NCBI GenBank assembly: GCA_033723415.1
Contig: JAWVXD010000002.1
Span: 32,001-96,000, forward strand
Direction of reading: 5' to 3'
Source of the DNA: Sulfurospirillaceae bacterium
Lineage (GTDB): Bacteria; Campylobacterota; Campylobacteria; Campylobacterales; Sulfurospirillaceae
DNA length: 64,000 nt
Numbering within the stretch: the first letter of the stretch is position 1; every line of letters begins with the position of its first letter. Below are positions 1 through 64,000 of this stretch, piece by piece. Under the pieces are notes generated by a model. The model had not been told where the DNA came from, did not search any database, and was given only the letters and a program-made list of their open reading frames with translations. The translations under genes were made by a program, and so were the position numbers.

Positions 1-142
1 GAGAAGATTTTAAGAGACAAAAATGCGTCTTTTGTCGGATCAATAATACAGGCATCGGTATAGACAAAGCCTTCGTACAGACGGCAGGGACAAGATATTA
101 AAATTCTCAAACGACAATTTAAATCAACACAAAAGGCAGATC

Positions 143-586
143 ATGACTTGTAGAACAGCCGTAAAAGAAGACATCCCTCATCTGTGTAGACTTTTAAACC
201 AACTTTTCGAACAAGAAGCGGAGTTTGAACCGAATACTAAAGATCAAGCCTATGCCTTGAGTGAGATCATCAAAGATAAAAGAATCGGAGAAGTCTTTGT
301 TGTCCTGATAAACGATAAGATCGTCGGCATGGTCAATATCTTGTATACGATCTCGACCGCCCTTGGAGCAAAAGTCGCTATGCTTGAAGATATGATCGTT
401 GACAAGAATTATCGAGGAGAAGACCTTGGCTCGTTTCTTTTAGACTATACGCTCAAAAAAATCAAAGCCGATGGATGCAAAAGAGTCACGTTGCTGACTG
501 ATGGCGACAATGCAAAAGCGCACAGATTTTATGAAAACAGCGGATTTGCAAGATCCGGTATGATTCCCTTTAGAATACTTTTGTAA
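143..586 (+). CDS. GNAT family N-acetyltransferase
   Basis: Motif A-like 'MIVDKNYRGEDLGSFLL' and 'NAKAHRFYENSGF'; AAAAGG RBS upstream. Confidence 0.9.
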   Translation: MTCRTAVKEDIPHLCRLLNQLFEQEAEFEPNTKDQAYALSEIIKDKRIGEVFVVLINDKIVGMVNILYTISTALGAKVAMLEDMIVDKNYRGEDLGSFLLDYTLKKIKADGCKRVTLLTDGDNAKAHRFYENSGFARSGMIPFRILL

Positions 587-651
587 TCAACTCCTGACAA
601 ATCTCAGATCATATTATGTTATACTTTTTAGATATATAAAAAGAGGGCAAT

Positions 652-1848
652 ATGAAACTTATAAAACTTGGGGCAATAACGCTGGTGATTTTAGGTCTTA
701 GCGGAAACGTATCGGCAGCTCAAACACTTGAGAGCGCTTTTAAAGATGGAAAGATAGACGGCACACTCAAAGCTTTTTATTTCAACAGAAACAATCAAAA
801 TACTCCTTCAAATATAACAGATCTTGGAATTGTCTTAAATTATATAACGGCTAGCTATAAAGGATTCAATGCCGGATTTAGTGCTGAAGGTGCCAGTACA
901 CAGAATATCAATGAAAATGGCAAAACTGCATTTAACGATGATATGTACGGCACAGGCGCCGTTTTATCACAAGCCTACGTCAAATATACCATAAGTGATG
1001 CATACTTTAAGGTCGGACGACAATACATAGACACGCCGCTTGTTGCAAATGACGACTCAAGAATCGTAAAAGATTCATTTGAAGGTTTTGTCGCAAGTTA
1101 TTCCGGTATTAAAAATACGATACTGACTGCAGTATATATCAGTAAATTTCAAGACAGAAGCAATAAAAACGGTAGTATCGGGACTTTTGAAAATATAAGT
1201 AACGCAAGTAGCAATGATGGAGCATGGAGCGTTGCCCTTACATCAGCTATAGATAAATTTGAGCTTACTGCGGCTTATCTGCAAGTTATACAAAATATTG
1301 GAGATATAAGTGCACTTTATGCAGAAGGAATCTACCATACAAAATACGATACTTCCATCATTGATGTTGCCGTTCAATATTTTCAAGGAAAAGATAAAAG
1401 CGATACTACCGGCTCAAATGACGGCAACACTTATGCTTTCCAGATATCAAGTTCTTTTGACAAACTCTCAGCATATATAGCCTACAGCCATAACAGTAAA
1501 GATAAAGCTACTTTTGCCGGTATCGGCAACGGATCCGGGCCTTTGTATACTGCCGCACCTATCGCTGAAGCAAATTTTGATGCCAATTACCAAATAACTG
1601 TTCTAAATCTTGAATATGCCCTCTCAAATGAACTCAGTGCTTATCTGTTTTATTCACACGATCATTTAAGAGCAACAGATACCATAACAACTAGCAGCTA
1701 TGATATATACAGCATAGGGGCTTCTTATGCTTTTCCTCGGACTTTAAAAGGATTGAATACAACCTTACAATATGAGATAAAAGACTATAAATTTTCCGAA
1801 ATCTCAAATGATAAAGAGTTTAGAGTGAAAATAAAATATAACTTTTAG
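652..1848 (+). CDS. Outer membrane porin (OprD/Campylobacter MOMP-like)
   Basis: Signal peptide, 'LESAFKDGKIDG', 'KVGRQYIDTPL', C-terminal 'KIKYNF' beta-barrel signature. Confidence 0.85.
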   Translation: MKLIKLGAITLVILGLSGNVSAAQTLESAFKDGKIDGTLKAFYFNRNNQNTPSNITDLGIVLNYITASYKGFNAGFSAEGASTQNINENGKTAFNDDMYGTGAVLSQAYVKYTISDAYFKVGRQYIDTPLVANDDSRIVKDSFEGFVASYSGIKNTILTAVYISKFQDRSNKNGSIGTFENISNASSNDGAWSVALTSAIDKFELTAAYLQVIQNIGDISALYAEGIYHTKYDTSIIDVAVQYFQGKDKSDTTGSNDGNTYAFQISSSFDKLSAYIAYSHNSKDKATFAGIGNGSGPLYTAAPIAEANFDANYQITVLNLEYALSNELSAYLFYSHDHLRATDTITTSSYDIYSIGASYAFPRTLKGLNTTLQYEIKDYKFSEISNDKEFRVKIKYNF

Positions 1849-1857
1849 ATTACCGAT

Positions 1858-3243
1858 TTACTCTATTCGTATAGCATTTCTATTAGATATAAATCTTAAC
1901 CAGATATATCCGAAAGTCCCGGCTAATATGGATGCTGTGAGTATGGCTGCTTTTGATTGGACCAAAAGTTCCGGATTGCTTAGATACGCTAGATCAGCTA
2001 CAAATATACTCATTGTAAATCCTATTCCACCCAAAAATGAAACGCCAAAAAGCTGAGTCATCGTGGTTTTTTCAGGTAATTTTGCCACACCTAACTTGAT
2101 AGCAAGCCATGATACTCCAAAAATACCGATAACCTTGCCTGCGACCAAGCCTAATATAACTCCTAAGCTGACCGGTTTTAACAGAAGTGTGCCGATAGAT
2201 GAAAAGTCTATAGGAATACCGGCATTTATAAGTGCGAACAGAGGTATTATCAAAAGTCCTATAGGAAGATGCAGTGCATTCTCATATCTACCCAAGGGAG
2301 CTTCTATACCTATGATCTTGTTTCTCATATCTCTAACGATCACTTTTTGTTCATCTTTTAGTATAAAATTATCTTTTATCGGATATTTGCCAAAATCATC
2401 TAGTAGATGTTTCATAGGCGTAGAAAATGATCTGGGATTAAATTTCGGCAGTGACGGTATTGTCATCGCGACTAAAACACCGGCAATTGTTGCGTGAACT
2501 CCGGACTCTAACGTAAAAAGCCATATAAATACACCAACCAATCCGTATGGAAAAACCGATCTCATGCCAAACCTATTAAAAACGATGAGCACCATAAAAA
2601 GCCCTATAGCTATAGAAAGAGCTATAAAATTAATATGCTCTGTATAGAAAATGGCTATGACACTCACGGCACCCAGATCATCTACTATAGCTAATGCCAC
2701 AAGAAAAGTAACAAGTTGCGGTGAAACTCTTTTACCTAGCAAAACGATGACACTAACGGCAAATGCAATATCTGTAGCCATAGGAATTCCCCAGCCGTTG
2801 CTTCCTGCATGTCCATTGGTCACGATTTTAAATATCAAAGCCGGGACGATCATCCCTCCGATCGCAGCAAGTATCGGTAATATGGAAACTTTTATATCCG
2901 ATAATTCTCCAACGAGTATCTCTCTTTTTATCTCAAGTCCGACTAAAAAAAAGAACAGAGTCATAAGCCCGTCATTTACCCAAAAATGAATATCACGATC
3001 TAATACGAAAGATCCGACACTGATAGATATATGAGTGTGCAGAATATGCTTATAAAAATCCCCTAAAGGAGAATTTATCCAGATTAATGCCACAAGCGTC
3101 ATAACCATCAATATAATACCACTGGACATTTGAGCATGTAAAAAAGCCTCAAAAGGAGAATGTATCTTTCTCCTAAAAAATTTCTCCCACGGATTGTATA
3201 TTCTATTTTGATGACTGCTCATATCTTTCATATCCTCTATCAA
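1858..3243 (-). CDS. nhaA: Na+/H+ antiporter NhaA
   Basis: 'WVNDGLMTLFFFLVGLEIKRE', 'GWGIPMATDIAFA', 'ALAIVDDLGA', 'GIGFTMSIF'; exact start uncertain. Confidence 0.95.
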   Translation of the reverse strand: MIEDMKDMSSHQNRIYNPWEKFFRRKIHSPFEAFLHAQMSSGIILMVMTLVALIWINSPLGDFYKHILHTHISISVGSFVLDRDIHFWVNDGLMTLFFFLVGLEIKREILVGELSDIKVSILPILAAIGGMIVPALIFKIVTNGHAGSNGWGIPMATDIAFAVSVIVLLGKRVSPQLVTFLVALAIVDDLGAVSVIAIFYTEHINFIALSIAIGLFMVLIVFNRFGMRSVFPYGLVGVFIWLFTLESGVHATIAGVLVAMTIPSLPKFNPRSFSTPMKHLLDDFGKYPIKDNFILKDEQKVIVRDMRNKIIGIEAPLGRYENALHLPIGLLIIPLFALINAGIPIDFSSIGTLLLKPVSLGVILGLVAGKVIGIFGVSWLAIKLGVAKLPEKTTMTQLFGVSFLGGIGFTMSIFVADLAYLSNPELLVQSKAAILTASILAGTFGYIWLRFISNRNAIRIE

Positions 3244-3296
3244 GTATTATTTTATGTACATTCTATCGTTTAAATGTAAATATCGCCAAAAGAGTA

Positions 3297-4694
3297 CTAA
3301 CACACTACCATATTGACGGCAAGTCCTCCTTGTGAAGTCTCTTTGTATTTGTTCATCATGTCTTTGCCTGTTTCAAACATGGTTTTGATGACGTTATCCA
3401 ATGAAATAAAATGCTTTCCATCACCGTTTAGCGCCATCCTTGCTGCGTTTATTGCCTTGATAGAAGCCATCGCATTTCTCTCTATGCATGGAACTTGAAC
3501 CAATCCGCCAACCGGATCGCAAGTCAATCCAAGATTATGTTCCATCCCTATCTCTGCAGCATTTTCTACCTGTTCTACGCTTCCGCCCATGGCCTCCGCC
3601 AATGCACCTGCAGCCATAGAACAAGCCACCCCCACTTCACCTTGACAGCCGACATCTGCACCGCTTATGGAAGCATTTTTTTTGTACAAGATCCCGATTG
3701 CACCTGCTGTGAGTAAAAAATCTACGATCTTTTGCTCATCATACTCTCGAAACGAACTGCCAAGGAACCGATTCATATAATGCATAACAGAGGGGATGAT
3801 ACCAGCTGCTCCGTTGGTAGGAGCCGTCACGACGATACCGCCGCACGCATTTTCTTCATTGACAGCTAGTGCCCACAAATCCACCCAATCCAATACTTCA
3901 AGCGGATCGACCATAGAAAAACTGGATCTTTTGGATAATTTTTCATAGATGACGTTTGCTCTTCTTTTTATCCCTGTTTTGGGGAGGCATCCTGTGTTTT
4001 GACAGCCATTTTCAACGCAGTTTTTCATAACTTTCCAGATATTTATCAACGCTTTTTTCACTTCTGCTTCGCTTTTGAGATGCTTTTCATTTTCCATCAT
4101 CAAAGCACTGATACTGAGATCATTTGTTTTACACATCTCCAATAGCTCTTTGGAGCTTTTAAATTCATACGGAAAATGCGAGCTCATTTTCTCTTTTTTA
4201 TTCAAACATTTTTCATCCAGTACTTCACCGCCACCGATAGAGTAGTAAGTTTTTTCGAAGATGCAGATTTTTTGTTTATCATACATATATAATCTCACTG
4301 CATTTGGGTGAAATTCCAAGAACTCATCGAAGTTGAAGATCAAATCCTCATTAAAATCAAAACCGATCTTCTTGATATCCAGTAGATTGATCTTACTGCT
4401 TTTTTTCACGCTCTCAAATGTCTTTTCTGCCTTAGCAGCACTGATGTTGTGCGGCTTATATCCACAAAGCCCTAAGATTATGGCTTTATCGCTTCCATGA
4501 CCTCTACCTGTTGCCGCCAGTGAGCCGAAAAATTCTATTTTGATAGTATGACACTGTTGTAAAAACCCTAGCCTTTTTGATTGAGCGGCAAAATCTCTGC
4601 CTATTTTCATAGGACCGACCGTATGAGAACTAGAAGGACCTATGCCTATCTTAAACACTTCCAACACAGAATAATTCATATTTTCTGCCTTCAT
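3297..4694 (-). CDS. sdaA: L-serine ammonia-lyase, Fe-S dependent, single chain
   Basis: '[15 protein letters not shown]', 'TAPTNGAAG', 'GCQGEVG', '[18 protein letters not shown]'. Confidence 0.95.
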
Positions 4695-4810
4695 AATTTT
4701 GATGCTAAGATATTGTAACTCTTATAACCTTATCTTTCGTATCAATAACACCGTAGTAAAATAAAAAGATACAAAAGTGTAACTATGACAATACTAAGTA
4801 AATGAATATC

Positions 4811-5104
4811 TTAAATTTTTTTACTTAGTATTTCTTTGCGCCTTTTTGTATAATCCCACCAAACACGCGCTACTCCGGTGTTCATAAAATCAGTGATCGA
4901 CATGAAAACATCGAGGACACAAGGATCATGTCTCACGCCGCTTTTTTCACATAGCATTTCATAGAGTTCAAACGGGTCTTTCCCTTTTAATTGCTGTGGA
5001 TCTTCAATCCCGACAAGCCGTAAATCAGCCGCCAATAAGGGACCGACATTTGGAAGATCGGTTAGTTTTTTGACATTGTCTTTGTTGACTTTAGCGGGAT
5101 TCAT
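4811..5104 (-). CDS. Small helix-hairpin-helix protein (Cdd1/mitomycin-resistance-like)
   Basis: 'LTDLPNVG', 'DPFELYEMLC', 'HDPCVLDVF', 'WWDYT' match this family as I recall it. Confidence 0.8.
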   Translation of the reverse strand: MNPAKVNKDNVKKLTDLPNVGPLLAADLRLVGIEDPQQLKGKDPFELYEMLCEKSGVRHDPCVLDVFMSITDFMNTGVARVWWDYTKRRKEILSKKI

Positions 5105-5513
5105 TGCTTAACTTTGAAAAATATTGTCGTGTCATGACAAAGAAGATCAGAAATATGATCCCATAAAATATAGTATTGTAAATGATCGCGATGGTATTGG
5201 GACTATTTAGTAGATGAACGCTCCACACGTAGATGACAAGGATAGTAAAAATCAAGATTGAGCGTTTTGAACAACTTTTAGGATTCTGGGCGATCATATT
5301 TTTATCAATATAGGAGAGTGAATACTTCATCCCAAGTAAGAAAAACCCGACATTGATCACATCTCTAAGAAGTGTCAATGCACCGCTGTTAAAAGTATTG
5401 CCCAAGTATTTCCACACAAAATATCCTATCATCAAACCAAAAAACGGAAATATTACAGCTGTTGTCATGATGTGAAAAGTGACGATACCAAGCGTTGATT
5501 TTTCTTTTTTCAT
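5091..5513 (-). CDS. Hypothetical membrane protein (about 4 TM)
   Basis: 140-aa hydrophobic ORF overlapping the next gene by 14 bp. Confidence 0.65.
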   Translation of the reverse strand: MKKEKSTLGIVTFHIMTTAVIFPFFGLMIGYFVWKYLGNTFNSGALTLLRDVINVGFFLLGMKYSLSYIDKNMIAQNPKSCSKRSILIFTILVIYVWSVHLLNSPNTIAIIYNTIFYGIIFLIFFVMTRQYFSKLSNESR

Positions 5514-5653
5514 TGTGGCTCTTTTTGGATATATTTTGAGATATTATATCGCAAAACAGGACGACTTTTCGACACTGCTTATAAAGCATACTACTTCATT
5601 CTCTCTAAAAATGGTAAAATTTCTCTAATCAATACATCTTGGAGAATCGGCAT

Positions 5654-7060
5654 ATGGGACAACCTTATCATTACACTTTGGGTGTAAAAACCTATACTTT
5701 TAAAAATCTGGCAGATTTGATGGCAAAAGCTACACCAAAACGATCCGGCGATCTGCTCGCAGGAGTGGCGGCTTTGTCCTCACAAGAACGCGTAGTGGCA
5801 CAGATGTGTCTTGCCGAAGTGCCGCTCAAAACGTTTCTCAACGAAGCCTTGATACCATATGAAGAAGACGAAATCACGCGGTTGATCCTAGATGAACATG
5901 ACACAGAAGCATTTGCAAGAATATCGCATCTAACTGTCGGAGATTTCCGCAACTGGCTTTTGAGCGATGATGTCACGAGCGAGACACTAAAAGAAGTACG
6001 TGATGGCATCACCCCCGAGATGGCAGCGGCGGTGAGCAAGATCATGCGAAATCAAGACCTCATCATGGTAGCCAAAAAGTGCCACGTCACCACCGCTTTC
6101 AGAAACACGATCGGGCTACAAAATCGCCTCTCTACAAGACTCCAACCAAATCATCCCACAGACGATGCTATGGGAATCGCAGCATCCATACTCGATGGTT
6201 TGCTATATGGCAACGGGGACGCGGTTATCGGTATCAATCCCGCAACAGACAGCGTTGAACAGGCGATAAAACTGCTAAAACTCACCGATGAACTCATCCA
6301 AAAATATGAGATTCCGACACAATCTTGCGTACTAACACATGTCACTAACACGATTGAAGCGATACAAAAGGGTGCACCGGTTGATCTGGTTTTCCAGTCG
6401 ATAGGAGGAAGTGAAGCGACTAACACTAGTTTTGGCGTCAATTTAAATATCCTCAAAGAAGCACAAGATGCAGCACTTAGTTTGAACCGAGGCACTGTGG
6501 GGGAAAATGTCATGTACTTTGAAACGGGTCAAGGAAGTGCGCTCTCAGCCAATGCAAATTTTGGCTTGGATCAGCAAACTTGTGAAGCCAGAGCTTACGC
6601 CGTAGCCAAAAAATTTGATCCACTTCTCGTCAATACGGTTGTGGGTTTCATAGGACCTGAATACCTTTATGACGGCAAAGAGATCACGCGAGCCGGACTG
6701 GAAGATCATTTCTGTGCCAAATTGCTCGGGCTTCCGATGGGATGTGACATATGTTATACAAATCACTCCGAAGCCGATCAAAACGACATGGACAATCTTC
6801 TTACTTTACTCGGCGTCGCCGGATGTACCTTTATCATGGGTATCCCTGGATCTGATGATATCATGTTAAACTATCAAACGACTTCGTTTCATGACGCGCT
6901 CTATGCAAGACGCGTTTTGGGTCTGAACCCTGCACCTGAGTTTGCCGCATGGCTTGAGAAGATGGAGATATTTAAAGATATGGATAAATTTGTCTTAAAT
7001 GACAAAATGCCAAAAAGTTTTTCAAAAGCACTCTCAATCACAACAGGAAATCAGTCATGA
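5654..7060 (+). CDS. eutB: Ethanolamine ammonia-lyase large subunit
   Basis: 'RSGDLLAG', 'RLQPNHPTDD', 'YFETGQGS', 'MGCDICYTNH'; start placed at ATG 5654 behind GGAG at 5641. Confidence 0.95.
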   Translation: MGQPYHYTLGVKTYTFKNLADLMAKATPKRSGDLLAGVAALSSQERVVAQMCLAEVPLKTFLNEALIPYEEDEITRLILDEHDTEAFARISHLTVGDFRNWLLSDDVTSETLKEVRDGITPEMAAAVSKIMRNQDLIMVAKKCHVTTAFRNTIGLQNRLSTRLQPNHPTDDAMGIAASILDGLLYGNGDAVIGINPATDSVEQAIKLLKLTDELIQKYEIPTQSCVLTHVTNTIEAIQKGAPVDLVFQSIGGSEATNTSFGVNLNILKEAQDAALSLNRGTVGENVMYFETGQGSALSANANFGLDQQTCEARAYAVAKKFDPLLVNTVVGFIGPEYLYDGKEITRAGLEDHFCAKLLGLPMGCDICYTNHSEADQNDMDNLLTLLGVAGCTFIMGIPGSDDIMLNYQTTSFHDALYARRVLGLNPAPEFAAWLEKMEIFKDMDKFVLNDKMPKSFSKALSITTGNQS

Positions 7061-7881
7061 ACGATATACAAAAAACACAAACAAACCAGAATATAATCGA
7101 AAACCCATGGGCTGAGTTGCGAAAATACACTGACGCTAGGATCGGACTTGGCAGAGCCGGAGTCAGCATACCTACTTCTCATATGTTGGATTTTACACTA
7201 GCTCACGCAAAAGCTCAAGATGCAGTTCATGAGCCACTTGATGTGCAAGAGATCGTGACACAATTGCAAGGAGATGATCTTGCAGCTCCTTTACTGTTGC
7301 ATTCACAAGCCATTGATCGAGATACATACCTCAAGCGTCCAGATCTGGGTCGCAGACTCGACGTGCTATCTTGTGAAAAATTACAAGAATTTCAAAAGCA
7401 TCATGATGATTCCTATGACCTCAGCATCGTCATCGCCGATGGCTTGTCATCTATCGCTATCAAAAATCATGCAGCCAATTTTATAAAACTCCTCAAATCC
7501 GCTCTTGCAAAAGATTCACAAGATTGGAAACTCGCCCCTCTTATGATCGTACAACAAGGACGCGTAGCCATAGCAGATGAGATCGGAGCGATTTTAGGCG
7601 CACGAACAACACTGATCTTGATTGGGGAGAGACCGGGGCTTAGCTCACCTGACAGCTTGGGACTTTATCTGACCTGGAATCCAAAAGTCGGCACCACGGA
7701 TGCAGGAAGAAACTGTATATCAAATGTGAGACATGAGGGATTGAGTTATGAAAAAGCAGTACAAAAAGCGATGTATTTGCTCAAAGAATCCAGAAGATTA
7801 CAACTCTCGGGAGTCAATCTCAAAGATCGAACTTTTGAGAATGTTTTAGATGAAACCACCCATCAGGATAAACTCACTTAA
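7057..7881 (+). CDS. eutC: Ethanolamine ammonia-lyase small subunit
   Basis: 'TDARIGLGRAG', 'YLKRPDLGRRL', 'IGERPGLSSPDSLG', 'RNCISN'; ATGA overlap with eutB. Confidence 0.95.
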   Translation: MNDIQKTQTNQNIIENPWAELRKYTDARIGLGRAGVSIPTSHMLDFTLAHAKAQDAVHEPLDVQEIVTQLQGDDLAAPLLLHSQAIDRDTYLKRPDLGRRLDVLSCEKLQEFQKHHDDSYDLSIVIADGLSSIAIKNHAANFIKLLKSALAKDSQDWKLAPLMIVQQGRVAIADEIGAILGARTTLILIGERPGLSSPDSLGLYLTWNPKVGTTDAGRNCISNVRHEGLSYEKAVQKAMYLLKESRRLQLSGVNLKDRTFENVLDETTHQDKLT

Positions 7882-10864
7882 CCACCAACTCCAAACCTTT
7901 TGAAGTGGTGACAAAGCCTTCTATGATGATCTCTTTGTCATGTACCATTTTGTGATGCAGTTTGCAAAGCGGGATTAGATTGTAGCGGTGATTTTGGTTG
8001 ATGTGTTCGATTCGTCCAAGTTCGTCTGAATTTTTTTGCTCTTTGATGTGATGCACGTCATCTGCTTTTTCACCACAGATGGCACAAGTCGAGAGATAGA
8101 GCTCTTTATTGTAAGTGCTAGTTTTTTTCTGTTTGAGTCGCTCGATAGGCGCATACTCATCACTAAGCCTTTTCCTTATATCATTTGCTATTTTTAAAAA
8201 ATCTCCGTCCATATGTAGTGATTTTGCAAACTCCAAACCGTATTGCGAGCTTCCGCTACCTGATTTTAATTTTCTATCAAAGATCAACTTGTCTTCATCA
8301 TTATTGTATAGGACGCTTAGATGAAGTGATATGACATTGTTAAGTTCAGATATTTCTTTTAGGGATGGGAGTTGATGCAGATGTGTGGCAAATAAAAACA
8401 AAGATTCCAATTTGGCAAGTTTCAGTATCGCACTTGCTACTATGCTCACTCCACTCAATGTCTCGGTAGAGTGACTTATCTCATCTCCTAAGATCAGTGA
8501 TTTTTTAGAAGCACGATTAAATATATTTTTGAGTTCCAACATCTCAACGGCAAAAGAGGAAAGCCCTTTGGCTATATTGTCCGCTCCGGAGATTCTGGTA
8601 AATATGTTATCAAAAAGTATAAATCTCATAGACTTTGCAGGCACGTAAAATCCGGCTTGGGCAAGTATCACACATATACCTATAGCTTTCATTAGAGAGC
8701 TTTTGCCTGAGCTATTTATACCGTAAAGCAAGATGCCATGAGCTTTATCATCACTGTTTTTCAATATCACATTGTCATCATCTATCGCTTTTGCAAAACT
8801 CAGATCTCCCATGATGATGTCATTTGGGACAAAAATACCTCGCTCTTCATTTGCTTCGATAATAGGATGTCTAAGTTCGCATACCTCTATAAAATTTATA
8901 TCGTTTTCTTCTTTTTGGATTATGTGAGGTTGGACATATCCGTGTTTTTTTGAAGTTTTTATATTTGACACACTTACGTCTATCTCGGAGATGAAAAGCA
9001 CTAACTCCTCTAAAAGGACAGCAAACTTTTTCTCAAACTCCATCACCTTTTCTTTGAAAAGTGCCTTATTTAGCTCTACTATCTTTTTTGTATTATGAAC
9101 GAATTTGTCCGAGATCTCATTTATCAATGTGTTAGTGATCTTAACATTGGTTGTTTGTATTTTGATTGAGAAGTCTTTAAAAAGATAAAGTTGATCATCT
9201 ACTATGAGATGTGATTTCAGAAGTTCATCTTTCACGCTCATGTATCTGCTTTTTGTAAGTCCTATATAAAATCCCTCTTTATCAAGGCGATTTATCGTAA
9301 CAAAATTTTCATTTGAGTTGCCTAGCACTTCTAGTATATGTTTTCGAAAGATATCTATCTTATCTCTCAGGGCTTTATTTTCTGCTAAAAGCTTATCTAT
9401 CTTTGGATTGATCCCCTCTTGTATCATATTTTCATCAACATCTTTGAGCATAAATCTTCCACTCACGTTTAGATCGAAAGTTGCATCAATCGCTTTGATA
9501 AAGAGCGTCAGCTCATCAGAACTGCAAGGTGGTGTAAAGAAATGATAATTTTCCATGAATTTTACGACTTCTCTCACAGATATAAGCGAGTCATACAAAT
9601 AATTTAATTCAAAGGGATGCAAACGTGTAAGTTTTATACGACGAGTCAATCTCTCGATATCATAAATATTTCCAAGTTCATTCTCTATAGCCCCATGATA
9701 ATCATACAATTCTCTAGAGAGTTTATATCTGCGGTTGATCTCTTTTGCATCTTTTATCGGATGAGTTAGTCTCTCTTTTAGAAGTCTCTTTCCCATAGCG
9801 GTCGATGTTGCATTTATCAGTTTGAAAAGAGACGGATTATGCGGTGTTTCGATGATATTTAGCTGTTCTAGTGCATTATTCCCAAGATATACATAACGGC
9901 TTATATCCAACCTGATCGGATGTGAAAGTTTTTGTATAATATTTGGATCATGTCCTATTACAAAGTCTATGAGAATCGCTAGTGATTCACTTGCGAGCGG
10001 ACTAAGTTCCAGATCAAGATGTTCTATAGGCGAGAGTAGAGTCTCAATCCTAAATACACTCCGAAAAAGCTCATTTTGATAAGAGATCTTTGGATGAAAA
10101 GAACCGATGTGAAAAGTTTTGGAACTTAGTTCAAGATACTCTATGACCTCTTGTTGTTTTATAGACTTATCGGCAAATGTTACGACAACTTCAGAGGTTT
10201 TATGCATATGCATATAGTTAAAAATTTCGTCAAGAGCAAAACCGCCGTCTTCTTTCGTTCCGTAGACTTCATTGTAGTAACATTTCCCTGTTGTGACATC
10301 AATAGCACTGTAACCTATGTGAAAATTGTTGTCGTTGTATCTGTCTATGACCAAAGATGTTACATTGTTCTCATCTTGATCTACTACAAAATCAAAATTT
10401 GTACCTGGACTTATGATGGCATCAAGATAACGACTGACTTTTGGAGGGATTCCTTTTTGTCTTATGATGACTATCGTATATCTTTGTTCAGCGATTATAC
10501 GACTGAGATGTTTTTCAAAAGATACAGCAGGAACTCCAGCCATCAGAGGGTTATCTTTGGAATTTTCAATTATAGATTTGTTTTTTCTTGTCAGTTGGAT
10601 ATTTAAAAGTTCTGCTATTTCTTTGGCTTTTCCTATACGCAGCTTTTCGTTGTTGACTTCATACGTCTCAAAAAAAGTTCCTACTTCCATCAAGACAACG
10701 ACATCTTTTCCATACTTTTGCTCAAAGAGTTTTTGAATATCAAAATATGCTACTGTGAGGAGTTTTGACTTGTCTGTTAATATCTCTGTTATTTCTGTAT
10801 TTATCATGGGAGTTATTTTATCAAAAATTCGCTTGGAGTTTGACTTGTCCTTTCGATTTATCAC
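7874..10864 (-). CDS. MutS-family ATPase with C-terminal HNH endonuclease (MutS7-like); true start may be the ATG near 10808
   Basis: Mismatch-binding 'MEVGTFFETY', Walker A 'GINSSGKS', 'SSFAVEM', 'LGDEI', 'FATHLH', C-terminal 'CAICG..DVHHI..NLIPLCKLHHKMVH'. Confidence 0.9.
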   Translation of the reverse strand: MINRKDKSNSKRIFDKITPMINTEITEILTDKSKLLTVAYFDIQKLFEQKYGKDVVVLMEVGTFFETYEVNNEKLRIGKAKEIAELLNIQLTRKNKSIIENSKDNPLMAGVPAVSFEKHLSRIIAEQRYTIVIIRQKGIPPKVSRYLDAIISPGTNFDFVVDQDENNVTSLVIDRYNDNNFHIGYSAIDVTTGKCYYNEVYGTKEDGGFALDEIFNYMHMHKTSEVVVTFADKSIKQQEVIEYLELSSKTFHIGSFHPKISYQNELFRSVFRIETLLSPIEHLDLELSPLASESLAILIDFVIGHDPNIIQKLSHPIRLDISRYVYLGNNALEQLNIIETPHNPSLFKLINATSTAMGKRLLKERLTHPIKDAKEINRRYKLSRELYDYHGAIENELGNIYDIERLTRRIKLTRLHPFELNYLYDSLISVREVVKFMENYHFFTPPCSSDELTLFIKAIDATFDLNVSGRFMLKDVDENMIQEGINPKIDKLLAENKALRDKIDIFRKHILEVLGNSNENFVTINRLDKEGFYIGLTKSRYMSVKDELLKSHLIVDDQLYLFKDFSIKIQTTNVKITNTLINEISDKFVHNTKKIVELNKALFKEKVMEFEKKFAVLLEELVLFISEIDVSVSNIKTSKKHGYVQPHIIQKEENDINFIEVCELRHPIIEANEERGIFVPNDIIMGDLSFAKAIDDDNVILKNSDDKAHGILLYGINSSGKSSLMKAIGICVILAQAGFYVPAKSMRFILFDNIFTRISGADNIAKGLSSFAVEMLELKNIFNRASKKSLILGDEISHSTETLSGVSIVASAILKLAKLESLFLFATHLHQLPSLKEISELNNVISLHLSVLYNNDEDKLIFDRKLKSGSGSSQYGLEFAKSLHMDGDFLKIANDIRKRLSDEYAPIERLKQKKTSTYNKELYLSTCAICGEKADDVHHIKEQKNSDELGRIEHINQNHRYNLIPLCKLHHKMVHDKEIIIEGFVTTSKGLELVVK

Positions 10865-11105
10865 AACTATTTCTCAAAGTAAGACATAATTTCCTATACG
10901 AACTTACAAATCCTAATCTAACGATGATGAAAGGATGTATATAATCAATTATAGAAGATATTAGATGAGTAAAGATATTCCTTCTGGTTACAAAATATAA
11001 TGATTTACAATCTAAATGATGATATTTTTAACTCAAATTAATATAAATTGAAGAAAGGATATAAAGTGTGTTATAATGGATTGCACTCTATTATAAAGGT
11101 ATGCT

Positions 11106-12158
11106 ATGATGGAACTCTCATATAATGTACTTATAGTTGATGATATCAGTGACAATATAAAAATTGCAATGAATATCTTAAAAGGAAGCAATTATAATTT
11201 TTCTTTTGCCCTAAATGGAAAAAAAGCACTAGAGATAATTAAAAATAAAAGATTTGATCTGATCTTATTAGACATCATGATGCCGCAGATGAACGGTTTT
11301 GAAGTATGTAAAATACTAAAACAAGATCCGATAACACAAGATATCCCTATCATATTTTTGACTGCGAAAACAGATATAGACTCTATAACAGAAGGCTTTA
11401 AATTAGGTGCTGTTGATTATATCACCAAACCTTTTTATGCAGAAGAACTTATAGCAAGGGTTACGACTCATTTAGAACTATACAGAGCAAAAGAAGTACT
11501 AAAGAAAAACAATTTGGATCTAAATATAAAGATGATTCAAACAGAAAAGAGACTGATCTCCGAACTTGAAGAGACTCAAAAAGAGATCATTTACCTTCTA
11601 ACCGAAATGATGGAAGCCACTTCCGATGAAACAGGGAAACATATAAAGAGAGTTGCCGAGATATCCAAACTCCTCGCGGTACTACATGGTAGTCTGGGAG
11701 AAGATGAAGTGATGGAAGTATTTTACGCATCACCGTTACATGACATAGGCAAGATCACTATCCCTCAACATATATTGCATAAACCTGGTAAATACACGGA
11801 AGAAGAATTTATCATCATGAAAGAGCACACCACAAATGCTCACAAATTCTTGCAACACTCTAACAGAAGATTAATGAAAGCCGGAGCTATCATCGCTTAT
11901 CAACATCATGAGAAATGGGACGGCACAGGATATCCGCGAGGTATTAAAGGTGAAGAAATCCATATCTATGGGCGAATCGTAGCGATAGCTGATGTTTTAG
12001 ATGCTTTGACGCACAAAAGAGTTTATAAGGACTCTTGGAACTTCGATAAAGCCAAAGACTACATCATAGAGCGAAAAGGAAAACAGTTTGACCCATATTT
12101 GGTAGATCTCTTTGAAAAAAATCTAGAAAGTTTTAGAAATATTATAGAAGAAAAGTAA
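11106..12158 (+). CDS. Response regulator with HD-GYP c-di-GMP phosphodiesterase domain (RpfG-like)
   Basis: REC 'LIVDD..LLDIMMP..KPF'; 'LHDIGK', 'HHEKWDGTGYP'. Confidence 0.93.
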   Translation: MMELSYNVLIVDDISDNIKIAMNILKGSNYNFSFALNGKKALEIIKNKRFDLILLDIMMPQMNGFEVCKILKQDPITQDIPIIFLTAKTDIDSITEGFKLGAVDYITKPFYAEELIARVTTHLELYRAKEVLKKNNLDLNIKMIQTEKRLISELEETQKEIIYLLTEMMEATSDETGKHIKRVAEISKLLAVLHGSLGEDEVMEVFYASPLHDIGKITIPQHILHKPGKYTEEEFIIMKEHTTNAHKFLQHSNRRLMKAGAIIAYQHHEKWDGTGYPRGIKGEEIHIYGRIVAIADVLDALTHKRVYKDSWNFDKAKDYIIERKGKQFDPYLVDLFEKNLESFRNIIEEK

Positions 12159-15100
12159 TGAAAACGATCCTGGGGTTTTGTTTCATTCTTGTGTTTCACA
12201 TATCCATCTTAAATGCCTCTGTTCATTTTACCCCTGAAGAGCTCAATTATATAAAACAACATCCTGTTGTAATGCTTGGAGCAGATTATAAATGGCCGCC
12301 TTTTGATTTTGCTGATCAAGACGGTGTACCCTCAGGACTTTCGAGTGATTTTATAAAGCTAGTTTCTCAAAAAAGCGGTTTAAAATTTGAAATAAAACCT
12401 GGTATATGGGCAAATGTACTAAAAAAAGTTCAAAATAAAAAATATGATGGTCTGACTTGCGCAGTAAAAACAAAAACAAGAGAAAAATATCTAAACTTTA
12501 CAAAACCGTACCTCTCAGTACCTATGGTTATAGTAACACAAACCGATACCAAGGGAATCAACAAACTATCTGATCTCAATGGAAAAGTAGTCTCGGTAAA
12601 TAAAGACTCATATATAAACGAATGGTTACAAAAAAAATATCCAAAAATCAAACTCAAACTTTCCAATTCAAATGAACAATCTCTCGAAATGCTGTCATTT
12701 GGGAGTGTGGATGCATATGTCGGAAATCTTGCTGTCAGCACATATATCATAAACAAATATCTTCTTAATAATCTCAAGATCGCAGCAAAAGTGGATGATT
12801 TCAATACCTCTGTTAGTATAGCGATAAACAAAGACAAACCTCTTCTCTTTAGTATAATCCAAAAAAGTTTGGACAGTATATCAACACAAGAGATGCAAAA
12901 AATAAAAAGCAGATGGAGTGAAAATCTTGCTATGCCTAATGAGCTTTTAAAATTTACAAAAAAAGAACAGGCATGGATCGATAAACATAAAAAGATAAGA
13001 TTTGTCATCGATAATGATTTTGGACCGCTTGAATACCTTTCAAAAGGTCCTGATGCTAAATATTTAGGGATCGCAAGCAGCTACCTGCAGATCATCAGTA
13101 AAAAAACAGGCATAACATTTATCAGAGTTCCAACAAAAGTCTGGTCACAAAGCGTTGACATGATCAATGAAAGAAAAGCCGATATGTACACTTGCCTACT
13201 AAAAACACCCTCAAGGGAGAAGGTAGTAAATTTTTCTAAACCATATATCACCATGCCACAAGTCTTTATAACAAGAAAAGATGCAGGATTTATAGCCGAT
13301 ATTCAAGAGCTATATGGCAAAAAAATCGTCTTGGTGAAGAGCTATGCGATCAGCGAAATACTCCAAAAGGAACACCACAGATCAAGTACCTCATCGTTCC
13401 AAACATCATGGATGCCTTTAAAGCTATAGTCAAAGGGAAAGCTTATGCGTATATAGATCTTTTGCCGGTTGCCAGCAACTATATTCAACAGATGGGACTC
13501 TCCAATCTAAAAATCTCCGGGATCAGTAACTATAAATCAAATTTTAGGATGGCTTTGCGTAATGACTGGGGAACTGAAGGTATCAAAGTCTTGAACAAAG
13601 TAATAGACTCAATCTCAGAAAGTGACAAAACTAAAATATATAACAAATGGGTTCGAGTGAAATTTGACAAGGCAGTTGATTATACACTATTAGCGGAAAT
13701 TGCCGGAGTATTTTTACTGATCATAGCCGCTTCATTGTTTTGGAATAGAAAACTCTCTATAGAAATCGAAAAAAGAAAAAGAATTGAATTAAAACTAAAA
13801 GAATTGAATAAAAAATTGGCACATGCCACAAATGAAGCAAAAAGCGCAAGTAAAGCAAAATCAAACTTTCTATCCAATATGAGTCATGAGATAAGAACAC
13901 CAATGAACTCTATCTTGGGATTTGCCGAACTTTTAGATGAAAAAGTAGAAGATAAAAAGCTCAAATCTTTTATCAAAACTATCAGATCATCCGGAGAAAG
14001 CTTGCTTGTCCTGATCAATGATATATTAGATCTTTCTAAGATCGAATCAGGGAAATTAGAGATCATCAATAGCAAAACAAATATCAAAAAAATACTAGAA
14101 GAGAGTATAAGTATATTTACCTTGCAAGCTGAACAAAAAAACATATTGCTTGAATTAAGCATTGATAGTATGATGCCTGATGCCGTATTGATAGATCAAG
14201 TCAGACTCAAAGAGATAATCATAAATCTCATAGGAAATGCACTAAAATTTACAGAAATCGGTTCTGTGAAAATTATAGCAAAAGTAAATGCCGTGTATGA
14301 GCATCTCAGCAAAGTTGATTTAGAAATAAGAGTAGAAGACAGCGGTATCGGGATAGCAAAAGAGGCTCAAGAACAAATCTTCAATGTATTTGAACAACAA
14401 AACAATCAAGATGTAAGAAAATACGGCGGTACAGGTTTGGGACTTGCTATAAGCAGAAAACTTGCTATCCTTATGGGCGGAACACTGGTAGTTCAAAGTG
14501 AAATAGGCGAAGGCTCAACCTTTATTTTAGAACTAAAGAATCTTGACATAGCTTCCTTACATGACCAAAAAAATCCAGATACGATGGTTGATGATTATAG
14601 CTATGTTGAGTTTGAAAAAGCTGTGATATTAGTGACTGATGACATCGAACAAAATAGAACTTTAGTCAAAGAGTGTTTTACCAATACCAAAATAAAAGTG
14701 ATTGAAGCCCTAAACGGACAAGATGCTATAGATCAAGTCAAGAACAACATGATAGACCTGATCTTAATGGATATAAGGATGCCTATACTTGATGGTTACA
14801 GCGCTACTGAAATCATCAAAAAAAACTTTGATATACCTATAATAGCATTGACTGCCTCAATAATGCAAGATGATATAAACAAACAAAAGATAAAAATATT
14901 TGATGGATATCTAAGAAAACCAGTGTCTAAAAATGAACTATATGGCGAAGTATCAAAATTTTTGAAATATAAAATAAAGAAAAAAGAAAAAAGCGCAGAT
15001 ATCGAAGTGGAAGATATACAAGAATTAAAAAGCTTTTTAAATGTCGTATCTCTAGAACTTAAACCCTCTTTTGAATTAGCTAAAAGAACAAACGATTTAC

Positions 15101-15294
15101 AAACCATATCAGCTTTTGCAAATGATCTAAATACATTATCCATCAAACACAATATAAAATGCATGATTCATTTTAGTGAAACTCTTTTGGAGAAAGTCGA
15201 CTCATTTGAGATAGAAACTATAAGCGCAATGCTAAACGAATACGAAAAAATTATGAGCAAACTGATAAAACTCAGTAACGAGCGATCAAACTAA
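12158..15294 (+). pseudogene. Hybrid sensor histidine kinase (two periplasmic SBP domains-TM-HisKA-HATPase-REC, BvgS/EvgS-like), split by an apparent 1-bp deletion near 13375
   Basis: ORFs 12158..13429 and 13408..15294 join as '...LQKEHPQIKYLIVPNIMDAFKA...' if one C is added at 13375-13376; 'NMSHEIRTPMN', 'GGTGLGLAIS', 'LMDIRMP'. May be a sequencing error. Confidence 0.8.
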
Positions 15295-15317
15295 TTTTTG
15301 AATATTTTCTTCACGCT

Positions 15318-17177
15318 TTAAAGGATTCTTATACAATTTCTACCGGAGCTTTTTGCTTGATATAGTGCCTCATCTGCTCTGGCAACCATCTCATGTGCTT
15401 TGTCATCAGAACGAAAGATAGTCATGCCGAAACTTGCTGTTTTATGAATAATTACAGGAAACACGTAACTTTCTATAGTTTTTCTTAGTTTTTCCGTTAA
15501 ATTCAAAAGATTCTCTTTAGTTATATTTTTCACTATCATGAGAAATTCTTCACCGCCCCATCGACCTATGACATCAGTATCTCTGGAATTATTTTTTAGT
15601 ATATTTGCGAACTCGCACAGTATTTTATCTCCTACTTGATGTCCATGCTTATCATTTACTGATTTGAAAAAATCAATATCCATCATAATAACACCAAAAA
15701 CCGTACTATAACGTTCAGAATGTTTCAACTCTATCTTTAAAACTTCATCTATTTTGGATCGATTATATAAACCTGTGAGGTAATCTTTAGTTACCAATTC
15801 ATTTAGTAGAAAATTTTTCTCTTTTATTTCTCTTGTGCGCTCTTTCACTTTTGCTTCTAGCTCTTTTCGTTTATTTATCTCTTCGACTGTCCACAATACT
15901 CCTTTGCTCAAATCAGCAGGAATATTTTCATCCAGTGCCTTTCCTGAAAGTTCACACCATGTAGGAGTCCCGTCTTTTTTTCTAAGTTTATATTCTAAAT
16001 TAAAAACTTCTCTTTCTCTTAAAGACTCAAAAATCTTTTGACCGAAGTTTTCAAATCTTTTTTGTGTAAGATGCAACTGACGCATACTTATACCTATCAT
16101 ATCTTTTGGGCTATCATAACCAAAGATATCTGCTAGATGTTGATTGCCTTTTATCAATTTTCTTTCACCTGTTATATACATTAACCCTACAAGCGCATTA
16201 TCGAATAATTGTGAAAGTTCATATTCTCGTGCTTTCAGCTTTTTATTTGATGTCTTTGTTTGTTCTAAGATTACACGTTCTTTTTCTTTTATAATCTTCT
16301 CATTGTAAGATTTCTCAATCGCAACTGAAGCCAAATGTGCATAGGAACTGATAAGCTTTAACTCAAAATCAGTAGGAGTGACCGGATATCTATGGTATAT
16401 GGCAAAAGTTCCAAGTATCTCACCGCGTGATGAAAATACCGGCTCAGACCAACATGATCGAAGATTTGCTTTTTGCGCCAACTCTAAATAAGGTACCCAA
16501 TTTTCATGTGTATCGATGTCTTCTACGATCACCCGCTTTTTTTTAAATGCTGCTGCACCGCATGAACCTACCTTTTCCCCAATTTCCAAACCATGAACTG
16601 CTTTGTTGTAAAAATCCGGGAGATTTGGTGCTGATCCGTTTAACAGATGTTTTTTCTCTTCATCAAGTAACAAAATAGAACAGATTGAATTTTCATTTCT
16701 ATCTTCAGCAAGACAAATGATTTTATAAAGATTGTCTTTTAAATTGCCATGTATAGCAATATAATCGGCAATTACCTGATTATCATTGTAAATTATCTCA
16801 TATTGTTTTTCTTTTGTGGTATCTTTTGCAACACAAAATAAACCTAACTGATTTTTGTTTTCATCATATATAATATGTTTGTTCGTGTGAAAATATAAAT
16901 TTTTAGTATTATCTGTTTTTATAACTACGTCTACAGATCCATCCGTATCATTTTCCAAGATCTTTTGATCATCTTCGCTGAACTTAATAGCAAGTTCTTT
17001 CGGGAATAGATCAAAGTTTGTTTTACCGATTACATCTTCTCTGTTTTTTTTAAAAAAAGTCAAAAGTGCATTATTGCAATGCGTATACACTCCTGTCGTA
17101 TTTTTACAAAATGCAGGATCCTGTATTAATTCAATAAAAGCATCCAAGTCTTCCATGTTATATGTTGTATTTTTCAT
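15318..17177 (-). CDS. Diguanylate cyclase PAS-GAF-PAS-GGDEF
   Basis: 'DYLTGLYNR', 'MDIDFFKSVND', I-site RxxD in 'RDTD', 'GGEEF'; GAF 'SCWSEPVFSSRGEILGTFAIY'. Confidence 0.92.
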   Translation of the reverse strand: MKNTTYNMEDLDAFIELIQDPAFCKNTTGVYTHCNNALLTFFKKNREDVIGKTNFDLFPKELAIKFSEDDQKILENDTDGSVDVVIKTDNTKNLYFHTNKHIIYDENKNQLGLFCVAKDTTKEKQYEIIYNDNQVIADYIAIHGNLKDNLYKIICLAEDRNENSICSILLLDEEKKHLLNGSAPNLPDFYNKAVHGLEIGEKVGSCGAAAFKKKRVIVEDIDTHENWVPYLELAQKANLRSCWSEPVFSSRGEILGTFAIYHRYPVTPTDFELKLISSYAHLASVAIEKSYNEKIIKEKERVILEQTKTSNKKLKAREYELSQLFDNALVGLMYITGERKLIKGNQHLADIFGYDSPKDMIGISMRQLHLTQKRFENFGQKIFESLREREVFNLEYKLRKKDGTPTWCELSGKALDENIPADLSKGVLWTVEEINKRKELEAKVKERTREIKEKNFLLNELVTKDYLTGLYNRSKIDEVLKIELKHSERYSTVFGVIMMDIDFFKSVNDKHGHQVGDKILCEFANILKNNSRDTDVIGRWGGEEFLMIVKNITKENLLNLTEKLRKTIESYVFPVIIHKTASFGMTIFRSDDKAHEMVARADEALYQAKSSGRNCIRIL

Positions 17178-17311
17178 AATTTATAATATCATAAATTTTT
17201 TAAATAAATCATGACATGAAGGTGATTTTGATAATTAAAATTTTTTAACATAGTTGAATATTCACAAAAAAATTGCTACTATGCTGTATCATAATTTTAA
17301 AGGAAGAACTT

Positions 17312-18064
17312 TTGAATAAACAGTTTGATTTTACATCTTTTGAACTAAAAGAAGATAGATATGATGGTGTTACTATTACAAGTATCAGCATACAACATAC
17401 AAGTTTAGAGTTTGAAAAAGAGATACTGAACATCATAGAAAATATTACAAGTAAAAAACTTCTCTGGATAAAACTCTCGATAGAGCGCTCCGATTTAGTT
17501 CCTGTTCTGACAAAACACGGTTTTGTGTTTCACCATTGCAACGAGTGTGATATTACTCTGGTCAAAAAACTCATCGAAAACCCTATCATTCCTACAGCTG
17601 TAAATCATACTTTGGGAGTAGGCGTAGTAGTTTTTCATGGCAAGAATATTCTCTTGATCAAAGACAGAATATGGCAAACATATAAACTGCCTGGAGGCTT
17701 TATAGATGATGGAGAAAACATTTCACAAGCAGTAGAAAGAGAAGTATATGAAGAAACCGGTGTACAAGTAAAATTTGATACGATAATCAGCTTAGGGCAT
17801 TTTTTACCTGCACAATTTGGCGAATCAAACCTTTATGTTATATCTTTAGCCAAACCTTTGTCTACACAAATAGATATAAAAGATGATCATGAGATACTTG
17901 AAGCAAGATGGATGGATGTTGAAGAATACCTCAGCCGTGATGATGTCCTCCCTTACAATAAAGCTATAGTAAAAAATGCTCTACACAAAAAAGAAGGATT
18001 GAAGATACACAACAATATAGAACTCGTCTCAAAACAAAATATGCAGTATGAGCTCTTTTTCTAA
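17312..18064 (+). CDS. NUDIX hydrolase with N-terminal extension (Nudt6-like)
   Basis: Nudix box 'GGFIDDGENISQAVEREVYEETGV'; start placed at TTG 17312 behind AGGA. Confidence 0.88.
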   Translation: MNKQFDFTSFELKEDRYDGVTITSISIQHTSLEFEKEILNIIENITSKKLLWIKLSIERSDLVPVLTKHGFVFHHCNECDITLVKKLIENPIIPTAVNHTLGVGVVVFHGKNILLIKDRIWQTYKLPGGFIDDGENISQAVEREVYEETGVQVKFDTIISLGHFLPAQFGESNLYVISLAKPLSTQIDIKDDHEILEARWMDVEEYLSRDDVLPYNKAIVKNALHKKEGLKIHNNIELVSKQNMQYELFF

Positions 18065-18090
18065 GCTTTTCAAAAACGCACCCGTCAAGA

Positions 18091-18119
18091 TTGTATAAAA
18101 AATTATACTTTGCTATAAT
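18091..18119 (+). promoter_or_regulatory. Sigma70-type promoter
   Basis: TTGTAT (18091-96), 17 bp, TATAAT (18114-19), with extended -10 TG at 18111-12. Confidence 0.6.
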
Positions 18120-18144
18120 AACCCATCAAAACAAAGGAGAAACC

Positions 18145-18231
18145 ATGAAAAATGATCATACGATGATTTCAATATCCACAGCAAAAATCCCTACTTTAAG
18201 CCTCTGTATTCTCCTGCTGCAACTCCTATAA
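18145..18231 (+). CDS. Putative 28-aa small protein, or 5' part of a decayed membrane-protein gene
   Basis: AAGGAG RBS then ATG 18145; reads MKNDHTMISISTAKIPTLSLCILLLQLL*. Confidence 0.35.
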   Translation: MKNDHTMISISTAKIPTLSLCILLLQLL

Positions 18232-18425
18232 TTTTCCTCGATTTTTTATTTTACTGTTAATTTTCTAGTTTTGCCATTTTGGGCGTAATCGTCCGTAGTT
18301 TGGCATTTTCATTATTTTTTAATTATCATGATATGGATATTTTGATGCAAGCACATACAAAATAGGCTGATCGAAACGATTAAAAACATCTCTCAAAAAA
18401 TAACACAATGAACAAAGAAGGCACT

Positions 18426-19190
18426 ATGAAACACAAATGGAAAGCAGACGCCTACGCGTCAAATTCAAAAGGACAAGAGATTTGGGCAAAAGAGTTGATA
18501 GAAAAGATGCACTTACAAGGATGCGAGACAATCCTCGATATCGGTTGCGGTGATGGCAAGATCACGAACTATTTGGCTGGACTTACGACATCTCAGGTTA
18601 CGGGAATCGACTTGAGCCATGATATGATCGCTTTTGCAAAAAAAAGTTTTGTAAAGCCACGATTTATCCAAATGGGAGCAGAAGATCTCAAATTTGACTC
18701 TGAATTTGATCTCATATTTTCCAATGCAGCACTTCACTGGGTAAAAGATCATGATGCGGTTGTAAGAGGCATCTATAAAGCACTAAAACCAGGGGGCAAG
18801 ATATTGCTTCAAATGGGTGGTAAAGGCAATGCTTTTGAAGTATTTAAAGCACTGGAATTTGTGAAAAAAGAGTATGTGCCTTATTTTAAAGATTTCATCT
18901 CACCTTATACCTTTCACTGTGACACCTATTATATAGAGTTATTGAGAAACATAGGATTTGAAAGCTTTGACGCTACATTGATTCCAAAAGAGATGGTTCA
19001 CCAAAATATTGATGATTTCAAGGGATGGCTTGAAACGACTTGGTTTCCATTCCTAGATTGTGTGCCAAAGGTGAAAAGGGAGACTTTTCTCAACCAATGG
19101 ATTCAAACCTATTTGGATTTGACCTCTTTACATGACCAAGGTCCGATCAGTGTTTCGATGATAAGACTCGAAGTCACAGCACAAAAATAA
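18426..19190 (+). CDS. Class I SAM-dependent methyltransferase (trans-aconitate methyltransferase-like)
   Basis: 'ILDIGCGDG', 'FDLIFSNAALHWV', 'LKPGGK'. Confidence 0.9.
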   Translation: MKHKWKADAYASNSKGQEIWAKELIEKMHLQGCETILDIGCGDGKITNYLAGLTTSQVTGIDLSHDMIAFAKKSFVKPRFIQMGAEDLKFDSEFDLIFSNAALHWVKDHDAVVRGIYKALKPGGKILLQMGGKGNAFEVFKALEFVKKEYVPYFKDFISPYTFHCDTYYIELLRNIGFESFDATLIPKEMVHQNIDDFKGWLETTWFPFLDCVPKVKRETFLNQWIQTYLDLTSLHDQGPISVSMIRLEVTAQK

Positions 19191-19194
19191 AACC

Positions 19195-19219
19195 TGCCCC
19201 GTTAGAAAAATACGGGGCA
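19195..19219. terminator. Stem-loop after the methyltransferase
   Basis: TGCCCCGT / ACGGGGCA 8-bp inverted repeat right after the stop; no U-tract on the + strand. Confidence 0.55.
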
Positions 19220-19348
19220 AATAAAAATTATAAGATATTAAATGTATAATTCAACGAAAAAAAGTTAAAATTTCAAATATCACAATCGCTGAGGAGATTT
19301 CCCATAAAAAGCTTTTTAATAACAATCAAAAATGCTAAGTTCCTCTCA

Positions 19349-19855
19349 GTGGTCACTTCACTCATCTTGACATTTGTCTTTGCAATGCGAACGGATACCT
19401 TAGTGTTTTTAAATCAAGCACACACCTACATCATTTGGTTTTGGAGTACTTTGATCTCGTATCGTTTCATACATGAAAAGTCTACTCTGATTATTTTTTG
19501 TCTGCTACTTAGCGGCTTGCTGATCTTATATATAATCTTTAAAATCCTCACAAGGCCAGAATACTTAGCATATCAAGAAGACATTATTTATGATCTAAAA
19601 TGGCGTTGGAATTGGAAGCAAAATACCATATCCAATATCTGGTGCTATTGCCCAAAATGCGATTGCGCTCTCCTGTATGACGACGGTTTTTACTATAATC
19701 CCATCTCAAATATAACAAAAACCGACTTGATTTGCGAACAGTGCGACTCACAGATCATCGCCAGCATCAAAGGCGGTAACAAGGATTTTATTGTCAGGCT
19801 GGCAAAACGCGAAGTCAAAAAAAGAATTATAACCAAAGCATATAAAAAGTCTTAA
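19349..19855 (+). CDS. Hypothetical membrane protein with a putative Zn-ribbon (CPKC...CEQC); start may be ATA at 19304
   Basis: Hydrophobic N-terminus, 'KWRWNW', two CxxC pairs. Confidence 0.6.
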   Translation: MVTSLILTFVFAMRTDTLVFLNQAHTYIIWFWSTLISYRFIHEKSTLIIFCLLLSGLLILYIIFKILTRPEYLAYQEDIIYDLKWRWNWKQNTISNIWCYCPKCDCALLYDDGFYYNPISNITKTDLICEQCDSQIIASIKGGNKDFIVRLAKREVKKRIITKAYKKS

Positions 19856-19911
19856 TTTATTTTTTAAGCCGGGACATGATAAACTTGAAAAAACTCGCTA
19901 AAGGAGCATTT

Positions 19912-20445
19912 ATGAAATACTTCGTTTTTATTCTGGCATTTGCTATAAATATCACATTTGCAGGTAATTTCACATTAAAAAGCAATGATGTCGGCGGTCA
20001 GTTTACTATAAATCAAGTCTTTAACGGATTTGGATGCAGCGGCAAAAATATCTCTCCTCAGTTAAGCTGGAGCGATGCGCCAAAAGGAACCAAAAGTTTT
20101 GCTATCACTATGTATGATCCCGATGCTCCAACAGGCAGCGGCTGGTGGCATTGGATCGTTTATAATATACCAGCATCTACTTCCGATCTAGTAAGCAACG
20201 CAAGCGCATTGAAACTTCTTCCGAAAGGCTCTGTTGAAAGCGTAACAAGTTTCGGTGTGAAAGGTTTTGGCGGTGCATGCCCACCTCGCGGTGATAAAGC
20301 TCACAGATATGTTATAACAATTTACGCCCTAAATGTGACCAAGCTAGATTTAGGTGAAAACCCAAGCCCTGAGTTGGTTGGATTTAATCTAAATGCACAT
20401 GCTATACAAAAGAGTTCTATTATCTCATATTACGGTAGAAAATAA
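19912..20445 (+). CDS. YbhB/YbcL family (PEBP/RKIP-like) secreted protein
   Basis: 'GKNISPQLSW', 'YDPDAPTGSGWWHW', 'GACPPRGDKAHRY'; AAGGAG before ATG 19912. Confidence 0.92.
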   Translation: MKYFVFILAFAINITFAGNFTLKSNDVGGQFTINQVFNGFGCSGKNISPQLSWSDAPKGTKSFAITMYDPDAPTGSGWWHWIVYNIPASTSDLVSNASALKLLPKGSVESVTSFGVKGFGGACPPRGDKAHRYVITIYALNVTKLDLGENPSPELVGFNLNAHAIQKSSIISYYGRK

Positions 20446-20452
20446 ATCAAAT

Positions 20453-20487
20453 ACAGCGGCACACTTATCTTAAATGCGTGCCGCTGT
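20453..20487. terminator. Hairpin between convergent ybcL-like gene and iorB
   Basis: ACAGCGGCAC / GTGCCGCTGT 10-bp inverted repeat. Confidence 0.7.
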
Positions 20488-20492
20488 TATAT

Positions 20493-21023
20493 TTATATCG
20501 TAGAATCTTTCATCGCTTGATGTAAAACAGCGATATTTTTTTCTGCCAATTTAGAATTCATTTGAGTTATTGCTGCTTCTATATCCTTTTGTGAAAAAGG
20601 GAAATGTGGGTCTCTAGCCAGTGTTGCTCCTAACATATAGACGTTTAGAGCTTGTATATCAAATTCTTTGTCCTTTGCTTTTTGATAAGCATCAATTTTA
20701 ATACTCTCATACTCAGTCTTTGGAAAATCATCACTTGCATTTACTATGATCGTACCTGTTTTTTTGTTTAAAAACTGTATATTTCGAAGTCCTTCATTTC
20801 CATCTAGAGCGATCAACAGATCAGCTTGTCCTTGGTCAATCGCCGGTGAATAAAAATCTCCGACTTTAACATAACATGACACAGACCCGCCTCGCTGACT
20901 CATACCGTGATTTTCCGTTCCTATACACTTTTGCTCATTTATAGAAGCAGCTATGCTTAGAACTTTGACTAAAAAAACCGCACCCTGTCCTCCAATACCA
21001 GCTATGACTATCTGATACCTCAT
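20493..21023 (-). CDS. iorB: Indolepyruvate/arylpyruvate:ferredoxin oxidoreductase beta subunit
   Basis: 'AGIGGQGAV', 'ENHGMSQRGGSV', 'NVYMLGA'. Confidence 0.9.
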   Translation of the reverse strand: MRYQIVIAGIGGQGAVFLVKVLSIAASINEQKCIGTENHGMSQRGGSVSCYVKVGDFYSPAIDQGQADLLIALDGNEGLRNIQFLNKKTGTIIVNASDDFPKTEYESIKIDAYQKAKDKEFDIQALNVYMLGATLARDPHFPFSQKDIEAAITQMNSKLAEKNIAVLHQAMKDSTI

Positions 21024-22828
21024 CTCTCAACCTCCATAAAAGCACCGGTCGGACACACATCATCCAAACATGCAGAACATCCTATACACAAAAATGGATC
21101 TATCTCGATCTTTTTGTCTTCATTATATGCCATAGGCGGACATTTATAAGCAGTTGTACAGATATCGCAAGCGACACATTTGTCCTGATCCACTGTCGCA
21201 TATGTTCCCGGTAGTTTTTCATAAGATATCTCTTTGTCAAGAACACAAAACTCTCTGATAACTGCTACGACAGGTGCATTTGATGATTCATATTTCTCTT
21301 TTAATATTTTCATAAACCCTATGGTTTTATCTATGTCAGGAACATATTCATACTCTAAACACTCGACTCCACATCCTTCTACTATCTTTTTGATATCTAT
21401 ACTTTGAGGGCTGATTCTCTCAGGAGTTACTTGCCTTCCTGTCATAGCGGTAGTTGAGTTATCCAAGATAACAAGCACAAATCTATGATTTAAGCTGACC
21501 GCGTTTATAAGAGGAGCAACACCGGAGTGCAAAAAGGTACTGTCGCCTATAGTAGCTACAACCGTTTTGTTTTTATCTGCTAGAGAGAAACCGCTTGCCA
21601 GTGAAACTGATGCCCCCATACATAAGAAAGCATCTATAGCTCCTTGATTAAGCCCAAGCGTGTAACAACCTATATCTGATGAATATATCGATTTATTTTT
21701 CTTAAAAACTTTCATGATAGAAAAGAAAACATCTCTGTGAGGACAGCCTGGACATAAATTTGGAGGACGATTCGGAAGTGTTTTTTCATATTTTTCATTT
21801 TTATAAAAATCACTTTTTGAGATTATTCCTACATTTGAAAAAGCTGCCAATACTTTATCTTTTGTAAACTCGTCTATTACATGCAGATCTTTTGTGAGTT
21901 TTCCGTGCAATTTAGGGGAACTTAGTTGTTCTTCTATACAAGGATAAGTCTCTTCAAAAACGATGACTTTTTCATATCCTTCAAAAAGTGCCTCAATTTT
22001 CTCTTTCGGCAGAGGATAAGACATATCAAATTTCAGTACATCGGCTTGAATATTCATCTCTTCTATGGCTTCTCTTACATATCCATCACCTGTTCCACTT
22101 GTAAGACACAAGACTTTTTTACCTTCTAACTTTTTGATTCTAGGCTCTATAAGACTTGTCCAATTGAACTCTTTAATGATCTCTATCTTTTCTAATAGCT
22201 CTAAACCTTGTCTAAATCTTCCGGCAGGAGGGACACCTGCCCATCGTGGGATATCTCTTATAAATTTACCTTCAAATGGATTGAAGTTCAATTCATCATC
22301 AACTTCACAGATCTCTCTGGCATGGCAAACTCTCATGACAGGACGTAACATGACAACCGTTTCAAATTGGTGAGATATTTCTATACCCAGTTTTACCATA
22401 TCGTAGGCTTCTTGAGGAGTGGCTGGATCTAAAACAGGAATTTTGGCAAACTTGGCAAAACTACGGCTGTCTTGTTCAGTCTGCGAAGAATGAAAACCAG
22501 GATCATCAGCACTGACCAGTAACATAGCGCCTTTTAGTCCGATATATGCCGCACTCATAAGCGCATCGCTTGCAACATTCAATCCCACCTGTTTCATAGT
22601 AGCACAAGTCTTTTTACCTGCTATTGCTCCTGCGTAGGCAACTTCAAATCCTACTTTTTCATTTGTAGCCCACTCGGCATAGGCATTGACATCAAAATTA
22701 TTTTTATATTTCTGAAAACTGCCTAAAATCTCACTTGACGGCGTTCCAGGATATCCTGAAATCATATCAACACCTGAGTGCACCAGTGAAAGCGCTATGG
22801 CTTCATTCCCCATAAGAATCTTCTTCAT
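21020..22828 (-). CDS. iorA: Indolepyruvate/arylpyruvate:ferredoxin oxidoreductase alpha subunit
   Basis: 'LMGNEAIA', 'YPGTPSSEI', 'MKQVGLNVASD', 'CPGCPHR', TPP motif 'GDSTFLHSG..LDN', two C-terminal 4Fe-4S motifs; GAGGAG before ATG 22828. Confidence 0.95.
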   Translation of the reverse strand: MKKILMGNEAIALSLVHSGVDMISGYPGTPSSEILGSFQKYKNNFDVNAYAEWATNEKVGFEVAYAGAIAGKKTCATMKQVGLNVASDALMSAAYIGLKGAMLLVSADDPGFHSSQTEQDSRSFAKFAKIPVLDPATPQEAYDMVKLGIEISHQFETVVMLRPVMRVCHAREICEVDDELNFNPFEGKFIRDIPRWAGVPPAGRFRQGLELLEKIEIIKEFNWTSLIEPRIKKLEGKKVLCLTSGTGDGYVREAIEEMNIQADVLKFDMSYPLPKEKIEALFEGYEKVIVFEETYPCIEEQLSSPKLHGKLTKDLHVIDEFTKDKVLAAFSNVGIISKSDFYKNEKYEKTLPNRPPNLCPGCPHRDVFFSIMKVFKKNKSIYSSDIGCYTLGLNQGAIDAFLCMGASVSLASGFSLADKNKTVVATIGDSTFLHSGVAPLINAVSLNHRFVLVILDNSTTAMTGRQVTPERISPQSIDIKKIVEGCGVECLEYEYVPDIDKTIGFMKILKEKYESSNAPVVAVIREFCVLDKEISYEKLPGTYATVDQDKCVACDICTTAYKCPPMAYNEDKKIEIDPFLCIGCSACLDDVCPTGAFMEVER

Positions 22829-22868
22829 AAAACGGCTCCTCTTGCCTGAGTATGTCAAAACAAATATT

Positions 22869-23654
22869 TTAAGATGAGTACTTGTTTAAAAATTCAATAA
22901 ATGCTCTAGCTTCATTTTTCGGATAAGAACTTAAAATCTCCAATGATTTTTTAATATGTTCATCAAGCGGCATATCATCTATAGAATCTATGTGTAAGAT
23001 ATCTTCGATCCCGTCAATTTCAAATGAACATTTATCAAAGTGCAAAACAATAGTATCATCATTGAATTGTAACTTATAAAACTTTATATTTGAAGCTGCA
23101 AACTCGCAATCTTTTGTCTTGATCTTGATTTTCATGGCAGATTTTAATTCTAACAGCTGAATGATTGTTAAAAGTGAGTAGTGTGCTTTTGATTCAACAT
23201 TTAATGAAACCAATATTTTTGACACTGTAACTCTCATCTCTTCTGCATCTTCACGTGAGAAAAAATCAGAGTTTATCATATCAACGGCATCTATGATATC
23301 CGCATAATCATCTTTTACTTCATAAGTATCATTGATCATCTCTTTGCCTTCATGCATCAAGATGATTCTCTTTGACAATTCCTTAAAGACTTTTGTATAG
23401 TTTTCTGTATTTACCAAGATCGTCTCAGGTAGCTTATATTTTTCATAATACATCAATTTTGTATTTTGAATCTGCAAAAAACCTCTCTTTAGCAAATATT
23501 CACATCCATCTGCTATTTTTGCATTTATATCTAGGTTGTTAAACTCTTTTGTGTAGACGACATTTTTAAAATCTTTTTGCGAAAAAGCAGTGCCTTGATT
23601 TTTTATGGCATATGTCAAGATATTCACTATAAGTTCAAAGGTACAACTTTTCAT
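22869..23654 (-). CDS. Hypothetical protein, possibly a degenerate wHTH/WYL-like regulator
   Basis: 261-aa ORF with AAAGGA RBS ending about 40 bp before iorA; the domain call is by-eye inference. Confidence 0.55.
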   Translation of the reverse strand: MKSCTFELIVNILTYAIKNQGTAFSQKDFKNVVYTKEFNNLDINAKIADGCEYLLKRGFLQIQNTKLMYYEKYKLPETILVNTENYTKVFKELSKRIILMHEGKEMINDTYEVKDDYADIIDAVDMINSDFFSREDAEEMRVTVSKILVSLNVESKAHYSLLTIIQLLELKSAMKIKIKTKDCEFAASNIKFYKLQFNDDTIVLHFDKCSFEIDGIEDILHIDSIDDMPLDEHIKKSLEILSSYPKNEARAFIEFLNKYSS

Positions 23655-23753
23655 ATTATCCTTTCAGTTTAAAATTTTTAATTTTATAGAAAAACTACTT
23701 AATCTTGAGTTATTCCTATCTAAAACTAATATTTTATCAAGTCTTTTATGTTA

Positions 23754-23792
23754 TACTACAAAAAAATAATTAAATTAGTCATACTTGTAGTA
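23754..23792. promoter_or_regulatory. Candidate PaaX operator
   Basis: TACTAC-N27-GTAGTA, extending to a 9-bp perfect IR ATACTACAA/TTGTAGTAT, in the divergent hyp-iorAB / ndh region. Confidence 0.65.
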
Positions 23793-23824
23793 TTTATTTT
23801 TTATAAATTTAAATAGGATTATGA

Positions 23825-24973
23825 ATGAGAAATGAAAGCAAAAAAAAAGTGATGGTTATAGGAGGCGGCTATGCAGGTATATCACTTCTACACGAATTAA
23901 AAAAGCATAGAGATATAGAACTTACTTTGATAGACAAATCACCAAATCACGTTATGCAGACCCATATACACAAGTACTTGTCCGGACACTACAGTAAAGA
24001 AGATATCACCTGTGACTATCAAGAGTATTGTAAAAAAAACTCCATAAGATTTATCCAAGATGAGATCATTGATATAAAATTTTCTGACAACTACGTTGAA
24101 ACCAAAAATGCCAATACTTATAAATACGATTATATCGTAATAGCAACAGGCGCTACATCCTTCTTTCCTACACAAATAGAGAACATAACAATGTTTACCA
24201 AAGATATAAAGCAGATAGAAAATTTGGATTATTATAGAGAGACTTTTTTAAAATTATTGAGATCTAAACCAAAAAATAAAAATATCCTAGTCGTAGGAGG
24301 AGGCGTTTCAGGACTTCAAATTGCCTGCGAATATGCTCAAACTATCCTATCAAATCATCTTAATTCTGAAAATATCGCCGTAACATTAGTTGAAGGACTT
24401 GATACTATCTTGCCCAATATGGACAAGTTTCTCATAGAAAAATCTATGCAAAGATGCGAACAATTGGGTGTAAAAGTCATAAATAAACTTTTTGCATCAA
24501 AAATATTTCAAGATAAAGTAGTCCTATCAAACTCACTTGAGCTACCTTATGATATCTTAATATTCGTAGTCGGCGTAGCCGGAAACTCCATCAAGAATAT
24601 AGAAAATGACGTAGCTTCAAATCAAAGAAACCAAATCATCGTAGATGAATATTACAGGATAGCTCCATATCAAAATGCCTTTGCCATAGGCGATATAGTA
24701 CAAGCTATAGATGTTAAAACTAAAACCTTTCAAACTCCTACAGCACAGGCTTCTAGAATGCAAGCAGAGTTGGTTTCCAAAAATATTATAAACAGTATAA
24801 AAGGCAGAAATCTAGTCAAAAACAACATTTCCAACAAAGGTATATTTATAGACTTAGGCGGAACGAACAGCGCTATAGGAAAACTCTCTGCTCTTAATAT
24901 AAAAGGTAAAATAGCTCTTTGGATGAAAAAGCTCATATATTCACTTCATATAAGAAAACTTAATAAAATGTAA
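23825..24973 (+). CDS. NAD(P)/FAD-dependent oxidoreductase, type II NADH dehydrogenase-like
   Basis: Two Rossmann motifs 'IGGGYAG' and 'VGGGVSG', 'FAIGD', 'PTAQAS', C-terminal 'IDLGG..KGKIALWMKK'. Confidence 0.85.
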   Translation: MRNESKKKVMVIGGGYAGISLLHELKKHRDIELTLIDKSPNHVMQTHIHKYLSGHYSKEDITCDYQEYCKKNSIRFIQDEIIDIKFSDNYVETKNANTYKYDYIVIATGATSFFPTQIENITMFTKDIKQIENLDYYRETFLKLLRSKPKNKNILVVGGGVSGLQIACEYAQTILSNHLNSENIAVTLVEGLDTILPNMDKFLIEKSMQRCEQLGVKVINKLFASKIFQDKVVLSNSLELPYDILIFVVGVAGNSIKNIENDVASNQRNQIIVDEYYRIAPYQNAFAIGDIVQAIDVKTKTFQTPTAQASRMQAELVSKNIINSIKGRNLVKNNISNKGIFIDLGGTNSAIGKLSALNIKGKIALWMKKLIYSLHIRKLNKM

Positions 24974-25001
24974 AAAAGTAATAAAAAAAAATAAAAAAAA
25001 T

Positions 25002-25045
25002 AAAGTACTACAGATTTATGTAAAGTTTAAGTAATATTGTAATAG
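25002..25045 (+). repeat. 44-bp regulatory block, inverted copy of 42927..42970 (40/44 identical), containing TACTAC-N27-GTAATA at 25006..25044
   Basis: Direct alignment: AAAGTACTACAGATTTATGTAAAGTTTAAGTAATATTGTAATAG vs AAAGTATTACAAATTTATGGAAAGTTTAAGTAATCTTGTAATAG. Confidence 0.85.
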
Positions 25046-25094
25046 ACTTTTTTATAGAGACAAATGACTCTCATAAAATATAAAGGAAGTAAAT

Positions 25095-25160
25095 ATGAAA
25101 AACATTATAAAAATATCCAGTATTAAAATCCCTGCTTCTATAATGAAAGCTCAAATATGA
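25095..25160 (+). CDS. 21-aa upstream ORF coupled to livH (possible relic of a binding-protein gene start)
   Basis: AAAGGAAG RBS; MKNIIKISSIKIPASIMKAQI*; its TGA overlaps the livH ATG (ATGA 25157-60). Confidence 0.5.
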   Translation: MKNIIKISSIKIPASIMKAQI

Positions 25161-26026
25161 GTGAATTGTTACAATTTATCTTTGGCGGTCTTACTGTCGG
25201 GTTTATATATGCTCTTGTAGGATTGGGCTTTACCGTAATCTATAATTCAAGCAAGATCATAAACTTTTCCCAAGGTGAGTTTGTCATGGTTGGCGGCATG
25301 TCTGCAGTATTTTTATCATATGCAAAATTCCCTTTTGTATTGGCGTTTCCAATCGCCATATTTCTTTCTTCTCTGCTAGGATATATACTGTTTAAACTTG
25401 TTTCTATATCAAAGAACTCATCAACTACATCTTTGATCATATTGACACTTGGTTATTCTATTTTTTTAAGAGGAGCGGCTCAAGTCGTGTTTGATAAACA
25501 GATGCACACTTTGCCGGCTTTTATAAGCAACACTCCTATAAATGTTTTCGGAGCTACTATAACTCCACAGGCAATTCTTGTAATCGTTGTATCGCTTATC
25601 ATAGTTTTTGGTTTGTATTTTCTATTTAACAAAACAAAACTCGGTAAAGCTATGCTTGCTACGGCAGATAATAAAAATGCAGCAAAACTTGTAGGTATTT
25701 CTGTTCGCAAGATATTGATCTGGAATTTTATGATCTCTGCAGGAATCGCTTCTATCGGAGGAATTGTTTTAACTCCCATAATATCTACAAATTATGAGAT
25801 CGGAATTATGCTCGGACTTAAAGGGTTTTGTGCGGCGATCATAGGCGGCATCGGCAATCCTTTCGGCGCTGTTTTTGGCGGAGTATTGCTAGGTGTGCTT
25901 GAATCTTTCGTTGCAGGTTATTTAAGCAGTGAATACAAAGATGCCGTCGCATTTATAGTTTTACTGTTGATTTTATTCTTTTTCCCGGGCGGTCTGTTTG
26001 GGTCTAAAAAATTTGTGAGAGTTTAA
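25157..26026 (+). CDS. HAAT/branched-chain-family ABC transporter permease (LivH-like)
   Basis: 'IYALVGLGFTVIY', 'INFSQGEFVMVG', 'LKGFCAAIIGG'. Confidence 0.92.
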   Translation: MSELLQFIFGGLTVGFIYALVGLGFTVIYNSSKIINFSQGEFVMVGGMSAVFLSYAKFPFVLAFPIAIFLSSLLGYILFKLVSISKNSSTTSLIILTLGYSIFLRGAAQVVFDKQMHTLPAFISNTPINVFGATITPQAILVIVVSLIIVFGLYFLFNKTKLGKAMLATADNKNAAKLVGISVRKILIWNFMISAGIASIGGIVLTPIISTNYEIGIMLGLKGFCAAIIGGIGNPFGAVFGGVLLGVLESFVAGYLSSEYKDAVAFIVLLLILFFFPGGLFGSKKFVRV

Positions 26027-26027
26027 T

Positions 26028-26969
26028 ATGAGAAATAATGGTTTATTTTTAGATAAGGGAATTGTGTTAATGATAGCCATATTGTGTATCTTGCCTTTGA
26101 TACTGCAAAATAGCTTTCACTATGAGATTGCGATCACAAGTATGTTAAATGCCGTCATCTGTATAGGTCTCAATATGCTGGTAGGATATGCCGGACAGAT
26201 CTCTCTGGGTCATGGAGCTTTTGCCGGACTTGGAGCATATGTTGCTATCATCCTCTCTACAACTTTTGGATTTGATCCTGTCTTAAGCATCGCTATATCT
26301 TGTATTGTTCTTGCTGTTTTGGCTTTTCTTGTATCAAAGCCTATCCTGAAACTTGAAGGTCACTATCTGGCTATGGGAACTTTGGCGGTAGGTATCATCA
26401 TCTCCCTTGTTCTTACTAATCAATCAGACTTAACGGGCGGACCTGACGGTATGAGCGTATCGCAATTTAGTATATTCGGATATGTGTTCAATAATGATAT
26501 GCAATGGTATGTGATTTCTGCTTTTCTTTTGGTTTTTTCTATTTGGGCGCTACAAAATGTCATTCATTCGCCATTTGGAAGGATACTCAGGTGTATCAGA
26601 GATTCTGAGACTGCAGCAAAATCAATAGGTGCAGACGTACCATACTATAAGACTTATGTATTTGTCATCTCCGTTGTTATAGCAACAATCGCAGGAAGTT
26701 TATATGCGTACTATTCAGGCTTTATATCTCCTGCAGATTCGAGTTTCACAAGATCAATCCAACTTGTCGTCATGATAGTCTTTGGCGGATTAGGAAGGAT
26801 TTACGGCGCTGTATTTGGAGCGGTGATCATCACGGCACTGCCGCAGCTTTTGACTTCCTTGCACGATTACGAGCAAATGGTCTACGGTGCGATTATTATC
26901 TTTGTCATGATATTTATGCCGAAGGGAATCGTATCCATATTTGACCGTTTCAGAAAGGAGGAGGTATGA
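26028..26969 (+). CDS. HAAT-family ABC transporter permease (LivM-like)
   Basis: 'GLNMLVGYAGQISLGHGAF', 'YLAMGTLA', 'TGGPDG'. Confidence 0.92.
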   Translation: MRNNGLFLDKGIVLMIAILCILPLILQNSFHYEIAITSMLNAVICIGLNMLVGYAGQISLGHGAFAGLGAYVAIILSTTFGFDPVLSIAISCIVLAVLAFLVSKPILKLEGHYLAMGTLAVGIIISLVLTNQSDLTGGPDGMSVSQFSIFGYVFNNDMQWYVISAFLLVFSIWALQNVIHSPFGRILRCIRDSETAAKSIGADVPYYKTYVFVISVVIATIAGSLYAYYSGFISPADSSFTRSIQLVVMIVFGGLGRIYGAVFGAVIITALPQLLTSLHDYEQMVYGAIIIFVMIFMPKGIVSIFDRFRKEEV

Positions 26970-27742
26970 GCTTATTAAAAGTTTCAGGTATCTCTAAAAA
27001 TTTTGGCGGACTAAAAGCTCTGGATGATATATCATTTGAAGTACAAGAAGGAACTATACACGCGCTAATCGGTCCTAACGGAGCCGGGAAGACTACGCTT
27101 GTAAATATGATATCCGGCATATATTCTGTTGAAGAGGGACAAATTTTCTTCAATGATGAAGAGATCACAAATACACCGACCCACAAATTGGTAAGCAAAC
27201 ACATTGTAAGGACATTTCAAAATCTGGAGATCTGTGAAAATATGACCGTAATGGAAAACGTACTTCTTGGTTTCAATATCAATATGAATAAAAGTCTTCT
27301 AAAATGCTCTTTCCAATTTGAATCCATCATAGACGATGAAGAGAAGTTTAAGCACATTGCCTTGTCTCACCTTAAGCGAATAGGACTCGAAGATGTTGCT
27401 TATAAAAAATGTTCTTCCCTCTCTTATGGCGTACTTAAAAAAGTAGAGATCGTCAGAGCTTTAGCCAACAATCCAAAGCTGCTTTTACTAGATGAGCCTG
27501 TTGCCGGATTAAACGGTACGGAAACAGCAGAGATAGCAGAAATCATAAAAGAAATAGCAGCAGAGGGAGTCACAATACTTTTGATCGAACATGATATGAA
27601 AATGATCATGAACATCTCCGATATGATCACGGTGGTAAACTTCGGACAAAAGCTCGCAGAGGGAAAACCAAAAGAGATATCATCTAACCCTGAAGTGATC
27701 AAAGCATATCTGGGAGAAGGATCGTTACATGCAAAAGTCTGA
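26966..27742 (+). CDS. ABC transporter ATP-binding protein (LivG-like)
   Basis: 'GPNGAGKTT', 'RTFQN', 'LLLLDEP', 'IEHDM', 'AYLG'. Confidence 0.93.
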   Translation: MSLLKVSGISKNFGGLKALDDISFEVQEGTIHALIGPNGAGKTTLVNMISGIYSVEEGQIFFNDEEITNTPTHKLVSKHIVRTFQNLEICENMTVMENVLLGFNINMNKSLLKCSFQFESIIDDEEKFKHIALSHLKRIGLEDVAYKKCSSLSYGVLKKVEIVRALANNPKLLLLDEPVAGLNGTETAEIAEIIKEIAAEGVTILLIEHDMKMIMNISDMITVVNFGQKLAEGKPKEISSNPEVIKAYLGEGSLHAKV

Positions 27743-28454
27743 TTTATTATTGAAGATTAGTGATCTGGATTGTCATTATGGGCATATTCATGTTTTACAA
27801 AATATAAATATAGAGATCAAAAAAGGTGAGATAGTCGCACTGATCGGTGCAAACGGTGCAGGAAAAACAACTTTGATGAAAACTATCTCAGGACTTAAAA
27901 TACAAAATAAAGGCGATATCATATACAAGGACAATATAGATATCACAAAAACTCTGCCTGAAAAAAGAGTTAAGCTCGGTATCGCTCAAGTTCCTGAGGG
28001 AAGAGAGCTTTTCAAATCAATGAGCGTTTATGACAATCTGATGCTAGGTTCATACACAAGAACAGATAAACTCGGCATACAAGAAGATCTAGATTTTGTA
28101 TATGATAAATTTCCTATACTTTTTGAAAAAAGAGATATAATATCTGGCAATCTCTCAGGGGGACAACAGCAGATGCTTGCAATAGGCAGAGCGCTCATGT
28201 CAAAACCTGATCTTTTATTGATGGATGAACCCTCAATGGGACTGGCACCTGTGATCGTAGAAGAGATATTTGCTTTTATTGAAGAACTTAAGAAAATCCA
28301 CATGACGGTGTTTTTAGTCGAACAAAACTCATACTTTGCCCTCAGCATATCAAACCACGCTTATGTACTAGAAAACGGCGAGATCGTTTTAAGCGGTAAC
28401 TCTGAAGATTTGATCAAAGACAACAGAGTAAAAGAAGCATATTTAGGAATGTAA
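27729..28454 (+). CDS. ABC transporter ATP-binding protein (LivF-like)
   Basis: 'GANGAGKTT', 'VPEGR', 'LSGGQQQMLAIGRALM', 'DEPSMGLAP', 'VEQN'. Confidence 0.93.
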   Translation: MQKSDLLLKISDLDCHYGHIHVLQNINIEIKKGEIVALIGANGAGKTTLMKTISGLKIQNKGDIIYKDNIDITKTLPEKRVKLGIAQVPEGRELFKSMSVYDNLMLGSYTRTDKLGIQEDLDFVYDKFPILFEKRDIISGNLSGGQQQMLAIGRALMSKPDLLLMDEPSMGLAPVIVEEIFAFIEELKKIHMTVFLVEQNSYFALSISNHAYVLENGEIVLSGNSEDLIKDNRVKEAYLGM

Positions 28455-29228
28455 ATGAATTATAAAAATATAATAGTAGAAAAACTACAAAACGGTGTCG
28501 GTGTTATAACGCTCAATAGACCGGAAGCTTACAATGCAATCAACACTTTATTGCTTGAGGAGATATCTAGTGCCATCAAAGACTTTGATGCAGATCCTTT
28601 GATCGGAGCAGTAGTTCTAACAGGTGGAGATAAAGTTTTTGCTGCCGGTGCAGATATAAAAGAGTTGGCAAATCTAGATTTTGCAAGTGCTTACAATAAT
28701 GACTTCGTAAAAAAAGAGTGGTCGGCTTTGGAAAATCATGTCAAACCGATAATTGCAGCGATCAGTGGATATGCATTGGGTGGAGGTTGTGAGATGGCTT
28801 TGTTGTGCGATATCGCTATCTGTGATTGGAGTGCAAAATTCGGACAGCCTGAAGTTAAAATAGGAACGATGCCAGGAGCCGGCGGGACTCAAAGATTGAC
28901 CAAAGCAGTAGGAAAATCAAAAGCTATGCATATGTGTCTCACAGGCGATATGATAGATGCCAAAGAGGCAGAGTATTACAAACTTGTCTCAAAAATAGTA
29001 GATCATGATGTTATGAAAGAAGCTATAAAGATAGCAGAAAAGATTGCTTCCATGTCAAAGCCCGTCGTGAAACTGATCAAAGAGTCTATAAACAATGCAT
29101 ATGAATCAAATCTGCAAGCCGGATTGGTAGCTGAGCGACAATCTTTTTATGCAACATTGGCTCTTGAAGACAGGATCGAAGGTATGAATGCTTTTATCGA
29201 AAAAAGAAAAGCAAACTTTAAAAACTAA
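28455..29228 (+). CDS. Enoyl-CoA hydratase (crotonase family), second PaaF-like copy
   Basis: 'FAAGADIKE', 'GGGCE', 'FGQPEVKIG', 'PGAGGTQRL'; both catalytic Glu present. Confidence 0.9.
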   Translation: MNYKNIIVEKLQNGVGVITLNRPEAYNAINTLLLEEISSAIKDFDADPLIGAVVLTGGDKVFAAGADIKELANLDFASAYNNDFVKKEWSALENHVKPIIAAISGYALGGGCEMALLCDIAICDWSAKFGQPEVKIGTMPGAGGTQRLTKAVGKSKAMHMCLTGDMIDAKEAEYYKLVSKIVDHDVMKEAIKIAEKIASMSKPVVKLIKESINNAYESNLQAGLVAERQSFYATLALEDRIEGMNAFIEKRKANFKN

Positions 29229-29257
29229 CAATATATCTTTTAGAAAAAATAATACAA

Positions 29258-29297
29258 AAAATATAGCTATCATAAAAAAATAGTATAGCTATATTTT
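29258..29297. terminator. 13-bp inverted repeat after the liv-ech operon (terminator or protein-binding site)
   Basis: AAAATATAGCTAT / ATAGCTATATTTT. Confidence 0.45.
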
Positions 29298-29430
29298 AAA
29301 ATAAATATCATTTTTATTAAAAATAAGCTTATCTCCCAAGAATAGAGACTACTATGACCAATAATCAATTCTAAAATGAACTTAAACAGTTCTAAATATC
29401 TAACTTTTTAAGCCCTTATTAAAATATATA

Positions 29431-29469
29431 TGATACAATAATATTTAATTTACTAAAATAATTGAAGTA
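29431..29469. promoter_or_regulatory. Candidate PaaX operator upstream of the diiron operon
   Basis: TGATAC-N27-GAAGTA ending 30 bp before the ATG; most degenerate of the promoter sites. Confidence 0.5.
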
Positions 29470-29499
29470 TATTTTCAATAACTAAACAAGGAGCACTAA

Positions 29500-30525
29500 A
29501 TGTCAAGCAGAGAAAAACTTGCCGGAACAATGGAATTTCCACCGCCTACTGAGCAGCCAAATGTTTACCCGCTAAGCTGGGTTAATAAAACAATGAAACT
29601 GCAAGAAATCTGGGATGCTTCTCAAAGAGAATACTGGGATCCTGCAAAACTGCCTTGGGATACTTTTGATGTATCCAAATACAGTTGGGAACAGAGGGAA
29701 TCTATAGCCTATTGGTGGACAATTCTTTCTGTATTTGACGCTTCTGCGCCTCCTGTATTTGCATCTGCCCTTATCAAGACTTATGAATTACATGAAGAAG
29801 ATCTAGTTAGAAGATGTTTTTTTTCTGTTACAAGAGATGAGCAAAATCACGAACAAATGTGTGGTATGGCTATTACAAAATTACTAGAACATCCGGATCC
29901 TATAACCTATACACCTAAAACAGATATCGGTAAAAGACTCCAAAAAAATGCAAAATGGTTATATTACAATGGAGGAAGATATTGGGATGGTTTTAAACAC
30001 GCAGTTCCAAAATACTCACTTGCAGTTCTTTTTTCATCATTTTTGATGGGTGAGATCGCAGCTGCGACAATATTCCACCAAATGTCAGCAGGATGCAGTG
30101 AGCTGGTATTTAAAGAAGGTTTTAAGAAAATAGGTATGGATGAAGGTAGACATATGGCTATCATATTGACACTTATGGAGAGAGATTATCCAAAACTGAA
30201 CAATGAAGATAAAGCAACTATAACCAAACAGATAAGAGCCGGTTACTTATTTCTCTCTGCCGTTTTGTTTGAGCCGCCTGAAGATTTTTGGGATATCCCA
30301 TCAGACTTTATCGCCAATCAAAGAGAAGGTGAAGCATTTGCCAGAGAAGCAGGTTTTCACATCCCTGAGTATGAAGCAAAAAAAGAAAATTGGAAAAATG
30401 CGATGCTTAATCTAAAAGGCGTCCTAGATAAATACGATACAGAATTCCCGGCAATTCCAGAAGTAGGAATCACCGGTAAAGAGATCACGGATATCGATAT
30501 GGAAGATATCATCCCTGTATTTTAA
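29500..30525 (+). CDS. Ferritin-like non-heme diiron oxygenase (candidate aryl-CoA oxygenase)
   Basis: Four-helix-bundle ligand spacing D80, E114xxH117 (DEQNH), E185, E215xxH218 (DEGRH); AAGGAG RBS; substrate inferred from context. Confidence 0.75.
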   Translation: MSSREKLAGTMEFPPPTEQPNVYPLSWVNKTMKLQEIWDASQREYWDPAKLPWDTFDVSKYSWEQRESIAYWWTILSVFDASAPPVFASALIKTYELHEEDLVRRCFFSVTRDEQNHEQMCGMAITKLLEHPDPITYTPKTDIGKRLQKNAKWLYYNGGRYWDGFKHAVPKYSLAVLFSSFLMGEIAAATIFHQMSAGCSELVFKEGFKKIGMDEGRHMAIILTLMERDYPKLNNEDKATITKQIRAGYLFLSAVLFEPPEDFWDIPSDFIANQREGEAFAREAGFHIPEYEAKKENWKNAMLNLKGVLDKYDTEFPAIPEVGITGKEITDIDMEDIIPVF

Positions 30526-30549
30526 AAATTTAGTTATAGGTCAAAGATC

Positions 30550-31569
30550 ATGAAAAAAATAATTATACAGCCATCGGGCAAATCGATTGATTGCCCGGAT
30601 GGAGAATCAGTACTTTCCGTATTGGAAAAACAAGGTTACGCACTACCTAATAACTGTAGAGCTGGTGCTTGCGGAGAGTGTAAAATAAAAGTTTTAAGTG
30701 GTACCTTTGACCAAGGTTTTGTTATGGATATGGCTCTGTCACAAGCTGATAGAGCTGCCGGTTTCGGCTTGATGTGCATGGCAAAACCAACTTCTGAAGT
30801 TTTAGAAATAGAATTTGGAACAGAAGATGCCAAGCCAAAACTATTTCCACCTGTTGAAAATTCTTGGCATATCGTCACAGACAAGATACAAAGAACAGAT
30901 AAGATACTGGAATTAAAACTTGCTCCTTTAGGTCAATCAATCAAATTTTGGCCAGGTCAATATGCGATGATAGGAGACGGAACAGCTGAACATCCATTGC
31001 GACCATACTCAATCGCAAATGCTCCAAAACAAAATGGAGAATTGAGCTTTTTTATCACAAAAGAAGAAGGCGGCAAAACAAGTCCTTGGATACATGATGA
31101 AGTAAATATTGGAGACAATATCAAAGTCAACGCTCCTTATGGAACATTTCTGGGAGATCCAAGCGTGAATACACCAATACTTTGTCTGGCTTCGGGAAGT
31201 GGTTTAGCACCCATACTTTCTTTGTTAAATGCATATCTAAGCAGAGGACACAAAAATCCTGTAACTCTTTTGTTTTCAGCCAAAACGAAAAAGGACCTCT
31301 TGCATTTTGGTAAGATAAAATATTTAGAGTCAAAATATGTCAACTTCAAATACAAATATACACTTACACAAGAAAGCAACAAAGAGGGAGGACTGGAAGG
31401 CAGGATAAGTACAGTTTTACCTAATCTTATACCAAATCTAGCAAACTATTCTATCTATATCGCCGGTGGAGTTTCCTTTGTGGAATCTTGTAAAAAGACT
31501 GTAGAAGCCCTTGGAGCAGAAGAAAATCTGATCCATATGGAAGAGTACTTTGCACAACAAGTGCAGTAG
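30550..31569 (+). CDS. [2Fe-2S] ferredoxin-FAD/NAD reductase (oxygenase reductase, ferredoxin N-terminal)
   Basis: 'CRAGACGEC...LMC', 'RPYSIA', 'GGKTS', 'ASGSGLAP', C-terminal 'EEYF'. Confidence 0.9.
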   Translation: MKKIIIQPSGKSIDCPDGESVLSVLEKQGYALPNNCRAGACGECKIKVLSGTFDQGFVMDMALSQADRAAGFGLMCMAKPTSEVLEIEFGTEDAKPKLFPPVENSWHIVTDKIQRTDKILELKLAPLGQSIKFWPGQYAMIGDGTAEHPLRPYSIANAPKQNGELSFFITKEEGGKTSPWIHDEVNIGDNIKVNAPYGTFLGDPSVNTPILCLASGSGLAPILSLLNAYLSRGHKNPVTLLFSAKTKKDLLHFGKIKYLESKYVNFKYKYTLTQESNKEGGLEGRISTVLPNLIPNLANYSIYIAGGVSFVESCKKTVEALGAEENLIHMEEYFAQQVQ

Positions 31570-31573
31570 CGGA

Positions 31574-32512
31574 TTACTTTAATCCGCCAAATCTGTTAAA
31601 ATAGAACTTATCTAACTTTGGATTGTTACCTCCGACTGTCAGCAAATTCTCTTTTATATATTCATTTGCCTGGTTATGAATAGCAGCGTAAACAGAATCA
31701 ACCAAAGATGCGGCAGCTTTCCCAAGCCAATCTATCGAAACCAGTTCATTTCCTAGTTTAGGATCATATAAAAGTGCCCTTCTGTACTCATGGATCAACA
31801 ATATTCTCAACATAAAACACTGCTTCGTAGTAAATTCATCAATCGGTGTTTTAAGTGCAAATATTTTTCTAAATTTCGTGATAAAACTCTGATATCTCTC
31901 TTCAACGTCTTTTAAATCCCAAAAGATATTTGCCATATCTTTCAAAATCTCCTTATTCATAGGCATATCCGCAGTTCCGTTTATAAGTAAAACATCATTT
32001 TGCAATTCATACTTGATCAAGATATCCTGCATATACTCCATCTTATAATTCGGGTGAAGATAAGTAAATTTTGATTGTGATGCAAAACCCTCTTTTTTCA
32101 GGATCTTTGAAAGCTCCAATTCTTTATCCGGCTTAAGAGCATTTGTAAATAGTACGATCCAATTATTTTCATCATCTTGTTCATCATATGCATAAACACT
32201 GTAATGAGCTTTAACAAACCTATCTATCGCGTAATTGCTAAGTGAATAGTAGCTCTCTCTACCAAATTTCTTAGAACTCAGCCAACCCTCTTTTGTAAGT
32301 CTAAATATAGATGTTCTTGTCAGTTTTTCACTGATATCAAACTCTTCCATAAACTTTACCAAAGAACCTAGCCATATAGTGCCCCCATAAGGGAAAACAG
32401 TATCACCGAAAAATGTGATTATCAAAGACTTTGCTTTTGGAGATATCTCTGCCAATAATGATTCTAGATATTCATCAACTTCATTTGAAGGATTATGGTT
32501 TTTCAATTTCAT
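31574..32512 (-). CDS. paaX: Phenylacetate degradation repressor PaaX
   Basis: 'AKSLIITFFGD..GGTIWLGSLV', 'RTSIFRLTKEGWL', 'LLIHEYRRALLYDP'. Confidence 0.92.
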   Translation of the reverse strand: MKLKNHNPSNEVDEYLESLLAEISPKAKSLIITFFGDTVFPYGGTIWLGSLVKFMEEFDISEKLTRTSIFRLTKEGWLSSKKFGRESYYSLSNYAIDRFVKAHYSVYAYDEQDDENNWIVLFTNALKPDKELELSKILKKEGFASQSKFTYLHPNYKMEYMQDILIKYELQNDVLLINGTADMPMNKEILKDMANIFWDLKDVEERYQSFITKFRKIFALKTPIDEFTTKQCFMLRILLIHEYRRALLYDPKLGNELVSIDWLGKAAASLVDSVYAAIHNQANEYIKENLLTVGGNNPKLDKFYFNRFGGLK

Positions 32513-32583
32513 TCCTAATTTTGTTTATTAAAATAATATTTTATCAAAGTTTTCAAAAAAGCATCATAAATAAGGCAACCTTG

Positions 32584-33186
32584 CTATTGAAAATAGGTTT
32601 GATCGAAATTTTTTGCATCACTTTTTTGAATATACTCAGAAACATCCAGACCACAAATATTTTCTATGATCTTGCCTTCCTTTGCATCCCACAGCAAACC
32701 TCTGGTAATAAACTCCAAAGTAGGTTCACTGTATCTTCTTGTACAATCTAGGAACTCTAATATATCGGTATGTATCGTATCTAGTTTTGTCACAAGATAA
32801 AAATCACCTAATGAAAAAATATTATGATGATGCAAGCAATACTCAAAACTATCCATGCCCTCATAGATCAAGGCCGTATCCCAGAAATACAACGCATCTT
32901 TGTAAATTTTGATTTGCAAAAAACCGTGTATCAGGATATGCCCATCAAGCTTATCGATCTCTCTTGCAAGATATAATATATCACCAATATTTAATTTTTT
33001 TTCTATTGCATACCCTCTTGTTGAATTATTGTAAGAAAATCCAAGTTCCACTAAACGGTTAGAATCAAAAACATAAGAGTTATCGGCAGGAGAAGTGTTA
33101 TTTTGTGCATTTATAACATTAGAGACAAAACTTGACACATCCACATCTTGTGTTTTCACATCAAGTTTTACCTCTAAATAATTCAT
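32584..33186 (-). CDS. Hypothetical protein between paaK and paaX
   Basis: 200-aa ORF starting 3 bp after the paaK stop; no family recognised. Confidence 0.65.
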   Translation of the reverse strand: MNYLEVKLDVKTQDVDVSSFVSNVINAQNNTSPADNSYVFDSNRLVELGFSYNNSTRGYAIEKKLNIGDILYLAREIDKLDGHILIHGFLQIKIYKDALYFWDTALIYEGMDSFEYCLHHHNIFSLGDFYLVTKLDTIHTDILEFLDCTRRYSEPTLEFITRGLLWDAKEGKIIENICGLDVSEYIQKSDAKNFDQTYFQ

Positions 33187-33189
33187 TTT

Positions 33190-34491
33190 TTATTTTTTCC
33201 TTTTGTCTACTACTCTTTGGGCTTTACCTTGACTTCTAGGAACTCCTCCTATAGGTTTTACATTTATCTTGACTGATATTCCGATACCTGATTTTATTTT
33301 GTGTATCAATGTTTTTGTAGCACTTTTTATATCTGCATCGCTTACATTTGCATTCGGCTCAATATCAATAGATAGATCATCCATATTACGTTCTCTGGTT
33401 ATTACCAATTGATAACATGGAGAAAATGCATTTATTTTTAGTAATATCTCTTCAATTTGAGAAGGAAATACGTTTACCCCGCGGATTATCATCATATCAT
33501 CCGTTCTTCCGGTGATTCGTTTCATCTTTCTCATATTTAACAAATCTCCATCATAAAGAGTGGATAGATCTTTTGTTCTATACCTGATTATAGGCAGTGC
33601 CTCTCTTGTCAAAGTTGTAAATACAAGCTCACCCTCTTCACCGTCAGGAAGTGGCTCAAAAGTATCTCTATCTACGATCTCCGGATAGAAACTATCTTCC
33701 CATACATAAAGATCTCCCCTATCTTCAAAAGATTCACAAGCCACGCCTGGTCCCATCATCTCAGAAAGACCATATATATCAATAGCAGCAATACCTACTT
33801 TTTCTTCAATCTTGTTTTTCATCTCGATCGACCAAGGTTCTGCTCCAAATATACCTATTTCAAGAGCAGTTTTTTTAGGATCTATCCCTCTGTTTTCCAT
33901 CTCTTCTATGATATTTAACATATATGAAGGAGTTACCATAATAATATTTGAGTTAAAATCGTTTAATAAAGTGACTTGCTTATCCGTAAAACCTCCTGAT
34001 GCAGGAACAACGGTACATCCAAGTCTTTCTGCCCCGTAATGAGCTCCTAGACCGCCTGTAAAAAGTCCATACCCATAAGAGACGTGAAGAATATCTCCTT
34101 TATGTCCGCCTGCCAATCTGATAGATCTGGCAACCAGATCCGACCAGGTATTTATATCATTTTGCGTATATCCTACAACTGTTGGTTTACCTGTCGTTCC
34201 ACTTGATGCATGAAGCCTCACGATATCGCTCATAGGTGTAGCAAAGAGTCCGAATGGATAATTCAATCTCAAGTCTTCTTTTGTAGTAAACGGAAATTTT
34301 TTAATATCTTCCAAAAAAGTAAAATCATCAGGATGTACTCCGTGTTCATCCCATTTTTTCTTGTAGTAAGGGACAAACGAATATGCTCTTAACAATGTAT
34401 TTTTCATCCTTCTGGTTTGAAGTGCTACCAGCTCATCTCTTGAAATAAGCTCTTGTGGTTCGTAGTTTACTATTCTTTTACTTTTTTCCAT
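33190..34491 (-). CDS. paaK: Phenylacetate-CoA ligase
   Basis: 'HASSGTTGKPTVVGYT', 'YGYGLFTGGLGAHYGAE', 'DIYGLSE', 'GRTDDMMIIRGVNVFPSQIE'. Confidence 0.95.
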   Translation of the reverse strand: MEKSKRIVNYEPQELISRDELVALQTRRMKNTLLRAYSFVPYYKKKWDEHGVHPDDFTFLEDIKKFPFTTKEDLRLNYPFGLFATPMSDIVRLHASSGTTGKPTVVGYTQNDINTWSDLVARSIRLAGGHKGDILHVSYGYGLFTGGLGAHYGAERLGCTVVPASGGFTDKQVTLLNDFNSNIIMVTPSYMLNIIEEMENRGIDPKKTALEIGIFGAEPWSIEMKNKIEEKVGIAAIDIYGLSEMMGPGVACESFEDRGDLYVWEDSFYPEIVDRDTFEPLPDGEEGELVFTTLTREALPIIRYRTKDLSTLYDGDLLNMRKMKRITGRTDDMMIIRGVNVFPSQIEEILLKINAFSPCYQLVITRERNMDDLSIDIEPNANVSDADIKSATKTLIHKIKSGIGISVKINVKPIGGVPRSQGKAQRVVDKRKK

Positions 34492-34494
34492 TTT

Positions 34495-35718
34495 CTACTC
34501 CTTACTTGTATTTAAATTTTCTATGATCATCGAGATGCCCTGCCCCACACCTATACACATAGAACACAGTCCATATCTGCCATTTGTCTCTTCCAATTGG
34601 TTAAGTGCAGTCATGACAAGTCTTGCCCCGCTCATACCAAGAGGATGTCCGATCGAAATCGCTCCACCGTTTGGATTGACTTTTGCTTCATCATCCTTTA
34701 ATCCCAATCCTCTAATCGTTGCTAAAGACTGTGATGCAAAGGCTTCATTGAGTTCAAAAACATCCATATCATCTAAACTCATACCGCTCTTTTTCAAAAT
34801 CTTTTGTGTTGAATACAACGGACCCATACCCATGATCCTAGGTGGTACACCTGCAACCGCACCCATTATGATCTTTGCTCTTGGTTTTAAATTATATCTT
34901 TTTACAGCATCACTTGATGCTATGATGAAAGCTGCCGCACCGTCATTTACTCCAGATGCATTACCTGCAGTAACACTTCCGTTCTCTTTAGCAAACGGTG
35001 CCCTTAGAGTTCCTAAAACCTCTAACGTAGTGTTCGGTTTTGGAAATTCATCGCTTTCGACTATCAGATCTTCTTGTTTTTTTCTTTTTACTAAAACAGG
35101 GACTATCTCTTTTTTGAAAAAACCTCTCTCGGTAGCGGCTTTACATTTCATCTGCGAATTGTAAGCAAATTTATCCTGATCTTCTCTTGTGATACCAAAT
35201 TCTTTTGCTACATTTTCAGCAGTTTCAGGCATAGATTCTGAACCATACTGTTCTTGAAGTTTAGGATTTATAAATCTCCAGCCTATAGTTGTATCATATA
35301 CAGCATTTGCTCTAGTAAATGCGCTCTCTGCTTTTGGCATGACAAAAGGTGCTCTTGACATAGACTCTATCCCGCCTGCTATGATGAGATCACACTCTCC
35401 TGTTTTAATGCTTCTTGCAGCCATAGAGATAGCATCCATCCCGGAACCGCACAATCGATTTATCGTTGTACCGCCACTTTGATGGGGAAGTCCTGCCAAA
35501 AGTGATGCCATCCTAGCAACATTTCTATTGTCTTCTCCTGCTTGGTTTGCACAACCCATAATCACATCGTCAACTTCTTCAAAATTTATCGTAGGATTAT
35601 TTTCCATCAGATATTTGATAGTAATAGCACCTAAGTCATCAGGTCTTATAGAAGATAAAACACCGCCGTATGCACCGACTGGAGTACGTATATAGTCAAT
35701 AATATATGCTTCATTCAT
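34495..35718 (-). CDS. paaJ: 3-oxoadipyl-CoA / 3-oxo-5,6-dehydrosuberyl-CoA thiolase
   Basis: 'GCANQAGEDNRNVARM', 'NRLCGSG', 'YDTTIGWRF', 'GHPLGMSG', 'CIGVGQG'. Confidence 0.93.
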   Translation of the reverse strand: MNEAYIIDYIRTPVGAYGGVLSSIRPDDLGAITIKYLMENNPTINFEEVDDVIMGCANQAGEDNRNVARMASLLAGLPHQSGGTTINRLCGSGMDAISMAARSIKTGECDLIIAGGIESMSRAPFVMPKAESAFTRANAVYDTTIGWRFINPKLQEQYGSESMPETAENVAKEFGITREDQDKFAYNSQMKCKAATERGFFKKEIVPVLVKRKKQEDLIVESDEFPKPNTTLEVLGTLRAPFAKENGSVTAGNASGVNDGAAAFIIASSDAVKRYNLKPRAKIIMGAVAGVPPRIMGMGPLYSTQKILKKSGMSLDDMDVFELNEAFASQSLATIRGLGLKDDEAKVNPNGGAISIGHPLGMSGARLVMTALNQLEETNGRYGLCSMCIGVGQGISMIIENLNTSKE

Positions 35719-36161
35719 TTGATATCCTTTAATTGTTCCGCGCTAAGAATTGAGCCTGAAACTGCGCGAGATTTACCTACAAACATGGCTATTGTCTCAT
35801 CATTTTGATTTGTCACTTTGATGTCGTAGATACCGTTTCTGCCCTCCAGATGTTTTTCAACTCCAACGGCAGTCAATACATCCCCCTCAAAGGCAGGTTT
35901 TACAAATGTAATATCACAGGCAAACGCAACGGTCGGTACATTTCTGCCATTACAAGCATAAGCAAATGCCGCGTCGGCAAAAGAAAATATAGCACCGCCT
36001 TGACAAGTCCTGTGTCCGTTTAACATAAATTCCTGAACAGGCATAACAAGCTTTGCATATCCGACATCTACATCAACGATCTTTGCGCCTAGATGATTTT
36101 CGAACATCGCCTTTTCATTCAGAACTTTTACACACGTTTTAGCTAATTCTTTTTCATTCAT
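35715..36161 (-). CDS. paaI: Hydroxyphenylacetyl-CoA thioesterase
   Basis: Hotdog fold 'MLNGHRTCQGGAIFSFADAAFAYACN'; position in operon. Confidence 0.9.
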   Translation of the reverse strand: MNEKELAKTCVKVLNEKAMFENHLGAKIVDVDVGYAKLVMPVQEFMLNGHRTCQGGAIFSFADAAFAYACNGRNVPTVAFACDITFVKPAFEGDVLTAVGVEKHLEGRNGIYDIKVTNQNDETIAMFVGKSRAVSGSILSAEQLKDIK

Positions 36162-37674
36162 AATATTTACTTCCTATTAAATTTTTTTCGATCAAACCTC
36201 TATCAACTCTGTATCTCGAATCTTTATAAAAAGCTTCTAATCTATCTAAGGCAGTAACTATAAAATCAACACCTAATTTATCTGCCCATTTAAACGGTCC
36301 TATAGGGTAATTTACACCGTTTTCCATAGCGACATCGGCACTTGGAATATCACATACTCCGTTTGTTACGGCAGAAGAAGCTTCATTTACAAGCATACAA
36401 ACCGTTCTCATCATGACAAGAGCCGGAGAATCTTTCACAATCAATGTTTTTTTGCCTATTTTTGCAAATAATGCTGCTACTTCGGAAGATACATTTTCAT
36501 CTGCCAATAAAGAAGAAGCAATCGTCAAGTATTGGGTATCCTCATAATTTATATTGATATCAAATTGTACGATATTATTAAATTTAGTTTCTTTTGAAAT
36601 TTCACTAGCCATTTTTCCATTTGTCAAATACAATCTTGTTTGATTGAATTCTATAAAGCCATCGCCTTGCGTTTTGGTGATCTTGATACCTGCATCCTCA
36701 AACATTGAAACCAAAGTGTTCGCAATCCCTAGATCTCCACATATTGAGATCTCATCGATCTTGATATTTGATGGGAGAACCAAAGATATCTCATCTCTGC
36801 CATTTTGCTTGCCTTGGGTATAGGTATAAAAACCCGCTTCTGACTTGCGACCTAACAATCCTGCTTGTGAATATTCCTGTTGTGTGAGTGAAGGTTTAAA
36901 CCTAGGATCTTGATAGTATGAATTAAAAGTAGACTCCGTTACGGCATAATTTGTATCGTTTCCGATCAAGTCCATCAACTCAAACGGTCCCATTCTAAAC
37001 TTCCCTGAACTTCTCACGATCTCATCAATCGTGGCAAAATCAGATACACCTTCTTCGTAAACTCTTAGAGCTTCGGCATAAAATGGTCTTGCTATTCGAT
37101 TGACTATAAAACCTGGACTTGATTTGACATAGACAGCTTTTTTACCCCAAGAGAGAGCAAGAGCATAAACATCTTCAACGATCTTCCTGTCACTTTGTAA
37201 TCCAGAGATTACTTCCACAAGTTTCATAATGGGTGCCGGGTTAAAAAAATGAAGTCCTAATATATTTTGTGGTCTTTTCATCCCGTTTGCTAAAGCTGAA
37301 ATGGATATAGAAGAGGTATTTGATGCTATGACAACATCACTGCAGATTTCTTCTAAGCTCTTAAATAGATTTTGTTTTATCTCCAAATTTTCGATTATCG
37401 CTTCTATGATCAGATCACATCCTGCCAAATCGTTGATATCCATGGTAGGTTTGATCAGTGAAATCGTCTTATCTTTTTCTTCTTGAGATATTTTGCCTTT
37501 TTTGACAAGTTTGGCTAGCTCTTGTTCATTGATCTTCATAGCGTTATCTACTGCACCATCCCAATTGTCATATAAAACTACGGAGTGATTGCATCTAGCT
37601 ACGACTTGAGCGATGCCTCGTCCCATGATCCCTGCTCCGACGATGCCTATACGAGAATTTTTGTCTATTTTCAT
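36154..37674 (-). CDS. paaH: 3-hydroxyadipyl-CoA dehydrogenase
   Basis: 'GAGIMGRGIAQ', 'SNTSS', 'HFFNPAP', 'PGFIVNRIARPFYAEA'; 506-aa PaaH architecture. Confidence 0.93.
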   Translation of the reverse strand: MKIDKNSRIGIVGAGIMGRGIAQVVARCNHSVVLYDNWDGAVDNAMKINEQELAKLVKKGKISQEEKDKTISLIKPTMDINDLAGCDLIIEAIIENLEIKQNLFKSLEEICSDVVIASNTSSISISALANGMKRPQNILGLHFFNPAPIMKLVEVISGLQSDRKIVEDVYALALSWGKKAVYVKSSPGFIVNRIARPFYAEALRVYEEGVSDFATIDEIVRSSGKFRMGPFELMDLIGNDTNYAVTESTFNSYYQDPRFKPSLTQQEYSQAGLLGRKSEAGFYTYTQGKQNGRDEISLVLPSNIKIDEISICGDLGIANTLVSMFEDAGIKITKTQGDGFIEFNQTRLYLTNGKMASEISKETKFNNIVQFDININYEDTQYLTIASSLLADENVSSEVAALFAKIGKKTLIVKDSPALVMMRTVCMLVNEASSAVTNGVCDIPSADVAMENGVNYPIGPFKWADKLGVDFIVTALDRLEAFYKDSRYRVDRGLIEKNLIGSKYYE

Positions 37675-37675
37675 T

Positions 37676-38467
37676 TTAGTTTCCTTGAAAGTCGGGTGTG
37701 CGTTTTTCTAAAAATGCAGCAACCCCTTCTTTGTAATCATTGGAATATCCGGCAAGTCTTTGGAAATTTTTCTCTACCTCCAATTGTTCATCTAACGAAT
37801 TTCCCATAGATTCGTTTAATTCTTTTTTTATAAGAGATAATCCGTAAGTCGGAGCTTTTGACAGCTGAATTGCAAACTTTGATACTTCTTCGTCTATACT
37901 CTCTTTTGGATAAACTTTAGAGATCAGACCATATTCTAACGCTGTTGCTGCGCTTAATTTGTCACCTAACATACAAAGCTCTTTTGCTCGAGCCATACCT
38001 ATAAGGCGTGGCAAGAAATAACTTATTCCACTGTCAGGTACTAAACCTATCTTACAAAAAGCTTGTATAAATGATGCGCTGTCTACAGAGATGATAAAAT
38101 CGCATGCTAACGCGATGCCGACACCTGCCCCTGCTGCAACCCCGTTGATCTTGCAAATCACAGGGATTTCCAAATTATAGATAGATTTTATGAGTGGGTT
38201 GTATTTTTTTTCGATGGATTCACCAAGATCAAGTTTTTCATCTTTGCTATTGACAGATCTGTCATTGAGATCCTGTCCTGCGCAAAATGCTCTGCCTTCA
38301 CCCGTGATCACCAAAACTCTGATTGATTTATCATTTTTTATTTTAAATAATACATCTTTGAGTTCTTCATGCATGATCTCGTTTAGGGAATTAAAAACTT
38401 CCGGTCTATTTAACGTTAAAGTTGCGATGCTTTGTTCTATTTCAAATCTGATTGTAGTATATGACAT
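37676..38467 (-). CDS. paaG: 2-(1,2-epoxy-1,2-dihydrophenyl)acetyl-CoA isomerase
   Basis: 'FCAGQDL', 'NGVAAGAG', 'FIQAFCKIGLVPDSG' with the catalytic Asp. Confidence 0.9.
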   Translation of the reverse strand: MSYTTIRFEIEQSIATLTLNRPEVFNSLNEIMHEELKDVLFKIKNDKSIRVLVITGEGRAFCAGQDLNDRSVNSKDEKLDLGESIEKKYNPLIKSIYNLEIPVICKINGVAAGAGVGIALACDFIISVDSASFIQAFCKIGLVPDSGISYFLPRLIGMARAKELCMLGDKLSAATALEYGLISKVYPKESIDEEVSKFAIQLSKAPTYGLSLIKKELNESMGNSLDEQLEVEKNFQRLAGYSNDYKEGVAAFLEKRTPDFQGN

Positions 38468-39237
38468 TATTTTCCCTTAAAAATTGGTTTTCTTTTCTCT
38501 TTAAATGCTGCTATTCCTTCTTTTTTATCTTCAGTTGAGAGAAGACCTGAAAAAAGCATTTTTTCATATTTTAAAGACGCTCCTAATCCACTTTCATAGG
38601 ATTCCAAAACTGCACTTTTTATTGCACTTACCGCCAGTGTCGATTTTGATGCGATTACACTCGCGAGTTCAAGAGCTCTTTTCATAGTGTTTTGAGGATC
38701 CACTACTTCTGATACAAGATTCATATCTTGTGCCTTTTTCGCATCTATGAATGTACCGCTTAAAAGCATAAGCATAGCATTTGATTTACCTATAGTTCTA
38801 ACCGTTCTTTGAGTTCCTCCTGCTCCTGGCATAATCCCCAGATTCACCTCAGGTTGAGCAAACTGTGCATTTTCTCCTGCTATGATAATATCGCAATGCA
38901 TAGCCAACTCACAACCGCCTCCCAAACAAAAACCATTGACTGCCGCTATGATAGGTCGTTTATAATTTTTGATACTTTCCCAATAACCGGTTCTAACATC
39001 ATTTAATGATTCTAACGTTCCTTTTGCTTCTAATTCATTTATATCAGCACCTGCTGCGAAGACTTTTTCACCTCCTGTTAACACGACACAATTAATTTTA
39101 TCCATATACTCATAAAGCACCTGCGATATCTCTTTTAGTGTTTCAGTTCTTAGTGCATTGTAAACTTCATTTCTACTCAAGGTTATGACGAGTATATTAT
39201 CGTTTTCAACCGTTATTTTTATATCTTTAAAACTCAT
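38467..39237 (-). CDS. paaF: 2,3-dehydroadipyl-CoA hydratase
   Basis: Crotonase 'FAAGADI', 'GGGCELAMHCD', 'QPEVNLGIMPGAGGTQR'; first gene of paaFGHIJK. Confidence 0.9.
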   Translation of the reverse strand: MSFKDIKITVENDNILVITLSRNEVYNALRTETLKEISQVLYEYMDKINCVVLTGGEKVFAAGADINELEAKGTLESLNDVRTGYWESIKNYKRPIIAAVNGFCLGGGCELAMHCDIIIAGENAQFAQPEVNLGIMPGAGGTQRTVRTIGKSNAMLMLLSGTFIDAKKAQDMNLVSEVVDPQNTMKRALELASVIASKSTLAVSAIKSAVLESYESGLGASLKYEKMLFSGLLSTEDKKEGIAAFKEKRKPIFKGK

Positions 39238-39260
39238 TTCATCCCTTTATTTAAAAAACG

Positions 39261-39299
39261 TATTTCAACTTTCTTGCAAAAAGTTTAACAAATGTAATA
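39261..39299. promoter_or_regulatory. Candidate PaaX operator in the paaF/paaN divergent region
   Basis: TATTTC-N27-GTAATA. Confidence 0.6.
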
Positions 39300-39401
39300 T
39301 TTATAAAAGCTTAAAAAAAATGCGATTTTTAAGGAATTTAATATATTATTAATAAAATATATACTAATATTTCTATAAACATAATACACTAAAGGATTAA
39401 A

Positions 39402-41057
39402 ATGAGTCTTTTTGAGAAGCATAATAAAACTCTAAATAGAGCGCTGGAAGAAATAAGCAACAGAGGTTTTTGGTCACCATACTTTGAAATACCGAGTTCT
39501 AAAGTTTATGGAGAAGATGCAAAAGAAAAAGCAAATGAGTCTTTTAAGTCCCAATTAGGTAAAAAATTTGAGATAAAAGGGTTAGAAAGTAACACTTATC
39601 TAGGTTCAGAAATCTCACCTTATGGTTTTGATCTAAATATTACATACCCTGCTATAAATTCTGACAAATTAGTAGAAGATTCACTGACTGCTATGAATCA
39701 GTGGAAAAAAATATCTCTCGATGAGCGAGCCGGAATCTGTTTGGAAATTTTGGATCGTTTAAATAAAAAAAGCTTTGAGATGGCAAATGCAGTGATGCAC
39801 ACTACGGGACAACCTTATGTCATGTCTTTTCAAGCAGGCGGCCCTCATGCGCAAGATAGAGGTCTTGAAGCACTTGCATATACATATAGACAATTGAAGA
39901 ATATTCCTACACAAGCTCGTTTTGAAAAGCCTATGGGGAAAAATCCTCCAATCGTCATGAACAAGAAATTCGTAGTTGTTCCAAAGGGAATATCAGTGAT
40001 CATCACTTGTTCTACCTTCCCGACTTGGAATTCATACTCTGCACTTTTTGCCTCACTCCTTGCTTGTAACTCTATAATTTATAAGCCTCATAGCAGTGTA
40101 ATCCTGCCTATAGCCTTAACCTTGAAAACAGCAAGAGAAGTACTGGAGGAAAATGGGATCAACCCTAATTTGATCTCTATGATAATAAGCGATGATCGAA
40201 GTGAAACTCAAAATCTTGTCAAAAATAAAAATGTAAAAATTATAGACTTTACAGGAAGTACCGGATTTGGCGACTGGTTAGAAGAAAATGCCAAACAAGC
40301 AAATGTCTACACGGAAAAAGCAGGAGTTAACTGTATTTTAGTAGATAACTTCAATGACCTTAAAGCGATGGGAAGAAATATGTCATTGGCTCTTAGTCTG
40401 TATTCTTCTCAAATGTGTACGGCACCTCAAAATATCTTTATTCCAAAAGACGGAATAATCTCAAATGGAGAAAAAGTGTCATTTCAAGAAGTTGCAGATA
40501 TCATCACGGGAAGTGTTGAAAAACTTCTATCCGTGGACGAGAGGGCTGTAGAGATCTTGGGTGCAATCCAAAATGATGGAATCTGCCAAAGGGTCAAAGA
40601 CGCAAACAAGCTTGGTGAGATTTTATTACCCTCAAAAGATATAAAGCATCCGCAATATGAAAATGCCACCGTAAAAACACCGGCGATCGTAAAAGTTTCG
40701 TCCAAAGATAAAAACTTGTACCAATCAGAGCATTTTGGCCCTGTGATTTTATTGATAGAAACAGACTCGAGAGAAGATTCACTTAATGTGTGGCAAGATA
40801 CTATAGCCGAGCATGGTGCGATCACTGCGGGAGTTTACAGTTCAGATGAAAGTTTTATAGAAGAAGTTGAAGATATAGCAATCAATGAAAAAGTAAATCT
40901 GTCAGTAAATCTAGTCGGCAATGTCCTTATCAATCATTCTGCTGCTTTTACCGATTTTCATGCCACAGGAGATAACAAAGCGGCAAATTGTGCGCTTTCA
41001 AATGAAAATTTTGTTTCAGGTAGATATTCTATTGTTACTATAAAAAGGGATGCATGA
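39402..41057 (+). CDS. paaN: Phenylacetate degradation aldehyde dehydrogenase, PaaN-type, without MaoC domain
   Basis: 'FQAGGPHAQDRGLEA', 'TFPTWNSY', 'DFTGSTGFG', 'TEKAGVN', 'SQMCTAPQN', 'FTDFHATG'; 551 aa. Confidence 0.9.
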   Translation: MSLFEKHNKTLNRALEEISNRGFWSPYFEIPSSKVYGEDAKEKANESFKSQLGKKFEIKGLESNTYLGSEISPYGFDLNITYPAINSDKLVEDSLTAMNQWKKISLDERAGICLEILDRLNKKSFEMANAVMHTTGQPYVMSFQAGGPHAQDRGLEALAYTYRQLKNIPTQARFEKPMGKNPPIVMNKKFVVVPKGISVIITCSTFPTWNSYSALFASLLACNSIIYKPHSSVILPIALTLKTAREVLEENGINPNLISMIISDDRSETQNLVKNKNVKIIDFTGSTGFGDWLEENAKQANVYTEKAGVNCILVDNFNDLKAMGRNMSLALSLYSSQMCTAPQNIFIPKDGIISNGEKVSFQEVADIITGSVEKLLSVDERAVEILGAIQNDGICQRVKDANKLGEILLPSKDIKHPQYENATVKTPAIVKVSSKDKNLYQSEHFGPVILLIETDSREDSLNVWQDTIAEHGAITAGVYSSDESFIEEVEDIAINEKVNLSVNLVGNVLINHSAAFTDFHATGDNKAANCALSNENFVSGRYSIVTIKRDA

Positions 41058-41653
41058 TGCAAATCTATAAAATAGACAATATGGTTCCTGTCATCAGCAA
41101 AAAAGCTTTTGTTCACGAAAGTGCCGTAATAATCGGAGATGTATTTATAGATGAGGGCGTTTATATAGGTCCTCTATGTTCTATAAGAGGTGACTTTGGA
41201 AGAATTATCATCAACAAAAATGCAAATATCCAGGATTGCTGTGTAATACACTCTTTTCCTCATTTAGATGTAATTGTAGAAGAAAACGGTCACATAGGAC
41301 ACAGTGTTATATTACATGGATGTGTAGTAAAGTACAATGCTATGGTAGGCATGGGCAGTGTTGTCATGGATGAAGCAGTAGTCGGAGAAAACTCAATCAT
41401 TGGGGCATCTTCACTTATTCCTTCAAAAACCATCATCCCTGACAATCATATGGCTTTTGGCAATCCTGTCAAAGTAAGAAGAGAATTAAGACAAGAAGAG
41501 ATAGATTGGAAGACCAAAGGGACAAAGGCTTACGTTGATCTAGCATATAATTGTATTGATAATCTTGAGAAGTGTGAACCGCTAAAAGAATCAAGTGAAG
41601 AAAGAGATGCTATAAGATGTCAAATGAGCTTCAAAACTAAATACTCTTTATAA
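41054..41653 (+). CDS. paaY: PaaY (gamma-carbonic-anhydrase-like thioesterase)
   Basis: Hexapeptide repeats, 'RGDFGRI', 'NIQDCCVIH', 'GHIGHSVILHGC', 'WKTKGT..Y'; ATGA overlap with paaN. Confidence 0.9.
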   Translation: MMQIYKIDNMVPVISKKAFVHESAVIIGDVFIDEGVYIGPLCSIRGDFGRIIINKNANIQDCCVIHSFPHLDVIVEENGHIGHSVILHGCVVKYNAMVGMGSVVMDEAVVGENSIIGASSLIPSKTIIPDNHMAFGNPVKVRRELRQEEIDWKTKGTKAYVDLAYNCIDNLEKCEPLKESSEERDAIRCQMSFKTKYSL

Positions 41654-41657
41654 AATT

Positions 41658-41690
41658 TAGATTGTAAGATTTTTTAAATCTTACAATCTA
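41658..41690. terminator. 15-bp perfect hairpin between convergent paaY and SBP genes
   Basis: TAGATTGTAAGATTT-ttt-AAATCTTACAATCTA. Confidence 0.7.
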
Positions 41691-41729
41691 TTACATGAAA
41701 ACACTATAATAAATAAAACATGTAATGAA

Positions 41730-42875
41730 TTATTTTGCTAATGCCCAATCATGATTTTTGATAACAAGCATTTGTATACCTGAATTTAAATCTAAACCTA
41801 AATGATCTTTTTTGCTCATATTGTAGATCCCGTTTAATCCTACATAACCTTTTGTTTTTTCTAATGCATCTCTAATAGCAGTTGGATTGCTTGATTTAGC
41901 ACTTTTTATAGCATCGACTACAAGATTGAGCGCATCATAAGCATATCCTCCAAATGTTGATATAGGAGCATGGTATTTCGCATCATAAGCCTTGATATAA
42001 GCTAATGAAACTTCTTTAATAGGATTTGAATCTGATAGAAGAGATGCTACAACAACCGGTGGTGAAGCAACTATAACTCCCTCGCTGGCATCACCTGAGA
42101 GCTCTATATATTTTTTAGACGCAACACCGTGAGATTGAACCAAAGTTTGAGTCATGCCTAACTGCTTAAAGTTTTTTGTAACGATCGCAGGTCCTTGTCC
42201 GAAGCCCGGATTTACAACTGCTTGAACATTTGGTGTATTTTTGATTTTTGTCAATTGTGCCGTCATATCGGTATCTTTTGGTCCATAAGTTTCATCAGCC
42301 AATATTTTAATACCGTAAGCAGGTGCAACATCCTTGCATTGTCCTCTCATTGATTTTCCAAAACCGCCATTGCCTGATATCAATGCAATATTAGTTTTGC
42401 CTTTTTCTTTTAAATATTCAAATATTTTCTGGCAAGCCATTCTGTCAGTTGCCGGTGTTTTAAATACATAAGATTTAACAGGTTGTACTATTTTGATAGA
42501 ACCTGCCATAGAAACCAATGGAATTTTTGCTCTTTGAACAAATGGAATGATTGCCATAGTCTCTCCTGAGGCAGAACCGCCAAGGATTGCAACGACTTTA
42601 TCTTGACTGATCAATCTCTTCACAAAAGTTGTTGCTTTTTTTGGACTAGCCCCTGTATCATATGCTACCAATTCCAATTTTTTGCCTAATACTCCGCCAC
42701 TGGCATTTATTTTGTCAACATAAAGCTCAAGTGTTTTAAGCTCTGGATCTCCAAGAAAAGATGCAGGACCCGTTGCTGCAACAAGTGCCCCTATCTTTAT
42801 CGTATCTTTTGCACTTACAGTGTAAGTAAAACCTAAAATTAACAGCCCTAAAATCATTCTCAAAATATTTTTCAT
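41730..42875 (-). CDS. HAAT-family ABC transporter substrate-binding protein (probably for aromatic acids)
   Basis: Signal peptide; 'IKIGAL..TGPASFLGDPE', 'YVFKTP', 'DTDMTAQLTKI', 'STFGGYAYDA', 'DHLGL'. Confidence 0.9.
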   Translation of the reverse strand: MKNILRMILGLLILGFTYTVSAKDTIKIGALVAATGPASFLGDPELKTLELYVDKINASGGVLGKKLELVAYDTGASPKKATTFVKRLISQDKVVAILGGSASGETMAIIPFVQRAKIPLVSMAGSIKIVQPVKSYVFKTPATDRMACQKIFEYLKEKGKTNIALISGNGGFGKSMRGQCKDVAPAYGIKILADETYGPKDTDMTAQLTKIKNTPNVQAVVNPGFGQGPAIVTKNFKQLGMTQTLVQSHGVASKKYIELSGDASEGVIVASPPVVVASLLSDSNPIKEVSLAYIKAYDAKYHAPISTFGGYAYDALNLVVDAIKSAKSSNPTAIRDALEKTKGYVGLNGIYNMSKKDHLGLDLNSGIQMLVIKNHDWALAK

Positions 42876-42926
42876 ATTACTTTCCTTTATGATTAGTTGA
42901 ATAAATTCAACCGTATTTTAAAGATA

Positions 42927-42970
42927 CTATTACAAGATTACTTAAACTTTCCATAAATTTGTAATACTTT
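42927..42970 (-). repeat. 44-bp regulatory block, inverted copy of 25002..25045, containing a perfect TATTAC-N27-GTAATA at 42928..42966
   Basis: Direct alignment, 40/44 identity. Confidence 0.85.
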
Positions 42971-43171
42971 TTTGTTAAATTTCAAATCTTATACTTTTTT
43001 ATACACTTTTACTTCTTGTTATTCAGATTGAATAACAAGAAGTTATATAATAAATCAAAAACGCCTTGGATGCTCATGATTTATACAAAAACTTTGAAGT
43101 AAAACCTTCTATTTGATAATATCATTTTATTGTTAATGAGATAATGTAGTATAAAAGTATAGGTGTGGAAA

Positions 43172-43198
43172 AGCTTAAACCCTACAAGAGTTTAAGCT
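43172..43198 (-). terminator. Intrinsic terminator after the bactofilin gene
   Basis: AGCTTAAAC / GTTTAAGCT with a short T-run on the minus strand. Confidence 0.6.
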
Positions 43199-43231
43199 CA
43201 TATAAAATATATAATTTAGGTATATTGAGTG

Positions 43232-43615
43232 TTAGAAAGCTATTTTATCATCTTTGAAATTGTCAAACTGTTTGTTTTCACTTGTATATGTATCTAGTTT
43301 CTTGTCCGATTTTACTTCATTTTTACCGCTAAAATAGCATTTAGAGTCAATCACCAAAATACGGCTTTTTATATTGCCTGTAAAAGAACCGCCCTCTAGG
43401 ATATGAACTGTATCACAATCCGCATCTCCGTCAAAAACTCCTTTTACATATAGTATCTTAGCGAATACTTCACCTACTACTTTACTTTTAGCTTCTATTT
43501 TAACTGATTCTTTGGCTTCTATTCTGCCTTCTACATCACCAAATACAACCAAGTTCTTGCCGCATTTTATTGTGCCTTTGAGTTCTGTTTCCTTAGAGAC
43601 GATCGTATCTTCCAT
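43232..43615 (-). CDS. Bactofilin (CcmA-like polymer-forming cytoskeletal protein)
   Basis: Beta-helical repeats 'ELKGTI..VFGDVEGRIEA..VVGEV..VKGVFDG..FTGNIK'. Confidence 0.88.
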   Translation of the reverse strand: MEDTIVSKETELKGTIKCGKNLVVFGDVEGRIEAKESVKIEAKSKVVGEVFAKILYVKGVFDGDADCDTVHILEGGSFTGNIKSRILVIDSKCYFSGKNEVKSDKKLDTYTSENKQFDNFKDDKIAF

Positions 43616-43701
43616 AATCTGCCTTTGCGTATAAATATTCTGTCAAGATCATATTATATACTATTTACTATTTTAGTTGGCTAAATATAAGTTTTTGAGA
43701 A

Positions 43702-43737
43702 CAAATGGAGCAGGTAGTGTTACCTTAGCTCCATTTG
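43702..43737 (-). terminator. Hairpin after yeiH
   Basis: CAAATGGAGC / GCTCCATTTG with inner AGGTA/TACCT. Confidence 0.65.
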
Positions 43738-43749
43738 CATAAGTTAATT

Positions 43750-44778
43750 TTATAGAGTGAGAGCAAATTTTACTATGTAGAATCCGCCGAAGATAAGCCA
43801 CAAAAATAAAATTGCAGCCAAATATATAGGTTTCATACCCACATTTTTAAACTTGTCCTTGCTTGTTTCCATTCCCAATGCGGTCATAGCCATTGTTAGT
43901 AAAAAAGTATCTATAGACGTTATGTCACTCACCAAGCTTGCAGGTAATAAATTAAATGAATTGAATCCTGCTACCAAAATGAAAAATACAGCGAACCAAG
44001 GTATCGTGATTTTTGTTTTTTGTTTCGTTACTACATCTTTTGAGCTTTTAGCTAACCAAAATCCCAAGATCAATAAGAATGGAGCAAGTAGCATAACTCT
44101 TATCATTTTAACGATTACTGCAGTTTTAGCTGTTTCTGGTCCTATAGCATTTCCTGCAGCTACAACATGAGCTACTTCATGAACAGTACCGCCAATATAA
44201 ATACCAACATCTTGTGGACTAAGCGGGATAAAACCTGCTTTATACAAAAATGGATATAAGAACATAGCAGTTGTTCCAAAAATGATAACTGTAGATACGG
44301 CAATTGCACTCTTATACGGTTCTGCGTTCACGACAGGTTCAGTTGCTAAAACTGCGGCTGCTCCACAAATAGAGCTTCCTGCTGTTGTTAAAATTGTAGT
44401 ATCTCTATCAAGTTTTAAAACCTTTGTACCTACAATATAACCTATTATAAATGTAGATGCAACAACGCAAGTACTAGTTACAATACCTGCAATTCCTACT
44501 GCTTCTATATTTTGAAAAGTTAGTCTAAAACCATATAATATAATACCTACTCTTAGAAGAGTTTTTGTAGAAAATATTATCCCCGGTGTCCATTCTGCAG
44601 GAAGTTTATTTCTCAATGTATTTGCATAAATCATACCCAAAACGATACCTATGATAAGCGGACTGATCGCTAGATGCTTAAAAATCGCAAAATCAGATAG
44701 GTAAGTGGCACTCATAGCAAAAAGAGAAACAAACAAAATCCCACTGATCGTGTTACTTCTGTTTTCTTTTGCAAACAT
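43750..44778 (-). CDS. yeiH: YeiH family putative sulfate exporter
   Basis: 'LLRVGIILYGFRLT', 'GSSICGAAAVLA', 'HEVAHVVAAG', 'KMIRVMLLAP'. Confidence 0.9.
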   Translation of the reverse strand: MFAKENRSNTISGILFVSLFAMSATYLSDFAIFKHLAISPLIIGIVLGMIYANTLRNKLPAEWTPGIIFSTKTLLRVGIILYGFRLTFQNIEAVGIAGIVTSTCVVASTFIIGYIVGTKVLKLDRDTTILTTAGSSICGAAAVLATEPVVNAEPYKSAIAVSTVIIFGTTAMFLYPFLYKAGFIPLSPQDVGIYIGGTVHEVAHVVAAGNAIGPETAKTAVIVKMIRVMLLAPFLLILGFWLAKSSKDVVTKQKTKITIPWFAVFFILVAGFNSFNLLPASLVSDITSIDTFLLTMAMTALGMETSKDKFKNVGMKPIYLAAILFLWLIFGGFYIVKFALTL

Positions 44779-44851
44779 TTTAATCCTTTAAATTTTTTTG
44801 TGATTATAGTGATATTCTCTTTATAAGTAAAATAAATTAATTTTGATATAA

Positions 44852-44870
44852 TGATAAATATTTTTTATCA
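44852..44870. promoter_or_regulatory. LysR-type binding site (T-N11-A palindrome) between yeiH and yeiE
   Basis: TGATAAA-N5-TTTATCA. Confidence 0.55.
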
Positions 44871-44881
44871 AAGAGGTTTCC

Positions 44882-45760
44882 GTGACACTAAAAGAGCTAA
44901 ATATATTTTATGAGCTTTGTGAGAACTCACATATTTCACAACTTGCCAGTAGACTAGGGATAACACAATCTGCTATATCATTGTCTATAAAATCACTTGA
45001 AAACAATATAGGTGAACAGCTATTTGATCGAATAGGCAAAAAATTAATACTCAATGAAATAGGCAGACTCTTTAGAGAAAAAACTTTTCCACACTTCGTG
45101 GCATTAAGCGATGCAGAGAATTTTTTTAAGAAGAGCAAAATCTCAGGTATCTTAAATATAGCCTCCAGTAGAACAATAGGAACTTTTATAACTCCTCAAA
45201 TTGTTTATGATTTTCTTGGTATTCACTCAAATGTAGTTATAAATAAAGATATACAAAACTCACTAAATATCGTAAAATCGATCAAAGATGCTAAGATTGA
45301 TATGGGATTTATAGAATCAAGTTGTGATGAGCCTGAGATAACGAAAGAGAAAATCGGACAAGATAGAATGATAGTAGTAACCAGCGACAAAAGTCTAAAA
45401 AATGTAACTTTATATATCGATGAATTGTTTGATAGGAAATGGATATTGAGAGAAAAAGGCTCTGGGACGAGAGAAATATTTTTAGACTCTATAGGAGATA
45501 TTTCAAAAGATATAAAAATATTTATGGAATTTTCAGAGTTTGAAGAAGCAAAGACTATACTCCTTCACAATCCACAAACTATAACTTGTCTATCAAAATA
45601 CGCTGTGGAAAAAGAGTTACAAAGAGGTGAGTTATTTGAAGTAAAACTAAAAAATCTTAGTATTGAACGAAATTATTATCTCATATACAACAAAGAAAAA
45701 TACAAAAGCAAACTTTTCTTAGAGTTTCAAAAATTCGTCAAAGATTTTTTTATTGCTTAA
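44882..45760 (+). CDS. yeiE: LysR family regulator (YeiE-like)
   Basis: HTH 'ITQSAISLSIKSLE..LFDRIGKKL', 'WILREKGSGTRE'; divergent from yeiH. Confidence 0.85.
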   Translation: MTLKELNIFYELCENSHISQLASRLGITQSAISLSIKSLENNIGEQLFDRIGKKLILNEIGRLFREKTFPHFVALSDAENFFKKSKISGILNIASSRTIGTFITPQIVYDFLGIHSNVVINKDIQNSLNIVKSIKDAKIDMGFIESSCDEPEITKEKIGQDRMIVVTSDKSLKNVTLYIDELFDRKWILREKGSGTREIFLDSIGDISKDIKIFMEFSEFEEAKTILLHNPQTITCLSKYAVEKELQRGELFEVKLKNLSIERNYYLIYNKEKYKSKLFLEFQKFVKDFFIA

Positions 45761-45813
45761 ATTTCATGATAAAAATGCTAAAATCCCTCTCATCTTTGAA
45801 GAGGAGAAGAAAG

Positions 45814-46443
45814 ATGGACATGCATCTTTATTTAGCATATATAAGCATATCATTTTTTACTATTATAAGCCCTGGTCCCGCAATATTGTTAGCTATAAGC
45901 AATGGATTGGCGTTTGATGTAAAAGCTGTTGTCTTATCGTCCTTGGGAAATATAATAGCTCTGTTTTGTCTGTCTGCGATAGCGATGTTTGGAGTTGGTG
46001 TGATTTTAAAGACATCAGTGATCTTTTTCACGGCGTTAAAAATAGTGGGTGCCTGCTATCTTATGTATTTGGGTATTATGCAATTTACAGGGAAACGTGG
46101 AAAAATCTCGTTGAGTGACAAAAACAATCATAAATCATATAGTAGTTGGAAAGTATTTAAAAAGGGATTTTTAGTTGCTGCTACTAACCCCAAACCGATT
46201 TTATTTTTCACAGCCCTTTTCCCTCTTTTTCTGAATCAAAACGCTCATATCACTTTACAATTTTTTGTCATGACCTTAACATTCATGGCGTTATCTTTTT
46301 GTTCTTTGTTCTTTTACGGATACATCTCAACAAGTACAAAGGCCTGGTTTTTCAATGAAGATAAATTGAAAGTATTTTTTAAAATTTCAGGCTCTCTTTT
46401 TATCTCTATGGGGATAGGTTTGCTATTTGTAAAAGAGCATTAG
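45814..46443 (+). CDS. LysE/RhtB family amino-acid exporter
   Basis: 'ISPGPA', 'LKIVGACYLMYLG', 'ATNPKPILFF'; GAGGAG before ATG 45814. Confidence 0.9.
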   Translation: MDMHLYLAYISISFFTIISPGPAILLAISNGLAFDVKAVVLSSLGNIIALFCLSAIAMFGVGVILKTSVIFFTALKIVGACYLMYLGIMQFTGKRGKISLSDKNNHKSYSSWKVFKKGFLVAATNPKPILFFTALFPLFLNQNAHITLQFFVMTLTFMALSFCSLFFYGYISTSTKAWFFNEDKLKVFFKISGSLFISMGIGLLFVKEH

Positions 46444-46520
46444 TTTTTCATTCTGATCTCTTGTGTAATTAGAATAAAATATTTTTAGAGTATAATTGCA
46501 TAAAAAAATGAAAGACAAGT

Positions 46521-47303
46521 ATGAAAAAGATTTTAATAACAAATGATGATGGCTTTGAATCTGAGGGGCTGATGGCATTAGCTGAAGCACTAAAACCTTT
46601 AGGGCGTATAACTATTGTTGCACCTACAACTGAAAAGTCTGCTTGTGGACACTCTCTTACACTTACGAAACCTCTTCGTTTTATAGAAATAGAAGATGAC
46701 TTTTTTAAACTTGATGACGGTACACCGAGTGATTGTATATATCTTTCTATCCATGCTCTTTTCACTAAAGATAATCTACCAGATATAGTCGTAAGCGGTA
46801 TAAATAAAGGCTCGAATATGGGTGAAGATATCACATACAGTGGAACGGCAAGTGCCGCTATGGAGGCGGTCTTACATGGCATACCTGCTATAGCAGTGTC
46901 ACAAGCATATTTAAACTCCCCTATGAGCCTTACAAAAAGCAGCTACGATCTTGCAAAAAAAGTCACTCATGACATAGTCAAAAAAATACTTGATGGCAAT
47001 TTCCCCTTAAGTGAGAGAAAATTTTTAAATATAAACATACCTCCTACGCAAGATTTCAAGGGCTATAGGATAACAAGAGCAGGATATAGGGTTTATGGCA
47101 ATGATGCGCACCTTCACAGAAATCCAAGAGGAGAAGAGTACTATTGGCTGGGAACTCATACGCTAGTGCATAAAGAGAATAAGGCTAAGGATTGTGATCT
47201 AAGTGCCTTAAAAGACGGATTTGTCTCTATTACCCCTATACATCTTGATATGACATCTCATGAAGATATTGAAAAATTAAATCAATGGATAAACAATGGA
47301 TAG
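46521..47303 (+). CDS. surE: 5'/3'-nucleotidase SurE
   Basis: 'ILITNDDG', 'DGTPSDC', 'SGINKGSN', 'YSGTASAA'. Confidence 0.95.
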   Translation: MKKILITNDDGFESEGLMALAEALKPLGRITIVAPTTEKSACGHSLTLTKPLRFIEIEDDFFKLDDGTPSDCIYLSIHALFTKDNLPDIVVSGINKGSNMGEDITYSGTASAAMEAVLHGIPAIAVSQAYLNSPMSLTKSSYDLAKKVTHDIVKKILDGNFPLSERKFLNINIPPTQDFKGYRITRAGYRVYGNDAHLHRNPRGEEYYWLGTHTLVHKENKAKDCDLSALKDGFVSITPIHLDMTSHEDIEKLNQWINNG

Positions 47304-47934
47304 ATTCACCAGAAGTAGAATTATATTCGGGGAAGATTTTGATAAGATAAGAAATGCGAAGATAATATTGCTAGGAGTTGGGGGAGTAGGTGGTTTTTGC
47401 CTTGATGCTCTTTATAGATCGGGAGTAAAAGATATCACCATAGTTGATTTTGATACATTTGATATAACGAACCAAAACAGACAACTAGGAAGTGAAGAAT
47501 TAGGAAGAGTAAAAGTAGAAGTGATGAAGGAACGATATAAGGGGATAGAAGCCATTGAGTTAAAGATCACAAAAAACTGGGTAGAAAATTTTGATTTTAC
47601 TCCTTATGACCTAGTGATAGATGCTATAGACGATATGCCGGCAAAAGTCGCAGTTGCAAATAAATGCTACACTAAGTTAATCTCATCAACCGGAGGTGCT
47701 AAGAAATTAGATCCCACCCGCATAAAAATCACTTCAGTATGGAAAACTTACAGTGACGGATTAGCCAAAAAATTTAGATATGAACTAAAAAAAAGCGGAT
47801 TTAGCGGTGATTTTAACGTCGTTTTTTCTGATGAAGAACCAAATTGTAAAGATTTAGGCAGTTTTGTAGGAGTAACAGGCAGTTTTGGTCTTACTTTAGC
47901 AAGTCTAGCTATCAAAAAGATAACTGATAGATAA
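47296..47934 (+). CDS. tcdA: ThiF/E1-like protein, tRNA threonylcarbamoyladenosine dehydratase-like
   Basis: 'GVGGVGG', 'DFDTFDITNQNRQ', 'DAIDD', 'VVFSDE'. Confidence 0.75.
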   Translation: MDRFTRSRIIFGEDFDKIRNAKIILLGVGGVGGFCLDALYRSGVKDITIVDFDTFDITNQNRQLGSEELGRVKVEVMKERYKGIEAIELKITKNWVENFDFTPYDLVIDAIDDMPAKVAVANKCYTKLISSTGGAKKLDPTRIKITSVWKTYSDGLAKKFRYELKKSGFSGDFNVVFSDEEPNCKDLGSFVGVTGSFGLTLASLAIKKITDR

Positions 47935-47973
47935 AACTCCAATCTACAAAATCATTCTTAACTAAGAGAGATA

Positions 47974-48414
47974 TTACCTAAGTCTCTCTTTAGCTGTTTT
48001 ACCGCACTTGATTATAACTGAAGGAGTATTTTCTGAAAATCCATATTTAGTATATAGTATTATTTCTGCATTATCTTTTACAAATGATTCGTCAAATCTT
48101 TTACCTGACTCGTTGGATGAAGTAGAATATGACCATTTTATCTTTCTTAAAAATTCTAGATGTCTTTCATCTTTGACTACTCTGATAGCCAAATTGTTCG
48201 CATATACAAAAGTAGTCTTTGAAGCTCTTCTAATCAGTTTTTTGTGAGTTTTTGGTACTCTTGTAAATTTTTTTAGAGTGTCAAAAGAATCTACGCTTAT
48301 GATAAATTGTTTGTTTTTATCTCTTTTCTTGATTAGTGAAAGTTTTTCTTTGTTTTGAGATAAGAATCCGGCAGTTGTATCTGTTTGGACTAGATATACT
48401 TTCGCCGGATTCAT
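47974..48414 (-). CDS. Short Sua5/YciO/YrdC/YwlC family protein
   Basis: 'QTDTTAGF', 'IKKR', 'AIRVV', 'YSTSSNESG'. Confidence 0.8.
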   Translation of the reverse strand: MNPAKVYLVQTDTTAGFLSQNKEKLSLIKKRDKNKQFIISVDSFDTLKKFTRVPKTHKKLIRRASKTTFVYANNLAIRVVKDERHLEFLRKIKWSYSTSSNESGKRFDESFVKDNAEIILYTKYGFSENTPSVIIKCGKTAKERLR

Positions 48415-48418
48415 AATA

Positions 48419-51400
48419 TTATTTTAAATAGTCTTGTAAAGCTTTCGGTTCCAAAACACTGTCATCTTGAATTGAAGCTAAACTCTCAGCAGCTACCGTA
48501 GCAGCCGAGATAGTTGTGAAATAAGGTATATTAAATCTAAGTACAGACTGCCTAATCTTCTTAGCATCATCTTTACTGGACTTGTTGTCACTCGTATTTA
48601 TAACCAAAGCAACATCACCGTTTTTTAGTTTATCTTCTATATTTGGTCTTCCTTCGCTTATTTTATAAACGAATTCACACTCTATCCCTTCATTGCTCAA
48701 AACTTTATGTGTTCCTTCAGTTGCCAAGATATGAAAACCTAGATCATTGAATTTTTCACCTATCTTTTTCGCAAAAGATTTATCTGCATCAGTCAGTGAG
48801 ATAAATACCGTTCCTGATTTTGGGAGAATATTATGAGAAGCGATCTGAGATTTTGCGAAAGAAATTGCAAAATTTTTGCTAATACCCATAACTTCACCTG
48901 TTGATTTCATCTCTGGCCCCAAAATAAGGTCAGCTCCTGCAAGCTTATTAAATGGAAATACTGCTTCTTTGACTGCAACATGACCTTTCACTTTGGCTTT
49001 TAGTATTCCGTCTTCTTCATAAACTACTTTAAATGTATCGTAAAAAGAAAGAGCTTCTCTTAGATCTCCCTGATACATAACTCTTGTCGCAACTTTCGCT
49101 AGTGGAACACCAGTGGCTTTTGAGACGAAAGGAACAGTTCTACTAGCTCTTGGATTTACCTCTATCATGTAAACGTCATCTTGGTAAATTGCAAATTGTA
49201 TGTTCATTAAACCTACAACTCCTAAATTTAGAGCTATTTTTTTAGTTTGTTCTTCTACTCTCTTTGTAAGCTTCTTACTTACACTCACTGTAGGAAGAGA
49301 ACAAGCACTGTCTCCGCTGTGTATACCGGCTTCTTCTATATGCTGCATGATACCGCCGATATAAACTTCTTTACCGTCACATACCGCATCTACGTCAAGT
49401 TCTATTGCATTATCTAAAAATTGATCTATCAATACAGGGGAGCTGTGGCTAACACTTACTGCTTCATCCATGTATTCTCTGAGTTCGCTTTCATTATAAA
49501 CGATCCTCATAGCGCGTCCACCCAACACATAACTTGGTCTAACAAGCACAGGATATCCAATATCTTTTGCTTTTTCTATAGCATCTTCTTTACTTATAGC
49601 AGTATCGTTTTTAGGCTGTAATAGATTGTTTTCGTTTATAAAGTTAGAGAATTTTTTTCTATCTTCTGCCATATCTATTACTCTAGCACTTGTACCTATA
49701 ATATTTGCACCGATCACTGTCAGCCTTTTTGCTATCTTAAGTGGTGTCTGTCCGCCAAAATGAACTATAATACCATCTGGCTTTTCTCGCTCAACAACAC
49801 TTCTTACATGCTCAAAATCTATAGGTTCAAAGTATAAGATATCACTTGTATCATAATCTGTTGATACCGTTTCAGGATTACAATTGTACATAATCGTTGT
49901 AACATCTAAATCTTTTAATGCATAGGCAGCATGAACACAGCAATAGTCAAATTCTATGCCTTGTCCTATTCTATTTGGTCCGCCTCCTATGATCATGACT
50001 TTTTTCTTATTGCTTTTTTCATTTTTTTGTTGTGGTATTTTGGTAATATTTGTAGTTGAATATAGGTATGGCGTCAAAGCCTTAAACTCAGCACCACAAG
50101 TGTCAACTTCATTATATTCCAGATTTATTCCAAGCTTTTCTCTTGCAAAATATATATCATTTTGTGTTAATTCTAAATTGTCATACTTATTTATCAGCCA
50201 AGCAATTTTTTTATCTGAAAAGCCATAACTTTTTGCTTTTCTTAAAATCTCTTCATTGTTCAAAGCAAACATGTCTAAGCTTTTCTCAAACTCCACCAAA
50301 TCTTTAAATTGGTATAAAAACCATTTGTCGATTTTACAAAGATCGTGCACCTCATCAACACTAAACCCACGACCCAATGCTTCCATAACGCAAAGCATTC
50401 GCTCATGATTTGGTCTTCTTATTTCAAGTCTAAGCTTTTCATCGCTATATTTAATCTCATCAAAACCACTAAGTCCAGTTTCAAGTGAGCAGAGTGCTTT
50501 TTGAAATGATTCTTTAAATGTTCTGCCTATTGCCATAACCTCACCGACACTCTTCATTGAAGTAGTCAATGTTGAATCTGCAAATGGAAATTTTTCAAAT
50601 GTGAAACGAGGTATTTTGGTGACTATGTAGTCGATTACCGGCTCAAAGCTTGCTGCTGTTCCTGTGATATCATTAGTGATCTCATCAAGTGTAAATCCGA
50701 CTGCAAGTAATGTAGCTACTTTTGCAATAGGATAACCTGTAGCTTTTGAAGCAAGAGCACTACTTCTACTCACACGTGGGTTCATTTCTATAACCGTCAT
50801 TCTGCCGTCTTTTGGATTTATAGCAAATTGTACATTGCTGCCACCCGTATCAACACCTATTTCACGAAGTATTGCAAAAGATGCATTACGCATTGATTGA
50901 TACTCTTTGTCTGTTAAAGTTAAAGCAGGAGCAATAGTAATACTATCGCCTGTGTGAACACCCATAGGATCAAAATTTTCGATAGAACAGACGATTATAC
51001 AGTTATCTGCGTTGTCTCTGATAACTTCCATTTCGTACTCTTTCCACCCAAGTAGAGATTCTTCTATCAATATCTCATTTATAGGGCTGGCTTCTAATCC
51101 TCTGGTTGCCAAATCTTTATACTCGTCTATATTGTATGCAACTCCGCTTCCACCGCCTGCTAAGGTATATGATGCTCTTATGATAAGTGGAAAGCCTATC
51201 TCCATTGCAGCATCCATGGCTTCATCAAGATTATAGGCATATTTACTTTTCGGTAGATCCATGCCAATCTTTATCATGGCTTCCTTAAAAGCCTGTCTAT
51301 CTTCACCTTTTTTGATTGCCTCAGGATTTGCGCCTAAAAATTTGATACCTTTTAATAATCCCTTATCATTCATTTTCATAGCAATATTTAGAGCAGTTTG

Positions 51401-51676
51401 TCCACCCATAGTAGGGAGTATGGCATCAACTGACTCTTTTTCTATAATTTTTGAAATTATTTCTTCGTTAATAGGTTCTATATATGTTCTATCAGCAAAT
51501 TCAGGATCCGTCATGATTGTAGCAGGGTTCGAATTTATCAACACAACTCTATATCCCAGTTCTTTTAAGGTTTTAGCAGCTTGTGTTCCAGAGTAATCAA
51601 ATTCACAAGCCTGTCCTATAACTATTGGACCTGAACCTACAAGCAATATAGTTTTTACATCGTCTCTTTTTGGCAT
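48419..51676 (-). CDS. carB: Carbamoyl-phosphate synthase large subunit
   Basis: '[17 protein letters not shown]', duplicated ATP-grasp domains, 1085 aa. Confidence 0.98.
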
Positions 51677-51684
51677 CTTATTCC

Positions 51685-52431
51685 TTAATTTTTTGTTATT
51701 ATATGTAAATATGTCGGTATTTTTACATTTACGTATGGCTGGACAATCAAAGTTTTTGAAGATTCTTCTTTTACTACTTCAACAACTTTTCCAACCCTAA
51801 CTCCTTGAAAAAATATATTATCCAAACCGCTGGTTAAGACCTCATCACCTATTTTTGGATTCATCCACAATGGGATATATTTTACCAATATATCTTTTTT
51901 ATTACCCTGCAAAACTCCCGGTATCTTTTTCTTTCCCACATATACCGAGAATATACACTTTGAATCTCCCAAAAGCAAGCCCAAAGGGTTTGAGTCTTTT
52001 GCTACTGCTATCCCAGCTGCATACCCCTGATATAAAAGTCCATAGATCTTGCTCTTATTGAAATCTTTATAATCAAGCCACACTTTATTATAATCATTTA
52101 AGTTTGCATACGAAATGGCTTGTATCATCTTGACGCTTGGCTTGTAAACAGATAAGTTGTTGTCTGCCAATATCGCATTTAACTTTCCTGCAAATGCTAT
52201 GGACAAAAGAGCAGATTTTTCAAGCTTTTTGTTTTTTTCTCTTAGTTGAATTATAGTATGTTGCTGAGAAACATGCTCGTTTATTTTTTCTTTTATTTTT
52301 TCTTTTGTATTTAAATATGAAGTAAGTACAAAATGATTTAGACCCATTATGTACTTTCTTCCAATATCTGTGTAATTTGTCGAAATATATATCAATAGAA
52401 CTAAGACAAATAAAAGTTTTATTTTATTCAT
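51685..52431 (-). CDS. mreC: Rod shape-determining protein MreC
   Basis: N-terminal TM, coiled coil, '[13 protein letters not shown]'; directly after mreB. Confidence 0.92.
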
Positions 52432-53458
52432 TTGCCAAATGTTGTAATAATTCTATCTCGTCTAGTGCTCTTCCTGTACCTTTAGCTACTGCTAAAAGTG
52501 GTTCATCTGCTATAAAAACAGGTAATTTTACTATATCTGAAAGGTATTTATCCAAACCTCTTATCAAAGCTCCGCCGCCTGTTAAAACGATACCGTTTTC
52601 AACAATGTCTCCTGCAAGATCCGGAGGCATAACTTCTAGTACGTCTTTTAGAGCATCGGCTATCTCTTTAAGTGGTTCTTTTATAGCATCTCTAACATCT
52701 TCGCTACTTAGCTCTATACGACTGAGAAGACCACTTACTTGGTCTCTTCCTTTTACTATTGATACTAATGGCTCTTCTACCGGAACTGCGGAACCAATAT
52801 CTATCTTTATCTCTTCTGCTGTTCTCTCTCCGATAAGTAAATTGTATTTTTTCTTGACGTAATCTACAATTGCCAAGTCAATTTTATCGCCTGCTGTTCT
52901 TATTGATTTGCTGATAACCAATCCACCAAGAGAAACTACACCTATCTCTGTCGTACCACCGCCGATATCTACAACCAAACTACCCTCAGGCTCTCTAACA
53001 GGTAAATCTGCACCGATTGCAGCAGCCATAGGTTCTTCAATCAAAAACACTTCACGAGCTCCGGCACTAAGGGCTGATTCTCGAACTGCTTTTCTCTCAA
53101 CCTGAGTCAATCCGTATGGCACGCAGATTATAATGCGAGGTCTCAAAAAACTTTTTCTTCTATGGGCTTTTTCTATAAAATAACGAATCATTTTTTCCGT
53201 GATGTCAAAGTCAGCTATGACCCCATCTCTCATAGGACGAATTGCCGTAATATTCCCTGGAGTCTTTCCTAGCATATTCTTAGCATCTGTACCGACAGCT
53301 AAGATCCTTTGCTTTCCGCTTTTATCTGTCTGTATTGCAACAACTGAGGGCTCATTTATTATGATCCCCTTGCCCTTTACAAGTACCAAGGTATTTGCAG
53401 TGCCTAAGTCTATGCTCATATCACTTGAAAAAAATCCTACTATTTGATCAAAAATCAT
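52424..53458 (-). CDS. mreB: Rod shape-determining protein MreB
   Basis: 'IDLGTANT', 'VDIGGGTTE', 'LTGGGALI'; start placed at ATG 53458 (MIFDQ). Confidence 0.97.
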
Positions 53459-53554
53459 TAACTTTACCCTTTTTATTTTATTGTCATCTTGACTCAAAGC
53501 TTTGCTTCAAATCAATTTTTACTCTATCAAAGCTGCTGCATTGTAGAGAATTTA

Positions 53555-54778
53555 TTATGCACTTTTTTTATTTTTCTTTATAAATATAGGCTTTGCACCA
53601 TCTAGCACTACATCTTTTGTTATAACTATTTCATACCCGTTAAGCTCAGGAAGCTCATACATGATATCAATCATAACTTCTTCCATAATCGTTCTGAGGC
53701 CTCTTGCCCCGGTTTTACGTTTTATTGCTAAATTTGCAACTTCTTCCAGTGCCTCATCTTCAAAAACCAACTCTGCACCGTCTATTGCAAATAATTTTTT
53801 GTATTGCTTTAAGATAGCATTCTTCGGCTCGCTTAATATCTTGACCATATCTTCTTTTGTGATCTCATTTAAAGTTGCTAACACATGTAATCTTCCGATC
53901 AATTCTGGAATAAGCCCATAATGAACAAGATCATCCGGTTCAACCATATCTATAAGTTTCCAATCTTCACTTTTTGCTCTTTTTTCTTGTCCGAAACCTA
54001 GAACATTATTGCCTACTCTTCTCTTTATGATATCTTCCAAACCATCAAATGCTCCACCGCATACAAATAAGATGCCTGATGTGTCTATTTGAATGAAATC
54101 TTGGTTTGGATGTTTTCTACCGCCTTTTGGCGGGATATTCACGATACTGCCTTCGATGATCTTCAACAAAGCTTGCTGAACACCTTCCCCGCTTACATCT
54201 CTTGTAATTGAACGATTTTCACTCATCCTGGCGATCTTATCTATCTCATCTATAAATACGATACCCTTTTCTGCTCTTTTTACATCTCCATCTGCAACTT
54301 GAAGTAGTTTCGTCAAAATATTTTCTACATCTTCTCCAACATATCCGGCTTCGGTTAAGCTAGTCGCATCTGCTATGGCAAGCGGAACATCTAAAAACTT
54401 TGATAGGGTTTGAGCCATAAGAGTTTTCCCACTTCCTGTAGGCCCTATCAGTAAAATATTTGATTTGGATATTTCAGTATCATCTTCTGCGACTTGACTT
54501 TTAAAGATTCTTTTATAGTGGTTGTAAACACCGACTGAAAAAACTTTTTTTGCTCTATTTTGTCCGATTACAAACTCATCCAGTACACTTGTCAACTCTT
54601 TTGGTGTTAATAACTCATAATCTAATTTTTTACTATCTGTGACTTCATTATCTTCTTCACCAAAAAAAATCTTATAAGCAGAGATCACACAATGTTCACA
54701 AATAAAAACATCTTCTCCTGCTATCAATCTTGTGTCATTGCTTTCTTTGGCTCCACAAAAACTACACTCTTTTTTCAT
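53555..54778 (-). CDS. clpX: ATP-dependent Clp protease ATP-binding subunit
   Basis: Zn finger 'CSFCG..CEHC', 'GPTGSGKT', '[14 protein letters not shown]'. Confidence 0.98.
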
Positions 54779-54935
54779 TTAATTTCTCCTTTATCTCGGA
54801 ACAAGTCCCAAGACAAATTCCTCTCACTAAAACTATGACTTTGTCGAGAATTTATCATTTTAATTTTCTTTTTTAACTCATGCGTTGCCCAAGTTAAATT
54901 TCTCAAACTAAAGCTTAAGCCCTGTGCAGAATTTT

Positions 54936-55724
54936 TCATTTTGTTACCCTTTCAAAAGGGATACCTCTTTTTGTTTCTAATATGAAACGGCACATCTGTT
55001 TTATTTTTTCGTTCGATTCGCTTTGCATCAGCTCAAGAGCCGTTTCTTTGATAGCCCGATCTGATCTAAAAAGCTTTTTATAGGCGCGCTGTACCGCTCT
55101 TATATCATCTTTTTCAAATCTTCTTTTCATTCCGACCAAATTCAGACCTTTAACCACGGCACGGTTACCCTCGGCTAAACAAAAAGGAGGAATATCCTGA
55201 CTTATTGCACTCGCTCCGGCTATCATGCAACCTTCCCCTATTTTTACAAACTGATGGATCGGTGTCATACCGCCAATCACTGTAAACGAACCCACTTGTA
55301 CATGACCAGCCAAAGTGGCATTGTTTGCCATGATAACATTATCACCGACTTGGCAATCGTGTGCGATATGTGAATAAATCATGATAAAACAATTATCGCC
55401 GATTCTTGTAGTCCCATCACCATGATGAGTACCGCAATTGACCGTTACAAACTCTCGTAAAATATTATTTTTACCGATTCTGACTTTTACATCATGTTCT
55501 GGCTTGTGTCCTATATCTTGTGGCGGCATACCGATTATCGCATAAGGGAAAATCTTCGTACCCTCATCTATGATAGTGTCTCCGTAGATTCCTGCCCCTT
55601 GCATAATCTCAACATTGTCTTTCAAAACAACACCTGAAGATACTACCGCAAAAGCACCGATTTTTACATTTTCCCCTAAAACTGCACCTTCTTCGATACT
55701 CGCACTTGGATGGATTTGTGTCAT
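54936..55724 (-). CDS. lpxA: UDP-N-acetylglucosamine acyltransferase
   Basis: Hexapeptide repeats, 'PPQD', 'HIAHDC', 'ANNATLAGHV', 'IHQF'. Confidence 0.97.
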   Translation of the reverse strand: MTQIHPSASIEEGAVLGENVKIGAFAVVSSGVVLKDNVEIMQGAGIYGDTIIDEGTKIFPYAIIGMPPQDIGHKPEHDVKVRIGKNNILREFVTVNCGTHHGDGTTRIGDNCFIMIYSHIAHDCQVGDNVIMANNATLAGHVQVGSFTVIGGMTPIHQFVKIGEGCMIAGASAISQDIPPFCLAEGNRAVVKGLNLVGMKRRFEKDDIRAVQRAYKKLFRSDRAIKETALELMQSESNEKIKQMCRFILETKRGIPFERVTK

Positions 55725-56174
55725 TTATTTGTCTACTATCATCGCTTTTAGTTCAGCTTGTGCGACTAGTTTTTCGTCCACAAATGCTTTACCGTCAAGA
55801 ACCCAGACACTTCCTTTGTGTTTTATAACATTTAGCTCATAAATTAATTTGTCCCCAGGCTTGACAGGAGATCTAAATTTGGCTTTATCAATGCTCATAA
55901 AATATACGACTTTGTCTTTCGTATCTTCTTGTCCTTCTTCATCCATACTTTTAAATGCAAGGATGCCTCCGGCTTGTGCCATACCTTCGATTATCATAAC
56001 TCCAGGATATATCGGATGTCCGGGGAAATGCCCTTCAAATACAGGTTCACCTATGGTAACATTTTTATAACCTCGCACAAATTCACTCTCGATTAGATCT
56101 GTGATTCTATCAACAAGTAAGAACGGGTGGCGGTGAGGTAAAATTTTCTGAATTTCTACAACATCTATAATCAT
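55725..56174 (-). CDS. fabZ: 3-hydroxyacyl-ACP dehydratase
   Basis: '[12 protein letters not shown]', '[20 protein letters not shown]'. Confidence 0.97.
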
Positions 56175-56205
56175 TTAAAACCTTATTAGAAATTTTATAA
56201 TTTTA

Positions 56206-57291
56206 TCAAATCTTTACTAAATTTTCTCTAATATCCATATAAATTTCAGATTTTAAATATATTTCATATTTCTTTTCACTCAATTCATCTATGACTATGA
56301 TAGGGTTAAGTGTCGGTAAAATGGAGTTTGCCAAAGAATTACGAATTTTTATCTCATCTTCAAAGATTAAAGGATTATCCATCAAATCTTTTATACTTTT
56401 ATAAGACTTATTTAGTAATATATTTAATTTTTTTATACTGATAAAAATAACATCTTCACGATTAAAATATCCGATGTCATCTTCTATTGATTCAATTTTG
56501 CCTTTTGTAAATTCTCGTGAAAATTTAGAATAAAAGATAAAATAACTTGGAATCACATCTTTTTTTTGCTCTCTCACATATGCTCTTAAAAGCCTGTAAT
56601 TTAAAAACTTTTCTCTTCTTAGTTTAAATTTTTGATTATTTTGTTCGCAAAGATTGACATTTTCATAAAGTTCAATTCTATCTTCTATGGAAGAAGGAAG
56701 TATCTGCTTTGTTATGGGAGACATCAACTCGTCTTTTAACCTTTCTTGATTTTCTCTTTGTACTTCAAGAGCAAATATACAACCACAGTAATTTTGATGA
56801 TAAAGCATATCTTTTTTTGCGAGCATGAATTGTTCACTTGTGCCACCGTTCTTTCTAAAGTCGGGCGTTAACACTTTGACTCCAAATTTTTTTTCAACTT
56901 CTTGTGAATTATTGATCAATTGTTCAATAGATTTTTTTGGACTTGTTAGCAAAGTTGTAGTTATTTCATTTTCTCCTATTTCCAATGCCTTTTCGGCTGT
57001 TTTTGCTAACCTGTTATCAAAACACACTGTACAACGTTTGCCTTTTTCAGGCTCATCCTCCAAACCTCTGACAGCTTCTATCCAACCTTCATAATCATAC
57101 TCACCCTCTAAAAGTTTTATACCCAATTTTTGACAACTTCTTTTAACATCCATCAAGCGCAGTTTGTATTCGCTGTATGGGTGAATATTCGGATCATAAA
57201 AATAACCTGTCAAATTTTTTTCCGGATATTTATCAGAAAGTTTTTGTAGAAAAAAGTGACTATCTACCGAACAACATATATGTACCAACAA
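56206..57291 (-). CDS. queH: Epoxyqueuosine reductase QueH (long form)
   Basis: 'HICCSVDS', 'YDPNIHPYSEY', 'EPEKGKRCTVCF', 'QNYCGC'. Confidence 0.9.
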   Translation of the reverse strand: MLVHICCSVDSHFFLQKLSDKYPEKNLTGYFYDPNIHPYSEYKLRLMDVKRSCQKLGIKLLEGEYDYEGWIEAVRGLEDEPEKGKRCTVCFDNRLAKTAEKALEIGENEITTTLLTSPKKSIEQLINNSQEVEKKFGVKVLTPDFRKNGGTSEQFMLAKKDMLYHQNYCGCIFALEVQRENQERLKDELMSPITKQILPSSIEDRIELYENVNLCEQNNQKFKLRREKFLNYRLLRAYVREQKKDVIPSYFIFYSKFSREFTKGKIESIEDDIGYFNREDVIFISIKKLNILLNKSYKSIKDLMDNPLIFEDEIKIRNSLANSILPTLNPIIVIDELSEKKYEIYLKSEIYMDIRENLVKI

Positions 57292-57371
57292 TTTTTCGCC
57301 ATCCTTTGATTAATAATTTTCAAATTATAGTATAATTTAGTAAACTATCTTAAATGGAAGAGGAGTCAAAT

Positions 57372-60296
57372 ATGAGATATCTAAAGAGTTTTAAATTTTG
57401 GATTTTAGTTTTGATATCTACATATACCTTGACGGGGTTCATTTTGATTCCTTGGTTTTTAACAAACAAAGCTCCAACCATTCTAAAAAACAAGATTGGT
57501 ATCAATCTCCAAATTGCAAATGCTAGTTTTAATCCATATAGTTTTGAATTAACCCTACATGATATAACCTTGCAGGACTTGAGTAAAAATCCTGTATTTT
57601 CACTCAAAAGACTATACATAAATTACACCCTGCTTGGACTTTTGGATAAAACTGTATTATTCAAAAAAATCAGCATTAATTCACCAAAACTGTATGCAGG
57701 ATTCCAAAAAGACGGGAAAATAAATCTGGCAAATATATTGCCCGAATCTACCCAAAAAGACAAAAATACAACAACTTCAAAGATTTCTTTGCCTCATATT
57801 GTATTAAGTAAATTAGAAATAACAAACGGTGCAATTAAATTTAGCGATAAAAGAGAAAATAAAAACTTTACATTTGATTTAGGTCCATATAATTTTGTTG
57901 CACGTGATGTAAGCACAAAAAAAGATCAGATAAACTCATATTCATTTACTGCTGTATTAGGAAAGGAAAGTAGACTGTTTTGGGAAGGAGGAATGGGTAT
58001 AAATCCTCTTAAGATTTATGGCATAATCAATGTCACTCATCTAAGTCTTCCTGATATTTATAAATATGCCGTTCCAAACTTTGACGCAACCTTAGATTCC
58101 GGTTTTATGGATTTTAAATTACCATATCAAATAGCTTTTACCGGTGGTACAACGGTCAGAATCAATCAAGCTATATTGTCTTTATCAAAACTTTCTATGA
58201 ATCAGACAACAACAAATCAAAATCTTTTTGATATACCAAAACTCAAAGTTTCAGGGTTTAATCTAGAATGGCCAAAGCAATCAATATACATAGATAATAT
58301 TGATATAAACAGTACTTCAATAAACCCTATATTAGAAAAGGACGGCAAACTAAACTTTTTAAAAGTTTTTGCCTTTAGTGATAGTACCAAAAAGGAAAAT
58401 AATACAACAGTCTCAAAACCTTGGGATTTCTTAATTGCTAATCTTAATACAAATAATATGCTCATACAATTTACAGATAATACATTGCAAAAGCCTTTAA
58501 CCACGGAAATGAAACAAATTAAATTGCGTGTAAAAAATATTTCGTCCAAAAAAGAGGATCCTATTGGTCTACAATTATCTGCTATTTTAAATAAAAACAC
58601 AAATATAAATCTCACGTCTAGTATCTTACAAACTCCATTAAGTGCAGATTCCAAACTTGCATTATCACATTTTGCAATAAGTGACTTTAATAGTTACATA
58701 GATCCATTTGTTAATTTTAAAATTAAAAATGCAAGTGTTGATCTAAATGCATCAATAAAAGCTAATCTGGACAAAAAACCATCTATATCACTTAATGCCG
58801 ACACCAAGATATACAATCTACTTATAAATTCTTCGAATAATACAAATCTGATAAAATGGAAAAATTTACAAGTAAACGGCATAAAATATACAAATCAACC
58901 CTTATCTATAGATATAAAAAGCCTAAGTCTACTAGAGCCGTATTTCGCCGGACATATATATAAAAATAGACAAACCAATTTTTCTGACCTGATAAAACAA
59001 CAAAAATCAAAATCACAAGACAAGTCAAAAACAAAGCAAAAACTTGAATCAAAAAACTCTTTAAAGCTAAAAATTGGACCGATAAAACTAATAAACGGTA
59101 TAGCAGATTTTAGTGATGCTAGTTTGCCATTTCCGTTTAAAACACATATACATGGTTTGAATGGAGATATTTCAACGCTAGATTTCGGTACTACGACACC
59201 ATCTGTAGTCAAATTGGATGGCAAGATTGACAAATACGGCTATGCAGACATAAAGGGAACTATTTTGCCTTTTCATTTTAAGAAAAGAGCCAATATAGAT
59301 GTACTATTTAAAAATATCAATTTAACCACCCTGACACCCTATTCCGGGAAATTTTTAGGATATAAAATAAAAAGCGGTAAATTGTCGATGGACTTAAATT
59401 ATAAAATATCAAACGCATCGCTACTAGGTAAGAACAAGATCAATCTAGACACTCTCAATCTGGGAGAACAGGTAAAAAGCAAAGAAGCACTCAATCTTCC
59501 ATTAAATTTGGCTATCGCTCTTTTGAAAGATTCGAAAGGTCAAATAGACATAAACTTGCCTGTTTCAGGAGACATGAATAGTCCTGATTTTAGTTATGGC
59601 GGAGTAGTGTGGAGAGCTATAGGGAACATGATCACAGGAATAGTGACAGCTCCATTTAGGTTTTTAGGATCTCTTCTTGGCATAAAGGGAGAAGATTTAA
59701 AAACTATAGATTTTGCAAAAGGCTCGGCCATAGTCATATCAACAGAGTATGAAAAACTTGATAATTTGAAAAAAATACTACAAAAAAGACCAAATATAAA
59801 ACTAAAACTCAGCGGAGGATATGATGAAGTCTTTGATGTGCAAGAGTTGCAAAAAAAGCAATTTGATATAGTTTTACAAAATGAGATGAAAATAGTTAAA
59901 AAAGATCAAAATGCTACAAAAGAGGATCTTTTTGGCTTAGCACTTAAAAATCTATACACTAAAGATTTTGGCATAAAAAGATATAATGATTTAAAAAATA
60001 ACTTCATGATAGTTCCAAAAAAAGACGATAATACAACCAAGAAATCAAAAAAAGAAGAAAAACCAAAACTAAATGTCTTGGCATTTAATACATCAATGCA
60101 AGATAAATTACGCAAAAATATCAAAATATCAAAATATCAGCTGATAATTCTAGCAAATAAAAGAGCAAATCAGATAAAAGATATTCTTGTAAAAAAATAT
60201 AAGATCAACAAATCAAGAGTAATGGTTTTAGTCCCTATTTTAGAAAAAGCAAAAAGAGATATGTGGATAGGAACAAAAGTTGATATAGCAATATAA
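57372..60296 (+). CDS. DUF748-containing AsmA-like protein
   Basis: N-terminal TM, repeated beta-rich units, 'LTPYSGKFLGY', 'LAIALLKDSKGQIDINLPVSG', 'VTAPFRFLG'. Confidence 0.85.
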   Translation: MRYLKSFKFWILVLISTYTLTGFILIPWFLTNKAPTILKNKIGINLQIANASFNPYSFELTLHDITLQDLSKNPVFSLKRLYINYTLLGLLDKTVLFKKISINSPKLYAGFQKDGKINLANILPESTQKDKNTTTSKISLPHIVLSKLEITNGAIKFSDKRENKNFTFDLGPYNFVARDVSTKKDQINSYSFTAVLGKESRLFWEGGMGINPLKIYGIINVTHLSLPDIYKYAVPNFDATLDSGFMDFKLPYQIAFTGGTTVRINQAILSLSKLSMNQTTTNQNLFDIPKLKVSGFNLEWPKQSIYIDNIDINSTSINPILEKDGKLNFLKVFAFSDSTKKENNTTVSKPWDFLIANLNTNNMLIQFTDNTLQKPLTTEMKQIKLRVKNISSKKEDPIGLQLSAILNKNTNINLTSSILQTPLSADSKLALSHFAISDFNSYIDPFVNFKIKNASVDLNASIKANLDKKPSISLNADTKIYNLLINSSNNTNLIKWKNLQVNGIKYTNQPLSIDIKSLSLLEPYFAGHIYKNRQTNFSDLIKQQKSKSQDKSKTKQKLESKNSLKLKIGPIKLINGIADFSDASLPFPFKTHIHGLNGDISTLDFGTTTPSVVKLDGKIDKYGYADIKGTILPFHFKKRANIDVLFKNINLTTLTPYSGKFLGYKIKSGKLSMDLNYKISNASLLGKNKINLDTLNLGEQVKSKEALNLPLNLAIALLKDSKGQIDINLPVSGDMNSPDFSYGGVVWRAIGNMITGIVTAPFRFLGSLLGIKGEDLKTIDFAKGSAIVISTEYEKLDNLKKILQKRPNIKLKLSGGYDEVFDVQELQKKQFDIVLQNEMKIVKKDQNATKEDLFGLALKNLYTKDFGIKRYNDLKNNFMIVPKKDDNTTKKSKKEEKPKLNVLAFNTSMQDKLRKNIKISKYQLIILANKRANQIKDILVKKYKINKSRVMVLVPILEKAKRDMWIGTKVDIAI

Positions 60297-60311
60297 AACA
60301 TATCTTGTTTG

Positions 60312-62201
60312 TCAAATACGGGGTATTGTAATCGTAAATTCTACCCCTTTGTTTGTATTTTCAAAACTCAATGTTCCATGAAAATTATTTTCCACTATCA
60401 TCTTTGACATATATAAGCCGACACCTGTACCTTGTGATTTGAATTTTGTAGTAAAATAAGGCTCAAATACCTTATCTTTTATCTCTTCATTTATGCCACC
60501 TGCATTGTCTTGTATCGTTATCTTGACATATTCGTTTCTCTTTTCAGCAGATATTTTAACTTCCCCATTTGTAATATTATTGGACAAAATAGCATCTTTT
60601 GCATTATTTAAGATATTGATAAATGCCTGCTCTAATTTTTTCTTATCTCCATTTATGATTATATCTTTTTCACATGAACTGAATATTTTTATAAAATTAC
60701 TTGTAAAAGAATCTTGTATTATAAGTATTGTGTTGTTGATCTCTTCTTCTAAATGAAACTTTTCATCATTTCCAGTCGGGATAAAAAAATTTCTAAAAAC
60801 ATCAATTGTTTTTGAAAGATAAATTATGCTTTTTTCCATCCTTTCAAAACTTGAAGACATTATCTCTTCTGTTAAACTGCCATTTTCTTTTAACAGAGTT
60901 AATTTACTCATAGAAAGACTTAATGAATTTAGCGGCTGTTTCCATTGGTGAGATATATTCCCCAACATTTCTCCCATAGATGCCAACTTATTTTGCTGCT
61001 GTATCAAGAGCAGTTGTTTTTTGCTTTTGTCAGCTTCCGATAAAATCACATTTTTATATCTATTGCAGAGTCTTTCACTTTTTTTAGAAATAAAGGTCAA
61101 TAAACCTGCTAAAACAATAGCCATAAAAGAGAAAATTATACATAATATTATAATAGTCTTACTTAATTGTATTCCCAAATATTTTTCTTCTGTACTAACG
61201 ATATAGTCCATATTTTTAAGATAAACTCCGGACCCAAGTACCCACTTCCACTCATCAAATCCGACCACATAAGCTATATTTCGTATAGGTTTACCGTTAT
61301 TTTGACTTCCCTCGGTCAAATATTCTAAGAAACCACCGCCTTTTTTTGCCAGATTGATGGTCTTTTTGATTAGGCTTGATTGATTTACGTCTTTAAATTT
61401 AGTGTTATTTTTTACAATAAGCGACTCATTGATATCTATCAATGTATCACCATTGTATTTATAAGCAAAAAAATAGTTATTTTCCCCATATTTGGTATCT
61501 TTTATCTCATTTATCAGTTCATTTTGTATGTCTTTTTCAAAATCAGATACGTACTCTCCAGTACCTATAAACCAATGCAACGGCCCAAAATATTTTACAT
61601 ATCCTAATTTTTTATACATAGTCTTTTTATCTTCGGGTTTTCTCCAATACCAGGTATAAAATCCACTATTTTTTTTGAGACATATCTTTGCGATATCTCT
61701 AACTACATAATGACCTTTTATATCAAAATAACCTGAGAAATCTTTTCCTTCCAAGTCTGATTCTATTGGTAACAAAATATTTTTTAAATTTGTATCATAA
61801 ATAAAATAATATCCTCTTCCGTGATTGAATCTGATAGGTCGTATAGCCTCTTTTACTAATTTGGCAATTAGATCTTTATTTTTATTTTTATTTTTTATAT
61901 AAATATTCATACTTATGTTATAAGCTTCTTCCACCCGTGCTTTTAACTTCAACTTCAAGTTTTGTTCCGCATGTTTCTTTTCGTATTTTATATGTTCAAT
62001 AAGTGTAAAGGTATGATTTTTCAATCTGTCTTTTCTAGTTTCTATCAAAGTGCGCTTCATATCTTTGATCTGTCTTTTATTTTGTTGGATGTAACTGTAT
62101 ATGATTATGGCGGACATGATACAAAAAAACATAAGCACTATTATCATAGGCATATATTTGATCAGCCGTAATAGCTTTTTTTCTTGTTCTAGCTCAGGCA
62201 T
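60312..62201 (-). CDS. Sensor histidine kinase with tandem Cache domains
   Basis: 'GRGYYFIYD', 'WFIGTGEY', 'WVLGSGVY', H-box 'NISHQWKQPL', 'DNAGGI', 'GTGVGLYMSK'. Confidence 0.92.
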   Translation of the reverse strand: MPELEQEKKLLRLIKYMPMIIVLMFFCIMSAIIIYSYIQQNKRQIKDMKRTLIETRKDRLKNHTFTLIEHIKYEKKHAEQNLKLKLKARVEEAYNISMNIYIKNKNKNKDLIAKLVKEAIRPIRFNHGRGYYFIYDTNLKNILLPIESDLEGKDFSGYFDIKGHYVVRDIAKICLKKNSGFYTWYWRKPEDKKTMYKKLGYVKYFGPLHWFIGTGEYVSDFEKDIQNELINEIKDTKYGENNYFFAYKYNGDTLIDINESLIVKNNTKFKDVNQSSLIKKTINLAKKGGGFLEYLTEGSQNNGKPIRNIAYVVGFDEWKWVLGSGVYLKNMDYIVSTEEKYLGIQLSKTIIILCIIFSFMAIVLAGLLTFISKKSERLCNRYKNVILSEADKSKKQLLLIQQQNKLASMGEMLGNISHQWKQPLNSLSLSMSKLTLLKENGSLTEEIMSSSFERMEKSIIYLSKTIDVFRNFFIPTGNDEKFHLEEEINNTILIIQDSFTSNFIKIFSSCEKDIIINGDKKKLEQAFINILNNAKDAILSNNITNGEVKISAEKRNEYVKITIQDNAGGINEEIKDKVFEPYFTTKFKSQGTGVGLYMSKMIVENNFHGTLSFENTNKGVEFTITIPRI

Positions 62202-62207
62202 TGGTGC

Positions 62208-63515
62208 TTACTCTTTTAAAAATTTATATCTATTTTTTCCTGATCTTTTTGCTTCATACATAGCTTTGTCTGCATTGTGAATCAATGACGCCTCTGATGA
62301 GCATTCACTGTGTTCATTGCATATTTCTATGCCTATACTACAGGCTATTCTCACTTGTGTAGAATGATCTAACGTAAATGGCATACTTAATTTTTCCAAT
62401 ATACTTTTCGCAATTAAAATATATTGTTCCTTGCTAGATGCACTCTCTAAAATCAAAACAAATTCATCTCCACCAAATCTAGCTAGCGTATCTGTCTGTC
62501 TAATTGTAGTTTTTATCCTGTCTGCGACCATTTGAAGCAATTGATCCCCGGCATTATGCCCAAAAGTATCATTTACTTCCTTAAATTTATCAAGATCAAT
62601 AAACAAAATGGCAAAATTTTTCTGACTTCGTTTACTTCTTAAAATTGCCTGTTCTAACCTATCTTTTAGTAATATTCTATTTGGTAACTTAGTCAGCATG
62701 TCATAGTTTGCCATATATTGGAGTTCTGCTTCTCTTTCTTTATCTACGGTTTTGTCTTGAATTATTTTCAAAAATGCATAGATTTCATTGTTTTCATTCT
62801 TCATCGGTATTGTTTTTATATCCAAGTAAGTTGTTTTTCCATTTTTATCAGTATCTTCATACAATTCTCTTCTGCTTGCACCATTTGCCAAACTTACTTC
62901 TCTTTTACAAAAATTACCTGTAAACTTACAAACAATATCATTGTTTTCAGATTTGTCATAACACTTTATAAACTCTCTTTCACCTATAAAGTTCAATTTT
63001 TTTGCCAAATTATTTACAAATGAAATATTACATTCCAAGTCTATCACGACCATAGGATAGGGAAATTCATTCAAAATAGCTTGTGTAAGTATTTTTTCTT
63101 TTTTAAATTCTTTATCTTTTATAACGGCTTTTGATTCTTTTAAAAGTACATCCAATAACAATTTTGCATTTGTTGGCTTTATAACATATCCGGATATTTT
63201 ATCTCCAATAGCTTGCAAAAAAGTATCGATACTTGCAAAAACCGTATGAAGTACGACAGATATATCCTCATTAATTTCTCTCATCTTGCGAATCAAACTA
63301 AAACCATCCATCTTTGGTAGTCCTAAATCCACCAGTACTATGTCAGGTTGGTGTATCATAAACTGCGCAAGCCCCTCTTCACCGTCTCTGGCTTTGTAGC
63401 ATTCCTTACAATAAATTTCCAGTAGACTACACAGCTCTTCTAGCTCATCTTCATCATCTTCAACAACAAGAATTGTTACGTTTTTTAATTCAGAATAATC
63501 GTGTTTTTGGTTCAT
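62208..63515 (-). CDS. REC-PAS-GGDEF diguanylate cyclase
   Basis: 'LVVEDD..VDLGLP..KP', 'DMLTKLPNR', I-site 'RQTD', 'GGDEF'. Confidence 0.92.
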   Translation of the reverse strand: MNQKHDYSELKNVTILVVEDDEDELEELCSLLEIYCKECYKARDGEEGLAQFMIHQPDIVLVDLGLPKMDGFSLIRKMREINEDISVVLHTVFASIDTFLQAIGDKISGYVIKPTNAKLLLDVLLKESKAVIKDKEFKKEKILTQAILNEFPYPMVVIDLECNISFVNNLAKKLNFIGEREFIKCYDKSENNDIVCKFTGNFCKREVSLANGASRRELYEDTDKNGKTTYLDIKTIPMKNENNEIYAFLKIIQDKTVDKEREAELQYMANYDMLTKLPNRILLKDRLEQAILRSKRSQKNFAILFIDLDKFKEVNDTFGHNAGDQLLQMVADRIKTTIRQTDTLARFGGDEFVLILESASSKEQYILIAKSILEKLSMPFTLDHSTQVRIACSIGIEICNEHSECSSEASLIHNADKAMYEAKRSGKNRYKFLKE

Positions 63516-64000
63516 TGATTCTCACTTAAAGTAATCATGTACTTACTACCATAAACATTTTTTATCAAGTCATGTGAACCTAGTTTTTTTCTTAGATTAA
63601 AAATGGTATTTCTTATATTTTTTGGATTGTATTCTTTGTCTGTATCGCCCCACAAATAGTTAAATATAGTTACACTGGATACCGGTTTATTTTTAACTTT
63701 AAGTAGCATCTTCAATATCTTTTGCTCACTCAAAGTTAGTTTTATGACATCGTTATCCTTAAGAAGGACCGATTTTTCATTGTCCCAAACAAGCTCATGG
63801 TTCAATTTTGTGAAGCCTTTAGGTATATTTAACCTCTTCATGCACAAATTAATGGTATTTTTCAATACTGCAGAAGTAAGCGGTTTAACCAAGTAATCAA
63901 CAATATCCAGTTTTATTGCCTTAAATAACTTTTCTTTGTCATCATAAGCACTAACTATAACAACTGGCAATTTTCTATTGTTTTCTTTGATTTTTTGGAT
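63512..64000 (-). CDS. OmpR-family response regulator (5' end outside the window)
   Basis: REC C-terminal half 'VSAY..DYLVKP' plus winged helix 'IRNTIFNLRKKL..NVYGSKY'. Confidence 0.88.
   Translation of the reverse strand: MQKIKENNRKLPVVIVSAYDDKEKLFKAIKLDIVDYLVKPLTSAVLKNTINLCMKRLNIPKGFTKLNHELVWDNEKSVLLKDNDVIKLTLSEQKILKMLLKVKNKPVSSVTIFNYLWGDTDKEYNPKNIRNTIFNLRKKLGSHDLIKNVYGSKYMITLSENQ

Follow-up and report, generated by a model that had tools for sequence, protein, structure and literature searches.

Phenylalanine, styrene, ethylbenzene and compounds related to them are degraded by the aerobic hybrid phenylacetate pathway, a central route, in which the ring epoxidation of phenylacetyl-CoA is normally carried out by PaaABC(D)E. 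The question raised by the locus described here is which enzyme performs this step in a Sulfurospirillaceae bacterium whose cluster provides the remainder of the pathway and in whose genome we found no paaA, paaB or paaC. The stretch of DNA analysed, hereafter the window, comprises 64,000 nucleotides of contig JAWVXD010000002.1 (assembly GCA_033723415.1). An initial annotation, made from the sequence alone, had recognized a two-gene operon within a cluster of paaFGHIJK, paaX, paaN and paaY and proposed that its products, a ferritin-like protein and a reductase, form a new oxygenase that replaces PaaABCE. Both open reading frames and all of the named paa genes were located in the window (Table 1).

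Table 1. Features of the paa cluster and its surroundings in window coordinates.
Feature	Position	Strand	Basis
Oxygenase candidate P0001, 341-aa ferritin-like diiron protein	29500..30525	+	ORF, ligand set, fold match
Reductase P0002, 339 aa; N-terminal plant-type [2Fe-2S], then FAD- and NAD-binding domains (BenC/MmoC-type order)	30550..31569	+	
Promoter-like block 5' of the oxygenase gene: TTAAG, TGATACAAT (extended -10-like), TGAAGTATAT about 22 nt downstream	29411..29472	+	
Enoyl-CoA hydratase family gene, directly 5' of the oxygenase block	28455..29228	+	Family-model scores
livHMGF-type ABC transporter genes, upstream, same strand as the pair	25157..28454	+	Family-model matches
paaX-type regulator, convergent with the reductase gene	31574..32512	-	PaaX and PaaX_C domains
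paaF, paaG, paaH, paaI, paaJ, paaK (in this order from 39237 down to 33190); lower pathway and CoA ligase	33190..39237	-	Family-model matches
paaN (ring-opening aldehyde dehydrogenase, stand-alone type) and paaY	39402..41653	+	Family-model matches
Indolepyruvate:ferredoxin oxidoreductase, alpha and beta subunits (IorAB)	20493..22858	-	IOR_alpha 586.6 bits, cut-off 650.9

Several of the paa names used for the window denote the best NCBIfam match at a score slightly below the equivalog cut-off, as with PaaK (622.9, cut-off 646.3) and PaaG (338.5, cut-off 345.15); the regulator (TIGR02277, PaaX) scores 234.9 bits with a cut-off of 264.55 and PaaY 249.9 bits with a cut-off of 319.6. PaaN (TIGR02288, 715 bits, cut-off 578.75), PaaI and the thiolase exceed their NCBIfam cut-offs. 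The hydratase gene scores 352 bits with PRK05862 (cut-off 396), 287 bits with PaaF and 170 bits with the oxepin_alt model (cut-off 300), is kept at the same place in nine Campylobacterota loci, and possibly encodes a hydrolase of oxepin-CoA that works with PaaN, or else a second PaaF. The livHMGF-type module, which also adjoins the pair in Azospirillum, Magnetospirillum and Sedimenticola-type loci, is probably responsible for the uptake of aromatic acids. IorAB, given as the source of phenylacetyl-CoA from phenylpyruvate in PMC9765128, could possibly have the same role here, and a 200-aa open reading frame between paaX and paaK has no match to any family or solved structure.

All six residues of the diiron ligand set that had been claimed for P0001 (D80, E114, H117, E185, E215 and H218) were found in the protein. 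In an alignment of 23 family sequences, H117 and H218 never vary and the conservation of E114 and E185 is 90% or higher, with Glu at the position of D80 in distant family members. The protein has the four-helix-bundle core and the two (D/E)...ExxH ligand sets of the ferritin-like diiron-carboxylate superfamily, and in a profile alignment its six ligands fall on the conserved E/H positions (FE, DExxH, E, DEGRH) of the R2-like ligand-binding oxidase (R2lox). The metal site may be either Fe/Fe or Mn/Fe. P0001 matches no Pfam or NCBIfam family above cut-off. For PaaA/PaaC there was neither a PF05138 match in Pfam (E≤10) nor any NCBIfam match, TIGR02156 included (E≤0.001), and a divergent PaaA-like protein is reached by BLASTP only at E 6.3; there was no match to the BoxB family in NCBIfam, and PF00268 (RNR R2/R2lox) was not matched in Pfam at E≤10 either. 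Within Pfam, a signal came from AurF alone (PF11583; E 0.0067, 16.1 bits, below the gathering cut-off of 29.6). A phmmer search against PDB sequences returned nothing meaningful, the only weak match being an ADO (E 0.24). With a profile of the family, R2lox chains are recovered only at E 2e-5 to 7e-4, and among the homologues listed 3 of 120 carry precomputed PF00268 labels. The top PDB profile match, a de novo designed helix bundle, was discarded as a repeat artefact.

The AF2 model of P0001 (pLDDT 87.3) was compared with known structures in a VIA-align search, in which diiron oxygenases and R2 proteins were matched with Z 13.7-19.5; Foldseek was less informative, with weak E-values (best 8.5e-4, TM 0.4-0.6). 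The best fold match is R2lox (4hr0, Z 19.5, rmsd 3.2 over 266 residues), followed by R2 proteins (Z 17-18.6). The statement that the oxygenase is not PaaA/C or BoxB was borne out by the family tests, and its predicted fold is closest to R2lox and RNR R2. Since the fold lies nearer to these proteins (Z 17-19.5) than to PaaC (14.8) or BoxB (13.7), an acyl-CoA site is not inferable by homology.

The reductase P0002 consists of Fer2 (residues 5-81), FAD_binding_6 (112-200) and NAD_binding_1 (213-315) domains and carries a CxxxxCxxC motif at 36-44, C76, RPYS at 151 and GSGLAP at 216. In the canonical PaaE of the Comamonas locus L028 the domains are arranged the other way round, Fer2 lying at 283-355, in agreement with the earlier view that a reductase with an N-terminal [2Fe-2S] domain is not PaaE. 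The best NCBIfam matches of P0002, BenC (162.1 bits) and MmoC (139.8 bits), are far under their cut-offs (430 and 500), and the BoxA model scores 28.1 bits against a cut-off of 459.2. The reductase gene lies directly 3' of the oxygenase gene in 79 of 80 loci; this conserved adjacency carries the pairing of the two proteins and marks them as a genuine two-gene unit. In the 80 loci and the annotated loci, the pair has no conserved neighbours that would encode additional subunits, and the arrangement fits an oxygenase that would work without a structural or effector subunit.

A TGATAC-N27-GAAGTA site, said to precede the pair, is present at 29431-29469. A loosened pattern finds 6 matches in the window where 1.35 are expected; as this number is also attained in 2 of 100 shuffles, the motif count by itself proves nothing. 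The site is kept in 9/9 related Campylobacterota loci amid otherwise diverged intergenic DNA, and the invariant columns cluster there. The block from 29411 to 29472 could be a promoter or a PaaX operator. The operator reading was set aside because the remaining paa intergenic regions of the window contain no second site and because the left half of the motif falls on the extended -10-like box; we describe the block as promoter-like, do not assign its regulator to PaaX, and regard control of the pair by PaaX as conceivable.

To establish whether PaaABC is encoded elsewhere, the whole assembly of the source genome (2.43 Mb, 100% complete, 0.06% contamination) was searched with profiles, and no match to PaaA/C (PF05138), PaaB or TIGR02156 was obtained; in the controls for PF05138 and TIGR02156, Thermus, Deinococcus and Haloferax matched, and the E. 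coli control genome did not and so provides no positive control. By tblastn, all open reading frames of two canonical paaABC loci retrieved only the reductase (27% identity, a piece of PaaE) and one 26% match over 111 aa. The lack of paaA, B and C that the initial annotation saw in the cluster therefore held in the genome-wide search.

The same absence recurs among other genomes that carry the pair. PF05138 is absent (E≤0.001) in 21 of 50 carrier genomes, 19 of which have PaaN above cut-off, keeping in mind that genomes reached through loci lack completeness figures and that incomplete assembly may account for part of the apparent absences in MAGs. The carriers without PaaA/C belong to four lineages (Campylobacterota, Magnetospirillum-type Alphaproteobacteria, Rhodocyclaceae and Sedimenticola-type Gammaproteobacteria), and in three of these carriers (G142, G187 and G345) the contigs measure 3.57 to 5.17 Mb. 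The genomes in which an otherwise complete paa pathway was found without PaaA/B/C include the source genome and three carriers with megabase-scale contigs. The clusters of G090 and G187 are colinear and differ in the presence or absence of paaABCDE, with the pair kept in both.

Homologues of the oxygenase occur in 285 species with 74-97% identity across phyla. No other protein of the cluster comes near it in conservation: between the window and Rhodocyclaceae the oxygenase is 75-79% identical, whereas the reductase and the remaining paa proteins reach 31-62%. Among 301 Rhodocyclaceae genomes, PaaN is present in 52 of 54 carriers vs 66 of 247 non-carriers, and PaaN or PaaA in 53 of the 54; more widely, evidence of phenylacetate genes (PaaA/C, PaaN or adjacent paa genes) was seen in 48 of 50 carrier genomes. 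Out of 84 Rhodocyclaceae with a high-scoring PaaN, 26 are without canonical PaaA, and these comprise 21 with the pair, four with a divergent PaaA-like gene and one with neither. Adjacency of the pair to paaN, paaZ, paaK or paaX recurs in five lineages. The pair is divergent to an adjoining paaN in L093-L095, shares one strand with paaZ in L092, and in Comamonas (L028) lies between paaK and paaABCDE in a single same-strand run. The tie to phenylacetate catabolism is thus supported at the level of both genome and locus. No paa-related neighbour was detected with the queries used in 43 of 80 loci, and all eight of those that were annotated have unrelated neighbours, with housekeeping genes at many loci. 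P0001 is not related (E 2.6) to a 341-aa open reading frame that adjoins paaK in L085. A single distant relative (33% identity class) lies in a locus without reductase and without paa genes nearby, which is too little to generalise from.

The expectation that homologues of the pair exclude paaABC failed: canonical PaaA/C is also present in 28 of 50 carriers and in 32 of 54 Rhodocyclaceae carriers, and this co-occurrence, together with the Comamonas gene run, rules out strict either-or complementarity with PaaA. Replacement of PaaABCE, as first proposed, is consequently a description that could suit the carriers without PaaA/C and not those that have both systems. The oxygenase is equally conserved in genomes with and without PaaABCDE (76-80% in both), hence it is not merely redundant where both occur. 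A general rule by which PaaN implies a known epoxidase was likewise ruled out, as both the pair and canonical PaaA are missing from 35 of 118 PaaN-positive Rhodocyclaceae; in most of the 35, PaaN is of a lower-scoring type and is encoded in clusters of another kind, e.g. paaK-paaK-paaI-paaN, and six carry a divergent PaaA-like gene.

A physiological counterpart is found in a 2015 study (PMC4453571), according to which Sedimenticola grows aerobically on phenylacetate without paaABCD by means of an epoxidase "yet to be identified", and which explicitly leaves this enzyme without assignment in both Sedimenticola and Dechloromarinus. Strains CUZ and NSS are described there as missing paaABCD 'except paaE'. 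The Paa proteins of CUZ appear essentially only with phenylacetate and O2 (more than 35-fold over nitrate) and those of NSS are about 2.3-fold higher with O2 than with nitrate, and Table S1 of that study leaves one locus tag unlisted between 'paaE' and paaZ in both strains. At locus L092 the genes follow precisely this order (reductase, oxygenase, paaZ, paaF, G, H, J, K), and its oxygenase falls in the same 90%-identity cluster as proteins named for S. selenatireducens. Based on this synteny and on species-level names, rather than on its own sequence, CUZ_04216 may be a homologue of the oxygenase. Work cited in the same study indicates that BoxB does not accept phenylacetyl-CoA, and the other candidate oxygenases that its authors named lie in a homogentisate-type cluster. 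In open-access papers and bioRxiv we found no report of this family or of an alternative phenylacetyl-CoA epoxidase; a report in a subscription journal is possible.

Considering the genomic inference together with the phenotype published for a carrier species (PMC4453571), we favour, with rather more confidence than doubt, the reading that the pair acts as a two-component epoxidase of phenylacetyl-CoA, non-orthologous to PaaABCE, either in its place or alongside it. NAD(P)H would reduce the FAD of the reductase, electrons would flow via the [2Fe-2S] cluster at its N-terminus to the dimetal site of P0001, and the reduced site would activate O2 and deliver one oxygen atom to ring C1-C2 of phenylacetyl-CoA. 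The epoxide would pass to PaaG (oxepin-CoA), to an enoyl-CoA-hydratase-type hydrolase or PaaZ, to PaaN and then to the surrounding beta-oxidation-like steps. We infer the substrate, the product and the electron donor in this scheme; diiron epoxidase chemistry is plausible from the predicted ferritin-like diiron fold and from the domain order of the reductase, which is that of diiron-monooxygenase reductases.

The candidate epoxidase resembles PaaABC(D)E in pathway position, by genomic logic, lying among paaK, paaG and paaN/paaZ and being present where PaaA/B/C are missing, and in combining a diiron-carboxylate fold with NAD(P)H-FAD-[2Fe-2S] electron supply. Unlike that multi-subunit complex, it has one oxygenase polypeptide in place of PaaA, B, C (and D), and its ferredoxin domain is N-terminal rather than C-terminal as in PaaE. 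With BoxAB benzoyl-CoA 2,3-epoxidase, an aryl-CoA epoxidase, it shares the two-component design and a diiron oxygenase; however, BoxB has 477 residues (about 470-480 aa being expected), and BoxA is a [4Fe-4S]/FAD protein. P0002 has the Fer2-FAD-NAD domain order of MmoC and BenC, but nothing encoded near the pair corresponds to the hydroxylase beta or gamma subunit or to the coupling protein found in MMO and toluene/phenol hydroxylases, and the fold match of P0001 to the MMOH alpha subunit has Z 15.9. AurF/CmlI, of which AurF has an extra His ligand, and the aldehyde-deformylating oxygenases match in fold (Z 12.6-18.9) but have family scores under cut-off and a different gene context. R2lox, a protein of similar length and the best profile match (E 2.1e-5, with the six metal-ligand positions aligned), is characterized by a Mn/Fe site, a Tyr-Val ether cross-link and a bound fatty acid. 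The pair differs from R2lox and RNR R2 in its low identity to them (9-13%), its dedicated reductase gene and its catabolic context.

A smaller but appreciable probability falls to a paa-regulon oxygenase with another substrate or regiochemistry that complements PaaABCE, through hydroxylation of phenylacetyl-CoA, epoxidation or hydroxylation of substituted arylacetyl-CoAs (hydroxyphenylacetyl- or indoleacetyl-CoA formed by IorAB) or a feed into homogentisate. Coexistence with PaaABCDE in more than half of the carriers at equal conservation would suit such a role, and the Comamonas run of both systems on one strand counts against epoxidation, being unexpected of two enzymes that do identical work and fitting a distinct role equally. 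IorAB, which also acts on other arylpyruvates, is upstream in the window; in Azospirillum (L047 and L058) homogentisate dioxygenase-like, fumarylacetoacetase-like and FAD-monooxygenase genes lie 1-7 kb downstream of the pair, and the homogentisate-type cluster was reported to be important on phenylacetate with O2 (PMC4453571). On the other hand, the source genome has no match to the homogentisate dioxygenase N-terminal domain, so the homogentisate route is unavailable there, the tightest neighbours of the pair are the ring-opening genes paaN or paaZ, and PaaA/C-free carriers would be left with paaG and paaN/paaZ but no source of their substrate.

We consider it improbable that the pair is no substrate oxygenase at all and is instead an R2/R2lox-like scavenger of O2 or peroxide that guards enzymes sensitive to oxygen, IorAB for instance, or a partner that generates a radical or cofactor for another paa enzyme. 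R2lox and RNR R2 are indeed the nearest fold and profile matches, Asp is the first ligand, as in class Ia/Ib R2, extreme conservation and a conserved C-terminal tail recall obligate-partner proteins, and 'rubrerythrin' is among the database names of the homologues. But a fixed reductase of the diiron-monooxygenase type (79/80 loci) and restriction to aerobic paa genomes are unexpected for general protection, and many carriers have no adjoining IorAB. Slightly less probable still is a function unrelated to phenylacetate, e.g. lipid or fatty-acyl modification as suspected for R2lox, with the pair hitch-hiking in paa clusters, which the housekeeping neighbours at many loci and the reductase-free distant relative might suggest, but against which stand the paa evidence in 48/50 carriers and 53/54 Rhodocyclaceae carriers and the adjacency to paa genes in five lineages.

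Returning to epoxidation as the preferred function, where PaaABCDE is present the pair could, speculatively, be a second epoxidase retained for other conditions. Many carriers are named for genera that we take to be denitrifiers or microaerophiles, and these names are the only hint that the pair may be suited to low O2, a suggestion that is equally speculative. The fuller proposal is evenly balanced in our judgement: an R2lox-like single-polypeptide family with its reductase would be the missing epoxidase of the PaaABCD-free hybrid pathway, would have arisen independently of PaaA and BoxB, and would be kept beside PaaABCDE in many denitrifiers for conditions in which the canonical enzyme fails, like low O2 or a different metal supply.

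Surveys take PaaA/PaaC as the marker of the hybrid pathway (PMC13186573), so that clusters like that of the source genome go uncounted. The pair offers a concrete candidate, present in 285 species, for the epoxidase missing in the 2015 study (PMC4453571). If the proposal is true, it would represent a third, independently evolved type of aryl-CoA epoxidase, assign a function for the first time to an orphan family of very high conservation, provide a two-gene module for engineered ring epoxidation, and change how phenylacetate-degrading capacity is read from the genomes of microaerophiles and denitrifiers.

The cluster around the pair, set out in the table below, lies in a low-GC genome (32–40% GC around the locus), and the nearest records of the window's proteins are labelled Sulfurospirillum. 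Span 29431–31569 (+ strand) holds two genes 24 bp apart, that for P0001, the 341-aa ferritin-like diiron protein (candidate oxygenase), and that for P0002, the reductase. PaaN, PaaI and the thiolase of the window pass their NCBIfam cut-offs, and for PaaK, G, H, F, X and Y the top match is clear, with a score slightly below its cut-off. The 200-aa orphan ORF is conserved in 5 related Campylobacterota loci (46–49% identity); Pfam, PDB and Atlas gave no lead on it, and the Atlas model was poor. Just upstream of the transporter genes, region 20493–24973 combines iorAB, a 261-aa orphan ORF and a pyridine-nucleotide-disulfide oxidoreductase gene, the latter two kept in related loci. The products of this region might jointly turn phenylpyruvate into phenylacetyl-CoA, bypassing free phenylacetate.

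Features of the paa region, in window coordinates
Feature	Position	Strand	Remark
iorAB	20493–22858	−	
Pyridine-nucleotide-disulfide oxidoreductase gene			between iorAB and transporter genes
livHMGF-type transporter genes	25157–28454	+	
Enoyl-CoA hydratase gene	28455–29228	+	pair next
P0001 ORF	29500–30525	+	341 aa
P0002 ORF	30550–31569	+	339 aa
paaX	31574–32512	−	
Orphan ORF	32584–33186	−	200 aa; between paaX and paaK
paaK, J, I, H, G, F	33190–39237	−	
paaN and paaY	39402–41653	+	
livK-type binding-protein gene			after paaN/paaY in gene list

The upstream motif TGATAC-N27-GAAGTA is indeed present at 29431–29469, and a block TTAAG...TGATACAAT...TGAAGTATAT is kept in 9 of 9 Campylobacterota loci whose spacers have otherwise diverged; TGATACAAT resembles an extended −10 element. 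Spacing similar to that of the motif is found in the PaaX box, which is an inverted repeat. Nevertheless, the window's other paa intergenic regions hold no second copy. The block reads as conserved promoter sequence that may include an operator.

The diiron ligands assigned to P0001 in the initial annotation (D80, E114, H117, E185, E215, H218) held up, as did the N-terminal [2Fe-2S] domain of P0002, which has the domain order Fer2, FAD_binding_6, NAD_binding_1 with the cysteine, RxYS and GxGxxP motifs and is not PaaE, the canonical PaaE of a relative's locus (L028) having a C-terminal ferredoxin domain. At E ≤ 0.001 neither Pfam nor NCBIfam had a family matching P0001, the sole faint Pfam signal being AurF (16.1 bits; cut-off 29.6), and at the same threshold a library of 1.84 billion representatives yielded only 223 relatives, comprising one tight cluster and a few full-length proteins at 24–53% identity. 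In a cleaned alignment of 23 family sequences, E96, D113, H117, D214, R217 and H218 are invariant, E114 and E185 almost so, and at position 80 the main clade has Asp, distant members Glu. The profile of this alignment reached R2-like ligand-binding oxidases at E 2.1e-5, with the FE, DExxH, E and DEGRH ligand motifs all aligned. The AlphaFold2 model of P0001 (pLDDT 87.3, pTM 0.85) has an all-helical ferritin-like fold, which in a search of 48,161 chains was nearer to R2lox 4hr0 (Z 19.5, rmsd 3.2 over 266 residues) and RNR R2 proteins (Z 17–18.6) than to PaaC (14.8) or BoxB (13.7); 6d9f, an aldehyde-deformylating-type protein, scored 18.9, MMOH alpha 15.9 and AurF 14.6. Cumulatively, the family, profile and fold-search results define P0001 as a new family that falls on the R2/R2lox side of the diiron-carboxylate superfamily, and not as a PaaA or BoxB that has diverged.

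The C-terminal tail of P0001 (about residues 330–341), ending IIPVF, is kept across the main clade and unstructured in the model (pLDDT below 50); the C-termini of R2 proteins suggest, by analogy, that this tail may serve for docking. One distant family member, of about the 33% identity class (L097:776–1831, + strand), has no adjacent reductase and neighbours DUF2157, DUF6790 and CoA-transferase genes, so that other roles in the wider family are possible. A database homologue, P0122, carries systematic P-to-L, R-to-C, A-to-V, T-to-I and H-to-Y differences over its whole length, a pattern that suggests C-to-T conversion or DNA damage and not natural variation.

A word-indexed protein search with P0001 gave 884 matches, the best 120 of which are 76–100% identical, 339–352 aa long, named for sources including Sulfurospirillum, Halobacteriovorax, Bdellovibrio, Rhodospirillales, Paraburkholderia, Paucibacter and Actinomycetales, and annotated mostly as 'hypothetical', 'rubrerythrin' or 'diiron oxygenase'. 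When each species was represented by a single genome, a relative was encoded in 285 stretches; among the 80 loci kept, the reductase gene directly follows the oxygenase gene in 79, and in the single exception the contig ends about 580 bp past the latter. Between the window and Rhodocyclaceae the oxygenase is 75–79% identical, compared with 55–56% for the reductase and 31–62% for other paa proteins; by this measure it is the most constrained protein of the cluster.

The link of the pair to the PHENYLACETATE pathway was examined at both locus (n = 80) and genome level. Paa catabolic genes lie within 10 kb of the pair in 18 loci (8 Campylobacterota, 4 Comamonadaceae, 2 clear and 1 weaker Rhodocyclaceae, and one each from a Chromatiales MAG, Azospirillum and Ottowia), and in a further 19 a paaX-like gene adjoins it, mostly along with livKHMGF. 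The other 43 had no paa-related neighbour with the queries used, and the 8 of them that were annotated had unrelated neighbours. Two Azospirillum loci (L047:14673–20095, L058:12859–17674) carry fumarylacetoacetase-like, homogentisate-dioxygenase-like, MarR and FAD-monooxygenase genes downstream of the pair, and L047 also a PaaY-like hexapeptide gene; this recalls the homogentisate-type cluster described in PMC4453571 as important on phenylacetate with O2.

At genome level (50 of the 80 locus genomes), PaaN scored above cut-off in 39, and paa evidence (PaaA/C, PaaN or adjacent paa genes) was present in 48. Across 301 sampled Rhodocyclaceae genomes the oxygenase occurs in 54 (one match partial), canonical PaaA/C in 70 and PaaN in 118; PaaN accompanies 52 of the 54 carriers versus 66 of 247 non-carriers, an odds ratio inflated by shared ancestry. 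The expected co-occurrence with paa genes thus stands, but the expected exclusion of PaaA/C does not, as canonical copies are found in 28 of the 50 carriers. Coordinates place the pair next to paaN in many Rhodocyclaceae carriers. In one of them (G142), paaX is followed by reductase and oxygenase on the − strand and then by divergent paaN, G, K and J; G187 adds paaH and paaI to this layout, and G090, colinear with G187 apart from paaABCDE, extends it by those genes.

The absence of paaA, paaB and paaC from the cluster extends to the whole genome (2.43 Mb, 17 contigs, 100% complete), which had no match to PaaA/C, PaaB or TIGR02156; independent tblastn with every ORF of two canonical paaABC loci returned just two matches, the reductase, at 27% identity to part of a PaaE, and a 111-aa stretch at 26%. 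Any PF05138 match, even at E ≤ 0.001, is lacking from 21 of the 50 carriers, 19 of which have PaaN. Canonical PaaA is present in 31 PaaN-positive Rhodocyclaceae carriers and absent from 21. Among 84 Rhodocyclaceae genomes with PaaN scoring as in canonical clusters (E ≤ 1e-255), 31 have both systems, 21 the pair only, 27 PaaA only and 5 neither (in 4 of these a lone, divergent PaaA-like gene separates paaN from paaG), so that canonical lower pathways without PaaABC have the pair in 21 of 26 genomes. These counts favour the proposed replacement of PaaABCE, but the genomes with both systems speak against it as a general rule, as does the Comamonas-type order, in one direction, of paaG, paaI, paaK, oxygenase, reductase, paaA, B, C, D, E, a tetR-type gene and paaJ. 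Given this co-location and the equal conservation of the oxygenase with and without PaaABCDE, the pair's function is of use beside the canonical enzyme. The main rival, a related but distinct oxygenation in the same regulon, appears unlikely to us; the pair is probably a non-orthologous two-component phenylacetyl-CoA epoxidase, working alone or beside PaaABCDE. What the initial annotation observed was confirmed, and its interpretation has partial support.

A single divergent PaaA/C-like gene (L087:10611–11390, + strand; PF05138 86 bits, E 2e-24, canonical copies reaching about 300–350 bits) recurs in G060, G081, G126, G181, G184 and G261, between paaN and paaG, in clusters with neither canonical paaABCDE nor the diiron pair, and may be a third solution for the epoxidase slot. 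Lower-scoring PaaN-type genes (650–790 bits) occur in small clusters at L083, L084, L085 and L088 (G085, G199, G269 and G202), with no recognisable oxygenase nearby; paaK is present twice in L085 and twice in L088, and further genes are paaI in L088, a paaG-like gene in L083 and succinyl-CoA-ligase-like genes in L085.

In the epoxidase that we propose, NAD(P)H would reduce FAD, and electrons would pass through the [2Fe-2S] cluster to the dimetal site, which would activate O2 and transfer an oxygen atom to the phenylacetyl-CoA ring, giving the 1,2-epoxide. The epoxide would next be handled by PaaG, then by either a hydratase-type oxepin-CoA hydrolase or PaaZ, and after that by PaaN and beta-oxidation-like enzymes. 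The hydrolase is possibly encoded by ORF 28455–29228 (170 bits on the 'alternative oxepin-CoA hydrolase' model; cut-off 300). Either PaaK may provide the phenylacetyl-CoA, or IorAB may form it straight from phenylpyruvate.

The pair also bears on a published question, that of the epoxidase in bacteria growing aerobically on phenylacetate without paaABCD. In Carlstrom et al. 2015 (PMC4453571), strains CUZ and NSS are described as lacking paaABCD 'except paaE'; Paa proteins of CUZ appear essentially only with phenylacetate and O2 (>35-fold over nitrate), and in NSS all conditions with phenylacetate gave detectable Paa proteins, at levels about 2.3-fold higher under O2 than under nitrate. The authors' candidates are oxygenases of the homogentisate-type cluster. 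Table S1 gives paaE as CUZ_04215, paaZ as CUZ_04217 and paaF to paaK as 04218–04222; gene 04216 is absent from that listing, with the same gap in NSS. Among 61 genomes from the family to which the Chromatiales MAG belongs, the oxygenase is encoded in 3, none of them with a PF05138 match at E ≤ 0.01, and a 3.93-Mb contig of one has reductase, oxygenase, paaZ (TIGR02278, 1033 bits), paaF, G, H, J and K in the CUZ tag order. The database entry for its oxygenase is a Sedimenticola thiotaurini hypothetical protein, and the 90%-identity cluster in which this protein falls also contains ones named for S. selenatireducens and S. hydrogenitrophicus. From this gene order and these names, and as far as the table shows, CUZ 04216 is very likely the candidate oxygenase, and the CUZ 'paaE' its reductase. 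As homogentisate dioxygenase has no match in the window's genome, the homogentisate route cannot be the general answer.

Open-access papers and bioRxiv yielded no description of the P0001 family or of an alternative phenylacetyl-CoA epoxidase. A 2026 pathway survey uses PaaA/PaaC as markers (PMC13186573), by which clusters like that of the window would be passed over. A diiron oxygenase with a reductase is already known as an enzyme type; what would be new, if our reading holds, is the P0001 family and its use at the epoxidation step.
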